A DNA stretch of 64,000 nt from Trypanosoma brucei (Eukaryota). Of the stretch, positions 1 to 64,000 are shown piece after piece. The notes below the pieces were generated by a model. It worked only from the letters and a program-made list of their open reading frames with translations. It ran no database searches and was not told where the DNA came from. The stretch covers positions 192,001 through 256,000 of the forward strand of contig AL929603.2 of the NCBI GenBank assembly GCA_000002445.1. The letters are read 5' to 3'. The number at the start of each line of letters is the position of its first letter. Position 1 is the stretch's first letter. Both the position numbers and the translations under genes were made by a program.

Positions 1-375
1 GTGCACCAGGTACGCGCGCCACCACGGGGAGTCCACCCCTGATGTGACACTGTCAAGGAATTGCACAGTGTACACGTGGACATCGCTGTATTCTCCCGAT
101 AGCGATCACCATCACATATTTTTCGACGTTATCGTTGGAGACGACACAGATGCACTGAGTTGCCCGCGGCTTCGAAAGCCCATGTACGCATGGCTAAAAG
201 CTAACTGGAGGAATTTCCGTCTCAAGGTTGACGAGCTCTGCAGGAAAATTGGTAGAGAGAAGAACGTCAACACCCTGGAACAGAAATTGAGCTCCGCCAT
301 CCGCATTGGACACCTGCGCTCGCGAAACTCGATGAAGAGATCGCTGGATGCGGACCCTCCCGCCGAAGGGAAAAG

Positions 376-3300
376 TTGGTAGCCACGCGTAAGCAGATCC
401 TGGACCGTACCCCAAAGAAGAGATGGAGCACGCTATGCTCCAGACTTGCGGTGTCAGACCGCTGCAGTTGGCACATTGTCAAGAAGGTATATGCGCCACG
501 ACCACTAACAACACCGGCTGTACTTGTAGATAACGCGGCCATCACGGACTACCGTCAAGCTGAGAGGTTCAGTAAACTGTACTCGTCCCGCGCAAGAAGG
601 CACCCCGACTCACACCCACCGGCACCAATAAAGACGATAGCGAGTGAGTTCAGTCCCATCACGATGGCTGAACTACGGAGATCGATCAAACTGCTACCGA
701 GTGGATCCGCAGCCGGACCTGATTGCTTATACAACGAGGCACTGCAACATCTCTGTAGAACAGCGCTGAATGTTGTTCTGAGGCTATTCAATGAGAGCCT
801 ACGAACGGGAGTCGTGCCGCCTGCATGGAAGACTGGTGTTATCATCCCCATCCTGAAGGCCGGAAAAAAGGCGGAGGACCTCGATTCTTACAGGCCAGTG
901 ACGCTCACGAGCTGTCTCTGCAAAGTCATGGAGCGCATAATTGCCGCGAGACTTAGAGACACTGTTGAGTCCCAGCTGACGCCGCAGCAATCAGGCTTTC
1001 GCCCCGGATGCTCAACGCTCGAACAACTCCTGCACGTCCGCGCTGCCCTCTGCCGTCCCACGCACCAATATCGTACGGGTGCTGTATTCGTCGACTACGA
1101 GAAGGCATTTGATACAGTAGACCACGACAAAATTGCGAGGGAAATGCACAGAATGAAGGTATCACCCCACATTGTGAAGTGGTGCGTATCATTTCTGAGT
1201 AACCGAACTGGCAGAGTGAGATTCAAGGAGAAGCTTTCCAGAAGCAGAACATTTGAGCGAGGAGTGCCACAAGGAACTGTCCTTGGCCCAATCATGTTCA
1301 TTATTGTCATGAACTCGTTGAGCCAACGCCTTGCAGAAGTGCCGTTACTGCAGCACGGATTCTTTGCAGACGACCTAACGCTACTTGCGAGGCACACAGA
1401 AAGGGATGTCATCAACCACACACTACAATGCGGCCTAAACGTGGTGTTACAGTGGTCAAAAGAGTACTTCATGTCTGTCAACGTAGCGAAAACAAAGTGC
1501 ACACTCTTCGGGTGTATAGAGCGCCACCCCCTTACGTTGCAACTGGACGGCGAAAGAATAGGAGCTGACAGGACACCGAAGCTTCTAGGAGTAACATTCC
1601 AGTGTCTGCAGGGGATGGCAACACATGCGGCCGAAACGAGACGCAAGATGGACTTCCGACTACTGCAGATAGCAGCCATCTCAGCTTCTACATGGGGGCC
1701 AAGACGACAAGTACTGAGAGCTTTTTATCTAGCACTCGTACAGGCACACACCATGTATGGCATTGAGGTATGGTACTGGGACGCTTCGGAACGAAGTCGC
1801 GACCTCCTTGCATCAGCACAACACAAAGCCAGTCGCATCATAGCCGGCATACCGCATGGGACGCGCAAAGAGGACTCTCTGCTGGAAGCAAACCTCCTGC
1901 CACTCAAGACGACCACCCTTGTGCGCAGCATGAAATTCATGCTGATGTGTGAGTCACGAGGCGGATGTTTGCGGCGCAGTGCTGAAGAAGTATACCACAG
2001 CAAACACCCAGTCAGAGTCCTACATTCCCGCATCATGCGGTCCTACCCCCACCTCCGCATTGAGCCACGCGAGCACCCACTAGAGACATCGACGCTCCGC
2101 CACAGCTGCCGACCGATATTTCACACGCAGATAAAGCCTGTGTGCGCTGATGACCCTGACGATGTCAAAAGGGAGGTTTCCGAAAAGTGGATTGAACGGC
2201 ATTTTGCACGGAGGGGGAAGGAGCCACCGCGGCGAGAGCACTACGAATTGTGGACTGATGGATCCGTGTCCCTCGGTGAGAAGTCCGGAGCAGCTGCCCT
2301 GCTCTACAGAAGCAACACGCTGATTTGCGCACCCAAAACTGGAGCAGGGGAACTCTCATGCAGTTACAGAGCGGAATGCGTAGCATTAGAGATAGGACTG
2401 CAACGGCTGCTGAAATGGCTTCCGGCATACAGAAGCACACCGAGCAGGTTGTCCATCTTCTCTGACTCGCTGTCAATGTTAACAGCACTGCAGACAGGCC
2501 CCCTAGCCGTAACTGACCCAATTCTGAGACGACTATGGAGGCTTCTGCTTCAAGTTCAGAGAAGGAAGGTGCGTATCCGACTGCAATTTGTGTTTGGCCA
2601 TTGTGGCGTGAAACGGAATGAGGTTTGCGATGAAATGGCCAAAAAGGTCGCAGATTTACCACAGTTGCGAGACACATGGATCCCCGACATCATTGCTTAT
2701 GCGAAGCGAGTGCTTAGGTCGGAAGAAGTCCATGAGAACACTCATAGGTTTGGTATCACGGGCAACCACTTTCCAACAAAACATAAGGAAGAACTGATGA
2801 GGGAAGAAGAAACGGCACTGGCACGCTTTCGGGTTGGGTCTTCAAGACAATATGGATGGATGTTGCGAAAGATCAACCCGAGTGTGCCTCCACAGTGCCG
2901 ATGGTGCAACCCGCAACATGCAGAGATAGGGCCAACAATACAAACAGCCCCACCTGTTGCGACACGCACTCTTCAGAGAACCTCCGAACCGACCAAATGT
3001 ACGGAATGTGATGCCACATACCAATGCCGCTCGAGTGCTGTAACGCATATGGTAAACAAACATGGCTTTGTGCGAGCTGATGCCCTCCGGAGGATCAAAT
3101 ACGGCGATGCAACACCTGCAGTGGATATCCCCCCGGAGCCCCCTCCAGTGGTGGCGATCGTTCCCCTACCATCGTGCACACGAGTCCCGATGAGACCGCA
3201 GGTGCTTCATTGTACCATCTGTGCCTCCAAATTCGCAGTGCCAGGCAGACTACTACACCACCTTAGAACAATACATGGCATAGGCAGCGGCAGTTGCCGC

Positions 3301-4158
3301 GTGAAAAGGGGGCGAGAGAACGAGGACTCAGTGCAAGGAGATGGTAAAGCCCCAGCAGCGCCAGCCTCTCAGGATACACGGAAGCTGCCGTTTCAATGTG
3401 ACCTGTGCGAGGCGAGCTTCGGTACACGTTCTTCCCTGACACTACACAAGAAATTCAAACATAAAAGCATAGTGACGGAGGACGGTACCGTGGTGTTGGT
3501 GCAATTCCCTCGTAAGCGTGCCCGTGAGGGAAACGTTGACGTCCCGGGGAAAGGCGAGGTGCAGTGCGGTGTGTGCCAAAAAGTGCTCAGTTGCAGGGAC
3601 TCCCTCATCCGACACTGTAAGGCTTTCCACAAAGGTGAGGGAGTCGAGCTTAAATGCAGCAAAAGCACAAAATTGTGTGCCACTGATTCCCCGCATACAA
3701 ACACATCCATGTTGGTGTGCCCGACATGCGGAAGGCAGTGTGCTAGCAAAACTGGCCTCACCCTACATCAAAAGAAGATGCACGGTATGAAGGTAGAGCG
3801 CGCTGTTACCAGCCAACGCGGCGACTGCGAAGAAACGTCGCTGCACTTGATGAGCTGTCCCGGTTTGAAGGAGTTACGTGTCAGATTTGCGGTAGAAGGT
3901 GAGTGTGTGCAGGATGTATGTTTCTCCAAAAGGCTGGCGCAGTTTCTCATTGCGGTTGAACGGAGCCGGCCGCAGGTGAAGTCCTCACCTAAGGTAACAG
4001 TCATACAACCCACTCTCCCTTCTGCAACTTCCCCCCTTATTGCCGAGTGTGGAGCCAGCAGGAAAAGCACCGGACGCAGGAATAGTCCAGACACCCTCAG
4101 AGACAGAGGAGGTATGCAGTCAACAAGCAACAGAAACAGAAAGAGGGGGAGAGAATAA
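376..4158 (+). pseudogene. ingi polyprotein ORF (RT, RNase H, C2H2 zinc fingers); upstream segment 44..382 is in another frame, so the element is frameshifted and non-autonomous
   Basis: 1260-aa ORF with domain order typical of ingi/L1Tc. Adjacent ORF 44..382 overlaps it in a different frame, implying a frameshift near 376-382. Confidence 0.8.
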
Positions 4159-4423
4159 TAAACGAATAACAAAAATCAAAACAAAAGGATTGCTAATTGA
4201 CATCTTTGGGAGAGTCCGGGGTGAGGGGGGCTTCTCGCCCCATCTACTGTATTCCGTTCAACTGCGGAGCTACAACAAAAATTATAGAGGGTGTGTTAGG
4301 ATGAATAAAAAAGGGAGACTCTGCCACAGTCGCCAGACCGATAGCATCTCAGGGCTCTACGGTGATGGCTGATGGCCGCGCCAGTTGGGAGAAACTCTCA
4401 CGAAGGCACGAAGAAAATTCTAA

Positions 4424-4436
4424 AAAAAAAAAAATG
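4424..4436 (+). repeat. poly(A) tail of the plus-strand ingi
   Basis: A13 immediately after the RIME-like 3' sequence; abrupt change of sequence identity at 4437. Confidence 0.8.
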
Positions 4437-5090
4437 AGCTGGGCACCGTCAGTTGTCAGAAGCGTATCTATGTCAGTTGCCGTGAAGGTGTGTTTTGGTG
4501 GGATGTATGCCGACGTGACAGTCAGCGCCGTTCCACGTGCAAGGTGAATTGTTGCATGCACTTTTTCAATGCGACCAACAACGGCCATACCGGTCTCGAC
4601 TGGTAGGTCCTCCCTCACTAGTATTGATACACCACCTCCTTTGCAGTTACGAGCTATTCCGCGATGTTGGTAACCAGCAACGCTAAAGCAAGCCGCCTCT
4701 CCAGGCGTCATCCTTGTCTCGCTCAACAGACAAAAGGCGATCCGCTCATCAACAAGGGTTTTGTGGAGTGCTAATCTCTTTCCTTGAGATAGCCCGGCGC
4801 AGTTCCACTGCATCCCGCGCAACGACGGGCCGGGATTCTCTTCCACATCACCGGACAGCAGCATCTTAGTGCGGATGATATACTGCTGATGGCACGCTGG
4901 CACGTGCCCAGGGACCGACAAATGAAAAACGGTGTCCCAGCAAGACGCTGCTGATCCCTGTGCTGTATGATGCCGTAGCCGGAGCACAGCAGTGTTCCCT
5001 ATGGGAATAACGCTGCTGGCTCTTGGCTTCCCCCGATGATACGGGGTACTGGACCCTGGCACCACGTTGAGGTGGCCGGCATCGCCAGGG
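4437..5090 (-). mobile_element. 5' ~650 bp of a second ingi/RIME-family element in inverted orientation (Pr77 hallmark, 2A-like peptide, N-terminal AP-endonuclease), truncated by the nested plus-strand ingi
   Basis: Reverse complement of 5011-5090 reads CCCTGGCGATGCCGGCCACCTCAACGTGGTGCCAGGGTCCAGTACCCCGTATCATCGGGGGAAGCCAAGAGCCAGCAGCG, the conserved 5' hallmark of ingi/RIME/L1Tc. Minus-strand translation gives ...LLSGDVEENPGPSLRGMQWNCAGLSQGKRLALHK... (2A-like, then APE start). Confidence 0.85.
5011..5090 (-). promoter_or_regulatory. Pr77-like 5' hallmark of ingi/RIME (described as an internal promoter in L1Tc)
   Basis: Near-exact match, from memory, to the conserved ~77-80 nt 5' signature shared by trypanosomatid ingi/L1Tc-clade elements. 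The element 5' terminus CCCTGG lies at 5085-5090 on the minus strand. Confidence 0.6.
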
Positions 5091-6050
5091 AGAAGCGGCG
5101 AAAAGAGGCGACCCCAAGAAGGCGGATGTAGCAGAGAGCACCCTCGATCAAAGGAGCAAGCTCTGCACGAGGAACGGAAACAAAGACCAGGTGTAGCCTT
5201 GGATGGGGACCTTACGTGTCTGCTCTGCTCAAACCCAGAACGGCAACCTCTGCGGAGGCACAACGGGGGCCGGAACGTATGGCAAAGGCGGCACAGACAC
5301 GGCAGCGCAGGCACTAAAAGTGTGGGAAACAATCAAACCACTCTGTGAAGCGGCAGCGGTGGAACTGGAAACCACGGAACCGGCGATAACAACATGTATT
5401 CCCGGTTTTAAGGCCGCCCTCGGTGCCGGAATAACCGCAGCCGGCGACAGCGCGCTAAAGCTAGGCAACGGCGCAGCAACAACATGGTGCAATGACGCGG
5501 ATTCAGCTTCAGCATGCGTAGAATACATCCAAAAGGCAGCCGAAGGCGCGGTGGGGAAGATACTGCGCGTGAAACATGCAACTAGCCGCGGCTGCGCTTG
5601 CACAAGGGAAGTTGAGAGCAGCGCAACTAACGGCTGCACGAACGCAAATGCAGAAAGCAAGCTCAATAACATAGCGAAATTTGGAGCTTTCCCATTTTCT
5701 GCTGGCGGCTCCTGCCGCCAGCAGCGCAACAGCAAAACTTGACACAGCAACCGAAGGAGGCTGCAACAAACACACAAAAAAATGAATGCAATGACCCCTG
5801 CAAATGGGAAGAGGATGCGGCTGACAAAGACAAAAACTGCTCATTAGACACCAAAAAGGCAGCAGAACAACAAGCAACCCAAGCAGGAAAAGGAGGGAAG
5901 ACTTCAAAGTGCTCCAATAAGAAAGCTGAGGCCGAGTGTAAATCTCCGGGTTGTAAGTGGGATGGAAACACTTGCAAGAATTTCAGTTTCCTTGTAAAGA
6001 ATTTTGCCCTGAGTATGGCTGCTGCCTTTATCAACTTGGTAGTATTTTAA
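5091..6050 (+). pseudogene. VSG (variant surface glycoprotein) 3' fragment: end of N-terminal domain, cysteine-rich C-terminal domain and GPI-anchor signal. N-terminal part missing, internal frameshift near 5740
   Basis: ORF 5739..6050 encodes ...CNDPCKWEEDAADKDKNCS...CKSPGCKWDGNTCKNFSFLVKNFALSMAAAFINLVVF*, the classic T. brucei VSG C-terminal domain plus hydrophobic GPI signal (compare ...CKDSSILVTKKFALTVVSAAFVALLF). Upstream ORF 5203..5742 is in a different frame with a stop at 5194. The fragment abuts an ingi 5' end at 5090. Confidence 0.8.
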
Positions 6051-6086
6051 GAATTCTTGCTCAATTTTGGTGAATAAAAAAAATCC

Positions 6087-7320
6087 CTTGGTGACGCCGG
6101 CCACCTCATCGTTTTTACAGGGTCTAGTACTTCGTCTAGGAGAAATCCGAGTGCCCGCATCATACCCTGTCCCACATAATTGGACCAAACAACAGGCTTT
6201 CGGTGACGAGAGAAGGAGCAAGCAGCGGTATCATCGGCACTCTGGGGTGAAGAAATATATTAAAGTGCATCTCTGCAAGTGCACACGTGCCTCGATTGGT
6301 ATACATAGGCTTTTACTACTTAAGGGAGATGTGGAACATAATCCCTGCCATATGATTCGTGGAGCCCAGTGGAACAATGGGCCGTTACCTCAGGTACAAC
6401 GACTCGCCTTGAAGAAGAAGCTCCACGAGGATTGTATGCTATTTTGTCTGATGCAGGACGATTCACTCGGCTCCAGCGGAATATACTGCATTAAAAATCA
6501 GTGGGCACCAGCACATGGGGATGTCACGCTCTCCACATGATTGTGTGGTATCAATTTCAGTAAGAGATAGGGTGGAAGTAGAAATGGGACAGATGGAAAA
6601 AGGAGTACTAGAAAGAGTCTCGGCAACGTTTATATTTTCAGCTGATGTAAAATTGACAGTCACTTCAGTTTACTCTCCTGGAAAATCGATGGTTTCAAAA
6701 ACATAATTGGAACAATTAGCGGTAGAAGGCGGTCCTCTTGTAGTAGGGGCAGATTTCAACTCACGTCATGAACTGTGGGACCCACCGCAGAATAATGACA
6801 ACAAAGGGGAATGTATTGTGTATTGGTGTATCGAGAACGATACTAAGATAGCAAACACCAGAAAAGAAACCCGTCGCCAGGTGGGAACGGCTGTATTGCC
6901 TTAAACAGACATCGCAATGTACAGACGGTGAGGTATTAAATTGGAAAATTACACTGAGTCCTGATAGCGACCATTTTTGGGTCACTTTTGGCGTTTTTGC
7001 GAGTTGTGGTGCAGAGGTGATCGCACCCTCAAAACCTGCCAGGGCTTTATACGCGTTGGAATAAAGCGCATCGTAATAACTTCAGGACGGTTAGTGATAC
7101 TTTCATTTTCAACAAGACTAAAGAAAAAATAAAGGATGCGGATGCACTAAATAAGGCCATCAGGAGAAGCACAAGGCAAGCGGCCAAGAAAACCATACCA
7201 AAGGATAAAGGTGTAGCACCGCCTTTCCGGACAAAGGAATTAAAAAAATAAGATAGGCAGATAAAGAAGTGTCGGGATGGACGTGGGAGAGACGTGCTGA
7301 TTGGATGAAGAAAGAAGGCA
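6087..7320 (+). mobile_element. Degenerate ingi-related element (DIRE-like) 5' fragment: degenerate Pr77, degenerate 2A, decayed AP-endonuclease
   Basis: 6087-6140 cccttggtgacgccggccacctcatcgtttttacagggtctagtacttcgt aligns to the Pr77 hallmark with many mismatches. ORF 6067..6540 has LLLKGDVEHNPCHMIRGAQWNNGPLPQVQRLALKKKLHEDCMLFCL (degenerate DVEENPGP plus APE start). 6707..6904 carries GADFNSRHELWDPP (APE motif). Multiple frameshifts and stops; the signal fades by ~7320. Confidence 0.65.
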
Positions 7321-10300
7321 ATGTATATTACACTTTACACTCAAGTATAAGTAACTGCAATATAAGATGTTGTGCATCGTTAGTTATCACTACCCATTGG
7401 ACAAAATAATAAAGAAATTAATTGTATCACGTGTGTTCTCCCTTAGTGTCTCCTTCACGAAGGAAAATGCAGTGATAACGTTGTTTGTTTATTATGTGTA
7501 AACTTAGTGTAAGCTAACGTAAGTAAATAAACAAATGGATATAGAAATAAGCAAATTAATAACGGGCAACTAATCAAGAGACGCGTCATCGCAACATACC
7601 ACTCTAATAACTAATAAGAAAAAATAGACGTGTTTACAAAATAATGGATATGAAACGAGTATGTGTAACAAAAACTGATGTTATTTTTTTTCGGTGACAT
7701 ATAGTGGCACGATTAATATACAATCACAAGCACTGAGGTCAAAGGTGCTCAAGTTCGACAATCATCCTGTTGTTTGTATCCGCGTATATTTTTAAGTGTC
7801 TTTTTATATCTTACAGATAATACTTCACAAAAAAATCATATTCTATTATTTGATGCAAAGTCAAAATAAATTCTCTTTATTCACACTTCACAACCATTTC
7901 CTTTAATTCCACAACTTATATGCTCATGGAAGCTTGCCTAATGTTTCAGTTGCTTCACTTCTCTCTTCATTCGTGGTGACATGTCAACAAAACACATGTG
8001 CGCTTGACTGCTTCTCATAATAAATGAAAGTAGATAAATACATATGATTTGTACAACTTCAGACACTTTAGGAAGGATTTCTCATATTTAATCACATCAA
8101 ACAATTATAATTTGATCTCACTGTGCGCTCTTATGACGAAGAAAATATACATCATAAGTGAAGAAAAGCATGAGCATATCTGTTATGATTTGAATAACGC
8201 ACTCTTATGTATCATAACTATCATTTGCATTTTAACGAATCGATTTGTCAAGTTTCATGCACGCACCTCTATGCCGTTTCATATGTTTGCATTGGGTGAC
8301 TGCAAGAGTTTCATGACTGTAACCGCAGCAAAATAAATAACGTATTGGAAAAAATGTATAATTCCAGGCTGAACAGGTGCTTTCTTCGAAGTGTTTGCAT
8401 TTGAATGCATGTGATGTGGAATACGATGCTTTGAGCACTATTAACTTCAAAAGGATGTTGAATGAATCTTATGAATCACCACCGTCTCCGAAGATACATT
8501 GATAAGTTCACTGTTTCTATGCAATAAGAAGCAGTCAGTACTGTCGCTTCACAATATTTCTTGACTTAACGGAAATCTATTATGCAACACAAAAATAATG
8601 TTTCAGTTGTTACACACAATAAACTACTTTTGTTATTTTTTCCAATAAAAATGCAACACCACTAGAGAGGATGATAATCATAGAGATTATATGAATATTC
8701 GCTTTTTCATATGTTCGTTGAAATATAAAAACAAATGAGGACCGCCTTTGTCAGAAAAACCATGACATGTTTAGAGGAAGAAAACGGAGGTATAAAAATT
8801 ATGAGAGTAAGAATAGATGCGACATTCAAATTATCGTTAATTCCGTTGTGATATATGAAAAATATAATTAGTCCAGTTGATTCAATATATAAGCAGATAG
8901 AGTTTGGATGATACCACACACAAAAAAGTTCCCTCGCCATTATATGTTTTATGAGGTGTGGAATGTGAATTAAAAAATGGGAAACATATTTTGAGTCCGA
9001 AAGAAATTATTTTGTGTGTATATGTGTAAATTTGTATGTGTGTTACGGATATTGTGTAACACCATAAGTGCCATACTGTTGAAACTCCATGAACATGCGT
9101 CACGAGTCCTGCAGTTCTATTGGGCAACACATGCATTTATCAAAATAAGAGAAACGAGTGCATAAATAACTGATGACATAACGAACAAAAATCAAAATAG
9201 ACCACGAGACACACATGCACACAAACAATGACATTAATTTATTAACTGTCAAATTTAGGCCTGTGCCCTTCATTAATAGAGTAAAAATTACAAAATAGGA
9301 TAATGAATAAAAATATTGAGATTCGTTGTGCACAACAAAAGGTGGCACAACTCATCGTGTAATGTTGCATCATGGGGGTTCCCTTTGAAAATTAACACAG
9401 TTCCTCTTCATTCTGATAGTTTGCATGGATTGTTGTGAAAACATTGCGAAGTGGCGCATTTCTACAGGCATCAGGCGGCATCACTTTCCTTTTTCTTCCT
9501 TGTGCAAATAATACCGCTGATATCACACTTGCAAATTGCTCATGAAGAGCTGAAGAGGAAACAGAGGTATCCCAGAAAGATGCGGTTGACCGCCCCCCCC
9601 CCCCGCCCGAAGCAACTTCATATATTTTATTTTCCCACAATCTTTCAAAACACTTGGGAGGCACGAAAAGGCCGACTCAGCGGTTAATTGATTCACAAAA
9701 TGTTTATCGTCACTGAATCGCTTGCATGAAATGTCTTTTGCAGGTTTTTGCAGAGCTGGCAGGGTTGGCCACGGGCAAAAAATAAAAATAAAAAATCCTC
9801 CTTTACCATATCATTACAGTGCTTTGCTTTTCCAACATAAACCATACTCCACTTGAGGCACTACACCCGCAACAACAGTCAGTTCCAAACCGTGCGCAGT
9901 TTCAAAACACAAGTAAGACATAATCAAATGTTATAAAAATGCATACCGTTGTCTGTTATTGTAATTTGCAGTACTCGCATGCACGTGACGATTCATGAAA
10001 AGAACGGAAGTTAATTTTGGGGAAATATTTCTAAGGGCGGTTTTCAGAGTCTCATTTTCATCCACTCAATGTGGTGATCAGGAGGAACTAAGCGAATGGA
10101 GCGCTACGTTTATTGTGATATGTCAATTGCCTTTCCGCAGTAAAGATACGTGGGTTTAATAAAACAAAAAATAAAGAATGGAGGAAGTGGCATAATCAAA
10201 TTAGATGTAAAATCTCTGTGACCTACATAAATATTTAATTATTTATTCTTTAACACAGCGGCACTGCAGGCGAAGGAATGTGGTGATGAATTTGGTGCAC

Positions 10301-11100
10301 AGGCGAAACTGAGCAGAAAACATTACCGCATAAAAACTATTTTCTTCTTTAATGTTTTCGTGTAATGTTGAGTTTCGGTGATAATGTGTTTGTCTCTCTG
10401 GGAAGAAGCAGCGGCGCTGCACGTGACAAATTCTGACCAAAATCAACTAGCGAATCATATGCGCCTACGTCCTATTTTCCATCATCCTTCAATTGCAGAG
10501 TTTTACCAAAATAAATAAAGAGGTGGACAGGAACGAGGAAGGTTCAAAAAAAAAAAAAAACGTATCAAACACCACATTTGAAAGGACCATAAAATTACAC
10601 ACAAAACTCCGCGGTGATAACCAAAAATAGCTGCAGTAACTGTACGCACAGAAAAGGGATTGGGGAGGTGGCAGGGAACACACACACACACACGTAAAAA
10701 AGTAGATTTAGAAAAATATCACAAACTTATTCTGAGGTGAAAAAGAAAAAAGTCAAGAAAAAAAAAGCGCCAGTACGTCACTTCACTTGGGCTCACCATT
10801 TCGATAATGTCACCTCTTCACTATTATGAAAATAAATTAATTAATTAACAGTGTTTCCCCCTCCCCCCCCTCGACTGTAACACACAGGAAAGTGAAACAA
10901 CCACGGGATATAAGAGATGGTTGATAATTTATTGCATTCGCTTCACCAATAAGGGACCGTAAAACAACAACAACAACTAATTAGTACAAGCCAACTGCGG
11001 AAATAGGATGCCTGTACAGTATTAATTTTGTCCTCTTTGGTGTGGGGAAGAGGAAGGAGTGGGGATGTCATATTAAAAGCAAAACAACGCAACTGCAGCC
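7321..11100. other. AT-rich, ORF-free region (longest ORFs under 100 aa, low complexity) between the retroelement block and the 3'-most gene of the minus-strand polycistron
   Basis: Roughly 3.8 kb with GC visibly far below flanks, many A/T runs, and short poly-C (9588-9606, 10858-10872) and (AC)n (10679-10694) tracts. No tandem periodicity or tRNA-like structure seen. Confidence 0.6.
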
Positions 11101-11195
11101 GCTTGCATCATGGTTCCCCTTCCCCAAGTTTTGCGAGCACATGCGTGCGGAAGGCAGAAACATAACGACGTTACGCCACGCGTCAAGCCGCTGCT

Positions 11196-12017
11196 TCATA
11201 AATTAAGTGGAATATATTCCTTTACGGCTACAACTGTTTCCAATAGCCAATACGCCGCATCATCGTCACAAACCGAAAGATGTTGTTTCGCACATTTTAA
11301 AGGATTTGACCTCATGAGAGAACGAAGTTGCCGGGCATCACACCGCCGCAATGCAACATTTCCCTCAGCCACATTTTGGGAAATCATCAAATCCACTAAA
11401 GGCATGACAGCAAGCACCGGCCCTTCTTTTAAGTTCAACTTCATTCGGTCTTTTGTCAAGCGACATGAATGAGTTTGTGTGTACCGACACATATTTAGCA
11501 TTAACTCCATGGGAGGCACAATACTGTTTTCGGAAAGAATTTGCAGGAACGTGGCGGCAGCATCTTCCACATCACTTTTAAATGTGGCGGGTGGACTTAA
11601 CTGACGCTGCCAATGCGACCACGAGGAAGTTGAAGTTGTGCGACATGCCTGAATTGCAAAATACAAGGAGAGATATAACAAATCAAAGTGTTTAGAAACA
11701 TGTGGTGATGAACAGGCTTCCTGACAGGACTGCAATGGTGGCATGAGCCCCTCAACATCATCATCATGAACGTCATCTACCGTCCAAACAGTTGTGCACG
11801 GGACAGCGGCCACAATACGATTTTCTGGAGTCTCAGCGAGAGTAGAAAAAAGTTTCAGAGGAAAACCGTCTTGAGGAAAAGAGCGGCAACGAAGATATGG
11901 AGCAACACCAATTCCCAGTGAACGCATACAACTTAAAAAAAACGCATCCTCTCGAGTGAAGGACGACACGGCAACTGTCACGCTCTCATTTCCTTTGCGC
12001 ATGTACCGACTACGCAT
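11196..12017 (-). CDS. hypothetical protein (273 aa), the 3'-most ORF of the minus-strand unit
   Basis: Long ORF on the same strand as all downstream genes; no recognisable motif. Confidence 0.35.
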   Translation of the reverse strand: MRSRYMRKGNESVTVAVSSFTREDAFFLSCMRSLGIGVAPYLRCRSFPQDGFPLKLFSTLAETPENRIVAAVPCTTVWTVDDVHDDDVEGLMPPLQSCQEACSSPHVSKHFDLLYLSLYFAIQACRTTSTSSWSHWQRQLSPPATFKSDVEDAAATFLQILSENSIVPPMELMLNMCRYTQTHSCRLTKDRMKLNLKEGPVLAVMPLVDLMISQNVAEGNVALRRCDARQLRSLMRSNPLKCAKQHLSVCDDDAAYWLLETVVAVKEYIPLNL

Positions 12018-12417
12018 GTTACATACACTACCTGTAGAGAGCCACCTTCAGACACATTAATATGTCAATGTATTTTTTTAAAAAAGTAAAAGAAAAGAAA
12101 ATAGTTAAAGCAGTGAAGAAAACCTCACTGAATTTTCTCAACATGCAATTGCAAATCGTTATTTTCGTTGTTGTTTTCTCTCTCCCTCCTTTTTGTATCG
12201 CATGATAACAAAACGAGCCATGAATATTATCATAATTACTGCGTTACACGTTCGGTGCCACATGTTCTTTTTATCAAAAAAAATCCTCATGTGACGGTTG
12301 GCACTTTAGTGTACAGATCAACTTCACCTGATTCATCTTTCTTCGCGCAGAAAAAATGTAGACCGAAAAAAAAATAAAATAAAGAAGAAAGAACAATCGT
12401 ACTTTCTCCTCTTTCTA

Positions 12418-15400
12418 TCATTGCGATCCCATGAAATCAAGCGAAAGACGCGTACTTATTCCCATTCCTTGAAGTTCTTGAAGTAAAAGCTTGAAAGCGT
12501 AAGGGACATTTACACGTGAGACGGTATTTTTGGCATTGCAGTATGAACAGTAGCCGTTATAACCCATAAACCCACAGCAGCGGCAAATATCAATTGTGAA
12601 GAGGTCAGAACTCACAAGAAGTCGCTCATTAAGGAGGTTGGATGCGCCATATCCAACCATGCAATCTCTTTCCATTTCACCAACACGCAAACCTCCACTG
12701 CGGGATCGGCCTTCCGTGGGTTGCCTCGTCAACATGGAACGGGGTCCAGTGGCACGAGCGTGCATTTTGTCAGTAACCATGTGTTTTAAGCGTTGGTAAT
12801 AAATGGGGCCAAAGAAAACATAAGCCCGCAGCATCTCCCCCGTTACGCCTGAATAGAAAATATCTTTTCCGTGATAATTGTATCCATGCCGTATCAATTC
12901 CTCACCCAGATCCTCAGCCTTATCACCACCAAAGGCAGTGCCATCGCCGAACTTCCCCGTGAGTGCACTCACCTTTGAGCTAACGAGTTCCAGCAACTTT
13001 CCAACTGTCATACGGCTCGGGAATCCATGAGGATTCATGATCATATCCGGGCAAATGCCTTGCTCGTTGAAGGGCATGTTAACACCATCAGTGATGAGAC
13101 CCACTACTCCCTTCTGCCCGTGCCGTGAGGAAAACTTATCACCGGGCTCGGGGCCGCGAACTTCTCTCGTGACAACTTTAATTTTTTGTTCTACATCCAT
13201 TGATCTATCCGAGTCACCGGGAGGTGAGATGACCACATGATCCACAACAGCAGGCTGAGGGTATTTATATACGAGAGGATTAGGCCTTGGTTCCATGGAC
13301 GGCACGGGAGTGTATTTGTTTACCAAAATATCAAACTGACGAACGACCGCCCCTTTACTGGCAATACCATCGCTATTAAGAGCACTGTGTCTCCCAACAT
13401 TTGAATCTGCTGGAAGAATTATATCATACTCACCGTTGGGAAGCCTTTCCAGTTCCACCTCGTGCTTGCGGAGAACAACACAACGGCCGTAGCCACGATC
13501 GAGCGAACTGCGGTTGTAGACCTGAGCGTCCTCAATATCGTAACCGCTATAGCTCATAACGCATACCATCGCATTAATTCCTGCACCTAATATTTCGTAG
13601 TTGGTTAGGTTCATAGCCTTCGTCCGGCAAAGGGGCCGTTGCGGGTAAGCACCCAACATAAGTACTGTGTCCATTCTAATGTACTGATTATACGCAATGG
13701 TTCCAAGAGCTTGCTTGCCCATGGCTGACTGGAATGTGTTTCGTGCGGATTGATTGTGATGCGGAAAGGGAATAATGCCAGCGACAACCCCAAGCAGGGA
13801 AAGGGGCTCAATCTCCAAGTGGGTCGTGTACTGCTCAATGTCTTTGGGGTAGACTGCTATGAGACAGTCATTTGCCTCATTTACGTCAATGAATTCCACC
13901 AAACCTTCAGCTAAAAAATCGTTAATTGAACACTTGCCTGAACTCAAGTTATCCAAGTGTTGAGAAGTTACAGCGGGTTTCCCGTCGCGAACGACAATAT
14001 ACAACCGCACGATCCGTCCGCCATCGCAACCAATTTGAACACTCTTTTGGCGGTCATTTATCGCAATAGAAACGTGTGGATGCAGGCGGCCTGACCTCCT
14101 CAGGGTTCGTACACCCCGACACAAACGGCTCGGGTACCGGTGAATGCCCATCAACGTTCCATTGAGGAAAACTGTGTAATATTTAAGAAACTCGTTGGGG
14201 CTGATACAATCGACTTCCTCCACTCCAAGATTGTACGCAGCCGCACGCACAAACGAATCATCCATGTCGAGTGTTACCTGACTAAGAATAGCAAAGTTCT
14301 TAACCAAACCGCAACTTTCACCCTCTGGGGTATCGCAGGGACACACCATTCCCCATTGACTTGGCTGCAGCGAGCGCGGTCCACTGATTTTGCGGCTCTT
14401 TTCAAATGAAGATGCCAGACGGGTCATCATACCAATGCATGAAATGTAAGATAGCCGTGACAACACCTGCGTTATCCCCTGACGACTCATGTTAAACCGT
14501 TTCAATTCCCATCTGCCACTACTCAACGCCACACGCATTCCGTTCTGTATAACCTCCATTTTGCTTTCCATCAACTGTTTAAGATTGAATGGCTTTGTCG
14601 TGTCTTTTTTGGAAAGTAACTGATCCATTGCGGTCTTTACCACGCGGTTGTATTGTTTCAAGAGGTCTTCGAACAGGAGCCCCATTAGCGTCCCAGTTGT
14701 CTCGAAACGCTTGTTGCCGTAAAAATCACGTTCATCGAGGAGTGATGAATCCACACTCGCCTCTACCATGCGCCGAACCATAAAACAAACATACAACGCT
14801 TTGTGACGGAAGTTCCAATCACGCTGCACTTCCCCCTCTCGGATGTGACACAGAAGAACATTTGCAAGAAACTCCGCAGCGCTATCCGCCTTAGACTTTT
14901 GAACGTGTCGCTGCTGTGTTTCGTCCATTTCCCAGAAGGTCTCCTTTCGCCGTTCACCAATGAAGTGAAGCGCATCATCCTGTGTCTTAACATTAAGCGA
15001 GGCTGCGTGCTCGAAGCAGGCAAACAGTACGCTTTGAAAAGCGGGTGAAACTCCAATGTGTTGTGCAATCTGCTGGTCACTCTCCATGCCGAGCGCCTTT
15101 AATACTACTACGATGGGGATGTCTTCCTTAAAAGAACGGTGCACCATAACAATACGGCCTTTCCTGAAAGTAACTGAACACTTTGAGATGGAATAGTGCG
15201 TTTTGCTCTGCACATGTGCCACAATATCTCCGTTGTCATCCGCCTCGATAATGACACGATTCTTACTCTGCTGCTCCTGCACCAGGCAAACTTTCTCAAC
15301 ACCTTTAATAATGAAATACCCTCCAGGATCAAGTGGGCACTCCCGCATAGCAATCAGCTCCTCCCTCCCCTTCCCGTACAGGTTGCATGAACTCGATTTG

Positions 15401-15807
15401 AGCATAATGGGGATTGTCCCAATTTTAATATTGGTTTCAGTGCATATTCGTTTAGAGCGATCACGGCTAGTGTACTCCACATCCACTACAATATCGCCGC
15501 GATACGTGAGGTCCCGCGTGCGGCACTCATGCGGTGACACAGGCTTGGGAAGTTGACCCTTTCCCACAATCTCCCGGGGGCGGCAAACGCGAATACCTGA
15601 GTAGCGAATGGAAAAATCTGGATCAATGCTGCTCTTAATTTCTCTGTTTGACTCATTCAACAGAATTCGCCCCAGCTCCACATTGATAAGGTGATCAAAG
15701 GAGGCCACGTGATGGTTCAGCAGTCCCTTCATATTAATAAGGGCTGGAAGCAACGCCAACTTACGCGTGGCGTAACCCTCATCGCAACCACGGGCCCTAG
15801 GGGTCAT
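12418..15807 (-). CDS. RPC2: DNA-directed RNA polymerase III second-largest subunit (RPC2/C128 type)
   Basis: Second-largest-subunit signature GDKFSSRHGQKGVVG. The C-terminal 250 aa align far better to yeast Ret1/C128 (IIMNPHGFPSRMTVGK, GKD.FYSG.TGE, YGAS.LL.ERL..SSD, C..CG.MGY.G.C..C) than to Rpb2 (GDKFASRHGQKGT, ...CGICGL). N-terminus LALLPALINMKGLL.HH..SFD matches Ret1 [21 protein letters not shown]. Length 1129 aa. Confidence 0.85.
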   Translation of the reverse strand: MTPRARGCDEGYATRKLALLPALINMKGLLNHHVASFDHLINVELGRILLNESNREIKSSIDPDFSIRYSGIRVCRPREIVGKGQLPKPVSPHECRTRDLTYRGDIVVDVEYTSRDRSKRICTETNIKIGTIPIMLKSSSCNLYGKGREELIAMRECPLDPGGYFIIKGVEKVCLVQEQQSKNRVIIEADDNGDIVAHVQSKTHYSISKCSVTFRKGRIVMVHRSFKEDIPIVVVLKALGMESDQQIAQHIGVSPAFQSVLFACFEHAASLNVKTQDDALHFIGERRKETFWEMDETQQRHVQKSKADSAAEFLANVLLCHIREGEVQRDWNFRHKALYVCFMVRRMVEASVDSSLLDERDFYGNKRFETTGTLMGLLFEDLLKQYNRVVKTAMDQLLSKKDTTKPFNLKQLMESKMEVIQNGMRVALSSGRWELKRFNMSRQGITQVLSRLSYISCIGMMTRLASSFEKSRKISGPRSLQPSQWGMVCPCDTPEGESCGLVKNFAILSQVTLDMDDSFVRAAAYNLGVEEVDCISPNEFLKYYTVFLNGTLMGIHRYPSRLCRGVRTLRRSGRLHPHVSIAINDRQKSVQIGCDGGRIVRLYIVVRDGKPAVTSQHLDNLSSGKCSINDFLAEGLVEFIDVNEANDCLIAVYPKDIEQYTTHLEIEPLSLLGVVAGIIPFPHHNQSARNTFQSAMGKQALGTIAYNQYIRMDTVLMLGAYPQRPLCRTKAMNLTNYEILGAGINAMVCVMSYSGYDIEDAQVYNRSSLDRGYGRCVVLRKHEVELERLPNGEYDIILPADSNVGRHSALNSDGIASKGAVVRQFDILVNKYTPVPSMEPRPNPLVYKYPQPAVVDHVVISPPGDSDRSMDVEQKIKVVTREVRGPEPGDKFSSRHGQKGVVGLITDGVNMPFNEQGICPDMIMNPHGFPSRMTVGKLLELVSSKVSALTGKFGDGTAFGGDKAEDLGEELIRHGYNYHGKDIFYSGVTGEMLRAYVFFGPIYYQRLKHMVTDKMHARATGPRSMLTRQPTEGRSRSGGLRVGEMERDCMVGYGASNLLNERLLVSSDLFTIDICRCCGFMGYNGYCSYCNAKNTVSRVNVPYAFKLLLQELQGMGISTRLSLDFMGSQ

Positions 15808-16702
15808 TTCCTTTTAATTCCCTCCTCTTTCTGATGCGTAAATAAATATAACTATACCCGCCTCTTCTCCACAAATGAAAATATACAGCCGCAGCGCTAC
15901 GTAAAGAGCGACACGTACGAAGCAGGCAGGTTAAATGAAAAGTAGGTAAAAGACATGTTTGTGCAAGCTGTAGCGAAAAAGATTAAATTACAAAGTTGAG
16001 AACTCGCTCAACATCCCCCACTGTCCGCGCTTATTCATCAACTGTTAAAAAGTAATTAAATCGAACTATTTTGTTCCGTTTTTAAGGTACACAGTCACGG
16101 TGTATCATCCATCTATGCACATCTATATAACGCACAAGCAGTAGAGTGGTGCATCTAAAACCTATAAATTGTCTTGTCACGATACGTACAGATGCATTAA
16201 TGTCTCAGTTTTCTTTTTTTCCTTGCCCCCAACCCACGACCCACTCGCCCTCCACCCGACATACAAGAGATTGAAACCATCACCCATCACTGCCATCTGC
16301 ACAAAAGCAGTTGCATCAAATCGTATATGCAATTCAAAGCGCGGCGTTTCTTCATCCCATGCACCATGCTCCCAAAAAAAATGCTTCCAGACTATGATTG
16401 AATGAAGACAAGGCCGAGCAGATCCCCTCTCCCTTTCGTCAATGCAGAAGGTCAAACATAACGCACAAAATGAGTCCATCTTACTTATTCGATATAATAA
16501 GGATTTAAAGAAGAGGTTATTTTTTTAAAAAAATGTTGATAAACAGTTTCGTGTAAAGATGAAGTAGACGGTTGCGGAAAGAAGAGGGGAAGAACAAAGA
16601 CAAAATAAACGAGAAATGTTCGATTAACGCAGATGCACTTCATGGGTAACACTCCCTTAGCTAAATGACCGCACGGAAACACATGACGTCATGCGGAGCG
16701 AT

Positions 16703-18073
16703 TCAACTTGCAGCCCTCAATTTCCGTAATTTCTCCTTCAGTTTATTCTTGAGGAACTCCAATTCATCATTCTTCTCCCGCAAGCGACTGAACCTCTCCG
16801 CAGATGTTGGTTTTCCAGTGGACTCTCTGGCGCCTTCCTCCAGTTCTGTTGCCACAACATTTTCCGTGCGTTTCATGGAAACGCACGTGTCTTCCATCGT
16901 TTGTTGATGTTTTCTTTTGCGACGTGATGCCCGGCTCCCACCTTCCTTTTGATACGAGATCGGTGCTGACTCTTTTTTCCCCGCCGATACCACAATAAAA
17001 TCCACACCCAAAGGGTCCAAAGGATGCTTCTGTAGCACAACGGGCGGCACGGCAGCACTCGAAGGTTGCGTTGCATCACTTGGTACATAACAAACACTTA
17101 ACAACCCGCCGGCAATGTCATCCACTGCCTTTTCTACAGTCGTTGCCGTGCGTATATTCCACCACAAAATAACGCCATTTGTACTTCCCACGAGGACATA
17201 ATCGGGTCGAGTGTAATCAAAGTGTATAAACACAATAGCACCCTTGTGACCATCGGTGAAAGGTGTACATGTCACAACATCATTAACGCACCTAATAAGC
17301 CCAGCAGTCGGTAAGCACTGCCGTTCACTGAAGGAATAAAGTCGAACAAAAAAAAGGGAGCCCGTTTCCCCGCCGATAAGAAGCATTTCGTCACCTGGAG
17401 ACGGTCGCACAGATGTTAAAACATCACCGAGAGTTACCACAAACTGCTGTTGGCCGGTGCTCCCATCAAAGATACGGCAGCTGCGATCCGAAGACGCCGT
17501 CACCACGGATTGGCTACTGTCCAGGAATGAACACGCATTAACAGAGAGCGAATGTCCGTTGAAAACAATTCGTGGTGCCGGTGCTGAGACACCACGAGCC
17601 ACCAGTGCCGCCAGTAACCAAGTTTTACAGACAGAATCTTCGGATGCCGTGGCTATGAGTGACTGGTCTGATGATATCGCGATTTCGGTTATCCGACGCG
17701 TATGAGACCGAACAAGATGCAACAGCTCCCCGGATAGTGTACTCCATACATACAAATTGCCTTCTGCAGTGCCGACCAACAGAAATGCGCCATCGCTCGT
17801 GGATGCAGAAGCTGTCACCGCTTGAGGTGTTAGGCAACGCAATACCGGCTGTTGCATCGCTGGGGAAAAGAGAGACGCGCACCCACGTGATTGATTCGAC
17901 ATAACGACCCGAGCGGTGGGCCAATACACGAGGCCCCGGCGCTCCACCGGTGTCGTTACATATGATCGCTCCACGGTTTTTGTATCAAGGTTGATGAGGT
18001 GGGATTTGCTGCTGGAAGCGACGAACAACATAAAATTGAGGTTGCCAAGTATGGAGAGAGGCCCAATCACCAA
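16703..18073 (-). CDS. WD40-repeat protein with basic/coiled-coil C-terminal tail
   Basis: Several WD-like blocks (e.g. LIATASEDSVCKTWLL, VVTASSDRSCRIFD). C-terminus RKRKHQQ...FLKNKLKEKLRKLRAAS. Confidence 0.6.
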   Translation of the reverse strand: MVIGPLSILGNLNFMLFVASSSKSHLINLDTKTVERSYVTTPVERRGLVYWPTARVVMSNQSRGCASLFSPAMQQPVLRCLTPQAVTASASTSDGAFLLVGTAEGNLYVWSTLSGELLHLVRSHTRRITEIAISSDQSLIATASEDSVCKTWLLAALVARGVSAPAPRIVFNGHSLSVNACSFLDSSQSVVTASSDRSCRIFDGSTGQQQFVVTLGDVLTSVRPSPGDEMLLIGGETGSLFFVRLYSFSERQCLPTAGLIRCVNDVVTCTPFTDGHKGAIVFIHFDYTRPDYVLVGSTNGVILWWNIRTATTVEKAVDDIAGGLLSVCYVPSDATQPSSAAVPPVVLQKHPLDPLGVDFIVVSAGKKESAPISYQKEGGSRASRRKRKHQQTMEDTCVSMKRTENVVATELEEGARESTGKPTSAERFSRLREKNDELEFLKNKLKEKLRKLRAAS

Positions 18074-18350
18074 CCCTCAACCAGGCTAACAGACGCGGGT
18101 ATAAGGAAAGAGAAGACAACATATCATAGCATGTTTACCAACAGACAAATAATTGAAGAAAGAAAGAAAGAGAGAGAGAGAGGGAAAGGGACATAATCAA
18201 ATCACCAACTGTGCGTTTGCGAAAAGCGCCATCAAGAGCTGCTCCACCGTATCAGCATTTGCAGAAGTAACAAAAAAAGACAAAACGAAAACGCACCCCA
18301 CGCCCTGGTTGATCCACTCCGCTATCACATATTATAACAATAACAAAACC

Positions 18351-18372
18351 ACACACACACACACACACACAC
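18351..18372. repeat. (AC)11 microsatellite in intergenic region
   Basis: acacacacacacacacacacac directly visible. Confidence 0.9.
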
Positions 18373-18591
18373 GCATGTCTATCCTTTCTTCCACGGCACG
18401 ACGTGGTACTAGAAGGCGGAAGCTCACACCACCAGAGGAAACACAGAAAAACAAACCAAAATCCGACAGCAAACAACGAAAGAAAACAAGTACAATCCTC
18501 TCAGTACACTTACTCCGTCTCTCAATACAATTCACAAACTATTACAACCCTTTCATTCCACCTTAGCTAACAAATGACGCACCGCTTTGGT

Positions 18592-19419
18592 TCACGATCG
18601 CTTGATGTAAAGATAAAATGGCCCACTTGCTGGGCTCCACTCAACGCTATCCTCTTGCCACCTGTAGTCGACCATCTCGAATTTCTCAAATGCGTCGGGG
18701 TCTCGAGCTGCAGCCACGGAGCGGGAGTGCGGATACAAGTCTTCCATGCATAACACGCGACTTCCGATAGGTAGGGATCGCAACCGCTCCGACAAATAAT
18801 GATTTACGAAGCGAGGCATTAGTAAATTTGCGATCCACACGACACAAGAAGAAGAAAAGTAGTTGTCCTGCTTCAGAACCTTGCAGAAGTCCCCGCAAAC
18901 AATGCTCACATCCAACTTCCGACCACGGCGCTTTTCAAATACAGGTCGAAGATGCGTCCACGCCTCTTTCGCCACCTTGGCGTTGTGCTCATTGATTTCC
19001 ACACCAACGCAACTGGCGCCCGTGGCTAATGCAACATGAAACAAAACGCTGCCATTTCCGCAACCCAAGTCGTAGAAAGTATCATCTGCTGTCACATTTG
19101 CCACACGCAGCAGCCGTGCAACGAATGGAGGAAGCACAGATTTGGCGCAAAGTTCCCTTCGGCCTTTGCACGTGACCTGTCGAGACACTTGTAGCGATAA
19201 ATAGCACCTTTCAAGTTCCTTCGACACGTATAAACAATCACATGAGTGCTCTGGGCAGTGATGACAACCACTTCCATTCGGTGAGCTGCGCAACGGTAAC
19301 ACAAACGGATCACCCGGCCGACCGGTTCCAACTTCAGCCACAACTTCCGGTGAAGATGCACGAGAGCGCTTCAGAACCCGTCCGCACCCCCGCTTACTAC
19401 GATGAACACGTGCGTCCAT
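18592..19419 (-). CDS. DOT1B: DOT1-family histone H3 lysine methyltransferase (likely DOT1B). The ORF is open to 19461, but Met at 19419 gives 275 aa
   Basis: SAM-binding motif I FYDLGCGNGSVLFHVALATGA (compare Dot1 DLGSGVG). Downstream VVWIANLLM matches Dot1 VILVNNFLF, and CGDF matches the D1 region. The size and the two T. brucei DOT1 paralogues are recalled from the literature, and the paralogue assignment is inference. Confidence 0.6.
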   Translation of the reverse strand: MDARVHRSKRGCGRVLKRSRASSPEVVAEVGTGRPGDPFVLPLRSSPNGSGCHHCPEHSCDCLYVSKELERCYLSLQVSRQVTCKGRRELCAKSVLPPFVARLLRVANVTADDTFYDLGCGNGSVLFHVALATGASCVGVEINEHNAKVAKEAWTHLRPVFEKRRGRKLDVSIVCGDFCKVLKQDNYFSSSCVVWIANLLMPRFVNHYLSERLRSLPIGSRVLCMEDLYPHSRSVAAARDPDAFEKFEMVDYRWQEDSVEWSPASGPFYLYIKRS

Positions 19420-19881
19420 TAGTGTCACTTCAGAACCGTAAATCGAAGAAAGACAAAACAAAACAAAGAAAATAGAAGGAATCAGAATTATACGGCGTTA
19501 TCAAAAAAACAAAAAAAACAATTCGCAGAGTGAAAGAGAGTCGCTCCCAACGTTATACCACAAAAAACACTAAACATATAAGAAAGAAAAAACAGAAAAA
19601 CAGAAAAACAAACAAGACATAAGCACTATCATCGTACGCTTCCTACTTAGTTATAATAACACATATCGATGTTAACAAAAAATTTGAGTAGACCGAAGGA
19701 AATAATCATGGGAATCCTAATAATAAGCATAAACCCCACCAACAAACGAAAAAAGAATTATACTACCAGGATTACCGAAAAAATAGACAAAGTAAAAAAA
19801 AAACTAAAAATTAGCGATAAAATCAAAACATAGGTTGCTTATAAGTATAAATTTCCGCACACAGCTCTTCGAAAACAATGA

Positions 19882-22083
19882 CCGCTAAAAGTGTGCGGCG
19901 TAAGTTCTATTTTACTTTCTACCGACTGCTACTACTGCTACCCGCAACCTTCTCAAGCATTATATTTTGTTTTAAACACTCCCGCACATCCGTCACACGA
20001 CACCCCTCCACGCCACCGCTCAGAGCAACACGCCGCGCAACATGAGACCATAAGGTTCTCGGTATCCATGCGGCACTGGGGGCAAAAGCGGTTCGTGTAT
20101 GATTTAGAACAGATAAATTAAATGAACATAAACAAGAGAGGGGAATAATAAAACATAAAAAGAAAAAAGGGAAGAAGAGGAAAGGAGAGGGGGGGGAAGA
20201 AAATAATCAGGACGGTCCCGTATGGTACGGACAGTGCAAGGATGAGTTGCCGTGAAAATATGGGGAAAAGCAGGACAACAGACGTGAGCGACTTCCGCCA
20301 TTGATGATCACATAAGTGACCAAAGGCATTCATTCATCACACGGACTGCGCAACGCATATAAATGCTCCCGTTTCCCGAATCCAACAAACAATCACATCA
20401 CACCGTAGGGTTACCGACGGCAACTACAGCGACTACCAGCTCGCTTCTTGTAAATTACTGCGAGGTGAGACTCGGGGCATATATACCTTGTGCAAAGAGT
20501 AACGCAGATATAGCAGCCGTTATCAAAAGAGTGAATATCCATCCGAGGTACATTTTCCCAACCATCATCCATCGCACCTTGCGGAATCCACAATCCATAA
20601 TACTGATAGCCACAACAGCACCTGTGATGCAGTGTGTTGAAGAGACGGGAATACCGAAGGCGGAACACAGTGACACGACAAGAGCAACGGAAAGTTCTGC
20701 TGAAAACCCACGGCTAGGAGTAATCTTCGTAATGCGTTCCCCAAGCAACCGCATGATTCCAACACCCAGCGTCGCGAGACCAACCACTAACCCAGCTCCA
20801 CCAAGAACCAATATCCATAATGGTACATCGTTCTCTTCTACCACTTGTTGGTTGATATAAATGGAGTACATGGCGGAAAATGGGGCAATGGCGTTACTCA
20901 CATCGTTGGCACCATGTGCGAAGGATGCACAAGCAGCCGTAAATACCTGAAGGTAACGAAACACATACTCCACACGTTCATCATATATTTGCACATCAAA
21001 TTTCAATGCTTCATCAACGACACCCGGTGTGGTCAGTCCACTGGCATTATTTGCAGGGTTTTCTTTAGCTGTTGGAGAGTCGCTGGTTGGCTCGCTCGAT
21101 GGTGGGACTATGCGATTCGCAGTATCAACAGGACCTTCCACCGCTGCCCCCACTCCAGCAGCATTCTCCGATATGGCACCCGCATCTCCTGATATTTCCG
21201 GCGCGGTATTCATCCCTGTTTCAGCCCTTTCCCGCTCAGCTCTTTCAGTTATCAACCTCACACGGCGTCTCAGAAGTGGGATACAAGCCGCAGAAATGGA
21301 GGCAGCCCCAAGTCCAATGAGGGCAGCAACCCATGACGCCTTCGCAGGTCCCCAGTGTAAGCGAGCCTTAGCTCCCTTAAATAGCACAAAGAATGACTCC
21401 AGGAAAAATGTCACTCCGACAATTAATGGAAGGGCAAACAAAGCGCGGTTCACGGAGTTGGCAGGGCGCAGTACAACGAGCCGCAACAATGCATACAGCG
21501 ACGCAGCCACTGCGCCAGCAAACATTGGTGAAATGAACCATGACGCAATGATCGGGGCGACGCCAGTAACATACGGAAATTCATCGATCTTCTTAGCAAA
21601 GGAAACAGCGCCAAAACCACCGTACACAAGCGCAAAACCAATTATAGCACCCGCAATGCTATGAGTTGAAGACACGGGAAGGCTCATCATGGTGGCGAAT
21701 AACAACCAAATGAAGGTTGCACTCAATGCGCACATCATACCGTACATCAGCACATATGGTTCATTTGCAAATGTCATTGGATTCGCAATACCACCTGATA
21801 TTGTTGAGGTTACTTCAGACCCAAGAGAAACGGCACCCACAAACTCACAGATGGAGGCGAGTATAACAATTTGCCACAGGTTGAGCACTCGCGAGCCATA
21901 CGTTGTACCAAAGGAATTCGCGAGGTCATTCATACCAACACCACAGCCGGTGAGGAACGAAACGATCCCACCGACAATAATGACCCATAAGTATGGATGC
22001 ACCATGATGAAATATGGTATTCACTTACTTCTTTCTCCTTGTTTACAATAATCTTATAGCTTAAGGCCAGCACGTAACTTACT
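19882..22083. repeat. Direct repeat copy 1 (~2.2 kb: 570 bp 3' flank, phosphate transporter gene, ~80 bp 5' flank)
   Basis: Near-identical to 23589..25789 (offset 3707 bp). Boundaries ccgctaaaagtgtgcggcg (left) and aacttactaat (right). Confidence 0.85.
20455..22005 (-). CDS. PiT-family (PHO-4 superfamily) inorganic phosphate transporter, copy 1 (516 aa)
   Basis: N-terminal GVGMNDLANSFGT and internal-repeat GANDVSNAIAPF signatures of PiT Na/Pi symporters. About 12 TM segments with a large central hydrophilic loop. Confidence 0.85.
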   Translation of the reverse strand: MVHPYLWVIIVGGIVSFLTGCGVGMNDLANSFGTTYGSRVLNLWQIVILASICEFVGAVSLGSEVTSTISGGIANPMTFANEPYVLMYGMMCALSATFIWLLFATMMSLPVSSTHSIAGAIIGFALVYGGFGAVSFAKKIDEFPYVTGVAPIIASWFISPMFAGAVAASLYALLRLVVLRPANSVNRALFALPLIVGVTFFLESFFVLFKGAKARLHWGPAKASWVAALIGLGAASISAACIPLLRRRVRLITERAERERAETGMNTAPEISGDAGAISENAAGVGAAVEGPVDTANRIVPPSSEPTSDSPTAKENPANNASGLTTPGVVDEALKFDVQIYDERVEYVFRYLQVFTAACASFAHGANDVSNAIAPFSAMYSIYINQQVVEENDVPLWILVLGGAGLVVGLATLGVGIMRLLGERITKITPSRGFSAELSVALVVSLCSAFGIPVSSTHCITGAVVAISIMDCGFRKVRWMMVGKMYLGWIFTLLITAAISALLFAQGIYAPSLTSQ

Positions 22084-23588
22084 AATGCGAGTAGTTTTTA
22101 ACCCTTGTCTAAAGATGTCGAGCAGTATGGAAAGGGCAGAAAAGTATTGAGGTACTGATGGAAAATGTACGCACTTATTTATTTTTACATGAATTCATTT
22201 TGTCTTGTTAGTTGTACTTGTAACGGCACTACCTTTTGTCGCAAAAGCAACTGTTGCGGTGAATACTTCATGGACTAAATGTTATCGAGAGGGGAATTAA
22301 TGAGAACATTACGCTACGACGTACTTTACTTTCGATCTCTTTCCTTCCCTTACTTGCAACAACCACGTTCCGGGTCACGTCATTTTCTGAGTGTTTATCC
22401 ACAGCAGGTAGTATTTTTTTTTCCCCCACTCCAAAGTTTCTACAGAAATATAAAGCTGTGAAACCGCACGAGGAAAAGTGAAACAAACAAAAAACGAGAC
22501 GAGCGGTTCAGTGTTGCAGCGGTATGTGGCGGGACCGAAAGTCCCCCCTCCTCTTTTCTCCGTGATTCCTTATTCAGTAACAAGTGAAGAGGAAGTTTGT
22601 AAACATATATAAATGTAAATAAATATATATATCTGCTTTTTTTTTAATAAAATATTCATTTATTTGAAAAGAGGGGGAAGGAAGGGAGGATGATGCCGGG
22701 AACACAGTTTTAAAGTGCGGACAGTAATCCGTATGTTTTTTTTTCTGAGTCCAACACTTTCAATTTGCACAGCCGTGCATTCACCAACGCCTGTGCGTGC
22801 GCGTTTGCGTCCGCGTGTCCAGTTATTTCGCTTCATATTATGGCACCACAATAACTGCACGCGAAACACAAAACACGAAGGAGGTCACGTGTCCCTCAAA
22901 CCGATCATCCGACAACCAAGTAAAGAAAAGCACAAAAAAAAACAAAACACAGAACAACAAAATAGCAACGTCCGCAAAACAGACTGCCGTCACACACACT
23001 CACACACACACAAGCACGAAAAGAAAAAAAAGAGAGAAGTAGAAGAAGAAAGAAAGAACAAAATGAGAAGATGCAACCAACCGTAGTTTATCACCATATA
23101 AAAAAAGGACGTGCCGAGAACACACAAGTTACTTACTCCTATTTATTTTTTTTTAAATGCCTCCAGCTCGTTTCGCATCACCTCATCACCTTCCAGGCTG
23201 TTGTCGCTGCTGCCACAGTTAATAATTACACCCCATCATCCTCAAAAAAGAAAAAAAGAAAAAAGAAGAAAAACCCTGCCAGTGTTAATGTTATTACATG
23301 ACTCTAATGGCTAACAGCCCTTGTCTCTCTCGTTTTCGCATACTCATCCTTCCGCCACCCAAAACATTGCCGCATCCTACGCAAGTAACATGCTACTTCA
23401 TCCCTTGCCGCTCATTCATGAAACAACGTAACGAGAAATCGTGACGCAGCGCAACAATACAGAAGAACGGAAGGAATAAAAGAAAAAAGGGCAATGCACC
23501 TGCGATTAAATGGAAAGCAGACACTTGGTGGGAACAATAAAAAACAAAAAAAAAATTACTTACTACAACTTTTACCGACCTGCAGCGC

Positions 23589-25789
23589 CCGCTAAAAGTG
23601 TGCGGCGTAAGTTCTATTTTACTTTCTACCGACTGCTACTACTGCTACCCGCAACCTTCTCAAGCATTATATTTTGTTTTAAACACTCCCGCACATCCGT
23701 CACACGACACCCCTCCACGCCACCGCTCAGAGCAACACGCCGCGCAACATGAGACCATAAGGTTCTCGGTATCCATGCGGCACTGGGGGCAAAAGCGGTT
23801 CGTGTATGATTTAGAACAGATAAATTAAATGAACATAAACAAGAGAGGGGAATAATAAAACATAAAAAGAAAAAAGGGAAGAAGAGGAAAGGAGAGGGGG
23901 GGGGGAAGAAAATAATCAGGACGGTCCCGTATGGTACGGACAGTGCAAGGATGAGTTGCCGTGAAAATATGGGGAAAAGCAGGACAACAGACCTGAGCGA
24001 TTTCCGCCATTGATGATCACATAAGTGACCAAAGGCATTCATTCATCACACGGACTGCGCAACGCATATAAATGCTCCCGTTTCCCGAATCCAACAAACA
24101 ATCACATCACACCGTAGGGTTACCGACGGCAACTACAGCGACTACCAGCTCGCTTCTTGCAAATTACTGCGAGGTGAGACTCGGGGCATATATACCTTGT
24201 GCAAAGAGTAACGCAGATATAGCAGCCGTTATCAAAAGAGTGAATATCCATCCGAGGTACATTTTCCCAACCATCATCCATCGCACCTTGCGGAATCCAC
24301 AATCCATAATACTGATAGCCACAACAGCACCTGTGATGCAGTGTGTTGAAGAGACGGGAATACCGAAGGCGGAACACAGTGACACGACAAGAGCAGCGGA
24401 AAGTTCTGCTGAAAACCCACGGCTAGGAGTAATCTTCGTAATGCGTTCCCCAAGCAACCGCATGATTCTAACACCCAACGTCGCGAGACCAACCACTAAC
24501 CCAGCTCCACCAAGAACCAATATCCATAATGGTACATCGTTCTCTTCTACCACTTGTTGGTTGATATAAATGGAGTACATGGCGGAAAATGGGGCAATGG
24601 CGTTACTCACATCGTTGGCACCATGTGCGAAGGATGCACAAACGGCCGTAAATACCTGAAGGTAACGAAACACATACTCCACACGTTCATCATATATTTG
24701 CACATCAAATTTCAATGCTTCATCAACGACACCTGTCATACTTAGTCGACTCATATTTTTCGATTGGTACTCAGTTGTTGGAGAGTCGCTGGTTGGCTCG
24801 CTCGATGGTGGGACTATGCGATTCGCAGTATCAACAGGACCTTCCACCGCTGCCCCCACTCCAGCAGCATTCTCTGATATGGCACCCGCATCTCCTGATA
24901 TTTCCGGCGCGGTATTCATCCCTGTTTCAGCCCTTTCCCGCTCAGCTCTTTCAGTTATCAACCTCACACGGCGTCTCAGAAGTGGGATACAAGCCGCAGA
25001 AATGGAGGCAGCCCCAAGTCCAATGAGGGCAGCAACCCATGACGCCTTCGCAGGTCCCCAGTGTAGATGAGAGTCCGCTCCCTTAAATAGCACAAAGAAT
25101 GACTCCAGGAAAAATGTCACTCCGACAATTAATGGAAGGGCAAACAAAGCGCGGTTCACGGAGTTGGCAGGGCGCAGTACAACGAGCCGCAACAATGCAT
25201 ACAGCGAAGCAGCCACTGCGCCAGCAAACACTGGTGAAATGAACCATGACGCAATGATCGGGGCGACGCCAGTAACATACGGAAATTCATCGATCTTCTT
25301 AGCAAAGGAAACAGCGCCAAAACCACCGTACACAAGCGCAAAGCCAATTATAGCACCCGCAATGCTATGAGTTGAAGACACGGGAAGGCTCATCATGGTG
25401 GCGAATAACAACCAAATGAAGGTTGCACTCAATGCGCACATCATACCGTACATCAGCACATATGGTTCATTTGCAAATGTCATTGGATTCGCAATACCAC
25501 CTGATATTGTTGAGGTTACTTCAGACCCAAGAGAAACGGCACCCACAAGCTCACAGATGGAGGCGAGTATAACAATTTGCCACAGGTTGAGCACTCGCGA
25601 GCCATACGTTGTACCAAAGGAATTCGCGAGGTCATTCATACCAACACCACAGCCGGTGAGGAACGAAACGATCCCACCGACAATAATGACCCATAAGTAT
25701 GGATGCACCATGATGAAATATGGTATTCACTTACTTCTTTCTCCTTGTTTACAATAATCTTATAGCTTAAGGCCAGCACGTAACTTACT
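23589..25789. repeat. Direct repeat copy 2
   Basis: See copy 1. Differences include G-run length (20185 vs 23891) and two clustered patches inside the CDS. Confidence 0.85.
24164..25711 (-). CDS. PiT-family inorganic phosphate transporter, copy 2 (515 aa)
   Basis: Same signatures as copy 1. Differs in a 15-aa loop patch (TTEYQSKNMSRLSMT vs TAKENPANNASGLTT), in GADSHLHW vs GAKARLHW, and in a few point changes. Confidence 0.85.
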   Translation of the reverse strand: MVHPYLWVIIVGGIVSFLTGCGVGMNDLANSFGTTYGSRVLNLWQIVILASICELVGAVSLGSEVTSTISGGIANPMTFANEPYVLMYGMMCALSATFIWLLFATMMSLPVSSTHSIAGAIIGFALVYGGFGAVSFAKKIDEFPYVTGVAPIIASWFISPVFAGAVAASLYALLRLVVLRPANSVNRALFALPLIVGVTFFLESFFVLFKGADSHLHWGPAKASWVAALIGLGAASISAACIPLLRRRVRLITERAERERAETGMNTAPEISGDAGAISENAAGVGAAVEGPVDTANRIVPPSSEPTSDSPTTEYQSKNMSRLSMTGVVDEALKFDVQIYDERVEYVFRYLQVFTAVCASFAHGANDVSNAIAPFSAMYSIYINQQVVEENDVPLWILVLGGAGLVVGLATLGVRIMRLLGERITKITPSRGFSAELSAALVVSLCSAFGIPVSSTHCITGAVVAISIMDCGFRKVRWMMVGKMYLGWIFTLLITAAISALLFAQGIYAPSLTSQ

Positions 25790-26080
25790 AATACCGTGTA
25801 ACGGTATTTCTTTCGGAAGTAGTTCGAAACATGAAATGAAGAAATTAGGAGATGAGCGCGCATAATTGGGAAACGTAAATTTTTATATCCTGTGTATTAA
25901 AAATGGAGTAGCATCGCAATTATTGCTTGTTTTTGTCGCGAACAGTAGCAAAGAGCCTTAAGAGGGGAAATTGGTGCAAAATGTATGTTCTGTTTGATTG
26001 ATCTTAACTTCCTCATATATCTTTCTATGGCGGTGAGTGCTCTTGTTTTCATTTTGGCGTTGTCTCCTGTGTTAGTTATA

Positions 26081-26989
26081 TCACTTTCCACAACCGTGCT
26101 TTTTGTATAGTTCTTCTATGTGTTTCTCGCGGCGCATAATGCGCCTAATTTCACTCTTTATAGAGTTCTTTATGTCGTGCTGCAGCTGAAGATAAATCGC
26201 TCTCCGCTGAGTTTCGAATCGTGCGAGTAGACATTCCCTTTCGTGTTTTTCCTTCTGCTGTATAGCAAAGTAATTTCTTTGGTGCTCAGGGGGAATCCCA
26301 GTAAGTTTCTGCGTCTCTCCTTCCATGAGTGTTTTAATGGCAAAACACTCATCGAGAGCATCCTGGAAAATTGTTCTCCTTCCAATAAACTCCTCATTTT
26401 CAACCACCACCGAAGCCTTGTTGAAGAAACCCCTTACTAATGCTTGTCGTCGCCTACCCTCGCGATCACACGTCTTTTTGCGCTCGTTGTACTCTTCCAT
26501 CAAAAGATGCTCAATACGTCTTGCATTTAACTTCATGGTCTTTGCTGTAGCGGCAGCGTCATGTTGTCTTTTCTTCTTGGACATCTCTTTCACCTGTTTA
26601 CCTAACAGTGAATACACAGCCTTGCGGTAAGATGTGCCAAAACCGTTGCGCTCTAGTTGTCGGACTAACAGCTGAATCAGAATGTTTGGCTGATCTTCTT
26701 CGGAAACCCTTGTCCTGTGATCCCATGGCCCACGCAAATCCTTTCGCTTCATTGACACACGCTGCACGTTACCCCCGCTTAAGGTATCCCTCCGTAAAGT
26801 GGTCAAAAAGCGCAAAGATGATACATTATCCACGCAACCGCGACGAAAGAGAGGACCTGCAAGAGATCTTATTACATTAGATGTTGGCAAAAGGCAACAT
26901 CTATTGTCAGGAGATGTCACTGCACGCTTCCAGGCTTGCGGATCCCTTATGATGTCACTGATAAACCTCTCAACGAGGGGATCACACAT
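26081..26989 (-). CDS. hypothetical charged/helical protein. ORF open to 27208, but the upstream part translates a polypyrimidine tract, so the first plausible Met is at 26989
   Basis: Lys/Arg/Glu-rich, predicted helical; no motif recognised. N-terminal 73 codons of the maximal ORF are low-complexity F/L/C-rich (UTR-like). Confidence 0.4.
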   Translation of the reverse strand: MCDPLVERFISDIIRDPQAWKRAVTSPDNRCCLLPTSNVIRSLAGPLFRRGCVDNVSSLRFLTTLRRDTLSGGNVQRVSMKRKDLRGPWDHRTRVSEEDQPNILIQLLVRQLERNGFGTSYRKAVYSLLGKQVKEMSKKKRQHDAAATAKTMKLNARRIEHLLMEEYNERKKTCDREGRRRQALVRGFFNKASVVVENEEFIGRRTIFQDALDECFAIKTLMEGETQKLTGIPPEHQRNYFAIQQKEKHERECLLARFETQRRAIYLQLQHDIKNSIKSEIRRIMRREKHIEELYKKHGCGK

Positions 26990-27567
26990 TCTTTTCCTTC
27001 GAGAAACACAGAAACGGCACGAACCCCACTCCCTATATGCTCCCTGAAAACGCTTCAACGGGTACCGACAATACAATAGGAAAAGATGAAGATAAAAACA
27101 GCGAAAGAGTAATGGCGAAGAACAGAAGAACAAGCAAACAAACTTGGGTGGTGCGTTGGAAAGACCCTGTAGAGCTAAAAAAAAAAAAAAAGACCCGCAA
27201 CGATACACGCACGTTTATTTTGCTCAGGCGGGAGCGCAGGTGCACCGAAGGGAGGGGTTTCGGCGGAGGTGAAACCATCATGAAGGACTGCCAACGGAAT
27301 TAAACTTTGACAGCAGACGAGACCCCGGGGAATTCCCTTTCCCTTTCCTTCCTCCCTTTTTTTTTTTATGTCGCCGCGTCGTGTACATGCGCGGGTGGTT
27401 AAAAAAAAAAAAGTAAAAGCGGAAGTGACGAGTAGCGGACGCCCTCCCTCAACTCCCCTTTTCTCTCCTTTTCTTTCACTTTTCAGTTTCATGCTGGAGC
27501 CGCCGCCCCCCCCCCAACGATTGCTGATTTAAATCACTTAAGACCTTTCTAACGCCATGCCTCGCAC

Positions 27568-28083
27568 TCATCTGGGTTCAAGTGCTTCTCTTCCTTCACT
27601 CGGTCCTCCATTCCATGCGATGGGTGTCACCGTTACGGTCGGCCGCGGCATTGCAATAAATCGCCCCATCAGCTCCACCTGAGGTACTGGCGGAGGGCAG
27701 TTGTTCATACGTCCATCGAAGTAAGCGACTTGCGTGTAGTATCCGACGCGCAGAAACTCCTGCTCCCTGTACTGAAAAGATATTACGAGAATTGTAACCC
27801 CTAACACTTCCTGCGTAGGAACCAACTCCACCTGCGGTGGGTCACATTCCATTGTGAATTCCGTCACCCCCTGCGCAAGAGGTCCTACATCAAAGGAATC
27901 GAGTACCTGATCATGGTTTGGTGATGCAGCACTACCGACCCACACGAAAGCAATGGATATGGTGTCATCTAATGCTTCTAAAGCCTCTAACCGCATCCGC
28001 CAGTGCATTGGTTGGGTGTAAGAAGAAGGATTGTCCCCTATCAGTTCTATCTCCAAAAGTTGTACAATTGGTTGTATGCTCAT
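27568..28083 (-). CDS. ASF1A: ASF1 anti-silencing function histone chaperone (H3/H4 chaperone)
   Basis: MSIQPIVQLLEIELIGDNP...WRMRLEALEALDD...VGP...G...F...PP...LVPTQEVLGVTILVISFQYREQEFLRVGYY matches the conserved ASF1 N-terminal Ig-like core (yeast MSIVSLLGIKVLNNP...[22 protein letters not shown]). Start taken at the second Met (MSIQ). Confidence 0.85.
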   Translation of the reverse strand: MSIQPIVQLLEIELIGDNPSSYTQPMHWRMRLEALEALDDTISIAFVWVGSAASPNHDQVLDSFDVGPLAQGVTEFTMECDPPQVELVPTQEVLGVTILVISFQYREQEFLRVGYYTQVAYFDGRMNNCPPPVPQVELMGRFIAMPRPTVTVTPIAWNGGPSEGREALEPR

Positions 28084-28726
28084 CCCTTCACCAAACCTCA
28101 ATTAAGCTACCGTTATAGATTGAATTCTTGTATTGTTCCCTGATTTGGGTCCAATTCACTAATGTAATTACTTGGAATTATGTGTGTGTGCGTGTGTGTT
28201 TAAGAAGCTTAGGCGCCGCGTTCGCTAAAAGCGTCTATGATTTTAACAAATCTTGTGATGTCTATCTATGTCACTGCGCAGTAACAGCGAAAACGTTTTG
28301 GGCGCGCGACAGCCGAGTATGTCCTTAAGTACTGCCGTACTGACGAATGTGCAACACTACTACCACGTCCTTCCCTCAGTTCTTTCGTTTTTCTTGGCTG
28401 AAATTGAAAGTGCAAAAAAAAAAAAAAGGGAAGTGGCAAGGTTTAAATTCTCAAAACAAATAAATAAAAACACAAACTTCAGGTTAAGCTTCTGTCTTGG
28501 CCTTCGTTCTATGCTGCGCAGACCCACAACTACTTAACCAGAGGAGCGGAAAAAAAAAGAACCAGACTCTTGAGAGAACCTTGTCCGAACGCAGAGTACG
28601 AAACCAAAATATTGACAATGAGAGTTATGACAATGCGAGAGGGATCAAGTTTTGAATGAAACGATGAAGGTATACCCGGCGAAAGGATCATCACTAAGAA
28701 CATATACTAACACACACCTTCCCTGG

Positions 28727-31700
28727 CTATTCTCGCATAAGATCAGCGACGCTACACTGTTCCTTGATGAAAGTAGCACGAACCATTTCACTTCCCTCTA
28801 CACTGAACATGAACAGGCAATGCTTCAAGGAGCCAGAAAGAATATTGAGCAACATCTTCCATTCATTAGAGAGCCATTGCAAACCGACCAACTCCTCCGG
28901 TGGGGTCCCTGAGACATCGGAGGTAATTTCCACCACGTGCGATTGAGTGAGAAGCCGCCACCAGCACTCTTCGTGAGGTGTCTGCCAATCTTCTAATTGT
29001 TTAATGCGAGCCAAGTAATAATCCGCAAAAATCTCGTCCACTGTTAAGGCGCATGCTCGTTTCAATGGAATACACTGCTCCAATAATGAATGAAGCACGG
29101 AAGGAGATCTTACCTTGGTTTGAGCGCATTGTTTTGCGGTGGCACCAAATTGAATATCAGCCTCAAAGTACACAAGGCTCTGAGAAAAGTCCGAGGGGGA
29201 CACTACAAACTTTCCACTTCCAGAGACGAGAGTGCTGGGACGGCCACCCAAAATCTCAATGCATTCGGGTTTGTCAGAGCCCTGGCACTTGAGAAGCCGA
29301 AATCCCACAATGTTGCCAAATACATGACGCCGTGGGCTAGCCTTGACATTCGAGGACCTTAAATCCTCTACCTGTTCTTCTTCACTGCTTAAGGTACGTG
29401 CTGCACTTGTTTCTGAAACCGTAATACTCTGCTCAACAGGGGTAGATGCTTCCTGGCGTAATTGATACCGTGGAGACGGCTGCGCTGTGGCTGCAGGATT
29501 AGGTAACTCATCCCCTCCAACCAGTTCTCTCGACAGTCGACATATATCGGCCCGAGCTTCCTCACTCAACGTCCGCATTCGTAGCAGCTCCTCAGAACGG
29601 GCAATAATAGGCCTACTTGACTTCGCCATCCCACGAATTTTCCCAAGTGACTCAACAACACCGCGAAGGAGCGGCTCAGCAGGACGGCTGTAAACCTTCG
29701 TGTACTCATTCGCCAGTACGTGTATGCAATCGGGTCCCAAGTCCTCCGCGCAACGTATAAAAGAAGCATTCTGCACAATAACAGGTGTGAATGGTATTGA
29801 TGGCAAAGCAAGCACAATCTCTTTTGAGCCCGTGGCATGTGGGACATCAATCATAAAGTAGGAAGCCGGAACACATCCAGGTTTCCATCCGTCATTTAAG
29901 GCCACGATAATATGTGAGTTGACCGTGTCCACACTCTTGGTGCCGACGAACAAGCCAGCAAAATCGATGGCATCACCTGTCTCTGTTTTTGGGGACACAT
30001 CTTCAGCTGAGCGCAAAGGTTGCCTCACAAACCCCTTACGCGGCGGTGAGACTATGCTATACCGAAGAGGGCTCCGAGAGTACAAAACTGTCGTCCGCTG
30101 GAAGGGGTGACCAGGTCGGAAGCGTGAAGGGGTTACGGAGAAAACGACAATCTCAGCTCCCTCCGGTGGAAAATCACACGAATGTTCCTCCAAATCCCCC
30201 GCCGGACAGTTGGCACCGCAATCATCCCATATTTGCAAGAGGACGTCCCCCTGTCGCTCACAAGACAACAAAAACGATGTCAGACGTGAAAGTTGTCGGT
30301 CACTTTTTCCTTCAAACGGAGCAACAGCTCCGCGTGCCATACATTCCTGGAAACTTAGCTGCGCCAATAAACTCCTCACAATTTTCAACGCACCACCTGT
30401 GCTGCCTCTTGTGTCGCCAGTTCGCGCACCCTTAAATGTTTTCTCAAGGAAAAAGGGCGGAAGCACGCGCTCCACTCGCCCTTTCAAACAAGGTACCAAA
30501 CCACCAAGCATATCCATAGCGGAAGGCAGCAGTGTCGGCAAACAAGTATGATAGAGACCTAGAGGTGAGGAAGGTCCCACAGGTTGTGTGCAGTTGTAGT
30601 TAATGGAGAGGAGCACTTCATCTTTGCATTCTAGTGGAGAACAACAGTCTCTCCTCAGCATCCTCGCACCGCAAGTAACAATCTTCTGACCACACCGCAG
30701 GGTTCCATTACGAACTAAGTTCGTTAATGGAATATCAAGAGACACTTTAACGTGGTAAAACCCATCGGAAACCACTGCCGTGCAGGTGTGAGGAGTAAGG
30801 CGCTCCTCAAAAGATACCGACACTACCCAGACTACCACCAGTGAGGCTGCTTGAACGTCCCCTTCCGCAATCAAACGCAAAGCAGGCCGTTTGCCCTCAA
30901 CATACTCGTGATTATATTTAAAACACATGTGAAGCAAAGTATGTGCGACAGAAAACACGGGAAGGGGTGGATCAATGTGTAATGTGAGTCCCCGCAACTT
31001 CAGAAGCGTGGACGTCAACATTTGAAGACACCACGCATCTGGGCAGCCCCGTGGAGAAGCCCCCAAGGTAAGCATGGCCTTACGAAAATTTGCCGATGGT
31101 ATGAACTCACACTCCGCTGGTATTTCCAGTAACTTCAGAAGTTCAGGTGAACACCCAAATTGCTTAAACAAAAAGTTTCCTCGCACAATCTCGTCAATTG
31201 AGGGAGGTACCGTCATCGATAATGAGCGAAACGTGAAAATGTCAAACGAAAGATGTCGGGGGGTTCGACCTACTTCCGACCCCTCACCCTCTGAACTCGG
31301 CATGTGGGACGCCGATGGCACCGCTTCCCCTACTCCTTTCGCAACCGCTCCTTTATTCTTAGCAAAAGGAACCACAAACGGCTTTCTTGCTAGCTTGGAT
31401 GATGACAATGGCGATGATGATGCTGATTTACGGTGTGTACGTGGCGTCCTCTTCGACAAGGAGGCACCTGCTCCCGAAATGGGTTTAGCAGATGAAGCTG
31501 CGTTCGCACTTGCTACTTGCAGTGACGACTCTGATACAGTTACGGTTTTACCAGCGGCAGATACAAAAAGCGTTGGAACATCTGTGGAATTTCCTTGTAC
31601 CGCAGTGCTCTCTTGGCCATTTTCAGTATTCATTCGTGCCCTTGCTACTTGCAGTGACGACTCTGATACAGTTATGGGTTTACCAGCGGCAGATACAAAA

Positions 31701-33673
31701 AGCGTTGGAACATCTGTGGAATTTCCTTGTACCGCAGTGCTCTCTTGGCCATTTTCAGTATTCATTCGTGCCCTTGCTACTTGCAGTGACGACTCTGATA
31801 CAGTTATGGGTTTACCAGCGGCAGATACAAAAAGCGTTGGAACATCTGTGGAATTTCCTTGTACCGCAGTGCTCTCTTGGCCATTTTCAGTATTCATTCG
31901 TGCCCTTGCTACTTGCAGTGACGACTCTGATACAGTTATGGGTTTACCAGCAGCAGATACAAAAAGCGTTGGAACATCTGTGGAATTTCCTTGTACCGCA
32001 GTGCTCTCCTGGCCATTTTCAGTATTCATTCGTGCCCTTGCTACTTGCAGTGACGACTCTGATACAGTTATGGGTTTACCAGCAGCAGATACAAAAAGCG
32101 TTGGAACATCTGTGGAATTTCCTTGTACCGCAGTGCTCTCTTGGCCATTTTCAGTATTCATTCGTGCCCTTGCTACTTGCAGTGACGACTCTGATACAGT
32201 TATGGGTTTACCAGCGGCAGATACAAAAAGCGTTGGAACATCTGTGGAATTTCCTTGTACCGCAGTGCTCTCTTGGCCATTTTCAGTATTCATTCGTGCC
32301 CTTGCTACTTGCAGTGACGACTCTGATACAGTTATGGGTTTACCAGCGGCAGATACAAAAAGCGTTGGAACATCTGTGGAATTTCCTTGTACCGCAGTGC
32401 TCTCTTGGCCATTTTCAGTATTCATTCGTGCCCTTGCTACTTGCAGTGACGACTCTGATACAGTTATGGGTTTACCAGCAGCAGATACAAAAAGCGTTGG
32501 AACATCTGTGGAATTTCCTTGTACCGCAGTGCTCTCCTGGCCATTTTCAGTATTCATTCGTGCCCTTGCTACTTGCAGTGACGACTCTGATACAGTTATG
32601 GGTTTACCAGCAGCAGATACAAAAAGCGTTGGAACATCTGTGGAATTTCCTTGTACCGCAGTGCTCTCCTGGCCATTTTCAGTATTCATTCGTGCCCTTG
32701 CTACTTGCAGTGACGACTCTGATACAGTTATGGGTTTACCAGCGGCAGATACAAAAAGCGTTGGAACATCTGTGGAATTTCCTTGTACCGCAGTGCTCTC
32801 TTGGCCATTTTCAGTATTCATTCGTGCCCTTGCTACTTGCAGTGACGACTCTGATACAGTTATGGGTTTACCAGCGGCAGATACAAAAAGCGTTGGAACA
32901 TCTGTGGAATTTCCTTGTACCGCAGTGCTCTCTTGGCCATTTTCAGTATTCATTCGTGCCCTTGCTACTTGCAGTGACGACTCTGATACAGTTATGGGCT
33001 TACCAGCAGCAGATACAAAAAGCGTTGGAACATCTGTGGAATTTCCTTGTACCGCAGTGCTCTCTTGGCCATTTTCAGTATTCATTCGTGCCCTTGCTAC
33101 TTGCAGTGACGACTCTGATACAGTTATGGGTTTACCAGCGGCAGATACAAAAAGCGTTGGAACATCTGTGGAATTTCCTTGTACCGCAGTGCTCTCCTGG
33201 CCATTTTCAGTATTCATTCGTGCCCTTGCTACTTGCAGTGACGACTCTGATACAGTTATGGGTTTACCAGCAGCAGATACAAAAAGCGTTGGAACATCTG
33301 TGGAATTTCCTTGTACCGCAGTGCTCTCCTGGCCATTTTCAGTATTCATTCGTGCCCTTGCTACTTGCAGTGACGACTCTGATACAGTTATGGGTTTACC
33401 AGCAGCAGATACAAAAAGCGTTGGAACATCTGTGGAATTTCCTTGTACCGCAGTGCTCTCTTGGCCATTTTCAGTCCCGTACGTGCGGTCCCTCCTCGGC
33501 TGAATTCTCGTTTCCCTCTCCTGCAGTGGACTTTTTCCTTGTACACTTTCTCCAGACCGACTGCGTTGTCTCTTGGGGGCATCGGAGCGGCACTTCGTAC
33601 GGTTCCGTTGCGGCGTATCGGAATTTTGGCGCGCTCCAGAGTTGCTGCCTTGTCTTCCTTTTTTGTGGCTCAT
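28727..33673 (-). CDS. BRCA2: BRCA2 homologue with 15 tandem BRC repeats and C-terminal DNA-binding (helical/OB) region. ORF open to 33934, but the 5' 87 codons are UTR-like, so start placed at MSHKKGRQ
   Basis: Fifteen copies of a 44-aa unit ...TENGQESTAVQGNSTDVPTLFVSAAGKPITVSESSLQVARARMN, each containing the BRC core F-x-x-A-x-G-K (LFVSAAGK..V.ESSL). Long C-terminal region follows. Expanded BRC number is a known feature of T. brucei BRCA2. Confidence 0.85.
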   Translation of the reverse strand: MSHKKGRQGSNSGARQNSDTPQRNRTKCRSDAPKRQRSRSGESVQGKSPLQERETRIQPRRDRTYGTENGQESTAVQGNSTDVPTLFVSAAGKPITVSESSLQVARARMNTENGQESTAVQGNSTDVPTLFVSAAGKPITVSESSLQVARARMNTENGQESTAVQGNSTDVPTLFVSAAGKPITVSESSLQVARARMNTENGQESTAVQGNSTDVPTLFVSAAGKPITVSESSLQVARARMNTENGQESTAVQGNSTDVPTLFVSAAGKPITVSESSLQVARARMNTENGQESTAVQGNSTDVPTLFVSAAGKPITVSESSLQVARARMNTENGQESTAVQGNSTDVPTLFVSAAGKPITVSESSLQVARARMNTENGQESTAVQGNSTDVPTLFVSAAGKPITVSESSLQVARARMNTENGQESTAVQGNSTDVPTLFVSAAGKPITVSESSLQVARARMNTENGQESTAVQGNSTDVPTLFVSAAGKPITVSESSLQVARARMNTENGQESTAVQGNSTDVPTLFVSAAGKPITVSESSLQVARARMNTENGQESTAVQGNSTDVPTLFVSAAGKPITVSESSLQVARARMNTENGQESTAVQGNSTDVPTLFVSAAGKPITVSESSLQVARARMNTENGQESTAVQGNSTDVPTLFVSAAGKPITVSESSLQVARARMNTENGQESTAVQGNSTDVPTLFVSAAGKTVTVSESSLQVASANAASSAKPISGAGASLSKRTPRTHRKSASSSPLSSSKLARKPFVVPFAKNKGAVAKGVGEAVPSASHMPSSEGEGSEVGRTPRHLSFDIFTFRSLSMTVPPSIDEIVRGNFLFKQFGCSPELLKLLEIPAECEFIPSANFRKAMLTLGASPRGCPDAWCLQMLTSTLLKLRGLTLHIDPPLPVFSVAHTLLHMCFKYNHEYVEGKRPALRLIAEGDVQAASLVVVWVVSVSFEERLTPHTCTAVVSDGFYHVKVSLDIPLTNLVRNGTLRCGQKIVTCGARMLRRDCCSPLECKDEVLLSINYNCTQPVGPSSPLGLYHTCLPTLLPSAMDMLGGLVPCLKGRVERVLPPFFLEKTFKGARTGDTRGSTGGALKIVRSLLAQLSFQECMARGAVAPFEGKSDRQLSRLTSFLLSCERQGDVLLQIWDDCGANCPAGDLEEHSCDFPPEGAEIVVFSVTPSRFRPGHPFQRTTVLYSRSPLRYSIVSPPRKGFVRQPLRSAEDVSPKTETGDAIDFAGLFVGTKSVDTVNSHIIVALNDGWKPGCVPASYFMIDVPHATGSKEIVLALPSIPFTPVIVQNASFIRCAEDLGPDCIHVLANEYTKVYSRPAEPLLRGVVESLGKIRGMAKSSRPIIARSEELLRMRTLSEEARADICRLSRELVGGDELPNPAATAQPSPRYQLRQEASTPVEQSITVSETSAARTLSSEEEQVEDLRSSNVKASPRRHVFGNIVGFRLLKCQGSDKPECIEILGGRPSTLVSGSGKFVVSPSDFSQSLVYFEADIQFGATAKQCAQTKVRSPSVLHSLLEQCIPLKRACALTVDEIFADYYLARIKQLEDWQTPHEECWWRLLTQSHVVEITSDVSGTPPEELVGLQWLSNEWKMLLNILSGSLKHCLFMFSVEGSEMVRATFIKEQCSVADLMRE
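31504..33487 (-). repeat. BRC repeat array: 15 x 132 bp, nearly identical at nucleotide level
   Basis: Period measured directly (e.g. ccattttcagtattcattcgtg at 31617 and 31749). The three variable sites I translated (gcg/gca, cttggcc/cctggcc, ggtttacc/ggcttacc on the plus strand) are all synonymous in the minus-strand frame. Confidence 0.9.
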
Positions 33674-34020
33674 AATAATCAGAATTTGACTTCCGAGCAG
33701 ATTAATTAAACAACACACGGGGAATTTCAGGATGGAAGAAAAGGAGGAGGAGGAGGAGGAGCCGAAAAAGAAGAAAAAGGGGACCGGAATGTAGTGCAAA
33801 CAAAGTACTAAAAGGCATTCAATTGCACGCGTGTGGAGGTGGAGGTGGTGAGAATGAGCGAGCAGAAACGTCGGTGCAAAGGGCACGCACCGGGACAACA
33901 ACGGTATACACTTATGTATACTCAGTATCAACAAGCGCAGATGTGAATATTCGCTTCCGCGACAGCAAACAGTACCGCAGAAAGGGGGAAAAGGGCCCTA
34001 ACAGATGCCCACCTTTCTTG

Positions 34021-34620
34021 TTATCGGAGGGGTATGTATTCCGATGGGTCAAGAAATGTCATGTCCTTCATGATATCGAGAACGGCATTCACATAATTCC
34101 AGAGGGGCTGCTTAAACGCAGCCGGCATCGTAGACCCACCTAATTTATCATAATGCGCAAGCAGAGACGGAAGTGCCACAAACAAACGGAGAAGGTACTC
34201 CAATGGTAATACAGCAGCACACTTGCGCTGCGAATTGTCCGTCTCACCTATAGCAGTTTCTTCTGTCGTTTCCCCCTGATCCCCCCGTCGGCGTTTCCCT
34301 ACGCCACGCGCAACCACACGCTTTTCACGCTGAACAGCGGCCATATTAATGACCCGCCTCTCTTTCGAAGAAAGGAACAGCAGAGTGCAGCACTGCTCAA
34401 TCATATCTAACACAAGTCCACGACAGCACGCCGTGATGCACTCCGAAGCTCCGGTACGACGCCTAACATCATCATCAACATCCGTCAGGAATGCAAGCAC
34501 ACCTCCCTGACCGCACTTGGCTGCAATCGGTAATGTTCGCGGTTCATGGGGATGATCCACCTGCTCCAAATGATTGCGCAATATTTGCAGCAACCGCAGG
34601 GGCCACTTGATCTCGTCCAT
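34021..34620 (-). CDS. hypothetical protein (199 aa)
   Basis: ORF on the transcribed strand with a purine-rich plus-strand (polypyrimidine on the sense strand) upstream tract; no motif recognised. Confidence 0.4.
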   Translation of the reverse strand: MDEIKWPLRLLQILRNHLEQVDHPHEPRTLPIAAKCGQGGVLAFLTDVDDDVRRRTGASECITACCRGLVLDMIEQCCTLLFLSSKERRVINMAAVQREKRVVARGVGKRRRGDQGETTEETAIGETDNSQRKCAAVLPLEYLLRLFVALPSLLAHYDKLGGSTMPAAFKQPLWNYVNAVLDIMKDMTFLDPSEYIPLR

Positions 34621-36042
34621 TCACCTGCACCGCGGTAAAAAGAACAATGGCTAAGTGAATAACAACTTTAAAAAGGGAGGGAAGGGGGAAAAAAAGGGAG
34701 TATACTTCACAACTAGAGTGGGAGCCCGAAATCACATGAAAAGGGAAAAAACACAAAGAGAAGTGACTGAAAGTCACTACACAGAAAAAAAAATAATAAT
34801 AATGAATTTCAGAATAAACCAAGAAGAAACACAAAGTGCGCGTGCGGCCACGCATACCTGTATAACGACTTCAGTTTACTAAAACATTGTCCTATATAAC
34901 TTCTTTTTTTCTTCATATTTGAATCAACCACACGACCATCAGTAACAAGAAGAGGCCACACGCTGCGCTCACAAACAATAATCACCGCTTTCCTCCCGAC
35001 CCGCAGCCCTCCGAGTCAGCGCCCACACAAATAGCGACACCAACAGATGCCGAGTGGGCACACAGAAGACACACGGCATGCACTCGACGACTGATGAGTT
35101 CAAAAAGAAAAAAAGAAAAAAGAGAAGGAGAAGGAGGGGGAAGGGGAAGGGGGAAGGAGAGCGAGTGCAATACGGACAGCGGCAAGAAAAGTAACTGTGG
35201 GTGAGGGGAGTTACGCCAGCGGGTGTTGCACCCACCCCCCATCGACTCTGATTGGACAAATTCAAACGTCACCTCCCTCCCCTCCCCCCCAAAAAAAAGA
35301 TAAGATAAGATAAATGGGGTTCTCTTAACCTTCCCCCACTTTTCTACTCCTGCAGTTTTATTGTGATATCTCTTTTTGGTGGGTTTCTTCTTCTTTCCCT
35401 GCGTCTCGCACACTACCCTCCTGAATATATACGGATGTATACTGTTTTCACCCCTACGCAGCAAAATAACAAAAACAAAAGAAAAAAAAAGAAAGCCACC
35501 AACGTTGGACGCTCGGAGAAGGGGATCGTAGCTCTCAAACTCAAAAAGTATACACGTCCATCACTCGCCCCCTCCCCTCCTTTCATTTATTTCCCTCCTG
35601 CCACCCACACCACCCCTACACACAAACACATCCCGTATGACACCTTCGTGCGGAATGGTGAACACGCAACCCTTTCTCGCTCGCACTGACCACAAAACAA
35701 CAAACATCCAGAGGAACCCACACGTACCTCGGGCCCACTCCTCCGTGCATTTGCGAACACAACCAAATATACATTTCCCCACGGACTGACAAAATCTCGG
35801 CCATTCCGTTCCTCAGCTCACCCGCTCTCCGGACCGTCCCACATGAGCCGGCAAGGCGACGACACCATCGAACATATGCGTATACTCACCCAGAAACGCA
35901 AACACAAGCACAGGCACAAGCGCGCACGACGACGAGGATCAAAGACCGGTCGCGTAAGCAAACAAAAAGATAGCGAGGCGAAGAAACAGACGCAAATAAA
36001 GAAGGAAAAGAAGTTGAAGAACCAGCATCCGACACATCAGCT

Positions 36043-37896
36043 TCATGCGGCAGCTCGACATGCCACAATATCGCATGGTACATCGGTGGCAGCGATGAGC
36101 CAAAACCCCTGGAGTTCCCAAGAGAAGAGAAGGGCGTAGTCGTACGGGTAATTCTGCAGAGGATTCTCTCGACCGTTCGCCGCCTTCCCTCCCTTTGGCA
36201 GAGCGCGTGCGTTCAGGAATTGAATGGCCTCCGCAAGGTTGTCCTTTCCAAGACCAACCAGGTGAGTGACATTAAACTTCATCTCACGCGGAGTTACCTG
36301 ATACACAACCGTACACCATGCCGCATCCCAAACTCGAACACGGTGCTCCTCCTCGCGCTTTACCGCAGGCCCGGTAGACACGCTGCCGGCCTTCTCCTCG
36401 CGGTCCGCCGACTTGTGGTTTTGTGTTGCCAGAGCGCGCTTCAACCACGCGCTCTTCTCTGCCGTGGCGTTGGTAGTTGGATTGTTTGCAGCACCCGAAG
36501 CTACAATCATCTGCGCTAGCAACGTTGAGCTGTTCTTGTACTCCTTTGCGTACCGACGGAACGCTGTACGTTTGTCGCCTTGTCCCACCGCGTCACTGAA
36601 TAATATGGTATCACACACTACACAAAAATCAGCTGGCCAGTGAATTGTTTTGGAGTTGAGCGCATCCACCGCCTCCTGAATTGATGTGAAATGAGAGGAA
36701 ACGTCGAACGCCTGCTCCTCACGAGTGAGTTTGTCATTATTTTTGATGGGGCAAGTGGAAGAAGCACGCCAACGAGTAGTAAACTGCTGTTGTTGTTGTT
36801 GCTGCTGTTGCAGCAGGCGTTCAATAATTGCTGAACCCCCACCTTTTATCGCCTGCACCGAACCCGTACGGCTCCCAGCCTCCGCGCTAAGAATGGCCGG
36901 GTCGGTTATTACTGGAGGAGCGGCAGGCGACCAAGGCGAGCCCCGCGGATTGGCAGACTTTGCGCTACGGGGCTGTGGAATTGCAATTCCCGCAGGGCTA
37001 CGGGGCCCAACGACTGCCATCAATGACGTGAACACACACCTCTCCCCTTCATGGAAACTTGGCGCACAGCTTGTCACACACAACTTCGACGATTTTACCC
37101 AAAGACCCCAGTCCCGATGAGAAGCGCTGCTTCCAGGACTGACAGGTTTCTCCACAGCGTCCTCTGTAGCGTCAGCGAACCCGTATGAGTTACATGCAGC
37201 ACATATTTCCTCGTTCAGAGTGGTGGTAGAGGTAAGAAGATTCGCACAAATAACGATCACCTCCGCGCTTCCAAGTAACGGAATTATGCTGCTAAGCGCT
37301 GCCGTGCGGACCCATGGTTGCGCCCCCGGATCCATGTACAACATGCCGACGGTCACCGAAGCCCCGGGAAAGGAGCGCACTTGCAGTGTCATGAACAGCT
37401 TCACAGCGCTGGCAACACTGCTGTGACTTGTGCTTCCTTCGCTCTCACCATTCGTGTTGTTGCTGATCTCCAGCTCCTTAGTCACATTTTCAACACTTTC
37501 ACAGGTCATGCCAATCCGAACTAGGGTGACAGTTCCCCTTTCGGTCGGCTCACGCGGCTCATACCGAATGTTGTCCGTGATTCCGTAGAACTTCCTCACC
37601 GATGACAGTTGCATAAGCTGTCTTCTCGTCGCGGCATTGCAATTGTGAATGAAAACAAACGAAGGCGATGACCCAGAGAGTATACGGCCCAGCGCCTCGG
37701 CATCAGCAGCAGACGAGGAGGCGTTGGCGGCGTCCACTGTGCAAACTGAAAAACTTTTCGGCATCCCGCTGTTCCCTCCTCCAGGTGCCGAAGCACCGGC
37801 AGCAGCGGCAGCAGCGGCAGCAGTGGAGTTCCTCTTCTCCGTCCATGACTGTCCCTCGTCAAAATGCTTCAGTTTGACTTGCATCATCTCCCCCAC
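36043..37896 (-). CDS. hypothetical protein (617 aa) with poly-Ala and poly-Gln tracts
   Basis: Long ORF, A9 and Q10 runs; no confident domain. Confidence 0.5.
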   Translation of the reverse strand: MGEMMQVKLKHFDEGQSWTEKRNSTAAAAAAAAGASAPGGGNSGMPKSFSVCTVDAANASSSAADAEALGRILSGSSPSFVFIHNCNAATRRQLMQLSSVRKFYGITDNIRYEPREPTERGTVTLVRIGMTCESVENVTKELEISNNTNGESEGSTSHSSVASAVKLFMTLQVRSFPGASVTVGMLYMDPGAQPWVRTAALSSIIPLLGSAEVIVICANLLTSTTTLNEEICAACNSYGFADATEDAVEKPVSPGSSASHRDWGLWVKSSKLCVTSCAPSFHEGERCVFTSLMAVVGPRSPAGIAIPQPRSAKSANPRGSPWSPAAPPVITDPAILSAEAGSRTGSVQAIKGGGSAIIERLLQQQQQQQQQFTTRWRASSTCPIKNNDKLTREEQAFDVSSHFTSIQEAVDALNSKTIHWPADFCVVCDTILFSDAVGQGDKRTAFRRYAKEYKNSSTLLAQMIVASGAANNPTTNATAEKSAWLKRALATQNHKSADREEKAGSVSTGPAVKREEEHRVRVWDAAWCTVVYQVTPREMKFNVTHLVGLGKDNLAEAIQFLNARALPKGGKAANGRENPLQNYPYDYALLFSWELQGFWLIAATDVPCDIVACRAAA

Positions 37897-38693
37897 CCCC
37901 TCAAAAGAAAAAAAAAGAAAGAAAAACCGGCCTCACACCCAACTTATACAAAGCTTCCTTCCGCCGCTCACCAAATCACCGTACCGCTGAGGGATATCTC
38001 TACCCCGGGGAGACGCTCACACCAACAACACGGTTGCGCAGGCACAGCCAGTCACTCTCTCACACGGTCCAAATGTTTCTATCCACCCTCAGGGCGGCTC
38101 AAGAGGTGTACTGCAAAGTGGAAAAAAAAAAGGCAGTGGAGTAACAAAGGTGGAAGGAAGGAAGTTTTTACAATTAAAAAAAACCATCGGTAAACGACGC
38201 GGTCCCATATGGCTCAGCAGTGCTCCGCAAAGTAATAATGAGGCGAGTGTAAACATTGGGAATAAGAAGATCTGCTACATCATTTAAAAATCATGAAGAT
38301 AACAGTAAATACAGTAAAAAGGGGTTATAAAATGGAAACAAAAAAAAGCTGCAATAACAGTGTCGGGGGGGAATGTTTAGACACATCACGCCGCAAACGG
38401 TATCGCGTGTACCGATCGTTTGCCCTCTAAGGTAACACTTATTTTTTTTCATTTTGTTTTTTTTTTCATGCACTCCAAATGTACACTCCATCGCCAATGT
38501 CCCCCTATAAACCACGGAAGAAGAAGGAAGAACGTATCCGAATACACACACACGCGCGTATACATATACATGTGAGTATACGCACCGACACGTAATATCT
38601 TCAACTCCCCGTAGCACGACCTCTTCGTCCATGAAAAATACAAAAGCGGGAAGATAGTTTAAAAGAGAAAAATACAACAACAGGCTGGAAAAT

Positions 38694-39425
38694 TCATTTC
38701 ACAAGAGCAGATGAAACAATAGAGGCGCTGTCGTGCCAGCGCCCGGAAGTCTGACCTTCCCTGGCTTCCCACCCTTCCCTGTCGCTGGAACCACTTGCGC
38801 TGAGGACGCAAACCTTTCTTTTTAAATCTGGCAAGGGAAACCTGGCTGAGGCTGGCTGACAACCGGTCCCTGCGGCCCGCTCCAACTCCCACCGCTGCTC
38901 CTTCCGATCGCGCAGTCTATCTAAACACTGCATACGGTGTTCTGCATGCCGCATTAGCGTGGGCATGTCAGATGCCAATCGTTTGGCACTGATGATGCTC
39001 CACACCTCCTCTCGCCTCCGCCTCTCTCTCGAAGGATGCTGCGCTAAAATTTCCGAATTGCCTGCAAAGCTCTTACCGAACTGCACAAGCATTTGTCCAG
39101 CCTTTCTTTGTAAACTAATCCTCCTGTCGACACTATTCCACAGTCGGCTTTGCTTCGTTCTTGTGAGCGGGAACCCGGAACTACACCCCGCGTGCGGCGG
39201 GGTTATCAACGGACCCTCACCGCCAGATGGCTCTACAACTTCCTCCTGCCCTTTCCTTTGAGCACTTCTGTACGCAGCCCAACTTCCCTGTGGAATCTCA
39301 AAGGCATCGGGAAACACAATCATCTCATATTTCGTCCCCTCCTTAAGGTGCTCGAGGAAGGAATAGGGCTCAATGACGACATCACCAGGTGTGCGTGACA
39401 ACTCACTTACAAAAGAAGGGTACAT
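38694..39425 (-). CDS. hypothetical protein (~243 aa). The maximal ORF to 39440 begins inside an (AC)n microsatellite, so start placed at MYPSF
   Basis: ORF on the sense strand; the N-terminal MCVCV of the maximal ORF is a translation of acacac. Confidence 0.4.
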   Translation of the reverse strand: MYPSFVSELSRTPGDVVIEPYSFLEHLKEGTKYEMIVFPDAFEIPQGSWAAYRSAQRKGQEEVVEPSGGEGPLITPPHAGCSSGFPLTRTKQSRLWNSVDRRISLQRKAGQMLVQFGKSFAGNSEILAQHPSRERRRREEVWSIISAKRLASDMPTLMRHAEHRMQCLDRLRDRKEQRWELERAAGTGCQPASARFPLPDLKRKVCVLSASGSSDREGWEAREGQTSGRWHDSASIVSSALVK

Positions 39426-40503
39426 CACACACACACACACACACGCAGAAAACAGACGAGAGAGGGCAAAAGCAACTAACGGCTCTTAAAAGCAAATCAC
39501 AGCCCAGTGATTCTCTAAACTTACAATGCTGTTTCACCACCAACAAACACAAATAAACATATGTTTGTGTGTGCGCATTAGCATAACCAGTAAAAAAGAT
39601 GCAGAGGGAAGAAAAGTAGAAGAAGATCGAGAGAGAGAGAACCGTAATATTGTCCATTATCCCAAAATGAAAAGCAATGGGGAACTGTAACGGCCCCTCG
39701 ACAAAATAGAACACAGGCAAAGGAAAAAGAAAAGCATTCACACCCCAGCCCTCTTCAATAACCTCAATATTTACTTTCGAGCATATTAATTGCCCAGTTT
39801 AGAAAATGAGAGAAGCAAGAAGCACAAAAGAGAGATTTTTTAAAAAAGAAAGGGAAATATATATATATATAATTACATATTTTAATACGTTTTATATTAT
39901 TTTAAGTAAGGTATGAATTCACTCCGTGTGGCCCGCTTTCTGCGTCTTCTTCACGAGGAAGATCATCCACAGAAGAAATTGAAAAAACAACAACACAATC
40001 TCAACCACTAGAAAAAGGACATATAACACAGAGAATGATCTCCCACTCAGCAGCGCAAGCAAACGAAAGGTGTTTTTTTCCAAAAATAAATATATATCAC
40101 TCTTCCTTTCTCTTTCCCTTTATTTCTCATTTTTAGAGTCCATTTCCCAGTATCAACATGTCCTCCCTCATACTTAATTACATCGACATTTCCTCATGAA
40201 GGGGCAAATAACCTCTGCTTTCTTCTGTTCCTCAGTCCTTCTACACCACAATAACTCCCAAATATGAATTCCTGAAAAGGCATTTTTCAGTTGAACAAGT
40301 AAGAACACGAAGCTTCCCAATTTTTGTGTCACCAAAAAATTTACCTCTGCTTTATTTACTCCCACCCACCAAAATAATTAAGATAACGAACCCCCAAAAC
40401 TAATTAACCTTGAAAACATCACAAAAAAGAAACAAATCCTTCATCTATAAAGACAAGACAAACTTCCAAAAGTATTTTGCAGAAATATATTTTTTCTGGA
40501 AGT

Positions 40504-41826
40504 TTAAAGAGAGCTCCACCGGTTAGAAAGAGTTCCAGTACCTGCAGAGGCATACGACACAACCGCCGACTTTTCGTCCAATACTGCAACGCCGGGAAGC
40601 GTTTTGCCCTCGAGGAGTTCCAAAGACGCACCACCACCAGTTGAAACATGAGACATGCGCTTCGCCTCACCGCTCAACTCAGCTGCACTTGCGCTGTCAC
40701 CACCACCGATGATACTCATGAGTCCATGCTCGTGAGTTCCTCGACCCATGGCTTTCGCAATTGCAAATGTACCTTTGGAATAAGGAACCATTTCAAATAC
40801 ACCCATGGGACCGTTCCAAATGGCGCTCTTACACTTCCCAATCGTCTGAACATATTTTTCAATAGTCTTGGGACCAATATCCAGAGCCATATGTCCTTCA
40901 GGGATGTTTTGATCCTCAGTTATCAATGGAGAATCCACAGCTTTGAATTCCGTGTGGCAAACATGATCAATTGGAAGAATAACCTGCACCTTGCGGTCCT
41001 CCGCCTTCTTCAGCAGGGATCGAGCAAATTCAAGTTTACTTTCCTCGCACTTCGATTTTCCAATGCTGTAACCCTGAGCCTTCAGAAATGTGTATGCCAT
41101 TGCACCACCAATTAAGAGATAATCGATGCGCTGCAACATGTTATCCAGAAGTTGGATCTTGTCGCTCACTTTCGCTCCACCAACGATAGCAACCAGCGGA
41201 CGCGGCGGGTTACCAAGTACCTTAGCGAAGTATGAAATCTCCTTCTCCATCAAATAACCGGCAGCACCGTTGCCCAAAATCTTTGGAATTCCGGTCATGG
41301 TAGCACTGTCACGGTGAGCTGTACCAAAAGCATCACTGATGTAAACATCACCATATGACGCAAGGATCTTGGCCATGGCTTCACGTTCTTTTGCCTTCTT
41401 GCTGCCCTCTTCTTTGTAAAAGCGTACATTTTCAAGCAGAACAACATCGCCCGGAGACATCTTAGAGACGACATCTGCAGCATTCAGGCAGTCAGGTGCG
41501 AATGTGACGGGCCTCAATAGCAGTTCGCTGAGGCGCTTGGCTACCGGTTTGAGTGTTGCCTTCTGTTGGAACCCGGGAACACCGCCAGTGCTCCGTATTT
41601 TGTCAGCTTGCGCCATGGGAATACCTTTCGGCCTCCCGAGGTGGCTCATGAGAACACAACTGCCGCCTTCTGTGAGAACCTTCTTGAGCGTTGGCAGAGC
41701 TGATCGGATTCGGTAGTCGTTGGTGATCTTACCGTTTTTCACGGGAACATTAAAGTCAACACGGATAAGAACCTTCTTTCCCTTAAGATCGCATTCATTA
41801 ATGCTCTTCTTCTCGTTAAGGGTCAT
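40504..41826 (-). CDS. PGKC: phosphoglycerate kinase C (glycosomal isoform with ~20-aa C-terminal extension ending SSL)
   Basis: Full PGK fold (N-terminal FNVP..., ...GGGAS... C-domain). 440 aa with extra C-terminal tail ...SAVVSYASAGTGTLSNRWSSL relative to the 420-aa copy. Position and orientation match the known T. brucei PGKA-PGKB-PGKC tandem. Confidence 0.9.
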   Translation of the reverse strand: MTLNEKKSINECDLKGKKVLIRVDFNVPVKNGKITNDYRIRSALPTLKKVLTEGGSCVLMSHLGRPKGIPMAQADKIRSTGGVPGFQQKATLKPVAKRLSELLLRPVTFAPDCLNAADVVSKMSPGDVVLLENVRFYKEEGSKKAKEREAMAKILASYGDVYISDAFGTAHRDSATMTGIPKILGNGAAGYLMEKEISYFAKVLGNPPRPLVAIVGGAKVSDKIQLLDNMLQRIDYLLIGGAMAYTFLKAQGYSIGKSKCEESKLEFARSLLKKAEDRKVQVILPIDHVCHTEFKAVDSPLITEDQNIPEGHMALDIGPKTIEKYVQTIGKCKSAIWNGPMGVFEMVPYSKGTFAIAKAMGRGTHEHGLMSIIGGGDSASAAELSGEAKRMSHVSTGGGASLELLEGKTLPGVAVLDEKSAVVSYASAGTGTLSNRWSSL

Positions 41827-42175
41827 CTTGTATCACAATTACTTATTAGGTGGAAAAACGTATCTCCGCAGCAATTATGCTTTGATATCACCAAAGAGCT
41901 GAACCTACAGTCCAAACGATTTGAGTGAAAAAGAGTGAAGTAACAAAGATAAACACAAAGTTACACAGTAGAACGATCAAAAAGATAGAAATATCATAGC
42001 GGTTGAAATATTACTGTGCAATCGATACATAGTACCAAAAAATAAAATGAGTAGAAAAAACATAAATGTTATCCTAAAAAAAAAATAATAGTCACGTACG
42101 AACCAATACCTAACCAACAAATAAAAAGGACTAAAAAACACAATTCCATAAAACAGGCCCGTAACAGGATGAATA

Positions 42176-43438
42176 TTACTCCTTTTCGTCCAATACTGTA
42201 ACGCCGGGAAGCGTTTTGCCCTCGAGGAGTTCCAAAGACGCACCACCACCAGTTGAAACATGAGACATGCGCTTCGCCTCACCGCTCAACTCAGCTGCAC
42301 TTGCGCTGTCACCACCACCGATGATACTCATGAGTCCATGCTCGTGAGTTCCTCGACCCATGGCTTTCGCAATTGCAAATGTACCTTTGGAATAAGGAAC
42401 CATTTCAAATACACCCATGGGACCGTTCCAAATGGCGCTCTTACACTTCCCAATCGTCTGAACATATTTTTCAATAGTCTTGGGACCAATATCCAGAGCC
42501 ATATGTCCTTCAGGGATGTTTTGATCCTCAGTTATCAATGGAGAATCCACAGCTTTGAATTCCGTGTGGCAAACATGATCAATTGGAAGAATAACCTGCA
42601 CCTTGCGGTCCTCCGCCTTCTTCAGCAGGGATCGAGCAAATTCAAGTTTACTTTCCTCGCACATGGATATTCCAATGCTGTAACCCTGAGCCTTCAGAAA
42701 TGTGTATGCCATTGCACCACCAATTAAGAGATAATCGATGCGCTGCAACATGTTATCCAGAAGTTGGATCTTGTCGCTCACTTTCGCTCCACCAACGATA
42801 GCAACCAGCGGACGCGGCGGGTTACCAAGTACCTTAGCGAAGTATGAAATCTCCTTCTCCATCAAATAACCGGCAGCACCGTGACCCAAAATCTTTGGAA
42901 TTCCGGTCATGGTAGCACTGTCACGGTGAGCTGTACCAAAAGCATCACTGATGTAAACATCACCATATGACGCAAGGATCTTGGCCATGGCTTCACGTTC
43001 CTCAGTGCTCTTGCTGCCCTCTTCTTTGTAGAAGCGTACATTTTCAAGCAGAACAACATCGCCCGGAGACATCTTAGAGACGACATCTGCAGCATTCAGG
43101 CAGTCAGGTGCGAATGTGACGGGTCTCGATAACAATTCGCTGAGGCGCTTGGCTACCGGTTTGAGTGTTGCCTTCTGCTCGAACCCGGGAATACCGCCAG
43201 TGCTCCGCAGTTCTTTGCCTTCAGCCATAGAAACGCCTTTCGGCCTCCCGAGGTGGCTCATGAGAACACAACTGCCGCCTTCTGTGAGAACTTTTTGGAC
43301 GGCTGGAAGAGCTGATCGGATTCGGTAGTCGTTGGTAATATTACCATCATCCAGAGGAACATTAAAGTCAACACGGATAAGAACCTTCTTTCCCTTAAGA
43401 TCGCATTCATTAATGCTCTTCCTCTCTTTTAGTGACAT
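42176..43438 (-). CDS. PGKB: phosphoglycerate kinase B (cytosolic, 420 aa)
   Basis: Canonical-length PGK, over 90% identical to PGKC except the N-terminal 25-70 region and the C-terminus. Confidence 0.9.
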   Translation of the reverse strand: MSLKERKSINECDLKGKKVLIRVDFNVPLDDGNITNDYRIRSALPAVQKVLTEGGSCVLMSHLGRPKGVSMAEGKELRSTGGIPGFEQKATLKPVAKRLSELLSRPVTFAPDCLNAADVVSKMSPGDVVLLENVRFYKEEGSKSTEEREAMAKILASYGDVYISDAFGTAHRDSATMTGIPKILGHGAAGYLMEKEISYFAKVLGNPPRPLVAIVGGAKVSDKIQLLDNMLQRIDYLLIGGAMAYTFLKAQGYSIGISMCEESKLEFARSLLKKAEDRKVQVILPIDHVCHTEFKAVDSPLITEDQNIPEGHMALDIGPKTIEKYVQTIGKCKSAIWNGPMGVFEMVPYSKGTFAIAKAMGRGTHEHGLMSIIGGGDSASAAELSGEAKRMSHVSTGGGASLELLEGKTLPGVTVLDEKE

Positions 43439-43769
43439 ATTTGATTTGTGATCAGATAAGTATATATCGATATATATAGTTTTTTCAAAAAAATAAGAAA
43501 CTCCCTTGTTACAATTTTTTAATGTTTTGAAACAAAAAATACAAGTATGTTGGCTAAGTGAGAAAACGTTGAAAAGAAGTGACTGCGAGACTTGGGCAAG
43601 GGGGATTCGGTTTAAATTTTTGAATCAAAAGACTAAAAACTTCATTATGTACTTCTCAAACAACGTTCACAAATAATAAACGATATACTAAAAGTATTCA
43701 AAACTCCCACGACATCAGAAAAACATAGGGCAGGAGAAAAAAAAAAACAAACCCTTCGCCTGATGTACA

Positions 43770-45299
43770 TTACTCCTTATCATCCAATACTGCAACACCG
43801 GGAAGCGTTTTGCCCTCGAGGAGTTCCAAAGACGCACCACCACCAGTTGAAACATGAGAAATACGTGCAGCTTCACCACAGAGTTCAGCCGCACCCGCAC
43901 TCTCACCACCACCGATGATACTCATGAGTCCACGTTTCTGAGTTCCTCGACCCATGGCTTTCGCAATTGCAAATGTACCTTTGGAATAAGGAACCATTTC
44001 AAATACACCCATGGGACCGTTCCAAATGGCGCTCTTACACTTCCCAATCGTCTGAACATATTTTTCAATAGTCTTGGGACCAATATCCAGAGCCATATGT
44101 CCTTCAGGGATGTTTTGATCCTCAGTTATCAATGGAGAATCCACAGCTTTGAATTCCGTGTGGCAAACATGATCAATTGGAAGAATAATCTGCACCTTGC
44201 GGTCCTCCGCCTTCTTCAGCAGGGATCGAGCAAATTCAAGTTTACTTTCCTCGCACTTCGATTTTCCAATGCTGTAACCCTGAGCCTTCAGAAATGTGTA
44301 TGCCATTGCACCACCAATTAAGAGATAATCGATGCGCTGCAACATGTTATCCAGAAGTTGGATCTTTTCGCTCACTTTCGCTCCACCAACGATAGCAACC
44401 AGCGGACGCGGCGGGTTACCAAGTACCTTAGCGAAGTATGAAATCTCCTTCTCCATCAAATAACCGGCAGCACCGTGACCCAAAATCTTTGGAATTCCGG
44501 TCATGGTAGCACTGTCACGGTGAGCTGCACCAAAAGCATCACTGATGTAAACATCACCATATGACGCAAGGATCTTGGCCATGGCTTCACGTTCCTCAGC
44601 ATTTTCACCGTTTTCTTCGCTGTAGAACCGTACATTTTCAAGTAACATAACATTTCCACGCTTTAACCGCGAAACCTCTACTCTGGCATCCAAGCAGTCG
44701 TGAGCAAAATATACATGTTGGCCGAGTAATTCGGCAAGCCTTACAGCAACTGGACGAAGACTGTATTGCTCTTCGTAGCCTGCACTAACACTCATCTGCG
44801 GTAACGCACTGTCTTTGTTTTCGTTTAAGTACTGCATAAGCAAAGATTTCTTCTCGTCCTCAGGAAGGCGCGCAAACAGCATTGTTTTTCCAGATTTCAC
44901 CTCAGGTGATATGTGCGTTGCCTCTTCCCGTGCACTGGATTTCGCTAATATTTTAACTTTCTCCTCTCCCGGTAGAACACTAAAAAACGCTGTTTTACCT
45001 TTGTTGTCGTGAAACTGAGCCTCGTGATATCGCCGTCTTATATCTCGCACACCCGCAACCATTGAAACGCCTCTGGGCCGTCCAAGATGGCTCAGGAGAA
45101 TACAAATACCACCCTGATCAATAACCCGCCGTATCGTTGGAATCGCCGCACGGATTCGATAATCGTTAGTAATATGGCCATTTTGCATAGGAACGTTGAA
45201 ATCGACACGCATAAGCACTCGCTTCGCCGTTAACGGCCAAACATCGCCCACAGACTTCTTCAGGCTTATGTTGTTCTTCGCATTCGGTGCAGTGGACAT
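43770..45299 (-). CDS. PGKA: phosphoglycerate kinase A (56-kDa variant, 509 aa, with internal insertion in the N-terminal domain)
   Basis: Divergent N-terminal ~200 aa with ~80-aa insertion (…VRDIRRRYHEAQFHDNKGKTAFFSVLPGEEKVKILAKSS...), then near-identity to PGKB/C over the C-terminal ~290 aa. Confidence 0.9.
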   Translation of the reverse strand: MSTAPNAKNNISLKKSVGDVWPLTAKRVLMRVDFNVPMQNGHITNDYRIRAAIPTIRRVIDQGGICILLSHLGRPRGVSMVAGVRDIRRRYHEAQFHDNKGKTAFFSVLPGEEKVKILAKSSAREEATHISPEVKSGKTMLFARLPEDEKKSLLMQYLNENKDSALPQMSVSAGYEEQYSLRPVAVRLAELLGQHVYFAHDCLDARVEVSRLKRGNVMLLENVRFYSEENGENAEEREAMAKILASYGDVYISDAFGAAHRDSATMTGIPKILGHGAAGYLMEKEISYFAKVLGNPPRPLVAIVGGAKVSEKIQLLDNMLQRIDYLLIGGAMAYTFLKAQGYSIGKSKCEESKLEFARSLLKKAEDRKVQIILPIDHVCHTEFKAVDSPLITEDQNIPEGHMALDIGPKTIEKYVQTIGKCKSAIWNGPMGVFEMVPYSKGTFAIAKAMGRGTQKRGLMSIIGGGESAGAAELCGEAARISHVSTGGGASLELLEGKTLPGVAVLDDKE

Positions 45300-45833
45300 G
45301 ATCCCGCTTGTTTTTCTTATTTTTGTTCTTGACCTTCCCGCTACTTCTCGTTGTTTCGATTACTTAGAAAAAAAAAACGCCGACGGTTTTACCACCGTTA
45401 TCGTTGTACCCGCAATAGGAAATGGAATGACTAAGGTATATTAATTTTCTGGTGCGATGCGTTGCTGGAAAGCAGTTCTATGACACACACACACACACGT
45501 TCCACTAACAGTAAGTAAAAGAAAAAAATAACATTAAAAACGCATTCATGCGAGAAACAGATGAACAGTGAAAACAGGCAATGAAAGATATTGTTGGAGT
45601 GGCCCTAAGTCACGAGCTCGCCGCTTAAGTTAAAATTTTGTTTACTAAGAAGGAAGCAACGAAACACGCTTCCCCATCGTTAAAATCGCACTCGCCCACA
45701 CAAACAAACGTCTCTTTCGTGTTCCGCACGCCCTCGAAGGGAATGAGACAGGAGAGCCAGTTGTCGATTACAGGTAGCAAGCGCCGCGCAAAAGCGTCCG
45801 CATCAATGGGGGGAAAGTAGTCCTATTAACTCC

Positions 45834-47543
45834 TCACTTCAGTTTGGAGTGTTTACCACCTTTTAGTTCCTTCTCCACACTTTGAAGCGATTCCCAAAGG
45901 GAGTCCGGCACCAATTCGCCCAACTCCTGCAACATTTGCCCTTGACACATGTAAAGTACAAAAACAGTTTCAAGAAGCATGCGTTCTTCTTCCCTCCCGA
46001 GAACGGCTTCTGCGCAACCCAGGCGGTTTTTGAGAGCGGCCGCAGACTGACACAGTAACTGAACGGTCTCGTGAGAGGACGGAAGGTATGGTGCATAACA
46101 TCCCAGTATAAGAGCGGCTTCGGGCGACTGTTGTCCGTATACTGCAACTCCCAAATGATATGCGTACTGCAATACGCTACTGGCGCGCTGGTCTCTCAGA
46201 AAATGTAGCAATCTGCCGCATTCTCTACCAACACGAACTGCTTCGGTTGTACGTCGGTCAGCATGCTGATCCGAATTGACAACACGAATCCAAAACTCGG
46301 CAGCCTTTCTAAGTTCTTTACCTTCATTGAGTGCGAGGAACGTCGCGCTCCTGTCGAGCCCCAGCAGTAAATCATTGCTCAACGACAGCTTACGAGCGTT
46401 AAACCACTTCAGCAGCGCCGTCGTGTGACGTACCAATTCGTGTGCTGTGCTGCTTCCCGCGGAGCGCCAACGCCGCGGCCACAACGCCTGAAGAACCTCA
46501 GCACTTCGCAGCAATATGGCATCATCTGCCCCTGTAAGGAGCGCATCGGCGATACAACTATGTATGAAGAGTGAGGAATCCTCCCACCTCTGGCCACAAA
46601 TCCCCAAACCAGTGAGAAACATAACAAACTCCTCTCCCCTCTCACTCCCCACAACAGAGTCTACAACAGCGTAAGGAATGTTTCGAGCGTCAAAGAATGC
46701 CAGGGTTCGCAGCTGTTTTGTTCCATCAGGAAAATGGGATTCAAGCTCATTGAGTGCAACATCAAGGAACACATTGAGCGCGTGGGAAACACTTATGGTA
46801 CCCTCCGCGCCAACCCCTTTTGCCAACAGCAAACTCCGCAGCTCTTCGGGACTGACGGAACCACTTTCCATGAGGCAACAGGCCAAATGCATAAGAATAG
46901 GAACACGACAGACAGCGTGCATCACATCTCTGGTAGAGGATGTGGCTCTCTCCTCTACGTTAATACCCTGTAAAAATTGGTCCGCATCAACCTCTGTGAA
47001 TGAGCCGGCTTTCAGAACGGGTATCTTTAGATTCCCGACTGGATCCGCACTGCTCGTTACCAGTGCGTACACATTCGGATGATCAGGTATTAGTTGAAGA
47101 ACGACCTGCGGGTTTGGCGTGCCATCTACAACGAGCAATACATCCTTCTCCTTCCGCCCCTTCATCGACTGAAAGAACTGTAAAAGATGCGACTCGAGTG
47201 AATCATCCCAGTCGAACCAATGAACACAAGTGAAGCGCCCACTGCGTCGTGCCCGGCTGCAGAACTCCACCGCGATAGTTGTTTTTCCAATGCCGTCCAG
47301 TCCCGCTATTACCTGACAATGTCGTCCCGCTAGTAAGTTCTGCCACAGTTGCATGATTTCCCTCTCGCGCCCAACCACACGGGACGCCACCGGGGCGTCG
47401 AAAAGAATGGGATCTGCCGCCGGAGGATCATCCGACATGCCGATGGTAGTTGCACCTCTTTTGACGCTGCAGCCAAAAGTAGTGGAAGCCGTTTGACCCC
47501 CCGGAAATTTTTTTACACACGCGCGACGAAGCAGCCGCCACAT
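45834..47543 (-). CDS. P-loop NTPase of the STAND/NB-ARC (AP-ATPase) type with helical/TPR-like C-terminal region; possible N-terminal targeting peptide
   Basis: VVGREREIMQLWQNLLAGRHCQVIAGLDGIGKTTIAVEF (Walker A GxxGxGKT with upstream effector-arm-like helix). DVLLVVDG is Walker B-like. NVYALVTSS resembles the sensor-1/RNBS-B hhhhTTR motif. CRVPILMHLA is GLPL-like. About 300 aa of helical repeats follow. Confidence 0.55.
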   Translation of the reverse strand: MWRLLRRACVKKFPGGQTASTTFGCSVKRGATTIGMSDDPPAADPILFDAPVASRVVGREREIMQLWQNLLAGRHCQVIAGLDGIGKTTIAVEFCSRARRSGRFTCVHWFDWDDSLESHLLQFFQSMKGRKEKDVLLVVDGTPNPQVVLQLIPDHPNVYALVTSSADPVGNLKIPVLKAGSFTEVDADQFLQGINVEERATSSTRDVMHAVCRVPILMHLACCLMESGSVSPEELRSLLLAKGVGAEGTISVSHALNVFLDVALNELESHFPDGTKQLRTLAFFDARNIPYAVVDSVVGSERGEEFVMFLTGLGICGQRWEDSSLFIHSCIADALLTGADDAILLRSAEVLQALWPRRWRSAGSSTAHELVRHTTALLKWFNARKLSLSNDLLLGLDRSATFLALNEGKELRKAAEFWIRVVNSDQHADRRTTEAVRVGRECGRLLHFLRDQRASSVLQYAYHLGVAVYGQQSPEAALILGCYAPYLPSSHETVQLLCQSAAALKNRLGCAEAVLGREEERMLLETVFVLYMCQGQMLQELGELVPDSLWESLQSVEKELKGGKHSKLK

Positions 47544-48377
47544 AGCTCCTTTGAAGCGCTTTCCAACATCGAATCACGAAACAATAAATGCATATACGAG
47601 TGGGACGCACATACGGGGAAAGGACAAGGTGCAAGACAAAACACGTAACCACGGGGAAAATGGATGAAGGCACAGGGCTTTCGTTAAACGGCGACAAGGC
47701 AGGGGCAACCCACTTGTTTCCAGTTGGTTACAAAACGTGATGTATCGAAAATGTGTGTTCATAAAAAATAACAGGGAAAAAGATGTGCGCCCACACATGT
47801 CCGCATCGCCTCCTCCGTCTCTGCGCACAAAATAACAAATCTCTTCTGCCCCACGGTACGCAAATACATTCAGCGCTTTAAGGTAGAACGCACCCCAACG
47901 GCGGCGAATCCCAGTAACATTTCAGCGAGGAACGCACTCGCTCCACAGAGACCGTAACAGAGTTGAAGCTTGTACAAGTTTCCTCATAGGAGAATCAAAA
48001 AAATAAATATATATACGTTCTCAATACCCACAAGAAAAACGAGGCCCCCACAAAAATTAAAGTCTCTGGCGCGTCCAACACATCTTGTTTTCGCAGCATA
48101 ACACAGTCTCTGCAACTCTCAACCGATAACAATAGCAAACTTCCATCAACTTTGTGCGGCTGTAATGACATGACCAGAAAAAAAACTAATGGAAAGAGCA
48201 ATGCGGACGTAGGGGATACAAAGGGGGAACAAGCGCCCAAATAAGATACACGAGCGCACAAGTCAGCAGCGCTCAACACGCTATTTCATCATGGAAATAG
48301 ATCTACCGTGCCAAAGGGAGGTAAGAAATAGTGAAATTGGAAAGCTTCTCCACGCCTCAAGAAAAAAAAAATGCGTC

Positions 48378-49727
48378 TTATCCCTTTGAGGTAAAGGCCT
48401 TCCACGGTGCATTGCAGTCAATTAGTCGGCGGCTGGCGCCAACGTCCGTAGGGCGGTCGAAAGATTTCATGAAACGCTCAAACTGCTCGTCAACATGCTC
48501 GGCGGCAAGCTGCTGTGCACCCTCCTGCTTAATGAAGTGCATCTTGGCCATATTCGGGTTTACCTCTATCGAGGCTTCACCTATCACATTGTCGCATAAT
48601 CGATTAATGTCCTCGCCTTTCGTTTCCATCGCTTCACGAGCGCGCCTCGTGTCTTCAACACATTTTCGCGAGGCACGCTCGAACGCATCTTGTTCCTGAC
48701 GGATGCCGCCCTCGTATCCCAAATCCATCTTTGACGGGTAGTGCCCGGAGTTGCGAGAGACCCTTTCTGCATCCTTGGCATAGCTAGTATTCATATCACG
48801 GTGCAGTCGGTCCGCATCCTTCAACTTTGCGGCGCTGTAACAGTTCATGGCGACAGCACTCGCACCACCCTCCTCACTAAACACTTTTGTTTGTAATTCA
48901 TGGTTATCCTGCCAATCAACAGGATTTCCGTATTCATCGCTGCAGGTGCCACGCACCAGTGCACCACTATCCCAGATGCCAGTAAAAAGAAGGCGCGGCT
49001 CATTTGCCAAGTATGTTTGCGTTCCCTCACCATGAGCCCGGCCGTGCTCGTTAAACTCGCCATCATATATGTAAGTAGGAGCAAATAGTTGCCCACGCCG
49101 AATGCATCCGTCAACAAACTCTCCCACATAAACAAACCCACCATCAAGCTTCATCTTGCAGTTGGTCCCATGCAGCTTACCGGCGAAGAATGTCCCCTCC
49201 TGCTCCGCACCTGTGGTAAACGAAAGCCGTCCGCGTCCGTGAGGTTTGTTATTGTGAAACTCACCCTCATAAGTGAAGTCATGTTGCGTCAGTTTTCCTC
49301 GTACAAACGATTCATTCTCCAGCGTCCCCACAAACACTGTCTCCGTTGTACCGTTGGGAATACAAACCGTTCCCTCTACGAGGTCATCTTCGCAGAACCG
49401 TCCCTTGTAATGCGTGCCGTCTGCTAGCCATGCCTCACCCTCACCGTGCCGCTGCCACTTCGTGTTGAACTCACCGCAGTAAAGATCCCCATCATCCTCC
49501 AGTCGGCTTCCCTTCAGTGGAAACCCGTATTCCTCGTCAAACACACCGCTGTATGCCCGCCCATCAGGCATTTTAACACTCCCCTCAAGAAGCAAGTCCG
49601 GACGGCGGGGGTTCAACTTTCCCTGAAGCACCACTCCGTTGGGCAACCGAGAAACACAAAGACGCACCAACCGGCGCACAAACATCTCACTATACTTTAC
49701 CTTCAATTGTCTATCACATGGTAACAA
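48378..49727 (-). CDS. MORN-repeat protein (449 aa)
   Basis: About 8 consecutive YxGxxxxGxxHGxG units (YSGVFDEEYGFPLKG, YCGEFNTKWQRHGEGEAW, YKGRFCEDDLVEGTVCI, YEGEFHNNKPHGRGRL, YVGEFVDGCIRRGQ, YDGEFNEHGRAHGEGTQTY). Confidence 0.8.
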   Translation of the reverse strand: MLPCDRQLKVKYSEMFVRRLVRLCVSRLPNGVVLQGKLNPRRPDLLLEGSVKMPDGRAYSGVFDEEYGFPLKGSRLEDDGDLYCGEFNTKWQRHGEGEAWLADGTHYKGRFCEDDLVEGTVCIPNGTTETVFVGTLENESFVRGKLTQHDFTYEGEFHNNKPHGRGRLSFTTGAEQEGTFFAGKLHGTNCKMKLDGGFVYVGEFVDGCIRRGQLFAPTYIYDGEFNEHGRAHGEGTQTYLANEPRLLFTGIWDSGALVRGTCSDEYGNPVDWQDNHELQTKVFSEEGGASAVAMNCYSAAKLKDADRLHRDMNTSYAKDAERVSRNSGHYPSKMDLGYEGGIRQEQDAFERASRKCVEDTRRAREAMETKGEDINRLCDNVIGEASIEVNPNMAKMHFIKQEGAQQLAAEHVDEQFERFMKSFDRPTDVGASRRLIDCNAPWKAFTSKG

Positions 49728-50277
49728 GCGCCCACGAAACGTTCACAGTGATAGGAAGCGTGTTTCAACCAAACAAACAAATAAAAGGGAGTCAGGGAGT
49801 CATTTAAGAAGAAGGCAGCGAGGAGAAAACAGGTGAAGCAAAGTGAAGCGGGATAAAAAGGTGGGGTGAGATAGAGGGGATAATGGTGGCTACACGTTAC
49901 CAGTGTAACTGAAGGGGAAAAAACGATTAAAGTGGCGCGGTGACGGTCGTAACGCCAGCAACGCAAGGGAAACATGCACGCGTTTCCATTCAAATCAACG
50001 AATTCAAGTAGCCATATTATATCCTCGGGTCGAGGAAGAGAGAAGAATGATCCGAAACAAAATAAACCGCAAGCAAAAGATAACAAACCCTACTCCCATA
50101 TACATTCGTTACTATATAAACGTCTGCAAATTCTCTACAAAAAGCCACCAGCAGAAAAACAGTGGCCCCACCGCTCCAACCGGACAAGTTAAGGGCGATC
50201 TCAAACGCAGCCCGAGTACCCCAATAAATTCCAGCATTTCCTACGGGGCCAAGGAGGGAAGAATACTAAACAGCGCT

Positions 50278-53200
50278 CTACCGTATCATTGGTAAGAAGC
50301 GCTGATCTCGCCGCAGGTCGTGGCAGAGATAACTGTACTTGTATTTGATCTTTTTCTTCGCCACACCTGCAGGTTGTGGGGTTGGAAGGGCAATAGCAAC
50401 GGCACCGTCCGCCTCATCCGTAACGGTATCTGCGGAGGCCTTCTCTGGAACAACCCACGTAAATTCTTTTAAGTCCACAAGTGGAACGGGTGGGAACTCT
50501 AAATTGCGGTTAATGCAAAGCAATTGAACAGCAAACATTGCCCAATATGCAAATGCACTAGCCACATGTGACTCAGGTAAGAGAGTGAGGTGATGGAGTT
50601 CAGGCCGAAGAACGTCCCAACAAAGTTGATATAATAAAGGAAGAGGAATCTGTGCGTCCTCGAAATTTTGCAGCATTGTCTCCATCGTTACGGAGCATCT
50701 CTGTGTGACACGTTCAACAAACCATTGGGACGACAGTCTCTCCGAGCAGTTGGCAAGCAGAGTGCTCACCGTACCTAAAAGGCAACAGTGATTAGGCTTT
50801 CCATGCAATCTATAATGATGAATATAAGCCATCACTTCATCAGGTCGGATACCGTCAAACGCGTGTGCGATCTCCTTACGGCAATGCTGTCGTCGAACAT
50901 CTCGCTCCTCCTTTGCCATCACACGACGACTTTTTAGGCTGCTGATTCCGGAGAGTCGACATGCGACGGCAACCCGGCACACTAAGCTGGGGTTTCCCGC
51001 ATAGACTCGTTGCAACATTTCAACAAAATCCTTCTCATGTACTACTGATGAAAAGGGCTGGTCGCGAAACAACAACCACCTAGCGTCAGATAACCCGGCA
51101 TAGGCGAGTTGCCGTGTGACAACATTGAGGGGAACACCACTTTCTGTCCTCTCTGGATACTCGATAGATCTATAGAGGCGGCGAAAGAATCGCATCAGCA
51201 CCTCAAAGGGTCGATGAGACGACATGAGCTCAGTCACTGCAATGCAGCGATTCAAAAATGATAGCGCAACTTCTTCGCCGCAAATCGACACTGGATCCAA
51301 CACAGCTTTTACCACATTGTCACTTCTCAGAACCTGTGAACCCTCCAAATTCGAAATAACCGCGTCAACATATCGTTTTACATCACCCTCTAACGGGGAC
51401 AAGTCACAGCACCTTGTTAATATTGGTACCACATCCATTTCTGTAAAGTGACCACCAAATACGTGCTCAACTTCAGCAGCAAATGCGGACGCGGCGTCAC
51501 ATAAAGTTCGAACAACGAAAGCTATCAATGATGTACGGCGCCTGTCCAGAATCGCGATACGCACAACACAGCTGTTTTCGGCAACCCTCTTCAGTTCCTT
51601 GTATACATTGTCGGGCGTTAACTCCATGTCATCTAATTCCCCCCTTTCCACAAGGCGAAAACTCAACTCACCCATATCTTTTTCCTTCAACCCACATTCT
51701 TCCGCAAGGGCAGAGCGCATGTCCTCCAATGCACAGCCTGGACGAAGTACCAATGCCCGCATTACCTGTTGTGTCCCCCATGTGAAGAGACATTGCAAGG
51801 GAAGACCACTCGTACAAGGGTGACCCCTTACCGCAGTAACGTTAATACAGCTGCGTTTCTTCCTTATTGCCTCCCCCACCATTGCAGTAACGCCACTGGG
51901 GTTGCATAACGGAACACCATTACTATCATAAATAATTATGTTGTCCATATCAGTTAAATGAAGGGCGTTCAGGCATTCGTTCCGGAATGACTCAAACACC
52001 TTTGGTGACGCTTTCTTCCACGTTAAAAAAAAGCGAACAGGAGCCTTCTTTTCCAATGAACACGCGACCTCAACCACTACCTCGTTAGGAAGCTCCTCCT
52101 CAACATCGGAGCAATTTTTCTTCCCGCTGATACATTCCGTTGCGTTTTTTGAAGTCAATGGTGATTCATCGGCTCCCTTGCCATTTTTTGCCGTCACTGC
52201 ATCCCCATCCCCGCCCTTAAACCCAGTAGGGAGAACTTTCGCATTATTCCACGGACGCGAAGCAGCATTTCCCTCCCCAACCAAAACATCCTTCGTAAAA
52301 AGCGGTTCCAGTAATCTTCCTGATCCTATTTCACTGTCCCGTAAAGCAGGGGATTTCTTCATAGCGAAGGCATTCGGATCCCGGTCTTTTAGAAATACAC
52401 TCACGGCCAATGATAAATTTGGCTTCTCCACAATTTCTGCCTTGGCTGGTTCAGGGACTGCCACTGGTTTCACAGTCTCTGCCTTGGCTGGTTCAGGGAC
52501 TGCCACTGGTTTCACAGTCTCTGCCTTGGCTGGTTCAGGGACTGCCACTGGTTTCACAGTTTCTGCCTTGGCTGGTTCAGGGACTGCCACTGGTTTCACA
52601 GTCTCTGCCTTGGCTGGTTCAGGGACTGCCACTGGTTTCACAGTTTCTGCCTTGGCTGGTTCAGGGACTGCCACTGGTTTCACAGTTTCTGCCTTGGCTG
52701 GTTCAGGGACTGCCACTGGTTTCACAGTTTCTGCCTTGGCTGGTTCAGGGACTGCCACTGGTTTCACAGTTTCTGCCTTGGCTGGTTCAGGGACTGCCAC
52801 TGGTTTCACAGTTTCTGCCTTGGCTGGTTCAGGGACTGCCACTGGTTTCACAGTTTCTGCCTTGGCTGGTTCAGGGACTGCCACTGGTTTCACAGTCTCT
52901 GCCTTGGCTGGTTCAGGGACTGCCACTGGTTTCACAGTTTCTGCCTTGGCTGGTTCAGGGACTGCCACTGGTTTCACAGTCTCTGCCTTGGCTGGTTCAG
53001 GGACTGCCACTGGTTTCACAGTCTCTGCCTTGGCTGGTTCAGGGACTGCCACTGGTTTCACAGTTTCTGCCTTGGCTGGTTCAGGGACTGCCACTGGTTT
53101 CACAGTTTCTGCCTTGGCTGGTTCAGGGACTGCCACTGGTTTCACAGTTTCTGCCTTGGCTGGTTCAGGGGGCAAATTCTGGTCCATATTTTTTGAACGC

Positions 53201-53925
53201 GCGTTAACGACCGCACAAGTGGGAAGTTGATCGTTATCGTTCTTTGTGGATATGGGAACTTTGTTTTTATCTTCCTTCTTGTCAACTTCAGCTAGAGTCG
53301 CTCCTACCACCTTGGCTCCGGTGTCGCCTCTGCCAATATTATATGTAAGATGGCAAACGCTTCGTTGCGCCATACACGATCTTATAAGTAGAGCAGCTGC
53401 CTCCTCGCTGCATATCTCAGTCAACGCCTTACCGTTGCCTTCAGTGGAGAACAAGGTTAGTTGCTGTCCTGGCAACAAAACTTGCTGAATAGCGCCACGG
53501 ACCGCTACCAAGAGAGCCTTCCAGATCTCGCGACGAGGGGGAATAAAACGTTTCGTAGTTGGGACCCCTCCATCCGAGTGTTGAATGGATAACAGTACGA
53601 GCGGGTCATCCACCAGCATTGAGCTTCCCACGCCGCTATCACAATGATCTATAACCGCCGTGAACACAAAACAAGGGCAACTATGCACTGAAAAGAATGC
53701 CACCACATCATCATCGCTGAGCAGCTTGCGGGGCGCTTCATCCTGACCATGAGCAGCGGTAAGCTCGAAGGTACCATGTTGCAGGCGAAGGTCGTAACTT
53801 TTAAGTAAGTTAACCATCTCGAGTATAGTACTTGGAGCTTCCTCTATACTAAATGAGCGGAGGGTACATTCATTAGGCCCCCTGTATACCTCTAACCTAC
53901 ACAAAAAATTGCTGCGCATCGCCAT
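50278..53925 (-). CDS. large hypothetical protein (1215 aa) with central array of ~17 EPAKAETVKPVAVP repeats
   Basis: Long ORF with a unique N-terminal ~280 aa, a 42-bp repeat array encoding the identical 14-mer, and a unique ~650-aa C-terminal region. Confidence 0.6.
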   Translation of the reverse strand: MAMRSNFLCRLEVYRGPNECTLRSFSIEEAPSTILEMVNLLKSYDLRLQHGTFELTAAHGQDEAPRKLLSDDDVVAFFSVHSCPCFVFTAVIDHCDSGVGSSMLVDDPLVLLSIQHSDGGVPTTKRFIPPRREIWKALLVAVRGAIQQVLLPGQQLTLFSTEGNGKALTEICSEEAAALLIRSCMAQRSVCHLTYNIGRGDTGAKVVGATLAEVDKKEDKNKVPISTKNDNDQLPTCAVVNARSKNMDQNLPPEPAKAETVKPVAVPEPAKAETVKPVAVPEPAKAETVKPVAVPEPAKAETVKPVAVPEPAKAETVKPVAVPEPAKAETVKPVAVPEPAKAETVKPVAVPEPAKAETVKPVAVPEPAKAETVKPVAVPEPAKAETVKPVAVPEPAKAETVKPVAVPEPAKAETVKPVAVPEPAKAETVKPVAVPEPAKAETVKPVAVPEPAKAETVKPVAVPEPAKAETVKPVAVPEPAKAETVKPVAVPEPAKAEIVEKPNLSLAVSVFLKDRDPNAFAMKKSPALRDSEIGSGRLLEPLFTKDVLVGEGNAASRPWNNAKVLPTGFKGGDGDAVTAKNGKGADESPLTSKNATECISGKKNCSDVEEELPNEVVVEVACSLEKKAPVRFFLTWKKASPKVFESFRNECLNALHLTDMDNIIIYDSNGVPLCNPSGVTAMVGEAIRKKRSCINVTAVRGHPCTSGLPLQCLFTWGTQQVMRALVLRPGCALEDMRSALAEECGLKEKDMGELSFRLVERGELDDMELTPDNVYKELKRVAENSCVVRIAILDRRRTSLIAFVVRTLCDAASAFAAEVEHVFGGHFTEMDVVPILTRCCDLSPLEGDVKRYVDAVISNLEGSQVLRSDNVVKAVLDPVSICGEEVALSFLNRCIAVTELMSSHRPFEVLMRFFRRLYRSIEYPERTESGVPLNVVTRQLAYAGLSDARWLLFRDQPFSSVVHEKDFVEMLQRVYAGNPSLVCRVAVACRLSGISSLKSRRVMAKEERDVRRQHCRKEIAHAFDGIRPDEVMAYIHHYRLHGKPNHCCLLGTVSTLLANCSERLSSQWFVERVTQRCSVTMETMLQNFEDAQIPLPLLYQLCWDVLRPELHHLTLLPESHVASAFAYWAMFAVQLLCINRNLEFPPVPLVDLKEFTWVVPEKASADTVTDEADGAVAIALPTPQPAGVAKKKIKYKYSYLCHDLRRDQRFLPMIR
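52439..53170 (-). repeat. 42-bp tandem coding repeat (~17.4 copies) encoding EPAKAETVKPVAVP
   Basis: gccttggctggttcagggactgccactggtttcacagt(c/t)tct repeated. The only unit variation seen (c/t) is synonymous (GAG/GAA Glu). Confidence 0.9.
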
Positions 53926-54645
53926 GATGATAACTTTCCCCGAGCAGACAAATGAAAGGTAGAGTCACCCTGCGACTTCTGCAAAGAAGCTTGAAGGAAG
54001 AAGGGAGAAAATTTTCTGCAAGTGGTGAATAAACCGCTGCACGACTAAGCTTCACTCCTAGTTTCTCCACACAAACAAAAAGTATTCTGCATTGTTAATA
54101 AAACAATCCACAGAATGAGATGGCACAACTTGAGGGAGGTGTGGGTTTCACAGGCATATGTGAATGAACGCAAAAAAAAATAATTAAAAAACTGTATTTA
54201 TGTTGTGCCCGAAACGAGTGAAATCATCAACAAAACCATCCCACAAGAAAGGAAGGGAGTACAAGTGTATCTTTCTTTTTCATTACGCATGCATGTATCA
54301 GAGCCTGGGGAACCTGCAGAGACAAGTTCGGTCCCCTCCCACAAAGAAACATGTGAACGCTACCGACGCAGGATTTCCAGCTGCGGGCCGTCATCTTCAT
54401 CGAATCAGCAATGAGGCGACCGCAGCATCACCGGCATCCAAACTTTGTGCCACGGGGACCAAAAAAGGAAAAAAAAAATCGTTGTGACGAAAGTTCACGA
54501 CATAAGGAGATATACGGGCTCAAACGATTTATTCGATAGAACAGAACTGTGACAAAGAGTGAAACCACCCAAAACTCCCTTTACCACAGAGCTCGCACGT
54601 AGCGGAGGTAGAACAGGTACATTTCACAATATCTCACTTTCCCCA

Positions 54646-56931
54646 CTACTGTCCAATACGATCTTCAGCGACACCGCCGGCTTGCGTTTCATAACTTCGC
54701 TTGAGCCCAGCAAGAAACTCTTGCTGGTTTTCAATGTTGCGGCACAGCCACTCATAAAGGTTGTCTATGTCGGCATGTGCCCTTCTATGGTCCCCACCCT
54801 CATCCACCAGAAGTATGTTTCCTAAGGAATCAACAATATGATCTTGCGTTGCAATAAAGTTCGCAAGAGCCCTTTTAGCCGCCTGCTGTTTCAGCTCAAA
54901 CCGACGCACTTGTGCCCGCAACGATTTGTTTTCCTGCGAGACACGCAGGTACTCTTGCCTTTCGCGCACAAGGCTCTCCATTCGCTCCTGCAGTCCTTGC
55001 ACCGTACAGTGCGCCTCATGTAAGTTTGCCTCCATCTCGCACAACCGCGTCGCCTCAGCAGATGTGACCGCTGCTGCCTTCTTCGCAGACTTCAGCTGCC
55101 GCTCCAACGTCGCTGTGCGCTTCTCACACTCCTCCTGCAAAACGGTGAGTCGCTCAAGCCGCTGCTGGTATTCATGGGTCTCATTCTCCCTCTCCGCAAG
55201 GCGCGCTTCTGCATCTTGACGTTTTTTTCGCTCCTCCCCCACTTGCAATCGCAAAGCCTTAAGGTCATAACTATCTTGTTGATGCTGACGTTGAAGGTGG
55301 CGAAGGCCGTCTAGGAAGGTTGCTGAACCGCGTCTCTCGTTAGCAGTCAACTGGCTCACGATTCGTTGCCCTTTGACAAGGGAAGTCACAGCATGGGGAA
55401 GAAGGTGGGAGGCGGGATAGCACTGTTCCATCTGCTTAACAACTACCTCCATGTGTGGCGGTAAACAAAGTGTATCTGTTTCATACTTATCCGTATCGGT
55501 GTCACCATCTCCATTCAATGAAAGACCATAGGAGCAGTTCGATTCATCAGTGGCGGCTGTGATCATTGTGGATGAGGCATGAGGTTGTTCGGACGTTGGA
55601 TTCAATAACGAACAAAGGTAAGAGACGAACGAACTGAGAACGTTACAACGTTCCATTTGTTCGTTAGAAGTTGGTCCACAAAGTGCAGCAGCCAAGCCCC
55701 TGGAACCACCAAACAGAAGTTCCTTCACCCTGAATTGTGTCAACTTCCCCGATTCGCTGCAGACGCCCCAAACACTGGTGTCCAGGTACTGTCCTCCACA
55801 GCATAACTCACTCAGGTCACCGCACGGAAACTGGAGAGACCCACGCAGCAGCAACTCGGTTGTATCCCATACATTTGCCTGCTGATCTGCACCATAGCTC
55901 CAAACCAAACGGCCAAGGGACATAACTAAAAGGCTGCGGACTGCGGTAGCACCGTGTGCGTGCCACACGCGGTGTGGCGCCCCTCTCGAACCCTTACTTT
56001 CATCAACATTGCATTTTGTATGCGAAATACATGGACTGTTGTCGTTACTAACGACATTCCCTAATGGTTGAAGGAAAAAAACTATCACAAACCCCTTTGA
56101 CGTTCCGATCCATAACTGATAACCTCCAAGCAATATGGAACAACATGGTTCCCCATACTCTGACGCCAAGTATGCGGGCATGCCAAAAGTATGTGTCTCA
56201 TCAACATTCGCGCGCAAATTCCACACATCCACATCACCTCGTTGAGTAACAGTAACAACTCGGTCACCGACTTCATCCACCATGAGGCCACACACGCGCC
56301 CCTGCACTCGAAATAAGCCAACCACGTCCACGTCTGAGTCCCGCTGCGGCAGGTCGGCAGCGCAACTGCCGGAAACCCAGCACAAAAGCATTACCTCACT
56401 GAAAGTCCCATCAAATGATGACACCAACACGCCACCGCCATAACCGCTGCTACAAAGACTTGTTGTTTCAAGAAGGTCCTCATTCCCATCGTCACAATCT
56501 TTCGCTGATGCCCCATCCGTGCAAGGGGCTGCAGCAAGTGCCGTTACCTCTACACCCAACTGGACCCGGCGAATGTCGCCTTCAAAACTATCCGCAACAC
56601 CAAAAGCAATACATCCACCCGCCGTCGCAATACATACAAAAAAACGTTCGTCATCGCGCACAGTTGTGAAAACAACGGACAACACACGGTCATTTTCTTC
56701 ACTACAATCGAAATAAGGCTGATCTAATTCATCTGAGCCTTTTGGCGCAGGTGATGAATGCCCGGGGGCTGAGTTCGGGCAAACCACTACCCTCGGAAAG
56801 CGGAACACGCGGGTACTTGTTGAATCCACCGTCCAAACAGCCCCTTGAGGATCACGGTAAACGGAAGAAAATGGCGACTCGCACTTCAGGGGAAGTTCCC
56901 CCTCTATTGTACACTCCGGTGGGGCGAACAT
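54646..56931 (-). CDS. WD40/beta-propeller-like N-terminal region plus long C-terminal coiled coil (761 aa)
   Basis: C-terminal ~250 aa is heptad-rich (LKALRLQVGEERKKRQDAEARLAERENETHEYQQRLERLTVLQEECEKR...). N-terminal region has WD-like blocks. Confidence 0.55.
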   Translation of the reverse strand: MFAPPECTIEGELPLKCESPFSSVYRDPQGAVWTVDSTSTRVFRFPRVVVCPNSAPGHSSPAPKGSDELDQPYFDCSEENDRVLSVVFTTVRDDERFFVCIATAGGCIAFGVADSFEGDIRRVQLGVEVTALAAAPCTDGASAKDCDDGNEDLLETTSLCSSGYGGGVLVSSFDGTFSEVMLLCWVSGSCAADLPQRDSDVDVVGLFRVQGRVCGLMVDEVGDRVVTVTQRGDVDVWNLRANVDETHTFGMPAYLASEYGEPCCSILLGGYQLWIGTSKGFVIVFFLQPLGNVVSNDNSPCISHTKCNVDESKGSRGAPHRVWHAHGATAVRSLLVMSLGRLVWSYGADQQANVWDTTELLLRGSLQFPCGDLSELCCGGQYLDTSVWGVCSESGKLTQFRVKELLFGGSRGLAAALCGPTSNEQMERCNVLSSFVSYLCSLLNPTSEQPHASSTMITAATDESNCSYGLSLNGDGDTDTDKYETDTLCLPPHMEVVVKQMEQCYPASHLLPHAVTSLVKGQRIVSQLTANERRGSATFLDGLRHLQRQHQQDSYDLKALRLQVGEERKKRQDAEARLAERENETHEYQQRLERLTVLQEECEKRTATLERQLKSAKKAAAVTSAEATRLCEMEANLHEAHCTVQGLQERMESLVRERQEYLRVSQENKSLRAQVRRFELKQQAAKRALANFIATQDHIVDSLGNILLVDEGGDHRRAHADIDNLYEWLCRNIENQQEFLAGLKRSYETQAGGVAEDRIGQ

Positions 56932-57452
56932 ATTTGCTGCCGCTAAACGAAGTCGTGGAAAATACGGGGGGGGGGGAATATCACCCGCTTATCTCTCTTT
57001 CCTTCTCTTCAAACCGCACGACCGTAAAGAACAGGGCGGTAAATGCCAAGTATAAGAGGTAGAGAATGGCAGGAAACGAGAAAAAAAAAGAGAAAGAAAT
57101 GTATAAGGGTCGATGCATCACTTGAAACAGAAAAGTCAAATTGTGCAGACAAAAAAAGGTGTGACGGCTAAGCCGAAGAAGCACGGAAGGATTAGGAAAG
57201 GAAAATAATAACGGTGACAATATAGCAATAATACACAAGAAAACATGTGACATCACTGCAAGGGGTATCCAACGTTTCAAAAATGTTCGACATGTACATA
57301 AAAACACCAGGACGCATGCCTGCAAAGATGAGTGTAGTTCAGCGAATTCGCACGACCCCTTTTTTCACATACAGCGCGGCGCGTAAAAAAGTACGCAAAC
57401 AACAGCAACAGCAACAATGGAGGAGGCCAAAAAAGAAAACACACCTTCTAAA

Positions 57453-58595
57453 TCAAAGGTGAAGCATCTTCACGGCCGAATGCGGCGATGCCATGCGCAG
57501 GTTGACGCCGTGCTCCATGTTTGTTGCCACGCTATTGTACATGAGTGACAGAAACTCATCCCACTGCAGTGTCATGGTGTCATCTAGCCCCAGCACATCA
57601 CACATATTCTTAATTACAGTTGAAGGTGCGTGTTCGTTGTTAAGACGTGTGCACATAGCGGGGAGGTCCCGCACCTCCACAAAGCCATCTAGTTCAGCGG
57701 TTGGTTCCATATTAAATTCGAGGAACAACCGCCTAAGTTTTTTCACAGCCTCTTCGTTATACACGCTACCATCTAACTTAAGTGTGATGATGAAAGCCTC
57801 CCACGAAATATTATCTTGTGGTAGACGAGAACTTAGTTCATCGTAGAAAGCCTTTGTGTATTTGGACGCATCATACGCCTCACCAAGTATGCGGCACCGC
57901 TCGCGGTGACCTTCAACAAGAGCGGAAGCTGGAACCGTGCCATTCTCCTGCATGTCATTAAAGAAACGCTTCATCGCACGCAAGTGAATCGCCTCTGGAT
58001 GGCTGCTTTGCTTCGGTGGTCTTCCCATAGCCTGATACACAAGGACACAATTACAGCGTGACTGCCGGAATATCTCCTCCGCTACATTTGGTGGGATCTT
58101 GGTGTGGAGAACTCCCACCTCTTTAATGTTACTGTTACATAGTGTCAGCTCATAGAGAAAGTTACCACCTGTCCATGATATAAACTCGTTGAAGCTAAGC
58201 TCAAGGCGCTCTAATGATGGATGAAACGCTGCCATTCTCGAAATGAAGTACACCGCATTGTTAGTGAGATAATTATTTGCGCAATTAAATGACTTGAGGG
58301 CGGGCAAACGCTTGCACAGTTCAACTACAGGCCGCACACCTTTGGGTCCAATGTATGACTGGGAAAAATCTAAGTGCGTTGTTACGTTCCACTCACCAAC
58401 ACATGAAGAAAACAAGTTGGCAACAGAGTTTATAGGCTTGCATTGATGACGGAAACATAACTCACGGTACGCCTCAGAGGGAGGTAACACATGAAATTCT
58501 GCCTGCAGTTGCTGCACGTTGTATGAGTAGTCAACTTCCTGAAGCGGGTCATTATCAACACGAGCCTCTTGTTTGTTGCTCCGTAGCGAATGCAT
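57453..58595 (-). CDS. leucine-rich-repeat protein with possible EF-hand-like C-terminal half (380 aa)
   Basis: LRR consensus LxxLxLxxN (LKSFNCANNYLTNNAVYF, LERLELSFNEFISWTG, LTLCNSNIKEVGV). The C-terminal helix-loop-helix pairs (EAFIITLKLDGSVYNEEAVKKL, LDDTMTLQWDEFLSLM) are weak. Confidence 0.5.
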   Translation of the reverse strand: MHSLRSNKQEARVDNDPLQEVDYSYNVQQLQAEFHVLPPSEAYRELCFRHQCKPINSVANLFSSCVGEWNVTTHLDFSQSYIGPKGVRPVVELCKRLPALKSFNCANNYLTNNAVYFISRMAAFHPSLERLELSFNEFISWTGGNFLYELTLCNSNIKEVGVLHTKIPPNVAEEIFRQSRCNCVLVYQAMGRPPKQSSHPEAIHLRAMKRFFNDMQENGTVPASALVEGHRERCRILGEAYDASKYTKAFYDELSSRLPQDNISWEAFIITLKLDGSVYNEEAVKKLRRLFLEFNMEPTAELDGFVEVRDLPAMCTRLNNEHAPSTVIKNMCDVLGLDDTMTLQWDEFLSLMYNSVATNMEHGVNLRMASPHSAVKMLHL

Positions 58596-58981
58596 ACGAC
58601 CTGTCTTCTGTTGCTAGACTGTATCGTGCACACATAAGCGCAATAAACGTACACACATTATTTTATTTTATTTTTAAAAAAAGAGAGGAGGGGAAAGCAA
58701 TTAGAAGGAAATGACAATTAACAGAAAGCAGTGCTCGGCCCATGTAGAGGTATTTATTCGATAGTGAAAACACTCACATCCCCTCACCCTTACTCGACAG
58801 AACGTGACATGGCGTGACGTGACGACTAAATTACACGGAAATAAAATACCAGCGAAGTATGAACTGCAGCATAACAATAAAACGGCAACTCGCAACCACT
58901 CAAACACTGCGAACACGACTTATTAGGCGGTAACACCAACACCACTCACACTTTCGCTCCACCGTCAGGGGCGCCGCCACT

Positions 58982-61387
58982 TCACGCCCTTCGACGGAAA
59001 GCGTCTGTTAAGCCATCGTCAATTGGCACTCCCGCTTTGTAAAGGTACACAAGCAACAGGGCTTTCTGCACATCAGACATCGTCGCTGGATTCAAAACCT
59101 TCCCTCGCGCCACAAGGGCTGCTGCCAGCGCATCCCTTTGAGCCCCCTGCTGCAACAATGGTAATAAGGAAGCAACCGCGTTGAGGTCGTCGATCCCCGC
59201 AGCTTCACTGCAAGCCACTGTCATACGTTGGAGAAGTGTCGCCCGCATCGAGGCCGCGGCATTTAAGGTTAGATTGGTGCAACAGTGAAACAGTCGCACA
59301 AACTGCCGTGCCGTGAAGGGAGCAGTATGAGCAAACGCATCGTCGTGGCCAAGAGATCGAACAAATAGTGACAAAAGCAACCGTTCTAACACGACCTTGT
59401 CGCCGCGGGCGGAAACTTCTTCCAGGGAGCTGAGCAGCAGCTCCAAGTAGTGAGCACTCACATTCTTACGCTCATTTTTGAGACAGCGAATAAAAAGGTC
59501 ATAAGCCTCCATCGGCAGCGGATGGGATGACGCTCCTAAAAACTTTGCAATTTCCCGAAGCGGAAACTCCGACGGTCGCTTCTCTGTATATGTGAACAGT
59601 TCGGTAACAATTTGTTGAAGTGCGTCGTGCTTCCCTCCGCCTCCAAGCCTAGAAACAGGACCCCCGATAATAGCGGAAGAAGAAGAAACACGGGCCACAT
59701 GCTGCCAAGTGTCAAATACTGCCGACGCAGGTACAAGCACATTGTCACGATGGAGACATTTCGCGCAGCGTTCCAGTAGCGGTTCTACCAACTTTTGTCT
59801 GCTGCCCAAACTCCCGCTGTGGTCATCCGTGGAATTACCTTCACTGGAAACGATGGTAGGAGAGGTTGCAGACTCTGTAACAACCCTTAGGAGAGGGGGC
59901 ACCCGCAGTAGCTCACAAATGACACGCACAGCGGTGATGCATTCAGAGACAGTAGATGTGACAGCAACCCCATTTTGTTCCCAAACCTCAGGGAACTTGA
60001 CAACAATGCTGCTGCATTCAGTAATTGCTGGGTCCATGGGGCCGATTTTCCCCCTGCATGCCGTAAACACGTCCAGAGCCACTGACAGCAACCCCGCCAA
60101 GCGACCACAGCAACGCCGCAGCGGAGCACCGCGCATATTGTAGCACTCAATGATGAGCGAATGAAGAAGCGATAACAGTTCCTCACCGACGTTCCGCACC
60201 TGTTGCCGCTCCAACACTACAGCGAGACATATCACCTCCAACAACTGTGCAGGATTATTACCCACGGAGGTCGCGGTGGAACGCTTAGAGCTAACGCAGT
60301 CAAGAACGTGACGTCTCAATGACTCTGTAAGGTCGGTTGGCTCAAAAGAGGCAATAACTTCCAATACCTCACGGCATGCTGCACCATCGAGGGGACGACG
60401 GATGAGGTGCTTCAACAAATAATAGGTAGTCTCCGTATCTGCGGTGGTGGCTCCTCCTGAATGCGGCGAGCAAGGCGACAGCTGCCCACTACCACCCCGC
60501 AACATCGCAATTAAAGTTCCCACTGGTAAGTGGTGAACCTGAGAAAGTAATCGAGCCTTCAGCACATGGTATTCCCCCTCAATGTCCATTAGCGCCGTTG
60601 CGGGATATTCCCCTTCACTATCATGGTGTTCACCGCTCTCTCTGTTACTGCTCATATCCTCATGCAGCAAACACAGCAGCTGTTGTTGTGCTTCGCAAGT
60701 GCAACCATGGGTCAACAGCAGACTTTCCAACACCAACGCACGGCTGGGGGCTTTCAGTTTGGGGTACAGTCGCAAAAGACGACGGCACGCAAGTTTCCAC
60801 AGAACCGCTTGCGCTTCCTCTTGCTGGAGCTTCGCAACGCACCACAACAAACGGGCCACACGATTCTCGTCAAATTGTTGTAAATGCTCTTTTGCACAGT
60901 AAAAAAGTAAGTTTGTCATACCCAGTTGTCTCGCGCACTCCGTCATGGCAATAGCTTGCAATGAATACAACACGGCTTGAGGCCTCCAGGAAGCAAACTG
61001 CATCCCCGTCAGTCGCTCATCCAAACCCAACAGCAATCCATTTATACACAGCGAAGGCACACTTCCCTCACCCCAGCTGCTGTTGCTACTACGCATGGAG
61101 TTCTTCACAACGCGAAAAATGTTCACAACCACTTCATCCACCAGTGGTGCACCCTCTGGAAAATGTTTCAGCTGAGACGATAACCGCTCCACCCACTGCA
61201 ATGCACACTGGTGAAGTTGTGTGTCTCTTGTCGTGCATGACAATGACACAAGCGAGGAACTAACACCACTCACATAACGAATAGTAAAAGCGTCACAGGA
61301 AGGTGCTGCGGTCTCTCCCCCAGTTGTAAGCAGTGATGAAGCACGAGTACACAATAATGTCAATACCTGACGCGAATGAAGCCGCAT
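58982..61387 (-). CDS. hypothetical helical-repeat protein (801 aa), N-terminus resembles a mitochondrial presequence
   Basis: MRLHSRQVLTLLCTRASSLL (basic amphipathic start). Leu-rich helical content throughout; no defined motif. Confidence 0.45.
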   Translation of the reverse strand: MRLHSRQVLTLLCTRASSLLTTGGETAAPSCDAFTIRYVSGVSSSLVSLSCTTRDTQLHQCALQWVERLSSQLKHFPEGAPLVDEVVVNIFRVVKNSMRSSNSSWGEGSVPSLCINGLLLGLDERLTGMQFASWRPQAVLYSLQAIAMTECARQLGMTNLLFYCAKEHLQQFDENRVARLLWCVAKLQQEEAQAVLWKLACRRLLRLYPKLKAPSRALVLESLLLTHGCTCEAQQQLLCLLHEDMSSNRESGEHHDSEGEYPATALMDIEGEYHVLKARLLSQVHHLPVGTLIAMLRGGSGQLSPCSPHSGGATTADTETTYYLLKHLIRRPLDGAACREVLEVIASFEPTDLTESLRRHVLDCVSSKRSTATSVGNNPAQLLEVICLAVVLERQQVRNVGEELLSLLHSLIIECYNMRGAPLRRCCGRLAGLLSVALDVFTACRGKIGPMDPAITECSSIVVKFPEVWEQNGVAVTSTVSECITAVRVICELLRVPPLLRVVTESATSPTIVSSEGNSTDDHSGSLGSRQKLVEPLLERCAKCLHRDNVLVPASAVFDTWQHVARVSSSSAIIGGPVSRLGGGGKHDALQQIVTELFTYTEKRPSEFPLREIAKFLGASSHPLPMEAYDLFIRCLKNERKNVSAHYLELLLSSLEEVSARGDKVVLERLLLSLFVRSLGHDDAFAHTAPFTARQFVRLFHCCTNLTLNAAASMRATLLQRMTVACSEAAGIDDLNAVASLLPLLQQGAQRDALAAALVARGKVLNPATMSDVQKALLLVYLYKAGVPIDDGLTDAFRRRA

Positions 61388-62855
61388 GTGGGCAGCGAAT
61401 TGGTGGGAAGCTCTCGCGGGACGGGTCCCACCCGCAATAAAAGTACGTGATTCCTGTTTAGATGCTCACCACTCAACTTTTCTTTTTTCGTCCTTGAGCC
61501 AACCCTCAAAATCTTTTCCTAATATAATGAACAAACGAGCCAATAACCATACGTAGCCAGGAATATAAAAATAAAGAGTACCAAAAGCAAAAATAAAATA
61601 ATAAATGTAAAATAAGTAAAGCAGAATGAAGATAAAGTAGAAGAATAAGCTACTGGAAATACATGAAGCAAGCACAACCCCCCCCCCGATATAATGGAAA
61701 GGATAGCATGAAGATAAAACGCATGACCCGCTACACCATGTAAAAGGAAAGGGGAAAATCATAATAATAATAATGATGATGATGATAACAGTAAAGTTGT
61801 GAGAGCTACGGCCTCAAGTGTGTAGTGGATGTCCAGCACCCTGCGGTAAAAACAAAAGAAAAAATTAATGAATAAAAAAGAAGGGGAAAAAGAAAGAAAA
61901 AGAGAGGGAGGGAGCAGAGATAGCAAAACTGGAGTTGAACGGAATAACAACTAAAACGAAGGAGAAGAGGACACATCATACGGACCAAAAAAAAAATTTT
62001 GTTGCATGCACAAACAATTGCAGCTGCAGAAGGGGTACATACACACACACACACGGAAGATGGAGATGGGAAATGGAAGATGTGTGAATTCATTACTGGA
62101 CTCTAAATGAGGGAAGGTAAAAAAAAAACGGAGAAAAAAAGGACCGGGCAATATGTGGCACACGTGCAGCTAATATTGAAGAAGCAACGATGATGGTGAT
62201 AGCAGTAATAGTAGGGAGTGTGTGGGAAAGACGAACGCATATATTTATCGTGTTTTCTATATTTTTTTTTTGGCGTAGGAGAAGGGAGTAATTTTTTTTT
62301 TAAAAGAAGGGGGGGGGGTAAAATTGTTGGACCGTCCAGTCAGCCTGTCCGACACTTTTCGCCAGGCATACGGCATAAGCAGTACATGGGAAAGGAAGTA
62401 AAACAAATGAGCAAAGAGGGTCACCTTCCCAGTGAGAGGAAAAGGTTTATTTTTCATATATATATATATAAAGAAAGAAAAGGCAACACGTTGTTCCATC
62501 CCACAATATAAGCACAAACATATGAAAAGGTGAATGAAAAAGTGCACCTTTTCCACCGGAGACTGGGACAAAAAACACAATGAATACCACACGAGTGCCT
62601 TATATCGCCACGCCCCCACGCTATCACCACCAAACACAAACTGCCCAAATCCCATCAACCAAACCGTGTACAACCACAGTTCATTGACTCATTCGCTCAC
62701 TTGAATATATAAATATATGTCACTTCCTCCTATTCAAACCGCTTTTCTTCCCCCCATTTTCCTTTAATGTGAAAAAAAGTCACTGACCTTGCCGCTGCGG
62801 CGTGTTTTCATCCTGAAGCACAACCACACACAAACACATTCCCACGTGTCCGGTC

Positions 62856-63950
62856 TCAAACCACACGTGTGCACGGCATCATGTCATCGGTGCTCTCCCG
62901 ATCTTGTGCGTTTAAGTTGCGCACCAGCAGTTGACGGACATGCCGGGGGATTTGAGTGTCCAACATCCAAATATTTGCCGGGTTGCATTTCGCTAACCAA
63001 AGTGACGAAAGTTCTACGAGTGATAATCGTGTGAGGTAGCCGAGGGGGTAGCGATATGTTCGATTTGAATAATACACAACGTCCCTATCGCCTGGAAGTT
63101 CACCACCCACAACAAATAAACAACCCTGCGCCACTGCAGAAGCGTGGCCACTGCGCGCACTTGGACGTCCCCTTCCGCAACTTAACGTTATATCTATCCA
63201 CCGACTTGATGCTGCTGGCGGTGCCGCCACTAATGAAGTTGTGTATGACGACGACGAAGACGACTGAGAGGCCGCCGAAGAGGGAATATTGGTATCTATG
63301 CACCAAAAGTCGTCAAAGTACACTTCTCCATCTACATCACCACCATAAATGAACACGCGACCCCTAATTACTGCCATCGCAGATGCATAACGCGGACTCG
63401 GCCGAGGACCGGAGGATGGCACCACCTCACGCCATGTATTGGACGGAAAGTGGTAAGAAAAAAGAGAATTATTGTACACGGGACTTCCGTTTCGTCGTGC
63501 ACTGTCGGCATGGTAGCCGCCAAAGACGTAAAGGTAATCGCCCTCCACTTGTGCGCTATGGCCCAGCAATGGTAGGATAGGCTTACCAAACCAACCACTC
63601 GAGTGTACGGGGTGCCACTCAAGCGTGGTAAGATCTAAAAACCAGAAGCTATTGCTTATGTTACACGGTTCACCCATAAGTACATACATGCAGTTACGGT
63701 AAATGTGCGCAGTGTGAAGTCGCCGGTCCCCAGGTCCATCGGGCGCGGGCGTCGCCTGCTGCTGAATAAGAGACCACGTGAATGTGATTAAGTCAAGCAC
63801 AAGAACATCAGCAAATCGTGTGGGCATGTATAAATCCTGTCCGCCATACACATACATTTTATCCTCATGCACTACAGCAGAATGACTAATGCGAGGAGCC
63901 ACGATCTCGCTATTAGTGGTTTCCTTGTATGACCATGTGGATGTCTTCAA
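62856..63950 (-). CDS. Kelch-repeat (galactose-oxidase-type beta-propeller) protein. The 5' end may extend beyond the window
   Basis: Repeated YVYGGQD, YVFGGYH, FIYGGDVDG, FVVGGE blocks with preceding W/hydrophobic residues at Kelch spacing. Confidence 0.6.
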   Translation of the reverse strand: MKTSTWSYKETTNSEIVAPRISHSAVVHEDKMYVYGGQDLYMPTRFADVLVLDLITFTWSLIQQQATPAPDGPGDRRLHTAHIYRNCMYVLMGEPCNISNSFWFLDLTTLEWHPVHSSGWFGKPILPLLGHSAQVEGDYLYVFGGYHADSARRNGSPVYNNSLFSYHFPSNTWREVVPSSGPRPSPRYASAMAVIRGRVFIYGGDVDGEVYFDDFWCIDTNIPSSAASQSSSSSSYTTSLVAAPPAASSRWIDITLSCGRGRPSARSGHASAVAQGCLFVVGGELPGDRDVVYYSNRTYRYPLGYLTRLSLVELSSLWLAKCNPANIWMLDTQIPRHVRQLLVRNLNAQDRESTDDMMPCTRVV

Positions 63951-64000
63951 ATCAAAACAATAAACATCATTGAAAATGATGTGCAGGGCGCCACCGCCAA

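What the first reader, a model, noticed from the sequence alone, without database searches (positions are those of the whole stretch)
19882..25789. 2.2-kb direct duplication carrying PiT phosphate transporters with two tightly clustered divergent patches
The two copies are almost identical in nucleotide sequence across the CDS and 570 bp of 3' flank. The exceptions are two short islands. The first is 21015-21060 vs 24722-24764, about 45 bp with many substitutions plus a 3-bp indel, recoding a 15-aa stretch of the large cytoplasmic loop. The second is 21359-21372 vs 25061-25074, recoding KARL to DSHL. Substitutions clustered into patches on a homogenised background suggest gene-conversion tracts with a third, divergent donor, or selection for loop divergence. 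The shared 3' flank implies shared 3'UTR regulation, while the upstream regions (1.5-kb spacer vs 0.3 kb) differ.
Basis: seen in the sequence. Interest (0 to 1): 0.5.

Follow-up and report, generated by a model that had tools for sequence, protein, structure and literature searches.

The report
Tandem phosphate-transporter genes, homogenised except two islands
Two neighbouring copies of a Trypanosoma brucei phosphate-transporter gene are kept almost identical by repeated copy-correction, apart from two tiny very divergent islands in a dispensable linker of the protein; this is a clean but ordinary example of a process already known for trypanosome gene arrays.

Summary
Window 19882-22086 and 23589-25792 are a direct duplication (98.0% identity). 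Each copy carries a PiT/PHO4 phosphate transporter on the minus strand. These are T. brucei TREU927 chr 1 proteins XP_001218761.1 (516 aa) and XP_001218763.1 (515 aa). Of 45 differing columns, 22 lie in 45 bp (patch 1) and 7 in 11 bp (patch 2); no permutation out of 20,000 matched this clustering.

Comparison with T. b. gambiense, two T. equiperdum assemblies, Logan contigs, T. congolense, T. cruzi and T. theileri points to concerted evolution by short-tract gene conversion:
- Five strain-specific substitutions are shared by both copies.
- At least 7 recombination events are needed among 8 sequences.
- In gambiense DAL972, patch 1 is the only difference between the copies.

Patch 1 is paralogue-specific in three assemblies. 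Patch 2 (KAR/DSH) is not: it occurs in either copy. Synonymous sites inside both patches are saturated (pS 0.70-0.75, against 0.013 elsewhere), which equals the brucei-congolense divergence. The patches are therefore old or imported sequence, not recent adaptive point substitutions.

No donor, inversion or template-switch source was found in the window. A third donor is unsupported but not excluded genome-wide. This is a new member of a known kind, of low to moderate interest.

The parts
19882..22086 (-). Repeat unit A (downstream copy in the direction of transcription): 81-bp 5' flank, CDS, 573-bp 3' flank
20455..22005 (-). PiT/PHO4 phosphate transporter CDS, 516 aa. Exact match to XP_001218761.1 of T. 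b. brucei TREU927. From my own knowledge of the chromosome-1 gene order this is Tb927.1.580; the locus tag was not checked with a tool.
   Evidence: PF01384, 370.6 bits against a cutoff of 33.7
19882..20454 (-). Shared 3' flank of copy A (putative 3'UTR). Contains a strong polypyrimidine tract at about 20110-20200.
23589..25792 (-). Repeat unit B (upstream copy in the direction of transcription)
24164..25711 (-). PiT/PHO4 phosphate transporter CDS, 515 aa. Exact match to XP_001218763.1. From my own knowledge this is Tb927.1.600; not checked with a tool.
   Evidence: 375.4 bits
22087..23588 (.). 1.5-kb unique spacer between the two units. No ORF longer than 72 aa on the transcribed strand.
21025..21069 (-). 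Patch 1, A type (codons 313-327, AKENPANNASGLTTP). This is the version closer to T. congolense (25/45 nt identical, against 17/45 for the B type).
24734..24775 (-). Patch 1, B type (T-EYQSKNMSRLSMT; one codon shorter). Found in the upstream copy in TREU927, DAL972 and T. equiperdum OVI.
21360..21370 (-). Patch 2, KAR type (codons 212-216, AKARL). Matches the state seen in outgroups (T. congolense AKARL).
25066..25076 (-). Patch 2, DSH type (ADSHL). Derived at the protein level. Occurs in either paralogue in other strains.

Best explanation
The locus is a two-copy tandem array of PiT (SLC20/Pho89-like, Pfam PHO4) phosphate-transporter genes on T. brucei chromosome 1, transcribed right to left in the window. 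It evolves in concert.

Repeated short-tract gene conversion between the copies, and between alleles, keeps them nearly identical from 81 bp upstream of the ATG to 573 bp past the stop codon. Two very small islands have not been erased. Their divergence is as great as that between T. brucei and T. congolense.

I read them as relics of an older, much more diverged version of one copy or allele, most of which has since been overwritten.

Patch 1 (15 codons of the large hydrophilic linker, just before the C-terminal transport-core repeat) persists as a paralogue-specific mark. Two mechanisms could keep it. A 45-bp block with 19 mismatches and a 3-nt loop may hinder heteroduplex formation across it, since T. 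brucei recombination is impeded by mismatches. Alternatively, the isoform difference may be mildly favoured.

Patch 2 (5 codons in a short inter-helix loop) is simply a segregating haplotype block that conversion still moves between copies.

Both islands lie in the central segment that does not align to the solved bacterial PiT. The corresponding part of human PiT2 is dispensable for transport, so they probably do not change transport chemistry.

Shown: the duplication, the clustering, concerted evolution, the mosaicism, the distribution of patches across strains, and the saturated synonymous divergence.

Inferred: the relic origin, the barrier or selection that keeps patch 1, and functional neutrality.
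For: Duplication and clustering.

Identity of the genes: exact protein matches; Pfam; TmPiT 6L85 aligns to residues 8-207 and 339-504, so both patches fall in the unaligned residues 208-338.

Concerted evolution:
- Sites CDS 120, 213, 657, 710 and 1590 differ between TREU927 and DAL972 but are the same in both copies within each strain.
- The two DAL972 copies differ only at patch 1, 22 of 22 differing columns over 2.2 kb.
- Hudson-Kaplan Rm = 7 among 8 sequences, with 438 incompatible site pairs.
- All four combinations exist: A+KAR, A+DSH, B+DSH, B+KAR.

Syntenic tandem pairs (BRCA2-ASF1-x-PiT-PiT) that are nearly identical within a species but only 60-70% identical between species:
- T. cruzi: 99.6% over 1745 bp.
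- T. congolense: 505 of 515 aa identical, with the second copy starting about 4.3 kb downstream.

Age of the patches:
- Patch 1: pS 0.70, pN 0.38. Patch 2: pS 0.75, pN 0.36. Rest of the CDS: pS 0.013, pN 0.0045.
- brucei vs congolense: whole-gene pS 0.69, loop pN 0.43.
- At the two synonymous positions of patch 2, the DSH type agrees with T. congolense (GCG, CTx). So both types have changed since their common ancestor.

T. congolense paralogues also differ in clusters. One cluster (aa 312-314) aligns with the start of T. brucei patch 1.

Literature:
- Concerted evolution with residual variation is general for T. brucei tandem arrays (PMC1855330).
- T. brucei homologous recombination is impeded by mismatches, and heteroduplex is corrected by short-patch repair (PMC1904282).
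- The human PiT2 large loop is dispensable for Pi transport (PMC3126765).
Against: - Residual similarity between the A and B versions inside the patches is only marginally better than for shuffled sequence (P about 0.05-0.06). Homology of the two versions is therefore not proven, and replacement by foreign sequence of similar length would look the same.
- A 13-bp neutral relic (patch 2) flanked by identical sequence should be erased quickly. Its survival suits a recent complex mutation or import better than an ancient relic.
- T. theileri has a single copy, and the repeat boundaries differ between T. brucei, T. cruzi and T. congolense. The duplications could therefore be independent and young, which would remove the 'old paralogue' source.
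- Patch 1 is not absolutely protected. In T. b. equiperdum GCA_003543875.1 both copies carry the A type.
- The identity of the DAL972 copies may be inflated by consensus collapse. The Logan contigs may be chimeric paths through both copies. The TREU927 sequence may mix the two haplotypes of a diploid.
Confidence: 0.6

Rival explanations
1. Ectopic gene conversion from a third, divergent donor. Short tracts were copied into copy B from another PiT-like sequence elsewhere in the genome, or introgressed from a diverged lineage. This would resemble the short-tract mosaic formation described for VSG genes.
For: - Divergence inside the patches is at the between-species level, with saturated synonymous sites and sharp borders.
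- Segment length and reading frame are preserved.
- In TREU927 both derived patches sit in the same copy.
- Short-tract templated repair from divergent donors is documented in T. brucei for VSGs (PMC13233330, abstract only read).
Against: - No match of 13 nt or more to either patch exists anywhere else in the 64-kb window on either strand; only chance 9-12-mers were found.
- The protein search found no other T. brucei PiT outside the one 90% cluster among the best 120 of 2057 hits.
- The B-type patches resemble no outgroup sequence in alignment A1, and B patch 1 is further from T. congolense than A is (17/45 vs 25/45).
- A donor about 45% diverged overall would lack the flanking homology that T. 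brucei recombination needs (PMC1904282).
Confidence: 0.12
2. In-situ complex mutation. Each patch arose in one event on an already homogenised copy, by error-prone or templated break repair, polymerase template switching or a micro-inversion. The result then spread or was retained.
For: - The changes are extremely dense with razor-sharp borders.
- Patch 2 has 7 changes in 11 bp, inside an otherwise conserved motif that is K-[AS]-R in most of the other trypanosomes aligned (E in T. melophagium and T. grayi; the R is invariant).
- Similarity between the two versions is barely above that of shuffled sequence.
- Patch 2 behaves as a young, still-segregating polymorphism.
Against: - Inverted alignment scores worse than shuffled sequence for both patches.
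- No direct or inverted source sequence lies in the repeat or the window. The best local match to patch 2 is a 7-mer, which is about what chance gives.
- Nineteen substitutions over 45 bp with length nearly preserved is far beyond the usual size of multinucleotide mutations (my own knowledge).
- pN is lower than pS in both patches, and the B type agrees with T. congolense at the two synonymous sites of patch 2. Both suggest ordinary divergence under some constraint.
Confidence: 0.15
3. Recent positive selection for amino-acid divergence of the loop. Point substitutions accumulated in copy B because a different loop sequence is advantageous.
For: - Patch 1 is paralogue-specific in TREU927, DAL972 and OVI, and is the only difference left in DAL972.
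- T. congolense paralogues differ at the aligned position.
- 13 of 15 residues differ.
Against: - pS inside the patches is 0.70-0.75, which is saturated, and pN/pS is about 0.5. Selection on amino acids would not saturate synonymous sites while the neighbouring 90 bp on each side carry no change.
- Patch 2 is not in the large loop and is not paralogue-specific.
- Patch 1 has been lost from the upstream copy in one T. b. equiperdum assembly.
Confidence: 0.06
4. Partial assembly or haplotype artefact. The patches are real sequence, but their assignment to a particular copy reflects mixing of the two haplotypes of a diploid, or collapse of near-identical repeats. This applies especially to patch 2 in TREU927 and to the perfect identity of the DAL972 copies.
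For: - Patch 2 occurs in either copy in different assemblies.
- Outside the patches, reads shorter than about 300 bp cannot be assigned to a copy.
- The Logan contigs equal exactly one repeat unit in length.
- The T. b. equiperdum upstream copy carries frameshifts typical of long-read errors.
Against: - The patch sequences themselves are identical across five independent data sets.
- Patch 1 types sit in the same positions in three assemblies that include unique flanks: TREU927, DAL972 and OVI.
- TREU927 chromosome 1 is finished-grade sequence (my own knowledge).
Confidence: 0.07

Closest known systems
[quoted passage not shown]
   Same: Tandem duplicates transcribed polycistronically. Conspecific copies are far more alike than orthologues. 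Gene conversion both removes and redistributes variation, so different parts of the array give inconsistent relationships. Homogenised UTR-like flanks end at the array edges.
   Different: This two-copy PiT pair is not mentioned in that paper's main text (its supplementary files were not examined). Here the residual variation is concentrated in two islands of 45 and 11 bp with between-species-level divergence. One island is the sole difference between the copies in T. b. gambiense.
T. brucei phosphoglycerate kinase and hexose transporter (THT1/THT2) arrays, as summarised in PMC1855330 section 13
   Same: Tandem arrays in which gene conversion produces chimaeric copies, while isoform-specific segments persist and carry functional differences.
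   Different: For PGK and THT the isoform-specific segments are long and their functional consequences (targeting, kinetics, stage specificity) have been shown experimentally. For the PiT pair the distinct segment is 15 residues of a probably disordered linker, and no functional difference is known.
PiT / SLC20 / Pho89 phosphate transporter family (Pfam PF01384; TmPiT structure 6L85; human PiT1/PiT2)
   Same: Full-length PHO4 domain. Two inverted core repeats, each with a GANDVANA-like signature (GMNDLANS at residues 24-31, GANDVSNA at 365-372). A large variable hydrophilic linker lies between the halves.
   Different: Transport activity, ion coupling and localisation of the T. brucei proteins are untested. 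Reviews state that the genuine T. brucei Pi transporter is still unresolved (PMC13163259). Measured uptake appears H+-dependent rather than Na+-dependent (PMC9860751).
Mosaic VSG formation by short-tract templated repair in T. brucei (PMC13233330)
   Same: Short patches of divergent sequence embedded in an otherwise unchanged gene, in the same organism and using the same recombination machinery.
   Different: That process needs a family of divergent donors, which VSGs have in thousands. No third PiT donor was found here. Only the abstract of that paper was read.

Membership tests
PiT / PHO4 phosphate transporter family (PF01384) | Full-length match to the Pfam PHO4 profile above the gathering score | tested here: met
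   370.6 and 375.4 bits against a cutoff of 33.7, covering profile positions 1-350 of 350 in both proteins.
PiT / PHO4 phosphate transporter family (PF01384) | Two homologous core halves, each with the PiT signature (GANDVANA-like), separated by a variable linker | tested here: met
   TmPiT 6L85 aligns in two stretches, residues 8-207 and 339-504. GMNDLANS and GANDVSNA are visible. The His of SSTHC, equivalent to PiT2 H502 (PMC3126765), is present.
PiT / PHO4 phosphate transporter family (PF01384) | Cation-coupled inorganic phosphate transport | not testable with these tools
   No functional study of these genes was found.
Concerted evolution by gene conversion in a tandem array | Paralogues within a species much more alike than orthologues, at a syntenic duplicated locus | tested here: met
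   T. brucei 98% nt, T. cruzi 99.6% nt, T. congolense 98% aa within species, against 60-70% aa between species. Same flanking genes. Caveat: T. theileri has one copy, so independent duplications are not excluded.
Concerted evolution by gene conversion in a tandem array | Lineage-specific substitutions present in both copies | tested here: met
   CDS sites 120, 213, 657, 710 and 1590 separate TREU927 from DAL972 but are identical in both copies of each strain.
Concerted evolution by gene conversion in a tandem array | Mosaic history (incompatible sites or recombination breakpoints) among copies | tested here: met
   438 incompatible site pairs, Rm = 7 among 8 sequences. The four-gamete test is met for patch 1 against patch 2.
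Concerted evolution by gene conversion in a tandem array | Direct observation of conversion events or tracts | not testable with these tools
   Needs experimental break-repair assays or pedigree/clone sequencing.
Ectopic conversion from a third paralogue | Existence of a donor sequence carrying the patch variants | tested here: not met
   None in the 64-kb window. No other T. brucei PiT among the listed protein hits. The rest of the genome could not be searched at DNA level.
Template-switch / micro-inversion mutation cluster | The patch equals the reverse complement or a nearby copy of local sequence | tested here: not met
   Inverted alignment scores are no better than for shuffled sequence. 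No local source of 10 nt or more within the repeat.

The most novel reading that the evidence does not exclude
Patch 1 may be a selectively maintained, paralogue-specific regulatory module. The two PiT isoforms would be identical transport machines that differ only in a 15-residue cytosolic linker segment. The A type carries a proline-directed T-P site (GLTTPG). The B type carries a basophilic R-x-S site and a tyrosine (EYQ...SRLS).

The two isoforms would then be controlled by different kinases or sorted to different membranes. The island would be held against an otherwise complete homogenisation, as in DAL972. The same linker position would have differentiated independently in the T. congolense pair.

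The motif reading is mine, from the sequence alone, and is untested.
Probability: 0.18. Interest if true: 0.5.

Novelty: new member of a known kind. Interest (0 to 1): 0.27.

Why it matters
The locus is a compact natural record of how gene conversion works in T. brucei. A 2.2-kb unit is homogenised to 0-0.7% divergence. A 45-bp island stays about 45% diverged, and an 11-bp block can be seen moving between copies in different subspecies.

This gives a convenient substrate for measuring conversion tract length and the effect of mismatch density, and MSH2 dependence, at a non-VSG locus.

It also flags a practical point. Short reads, microarray probes and RNAi cannot tell the two PiT genes apart except at patch 1. 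Expression or knock-down data assigned to only one of them actually refer to both.

Reviews say the genuine phosphate transporter of T. brucei is still unidentified (PMC13163259). These two highly expressed, procyclic-enriched genes (PMC2771046, PMC4288722) are obvious candidates. The only stable isoform difference is now pinned to 15 residues.

None of this changes current understanding of trypanosome genome evolution.

Tried and rejected
1. Local donor search. All 9-12-mers of both versions of both patches were searched on both strands of the window. Only chance hits appeared.

2. Micro-inversion or template switch. Reverse-complement alignments scored worse than or equal to shuffled controls. 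A 7-mer (GACTCTC) shared between patch 2 B and the loop 300 bp away is at chance expectation (my estimate: about 2 such matches expected in 4.4 kb).

3. Frameshift-plus-compensation origin of patch 1. Rejected by eye, because the nucleotides themselves differ and the alternative frame of the A type contains TAA.

4. Structure prediction of copy A from the 18-sequence alignment gave an unusable model (mean pLDDT 38.8, pTM 0.27). Only its secondary-structure string was used, as a weak hint: coil at 263-342, short loop at 211-219. No fold search was run.

5. Exact-sequence look-ups of the two TREU927 proteins and of T. congolense P0002 in the contig collection found nothing. I therefore could not test whether the Logan samples also hold an A-type copy. 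The second T. congolense copy was obtained only as protein.

6. Literature search for a functional or evolutionary study of this gene pair returned only expression lists.

7. A possible conserved N-x-S sequon in patch 1 (NAS in the A type, NMS in the B type, NAS in T. congolense) was noted. It is absent from T. cruzi and T. grayi, so it was not pursued.

Full report
**What is there**

The window is part of Trypanosoma brucei brucei TREU927 chromosome 1. The two ORFs at 20455-22005 (-) and 24164-25711 (-) are exact matches to XP_001218761.1 (516 aa) and XP_001218763.1 (515 aa). Both are annotated 'phosphate-repressible phosphate permease, putative'.

Both proteins are full-length members of Pfam PHO4/PiT, scoring 370.6 and 375.4 bits against a cutoff of 33.7. 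They align in two halves to the solved Thermotoga PiT structure 6L85, at residues 8-207 and 339-504.

All genes in this part of the window lie on the minus strand. Copy B (24164-25711) is therefore the upstream gene and copy A (20455-22005) the downstream gene of one polycistron.

**Check of the observation**

BLASTN and repeat finding give one direct duplication: 19882-22086 vs 23589-25792, 98.0% identity, period about 3707 bp. Each unit comprises 81 bp upstream of the ATG, the CDS, and 573 bp downstream of the stop codon. A unique 1.5-kb spacer (22087-23588) lies between the units. It has no ORF longer than 72 aa on the transcribed strand.

A global alignment lists 45 differing columns:
- Patch 1: 22 columns, at 21025-21069 (A) and 24734-24775 (B). 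These are 19 substitutions and a 3-bp indel.
- Patch 2: 7 columns, at 21360-21370 (A) and 25066-25076 (B).
- The rest: 14 isolated substitutions and a GG indel.

No permutation out of 20,000 produced such clusters. Its patch coordinates are off by 5-12 bp.

At the 5' end, homology starts at ATTAG/TAAG. This lies just downstream of unrelated polypyrimidine tracts in both copies.

**Comparison with other strains and species**

I fetched the locus from these sources:

| Locus | Source |
|---|---|
| L001 | T. b. gambiense DAL972 |
| L002 | T. b. equiperdum GCA_003543875.1 |
| L003 | T. equiperdum OVI |
| L004-L007 | four Logan run assemblies |
| L008 | T. congolense IL3000 |
| L009 | T. theileri |
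| L010 | T. cruzi CL Brener |

The table of variable sites shows four things.

1. Five substitutions (CDS 120, 213, 657, 710, 1590) separate TREU927 from DAL972 yet are the same in both copies within each strain. This is the signature of concerted evolution.

2. In DAL972 the two 2.2-kb units differ only at patch 1: 22 of 22 differing columns.

3. Patch 1 is A type in the downstream copy and B type in the upstream copy in both TREU927 and DAL972. It is B type in the upstream copy of OVI, the only copy on that contig. In the T. b. equiperdum long-read assembly both copies are A type.

4. Patch 2 behaves as one block but is not tied to a copy.

| Assembly | Downstream copy | Upstream copy |
|---|---|---|
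| TREU927 | KAR | DSH |
| DAL972 | DSH | DSH |
| T. b. equiperdum | KAR | DS(L) |
| T. equiperdum OVI | not on contig | KAR |
| Logan contigs | combine B-type patch 1 with KAR (copy position unknown) | |

All four combinations of patch types exist. Among eight sequences there are 438 incompatible site pairs, and at least seven recombination or conversion events are required.

**Synteny in other species**

The same arrangement, BRCA2-ASF1-(~300-aa protein)-PiT-PiT, holds two copies in T. cruzi. These are 99.6% identical over 1745 bp, with seven scattered differences and no patches.

T. congolense also has two copies. The second starts about 4.3 kb after the first, and the two proteins differ at 10 of 515 residues. 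T. theileri has one copy.

Between species the proteins are only 60-70% identical. The T. congolense differences are also clustered, at residues 140-154 and 312-314. The second cluster aligns with the start of T. brucei patch 1.

**How old are the patches**

Nei-Gojobori counts:

| Comparison | pS | pN |
|---|---|---|
| Patch 1, A vs B | 0.70 | 0.38 |
| Patch 2, A vs B | 0.75 | 0.36 |
| Rest of CDS, A vs B | 0.013 | 0.0045 |
| Whole gene, T. brucei vs T. congolense | 0.69 | not quoted here |
| Loop, T. brucei vs T. congolense | 0.61 | 0.43 |

The islands therefore carry between-species-level divergence with saturated silent sites. That argues against recent adaptive point substitution. It points to old divergence or to imported sequence.

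At the protein level the A versions are the ancestral-like ones:
- T. congolense has AKARL.
- Most of the other trypanosomes aligned have K-[AS]-R at this position; T. melophagium and T. grayi have E in place of K, and the R is invariant.
- Patch 1 A shares 25/45 nt with T. congolense, against 17/45 for B.

At the two silent positions of patch 2, however, the B type agrees with T. congolense. This suggests that both types have diverged from a common ancestor, rather than B arising from A in one step. These counts rest on 5 and 15 codons and are only indicative.

The direct alignment of the two versions is only marginally better than for shuffled sequence (P about 0.05-0.06).

**Tests of alternative origins**

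- No sequence resembling either version of either patch occurs elsewhere in the window.
- Reverse-complement alignment is no better than chance.
- No further T. brucei PiT homologue appears outside the single 90% cluster among the 120 best hits of the protein search.
- I could not search the rest of the T. brucei genome at DNA level.

**Where the patches sit in the protein**

Both lie in residues 208-338. This is the segment between the two core halves that has no counterpart in the bacterial structure.

In human PiT2 the large intracellular domain can be deleted without loss of transport. Additional removal of the two adjacent transmembrane helices leaves low activity (PMC3126765).

The AlphaFold model was poor (pLDDT 38.8). 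Its secondary structure only weakly suggests that patch 2 is in a short loop between helices (211-219) and patch 1 in a long coil (263-342). Sidedness could not be determined.

**Interpretation**

The locus fits the picture drawn for T. brucei tandem arrays in general: concerted evolution by gene conversion that coexists with, and reshuffles, residual variation (PMC1855330).

T. brucei homologous recombination is impeded by mismatches, and heteroduplex is corrected by short-patch repair (PMC1904282). That offers a mechanical reason why a 45-bp block with 19 mismatches and a 3-nt loop can persist while both flanks are homogenised. It also explains why the history is such a fine mosaic.

My best reading (0.6) is that the two islands are what remains of an older, far more diverged copy or allele. 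Patch 1 is retained as a paralogue mark, either by that barrier or by weak selection. Patch 2 is a segregating block still being moved about.

The rivals, in order of my confidence:
- An in-situ complex mutation (0.15; most credible for patch 2).
- Conversion from an undiscovered third donor (0.12).
- Partial mis-assignment by assembly (0.07).
- Recent positive selection (0.06).

**Caveats**

- The identity of the DAL972 copies may be inflated by consensus collapse.
- The Logan contigs are exactly one repeat unit long and may be chimeric.
- The T. b. equiperdum upstream copy contains frameshifts typical of long-read error.
- TREU927 is diploid, so copy assignment of patch 2 could reflect haplotype mixing.

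**Novelty and interest**

The genes are annotated. They appear in expression lists as highly expressed and procyclic-enriched (PMC2771046, PMC4288722, PMC7821691). No paper in the searched library discusses their mosaic divergence or their function.

Reviews say the genuine T. brucei phosphate transporter remains unidentified (PMC13163259, PMC9860751).

The phenomenon itself is well known. I rate it a new member of a known kind, with interest 0.27.

Noticed in passing
window 28727-33934 (-), repeats at 31374-33521: A 1735-aa ORF containing 15 near-identical 132-bp (44-aa) repeats. These are the BRC repeats of T. brucei BRCA2. The Pfam BRCA2 OB1 domain was called on the orthologous genes in L001, L003, L009 and L010. 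The expansion is already described (PMC2408642). T. theileri and T. cruzi orthologues are 1082 and 1030 aa, that is, unexpanded.
   Followed up: partly
window 52303-53316: A tandem array of a 42-bp unit (about 24 copies), 98-99% identical in the centre and decaying towards both ends. Its coding status and gene were not examined.
   Followed up: no
window 40538-44075: A three-copy tandem array with a 1.6-kb period (spacing 1612 and 1594 bp). The first two copies are about 100% identical and the third 89-92%. This is another candidate for concerted evolution with an edge copy escaping.
   Followed up: no
window 22080-22090 and 25786-25796: The 5' edge of the PiT duplication falls at ATTAG/TAAG, 81 bp before the ATG. 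It lies immediately downstream of unrelated polypyrimidine tracts in both copies. The homogenised unit may therefore begin about at the trans-splice acceptor, so the mature 5'UTRs would be identical while the splicing signals differ. No RNA data were available to check.
   Followed up: partly
window 20110-20200 and 23817-23910: A strong polypyrimidine tract lies inside the shared 3' flank, about 250-340 nt after the stop codon. It could direct polyadenylation upstream and a trans-splice site downstream. The real 3'UTR may therefore be shorter than the 573 bp shared. A 127-138-aa ORF called there in DAL972 (L001 7990-8373; window 23626-24042) is probably spurious.
   Followed up: no
L008 2145-3692 and 6371-6530; proteins P0002 and P0128: The T. 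congolense PiT paralogues also differ in clusters: residues 140-154 (5 of 15) and 312-314 (AAL vs DVS). The second cluster aligns to the start of T. brucei patch 1. The 5' flank plus first 60 nt of the second copy is only 84.7% identical to the first.
   Followed up: partly
L002 6224-8425: In T. b. equiperdum GCA_003543875.1 the upstream PiT copy carries A-type patch 1, a DSL variant of patch 2, and three single-base deletions that truncate the called protein to 353 aa. This is either long-read error or decay of a procyclic-stage gene in a parasite that no longer passes through tsetse.
   Followed up: no
L010 10001-14373: The T. cruzi CL Brener tandem PiT pair is homogenised from -184 to 5 nt before the stop codon, but not in the 3' flank. 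In T. brucei it is the 3' flank that is shared for 573 bp. The extent of homogenisation is therefore species-specific.
   Followed up: partly

Follow-up and report, generated by a model that had tools for sequence, protein, structure and literature searches.

The BRC-repeat array of Trypanosoma brucei TREU927 BRCA2: unit homogeneity, silent variants and copy number

BRCA2 and RAD51 drive the recombination that underlies VSG antigenic variation and the stability of subtelomeres in Trypanosoma brucei. The BRC-repeat array of this BRCA2 has been described, together with its 14 + 1 organisation, its polymorphism among strains and its influence on RAD51 foci, in two earlier studies (Hartley & McCulloch 2008, PMC2408642; Trenaman et al. 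2013, PMC3553974) of the same locus, strain and protein as are treated here, from which the present description shows no substantive difference. The published array consists of 15 predicted repeats of 44 aa (132 bp), 14 of them identical and the C-terminal one degenerate, with on average fewer than one base change per repeat (PMC2408642). By MVR-PCR, the repeats per allele number 12 + 10 in Lister 427, 11 + 11 in TREU927, 12 + 12 in EATRO795, 8 + 5 in rhodesiense and 8 + 6 in gambiense (PMC2408642). The polymorphism in repeat number that a preliminary description of this DNA had supposed, from its letters alone, has therefore already been shown by experiment (PMC2408642, PMC3553974).

The same can be said of the suggested scaling of RAD51 loading with array length, as a RAD51-related readout does rise with repeat number (PMC2408642, PMC3553974). 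[quoted passage not shown] That BRC number tunes RAD51 focus formation thus belongs to the existing literature. The gene is not the essential repair gene that it had been called, since homozygous brca2 null mutants are viable in both bloodstream and procyclic forms (PMC3553974). At the level of the individual repeat, kinetoplastid BRC sequences bind RAD51 via the FxxA motif, which mimics the self-association (oligomerisation) motif of RAD51, together with an extended β-hairpin and without an LFDE module, and T(-2) and V/L(-4) are common to the Trypanosoma repeats (PMC9162458).

Against this background, the contribution of the present analysis is mostly cautionary. The additions are an explicit three-column census of the variation among units, a higher-order block of four units, the match of that block size to a discrepancy of 15 versus 11 in copy number, and a nucleotide comparison with gambiense and T. 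equiperdum. The anatomy, identity, variant census, comparative copy numbers and higher-order structure given below are direct observations; RAD51 dependence and strain polymorphism are taken from the literature.

The window, which is the whole 64,000-nucleotide stretch of DNA analysed, contains the following gene and the parts of it that flank its array.

28727..33673, minus strand: BRCA2 coding sequence, from open reading frame and translation (ATG at 33673, stop included, 1648 aa, N terminus MSHKKGRQ)
33476..33673, minus strand: N terminus without repeats, 66 aa, identical in nucleotide sequence to that of T. b. gambiense DAL972
30422..30949, minus strand: core of the DNA/DSS1-binding domain, from Pfam PF09103 and PDB matches

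The 1648-aa coding sequence is an exact match to BRCA2 of T. b. brucei TREU927 (CAJ15962.1 / XP_001218767.1); its protein cluster has four members, BRCA2 of Lister 427, T. evansi and rhodesiense lying outside the proteins compared. This match, together with Pfam families PF00634 and PF09103, bears out the earlier assignment of the gene as BRCA2 and of its units as BRC repeats. The main reading, to which we give a probability of roughly 0.93, is that this is the array of BRC repeats in BRCA2 (Tb927.1.640) of T. b. brucei TREU927 already known from Hartley & McCulloch 2008 and from Trenaman et al. 2013. None of the evidence runs against this identification. PF00634 (BRC repeat) matches the whole protein with E = 9.2e-90 in 14 independent stretches, and when units are scanned singly an internal unit reaches 27.2 bits and the last unit 21.1 bits, the cut-off being 20.3. 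The FxxA tetrad is FVSA in 15 of 15 units, with T at -2 and V at -4. An LFDE-type module is absent, the equivalent tetrad being RMNT in the internal units and missing from the last one. The LFDE module is a trait of the human-type clade and is not needed across the BRC family, because LiBRC1 binds RAD51 at sub-micromolar affinity without a functional LFDE.

In the C-terminal part of the protein, OB1 (PF09103) occupies aa 930-1041 (30551..30886; E = 5e-28), and approximately aa 909-1084 align in a phmmer search of PDB to the mammalian BRCA2 structures 1iyj, 1miu and 1mje (E = 7e-21 to 7e-19). The families of the helical domain, tower/OB2 and OB3 (PF09169, PF09121 and PF09104) gave no Pfam match at E <= 0.01, and the PDB alignments span only about 175 residues; most elements of the DNA-binding domain are described as conserved in T. 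brucei BRCA2 (PMC2408642). Homologues were sought with the protein minus units 1-14, as repeat words saturate a full-length query. Eight Trypanosoma species have annotated BRCA2 proteins that are 40-53% identical over the C-terminal 900 aa, and the L. major protein is 29% identical. ASF1 lies downstream of BRCA2 in three loci of the T. brucei group (TREU927, gambiense and T. equiperdum). Rfam and tRNA scans across the 64-kb window returned no matches. Pfam also returned DUF3956, PirA-like and NLE on the sense protein, each with 0 independent stretches, a weak chance match being summed over 14-15 identical copies.

Tandem Repeats Finder places the array at 31509..33475, with a period of 132, 14.9 copies, 99% matches, 0% indels and a score of 3829. 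In the minus-strand coding register it forms 15 units of 44 codons (31496..33475), unit 1 being 33475..33344 and unit 15 being 31627..31496; the interval 31504..33487 of the preliminary description is the same array with the register slightly shifted.

31628..33475, minus strand: BRC units 1-14, 132 bp / 44 aa each (TENGQESTAVQGNSTDVPTLFVSAAGKPITVSESSLQVARARMN), protein-identical
31496..31627, minus strand: BRC unit 15, the degenerate last unit (GKTVTV...QVASANAA), in which repeat homology stops near 31509

Unit 15 differs at 13 nucleotides, which comprise P28T (31546), I29V (31543), R40S (31508) and the tail 31497-31505. The earlier statement that only the last unit diverges (GKTVTVSESSLQVASAN) is accordingly correct, the three substitutions being followed by the diverged tail ...QVASANAA. 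A full census of units 1-14 finds only three variable nucleotide columns, all of them synonymous transitions at codon position 3.

32009..33329, minus strand: variable column 1, unit position 15 (CAA/CAG, Gln), with G in units 2, 3, 7, 8 and 12
33329, 33197, 32669, 32537 and 32009, minus strand: G sites of column 1, from the census
31556..33140, minus strand: variable column 2, unit position 72 (GCT/GCC, Ala), with C in units 3, 5, 6, 9, 10, 13, 14 and 15
33140, 32876, 32744, 32348, 32216, 31820, 31688 and 31556, minus strand: C sites of column 2, from the census
32999, minus strand: variable column 3, unit position 81 (AAA/AAG, Lys), with G in unit 4 only

Read at positions 15/72/81, the 14 internal units have the haplotypes ATA, GTA, GCA, ATG, ACA, ACA, GTA, GTA, ACA, ACA, ATA, GTA, ACA and ACA. 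The three variants that had been sampled at first prove to be the complete set among the internal units, all synonymous, and the unit-by-unit census of units 1-14 contains no non-synonymous difference.

How this silence should be interpreted is a more difficult question. Homogenisation with selection against amino-acid change, or else a very recent expansion, had been proposed; the synonymous-only pattern is real, but with three sites the inference of selection is weak. If purifying selection on every unit were the main cause, with concerted evolution spreading neutral silent variants, an excess of synonymous columns would be anticipated, and 3 of 3 compares with an expected 26% among all changes (P = 0.018) or 33% among transitions only (P = 0.035). 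Likewise, the window contains an unrelated 42-bp coding array (52429..53170) whose single variable column is again a synonymous wobble transition, which brings the total over the two arrays to 4/4, and the BRC cores of other trypanosomes are strongly conserved at the protein level. Differences between TREU927 and gambiense in the rest of the gene, outside the array, are 2 synonymous and 6 non-synonymous, although the contrast with the array's 3:0 reaches only P = 0.06 by Fisher's test. Further complicating this interpretation, the last unit of TREU927 carries P28T and I29V, lineage-specific non-synonymous changes within the BRC motif, and with them the tally becomes 3 synonymous and 2 non-synonymous (P = 0.11-0.20). 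Moreover, any one unit of 15 should be only weakly selected because 4 repeats suffice for repair, the 4-repeat protein repairing damage as well as full-length BRCA2 (PMC3553974). The same three variants are silent also in the antisense open reading frame 31074..33503, whose wobble positions are those of the sense frame, so that silence alone cannot identify the coding frame. We put purifying selection as the main cause at appreciably less than even odds. Synonymous-only variation fits a recent origin and homogenisation with some purifying selection; because the variable sites are so few, recency, homogenisation and selection are inseparable, and "all synonymous" on three sites cannot bear a selection argument.

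The array also generates long open reading frames on the opposite strand, which are present as had been stated and are spurious.

31074..33503, plus strand: spurious antisense open reading frame, 809 aa, with no Pfam family and with wobble positions common to the sense frame
31492..33675, plus strand: spurious antisense open reading frame, 727 aa, in which all Pfam matches have 0 independent stretches

That either is a real antisense gene is extremely improbable. Both exceed 700 aa and the three variants are silent in 31074..33503, but the sharing of wobble positions follows from the geometry of that antisense frame, and in 31492..33675 the three variants occupy second codon positions and are non-synonymous. 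The openness of the frames is fully accounted for by 15-fold repetition of a unit in which two of the three antisense frames contain no stop codon. Neither plus-strand frame has a real Pfam match, the sense frame is BRCA2 exactly as in the databases, and between about 4.3 kb and 64 kb every neighbouring gene is on the minus strand, as expected of a trypanosome polycistron. Nudc_N, DUF4728 and other families returned for 31492..33675 are repeat-summed scores with 0 independent stretches. Antisense open reading frames and repeat-summed Pfam scores across arrays of this kind are artefacts.

Another confounding issue is the number of units itself. Assembly collapse had been named as a risk of the array, and a different copy number as a result that would count against the first description of it. 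The count does differ, at 15 in the assembly and 11 per TREU927 allele by MVR-PCR, which goes part of the way to such a result; the discrepancy is an apparent excess and not a collapse, and the risk at this array is one of over-counting as much as of collapse. The difference of four units corresponds in size to a feature of the assembled sequence.

31557..32668, strand not applicable: higher-order block of four units (528 bp), a 584-bp exact self-repeat of 31557-32140 to 32085-32668

In a lag-specific scan, the longest exact run at the four-unit lag is this one of 584 bp, with no other lag exceeding 329 bp, and units 7-10 are one base apart from units 11-14. The lag-4 periodicity of the haplotype string has a permutation P of 0.035, uncorrected, with 7 lags tested. 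The block size is exactly the difference between 15 and 11.

It is nearly an even bet, if somewhat short of one, that the 15 units, perhaps along with some of the variant pattern, are a product of misassembly and that the true TREU927 alleles have 11. A diploid Sanger-era shotgun assembly could have duplicated a four-unit block or merged reads of two alleles, and the exact repeat at the four-unit lag has a length like that of a Sanger read, in an array exceeding by exactly 4 units the 11 repeats published for each TREU927 allele (PMC2408642). Assemblies of related genomes fail at the same place: the T. equiperdum contig begins within the array, the gene models of T. congolense and T. rangeli are truncated, and the DAL972 assembly has 4 units where PCR found 8 and 6 in another gambiense isolate. 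The PCR count is open to objections of its own, however, as MVR-PCR can under-detect the longest products, and the Southern confirmation in PMC2408642 is described only for Lister 427 and gambiense. A laboratory stock of TREU927 may also truly have lost one four-unit block relative to the sequenced clone, and the private variant of unit 4 and the non-periodic units 1-4 resemble real sequence, not a collapsed or duplicated consensus. The literature search brought up no long-read support for the repeat number, a 2025 nanopore paper on T. brucei having BRCA2 as a mutant background only and further papers that name Tb927.1.640 having titles on other subjects. It would be unsafe to treat the 15 units of the reference as the actual state of TREU927.

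Comparison with gambiense and other trypanosomes supports a recent and dynamic array. The gambiense DAL972 assembly has 4 units, all with the TREU927 consensus haplotype, and the remaining gene differs between the two at 8 of 2769 nucleotides. In the last unit 3 of 119 nucleotides differ, as compared with 8 of 2980 elsewhere (P = 0.007), and this excess implies that in one of the two lineages homogenisation has extended to the last unit. That unit reads GKPITV in both gambiense and T. equiperdum, whereas TREU927 has GKTVTV. As a separate observation on synonymous sites, piS among units is 0.034 versus a TREU927-gambiense synonymous divergence of 0.003, values that come from only 3 and 2 sites and carry no firm claim. 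With an in-frame period (132 = 3 x 44) and copy numbers of 15 in the TREU927 assembly versus 4 in that of DAL972, and of 5-12 per allele by published PCR across strains, the array has the properties of a coding minisatellite.

Among other kinetoplastids, T. vivax, T. grayi and T. melophagium have one BRC motif per protein, and T. cruzi, T. conorhini, T. theileri and L. major have two; the gene models of T. congolense IL3000 and T. rangeli are N-terminally truncated, which places the published 2-3 near-identical T. congolense repeats outside the comparison. Within a species, BRC core identity is 92% in T. cruzi, 98% in T. conorhini and 91% in T. theileri (83%, 93% and 83% at third positions), whereas between species it is 61-82% (33-70% at third positions). 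Paralogous units or cores within a genome are thus more alike than orthologues between species, silent sites included, which is the pattern of concerted evolution. Judged by these alignments, concerted evolution seems to act on the two BRC cores of T. cruzi, T. conorhini and T. theileri. As in T. brucei, their motifs lie at a spacing of 44-45 aa and their cores are near-identical; unlike in T. brucei, where the whole 132-bp unit is homogeneous, there are two copies, only the 90-nt core is homogenised and the spacers are unrelated. Because spacer and core are both homogeneous in T. brucei, its array points to a recent amplification of the whole unit. A broader proposal is that Trypanosoma BRC cores are kept identical within each genome by gene conversion limited to the core of about 90 nt, and that T. 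brucei has escalated to whole-unit amplification, its array changing in four-unit (528-bp) steps fast enough to separate the clone (15) from the laboratory stock (11). We consider this rather unlikely; were it true, selection would be favouring RAD51-binding modules that are alike, the reverse of mammalian BRC repeats, which have diverged in function. In the literature collection searched, no paper brings BRC repeats and concerted evolution together, and the four-unit block and the genus-wide homogenisation restricted to cores are best viewed as small leads.

A mechanism consistent with these features can be outlined. Each 44-aa unit comprises a BRC motif of about 30 aa (VPTLFVSAAGKPITVSESSLQVARARM) and a spacer of about 14 aa, and FVSA, by mimicry, may bind one RAD51 monomer per unit, as is predicted for the T. 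brucei units. The long array could then carry many RAD51 molecules per BRCA2 molecule, with the C-terminal OB-fold domain presumably binding DNA and DSS1. At the level of DNA, the array is an in-frame minisatellite (132 = 44 x 3) derived from recent amplification of the whole unit, core and spacer together, in which unequal exchange or slippage among 99%-identical units may produce both homogeneity and length variation, with changes in length that apparently include steps of four units.

Among known BRC systems, mammalian BRCA2, with 8 BRC repeats and a BRC4-RAD51 structure, shares with the T. brucei array the FxxA RAD51-binding motif (PF00634), and in both proteins the repeats lie N-terminal to the OB-fold DNA/DSS1-binding domain. 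The mammalian repeats are, however, dispersed and diverged and have a second, LFDE module, whereas the T. brucei units are tandem and identical, with RMNT at the LFDE-equivalent position; in this they resemble Leishmania BRC1, which binds without the LFDE module (PMC9162458). BRCA2 of Leishmania infantum and L. major has in common with that of T. brucei the kinetoplastid motif VPTLF-x-x-A-x-GK-x-x-TV, including T(-2) and V(-4) of the extended β-hairpin, but has only two repeats, 38 aa apart and 50% identical, with an approximately 50-fold difference in affinity (LiBRC1-RAD51 crystal structure, PMC9162458). A recent lineage-specific BRC expansion has likewise been described in dmbrca2 of Drosophila yakuba (Bennett, Mercer & Noor 2010, PMC2882388), where polymorphism in repeat number is ascribed to unequal crossing over with recurrent contractions (PMC2882388). 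The Drosophila expansion is an independent event in an animal, and its units are fewer and less identical than those of T. brucei.

The repeat-bearing protein is the BRCA2 that the preliminary description took it for: along its full length it is identical to the TREU927 protein CAJ15962.1 / XP_001218767.1 (Trypanosoma brucei brucei), encoded on a 1.06-Mb contig that represents chromosome 1. Read from the ATG at 33673, taken as the biologically sensible start, it comprises 1648 residues (N terminus MSHKKGRQ), in which Pfam recognizes 14 independent stretches of the BRC repeat (PF00634, E = 9e-90) as well as BRCA-2_OB1 at residues 930-1041 (PF09103, E = 5e-28). Scanned singly, internal and last units score 27.2 and 21.1 bits against PF00634 (cut-off 20.3 bits), and the C-terminal 922 residues match structures of the rat/mouse BRCA2 DNA-binding domain (1iyj, 1miu and 1mje; E = 7e-21 to 7e-19). 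Essentially all ORFs between ~4.3 kb and 64 kb of the window share the minus strand, the arrangement to be expected of a trypanosome polycistron. In T. b. gambiense and T. equiperdum, too, ASF1 lies downstream of BRCA2. An AT-rich, ORF-poor stretch (~7.5-9.5 kb, GC 0.31-0.36) lies ahead of the minus-strand gene cluster.

376..4158, plus strand, non-LTR retrotransposon-type ORF (reverse transcriptase, RNase H, C2H2 zinc finger; 1260 aa, TTG start)
4349..5332, minus strand, endonuclease/exonuclease/phosphatase-like ORF (weak, below the Pfam cut-off), adjoining the retrotransposon ORF
12418..15807, minus strand, RNA polymerase second-largest subunit, first gene of the minus-strand cluster
27568..28101, ASF1 histone chaperone, downstream neighbour of BRCA2
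28727..33934, minus strand, BRCA2-containing ORF from the ORF listing
33475..33344, minus strand, BRC unit 1, in-frame register
31627..31496, minus strand, BRC unit 15, in-frame register

Tandem Repeats Finder reports one tandem array at 31509..33475 (period 132, 14.9 copies, 99% matches, 0 indels, score 3829), the same array as that placed earlier at 31504..33487 in a slightly shifted register; in the coding register it consists of 15 units of 44 codons. When every unit was aligned in frame, units 1-14 proved to encode an identical peptide, TENGQESTAVQGNSTDVPTLFVSAAGKPITVSESSLQVARARMN, and only 3 of the 132 nucleotide positions vary among them, all three as third-position synonymous transitions.

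Unit position 15, CAA/CAG (Gln), G in units 2, 3, 7, 8 and 12
Unit position 72, GCT/GCC (Ala), C in units 3, 5, 6, 9, 10, 13 and 14
Unit position 81, AAA/AAG (Lys), G in unit 4 only

The three variants sampled in the preliminary description are thus the full set for the internal units, and the census of all 14 found no amino-acid change. The divergence reported for the last unit is likewise borne out by 13 differences in unit 15, including P28T, I29V and R40S, with a tail of ASANAA in place of ARARMN.

This array is already known in detail. Hartley & McCulloch (2008) described exactly this TREU927 array, predicting 15 repeats of 44 aa / 132 bp, 14 of them identical and the C-terminal one degenerate, with the repeats of one strain or of different strains averaging less than one base change each (PMC2408642). 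The possibility of assembly error was examined in that study by MVR-PCR, Southern analysis and clone sequencing, which gave 11 repeats in each TREU927 allele, against the 15 predicted, and 12 + 10 in Lister 427, 12 + 12 in EATRO795, 8 + 5 in T. b. rhodesiense and 8 + 6 in T. b. gambiense, a variation ascribed by its authors to ongoing expansion and contraction (PMC2408642). The suspected polymorphism in repeat number is therefore a matter of published record. With a single BRC repeat the protein supports plasmid integration and RAD51 focus formation less well, whereas VSG switching is not impaired (PMC2408642). Contrary to the earlier description of the gene as essential, T. brucei BRCA2 is not, since null mutants were obtained in both bloodstream and procyclic cells (Trenaman et al. 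2013; PMC3553974). The proposal that RAD51 loading scales with repeat number holds for the proportion of cells that form RAD51 foci, which rises linearly with BRC number (1, 4, 7, 10, 12), but not for repair of phleomycin damage, which is restored by at least four repeats, the 4-repeat protein equalling full-length BRCA2 (PMC3553974).

Reducing each of units 1-14 to its bases at positions 15, 72 and 81 gives the string ATA GTA GCA ATG ACA ACA GTA GTA ACA ACA ATA GTA ACA ACA, in which position 72 alternates CC TT CC TT CC from unit 5 on. Mismatch between unit haplotypes is minimal at a lag of four (permutation P = 0.035, uncorrected for the 7 lags tested), and the longest exact self-match, 584 bp (31557-32140 against 32085-32668), lies at exactly four units, with matches at every other lag of at most 329 bp; units 7-10 and 11-14 are one base apart. 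The lag-four minimum and the 584-bp match therefore identify duplication of a 528-bp, 4-unit block as the latest recorded event. By size, one such block accounts exactly for the excess of the 15 assembled units over the 11 found experimentally. Either the Sanger-era assembly of a diploid over-counted units or merged alleles, or the laboratory TREU927 stock lost one block by unequal exchange. The reference count of 15 is unverified and calls for caution; the dynamics of the 4-unit block are a small but testable lead.

For TREU927 the discrepancy is opposite to the assembly collapse that was feared, more units being assembled than measured; collapse or breakage is evident elsewhere. The DAL972 assembly of T. 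b. gambiense has 4 units, against 8 and 6 by PCR in another gambiense isolate; T. equiperdum contig CZPT02001863.1 begins inside the array (position 1); and gene models are truncated in T. congolense IL3000 (4.9-kb contig) and T. rangeli (3-kb contig). Public BRCA2 models of these last three species under-report or omit repeats. In several trypanosomes, then, assemblies or gene models are broken or cut short at the BRC region or immediately downstream of it.

How much the silent-only pattern says about selection is a further question. As 26% of all possible single-base changes in the unit, or 33% of transitions, are synonymous, three of three has a probability of 0.018 or 0.035, respectively. 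In the rest of the gene, 8 of 2769 nucleotides separate TREU927 from DAL972 (2 synonymous, 6 non-synonymous; pN/pS ~1), and Fisher's test comparing 3:0 with 2:6 yields P = 0.06. The last unit of gambiense and T. equiperdum reads GKPITV, as in internal units, so that P28T and I29V (GKTVTV; window 31546 and 31543, respectively), both within the BRC motif, distinguish TREU927 from these taxa; with these two included, the tally is 3 synonymous against 2 non-synonymous changes and P = 0.11-0.20. GKTVTV also occurs at the same positions in L. major BRC2, through ancestral retention or coincidence. Furthermore, selection on any single unit of 15 should be weak, because a 4-repeat protein repairs like the full-length one. 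A second, unrelated coding array in the window offers a comparison.

52429..53170, within minus-strand ORF 50278..53925, 42-bp x 17.7-copy coding array, 98% identical
52178..53230 and 52410..53207, plus strand, spurious ORFs from the 42-bp array

The 42-bp array specifies the same 14-aa unit (PEPAKAETVKPVAV) 17 times over, within a 1215-aa protein that matches no Pfam family. It too is silent-only: its sole variable column is an A/G difference at the third codon position, synonymous and seen in 6 of the 17 units. Taken together, the two arrays tip the evidence slightly toward purifying selection or a mutational bias to wobble transitions. The silent-only variation of the BRC units is genuine and fits selection plus homogenization, as first read, without demonstrating either; three silent sites do not suffice as proof of selection and are easily over-read.

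Nor can silence identify the coding frame, because the antisense plus-strand ORF 31074..33503 shares its wobble positions and none of the three variants changes an amino acid in that ORF either. The coding frame is identified instead by its homology to BRC repeats and OB folds and by the strand on which the polycistron runs. This ORF and 31492..33675 are both in the ORF listing, and their openness, earlier judged spurious, follows from a unit that is stop-free in two of three antisense frames. The former has no Pfam match; those of the latter (Nudc_N, DUF4728 and others), like DUF3956, PirA-like and NLE on the sense protein, exceed gathering scores without any independently significant stretch and were rejected as artefacts. 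Weak chance similarity summed across 15 identical copies inflates whole-protein scores, and the PF13104 (DUF3956) annotation precomputed for the BRCA2 protein cluster is probably the same artefact.

The most likely mechanism operates at two levels. In the protein, partly from the literature, the FxxA-centred hairpin of each unit would occupy the RAD51 oligomerization site and the OB-fold domain would target DNA, so that more units per molecule would sequester and deliver more RAD51 and yield more damage-induced foci. In the DNA, the anatomy suggests an in-frame minisatellite which, being 99% identical over 2 kb, would lend itself to unequal exchange between sisters or homologues, to single-strand annealing or to slippage, in single- and multi-unit steps that would both homogenize the units and vary their number.

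Within T. brucei and its close relatives, all three gambiense internal units are ATA, identical to the TREU927 consensus, and the partial and last units of T. equiperdum agree with those of gambiense. Between TREU927 and gambiense, the last unit shows 3 differences over 119 repeat-homologous nucleotides, compared with 8 over 2980 elsewhere in BRCA2 (P = 0.007), an excess indicating that in one lineage this unit was overwritten by, or diverged from, the internal type.

Published counts elsewhere are one BRC repeat in T. vivax, 2-3 in T. congolense and two in T. cruzi and L. major (PMC2408642). The suggested comparison with these small numbers, by pattern matching supported by Pfam, gave one motif in T. 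vivax, T. grayi and T. melophagium and two in T. cruzi, T. conorhini, T. theileri and L. major; copy number therefore changes repeatedly within the genus, T. melophagium having one motif and its relative T. theileri two. In T. cruzi (Dm28c), T. conorhini and T. theileri, motif starts are 44-45 residues apart, the period of T. brucei, and the cores lie at:

BRCA2 codons ~64-93, first BRC core
BRCA2 codons ~108-138, second BRC core

Within these species the 90-nt cores are 92, 98 and 91% identical (third positions 83, 93 and 83%), with unrelated flanking spacers. Between species, identity is 61-82% (third positions 33-70%) with no orthology signal between cores, T. cruzi core 1 being equally close to cores 2 and 1 of T. 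conorhini. From these sequences, 90-nt segments in three species, the two-repeat trypanosomes apparently undergo core-confined gene conversion rather than recent duplication. In T. brucei, by contrast, spacer and core are both homogeneous, the mark of whole units having been amplified recently. Concerted evolution restricted to the core, across the genus Trypanosoma, is a modest testable lead; an incomplete search of the literature found no paper linking BRC repeats to concerted evolution. In the complex with RAD51 solved by Pantelejevs & Hyvonen (2022), Leishmania BRC1 binds via FxxA and an extended beta-hairpin, without the LFDE module, and Trypanosoma repeats share its T(-2) and V/L(-4) residues (PMC9162458), both of which are present in the VPTLFVSA of the T. 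brucei unit.
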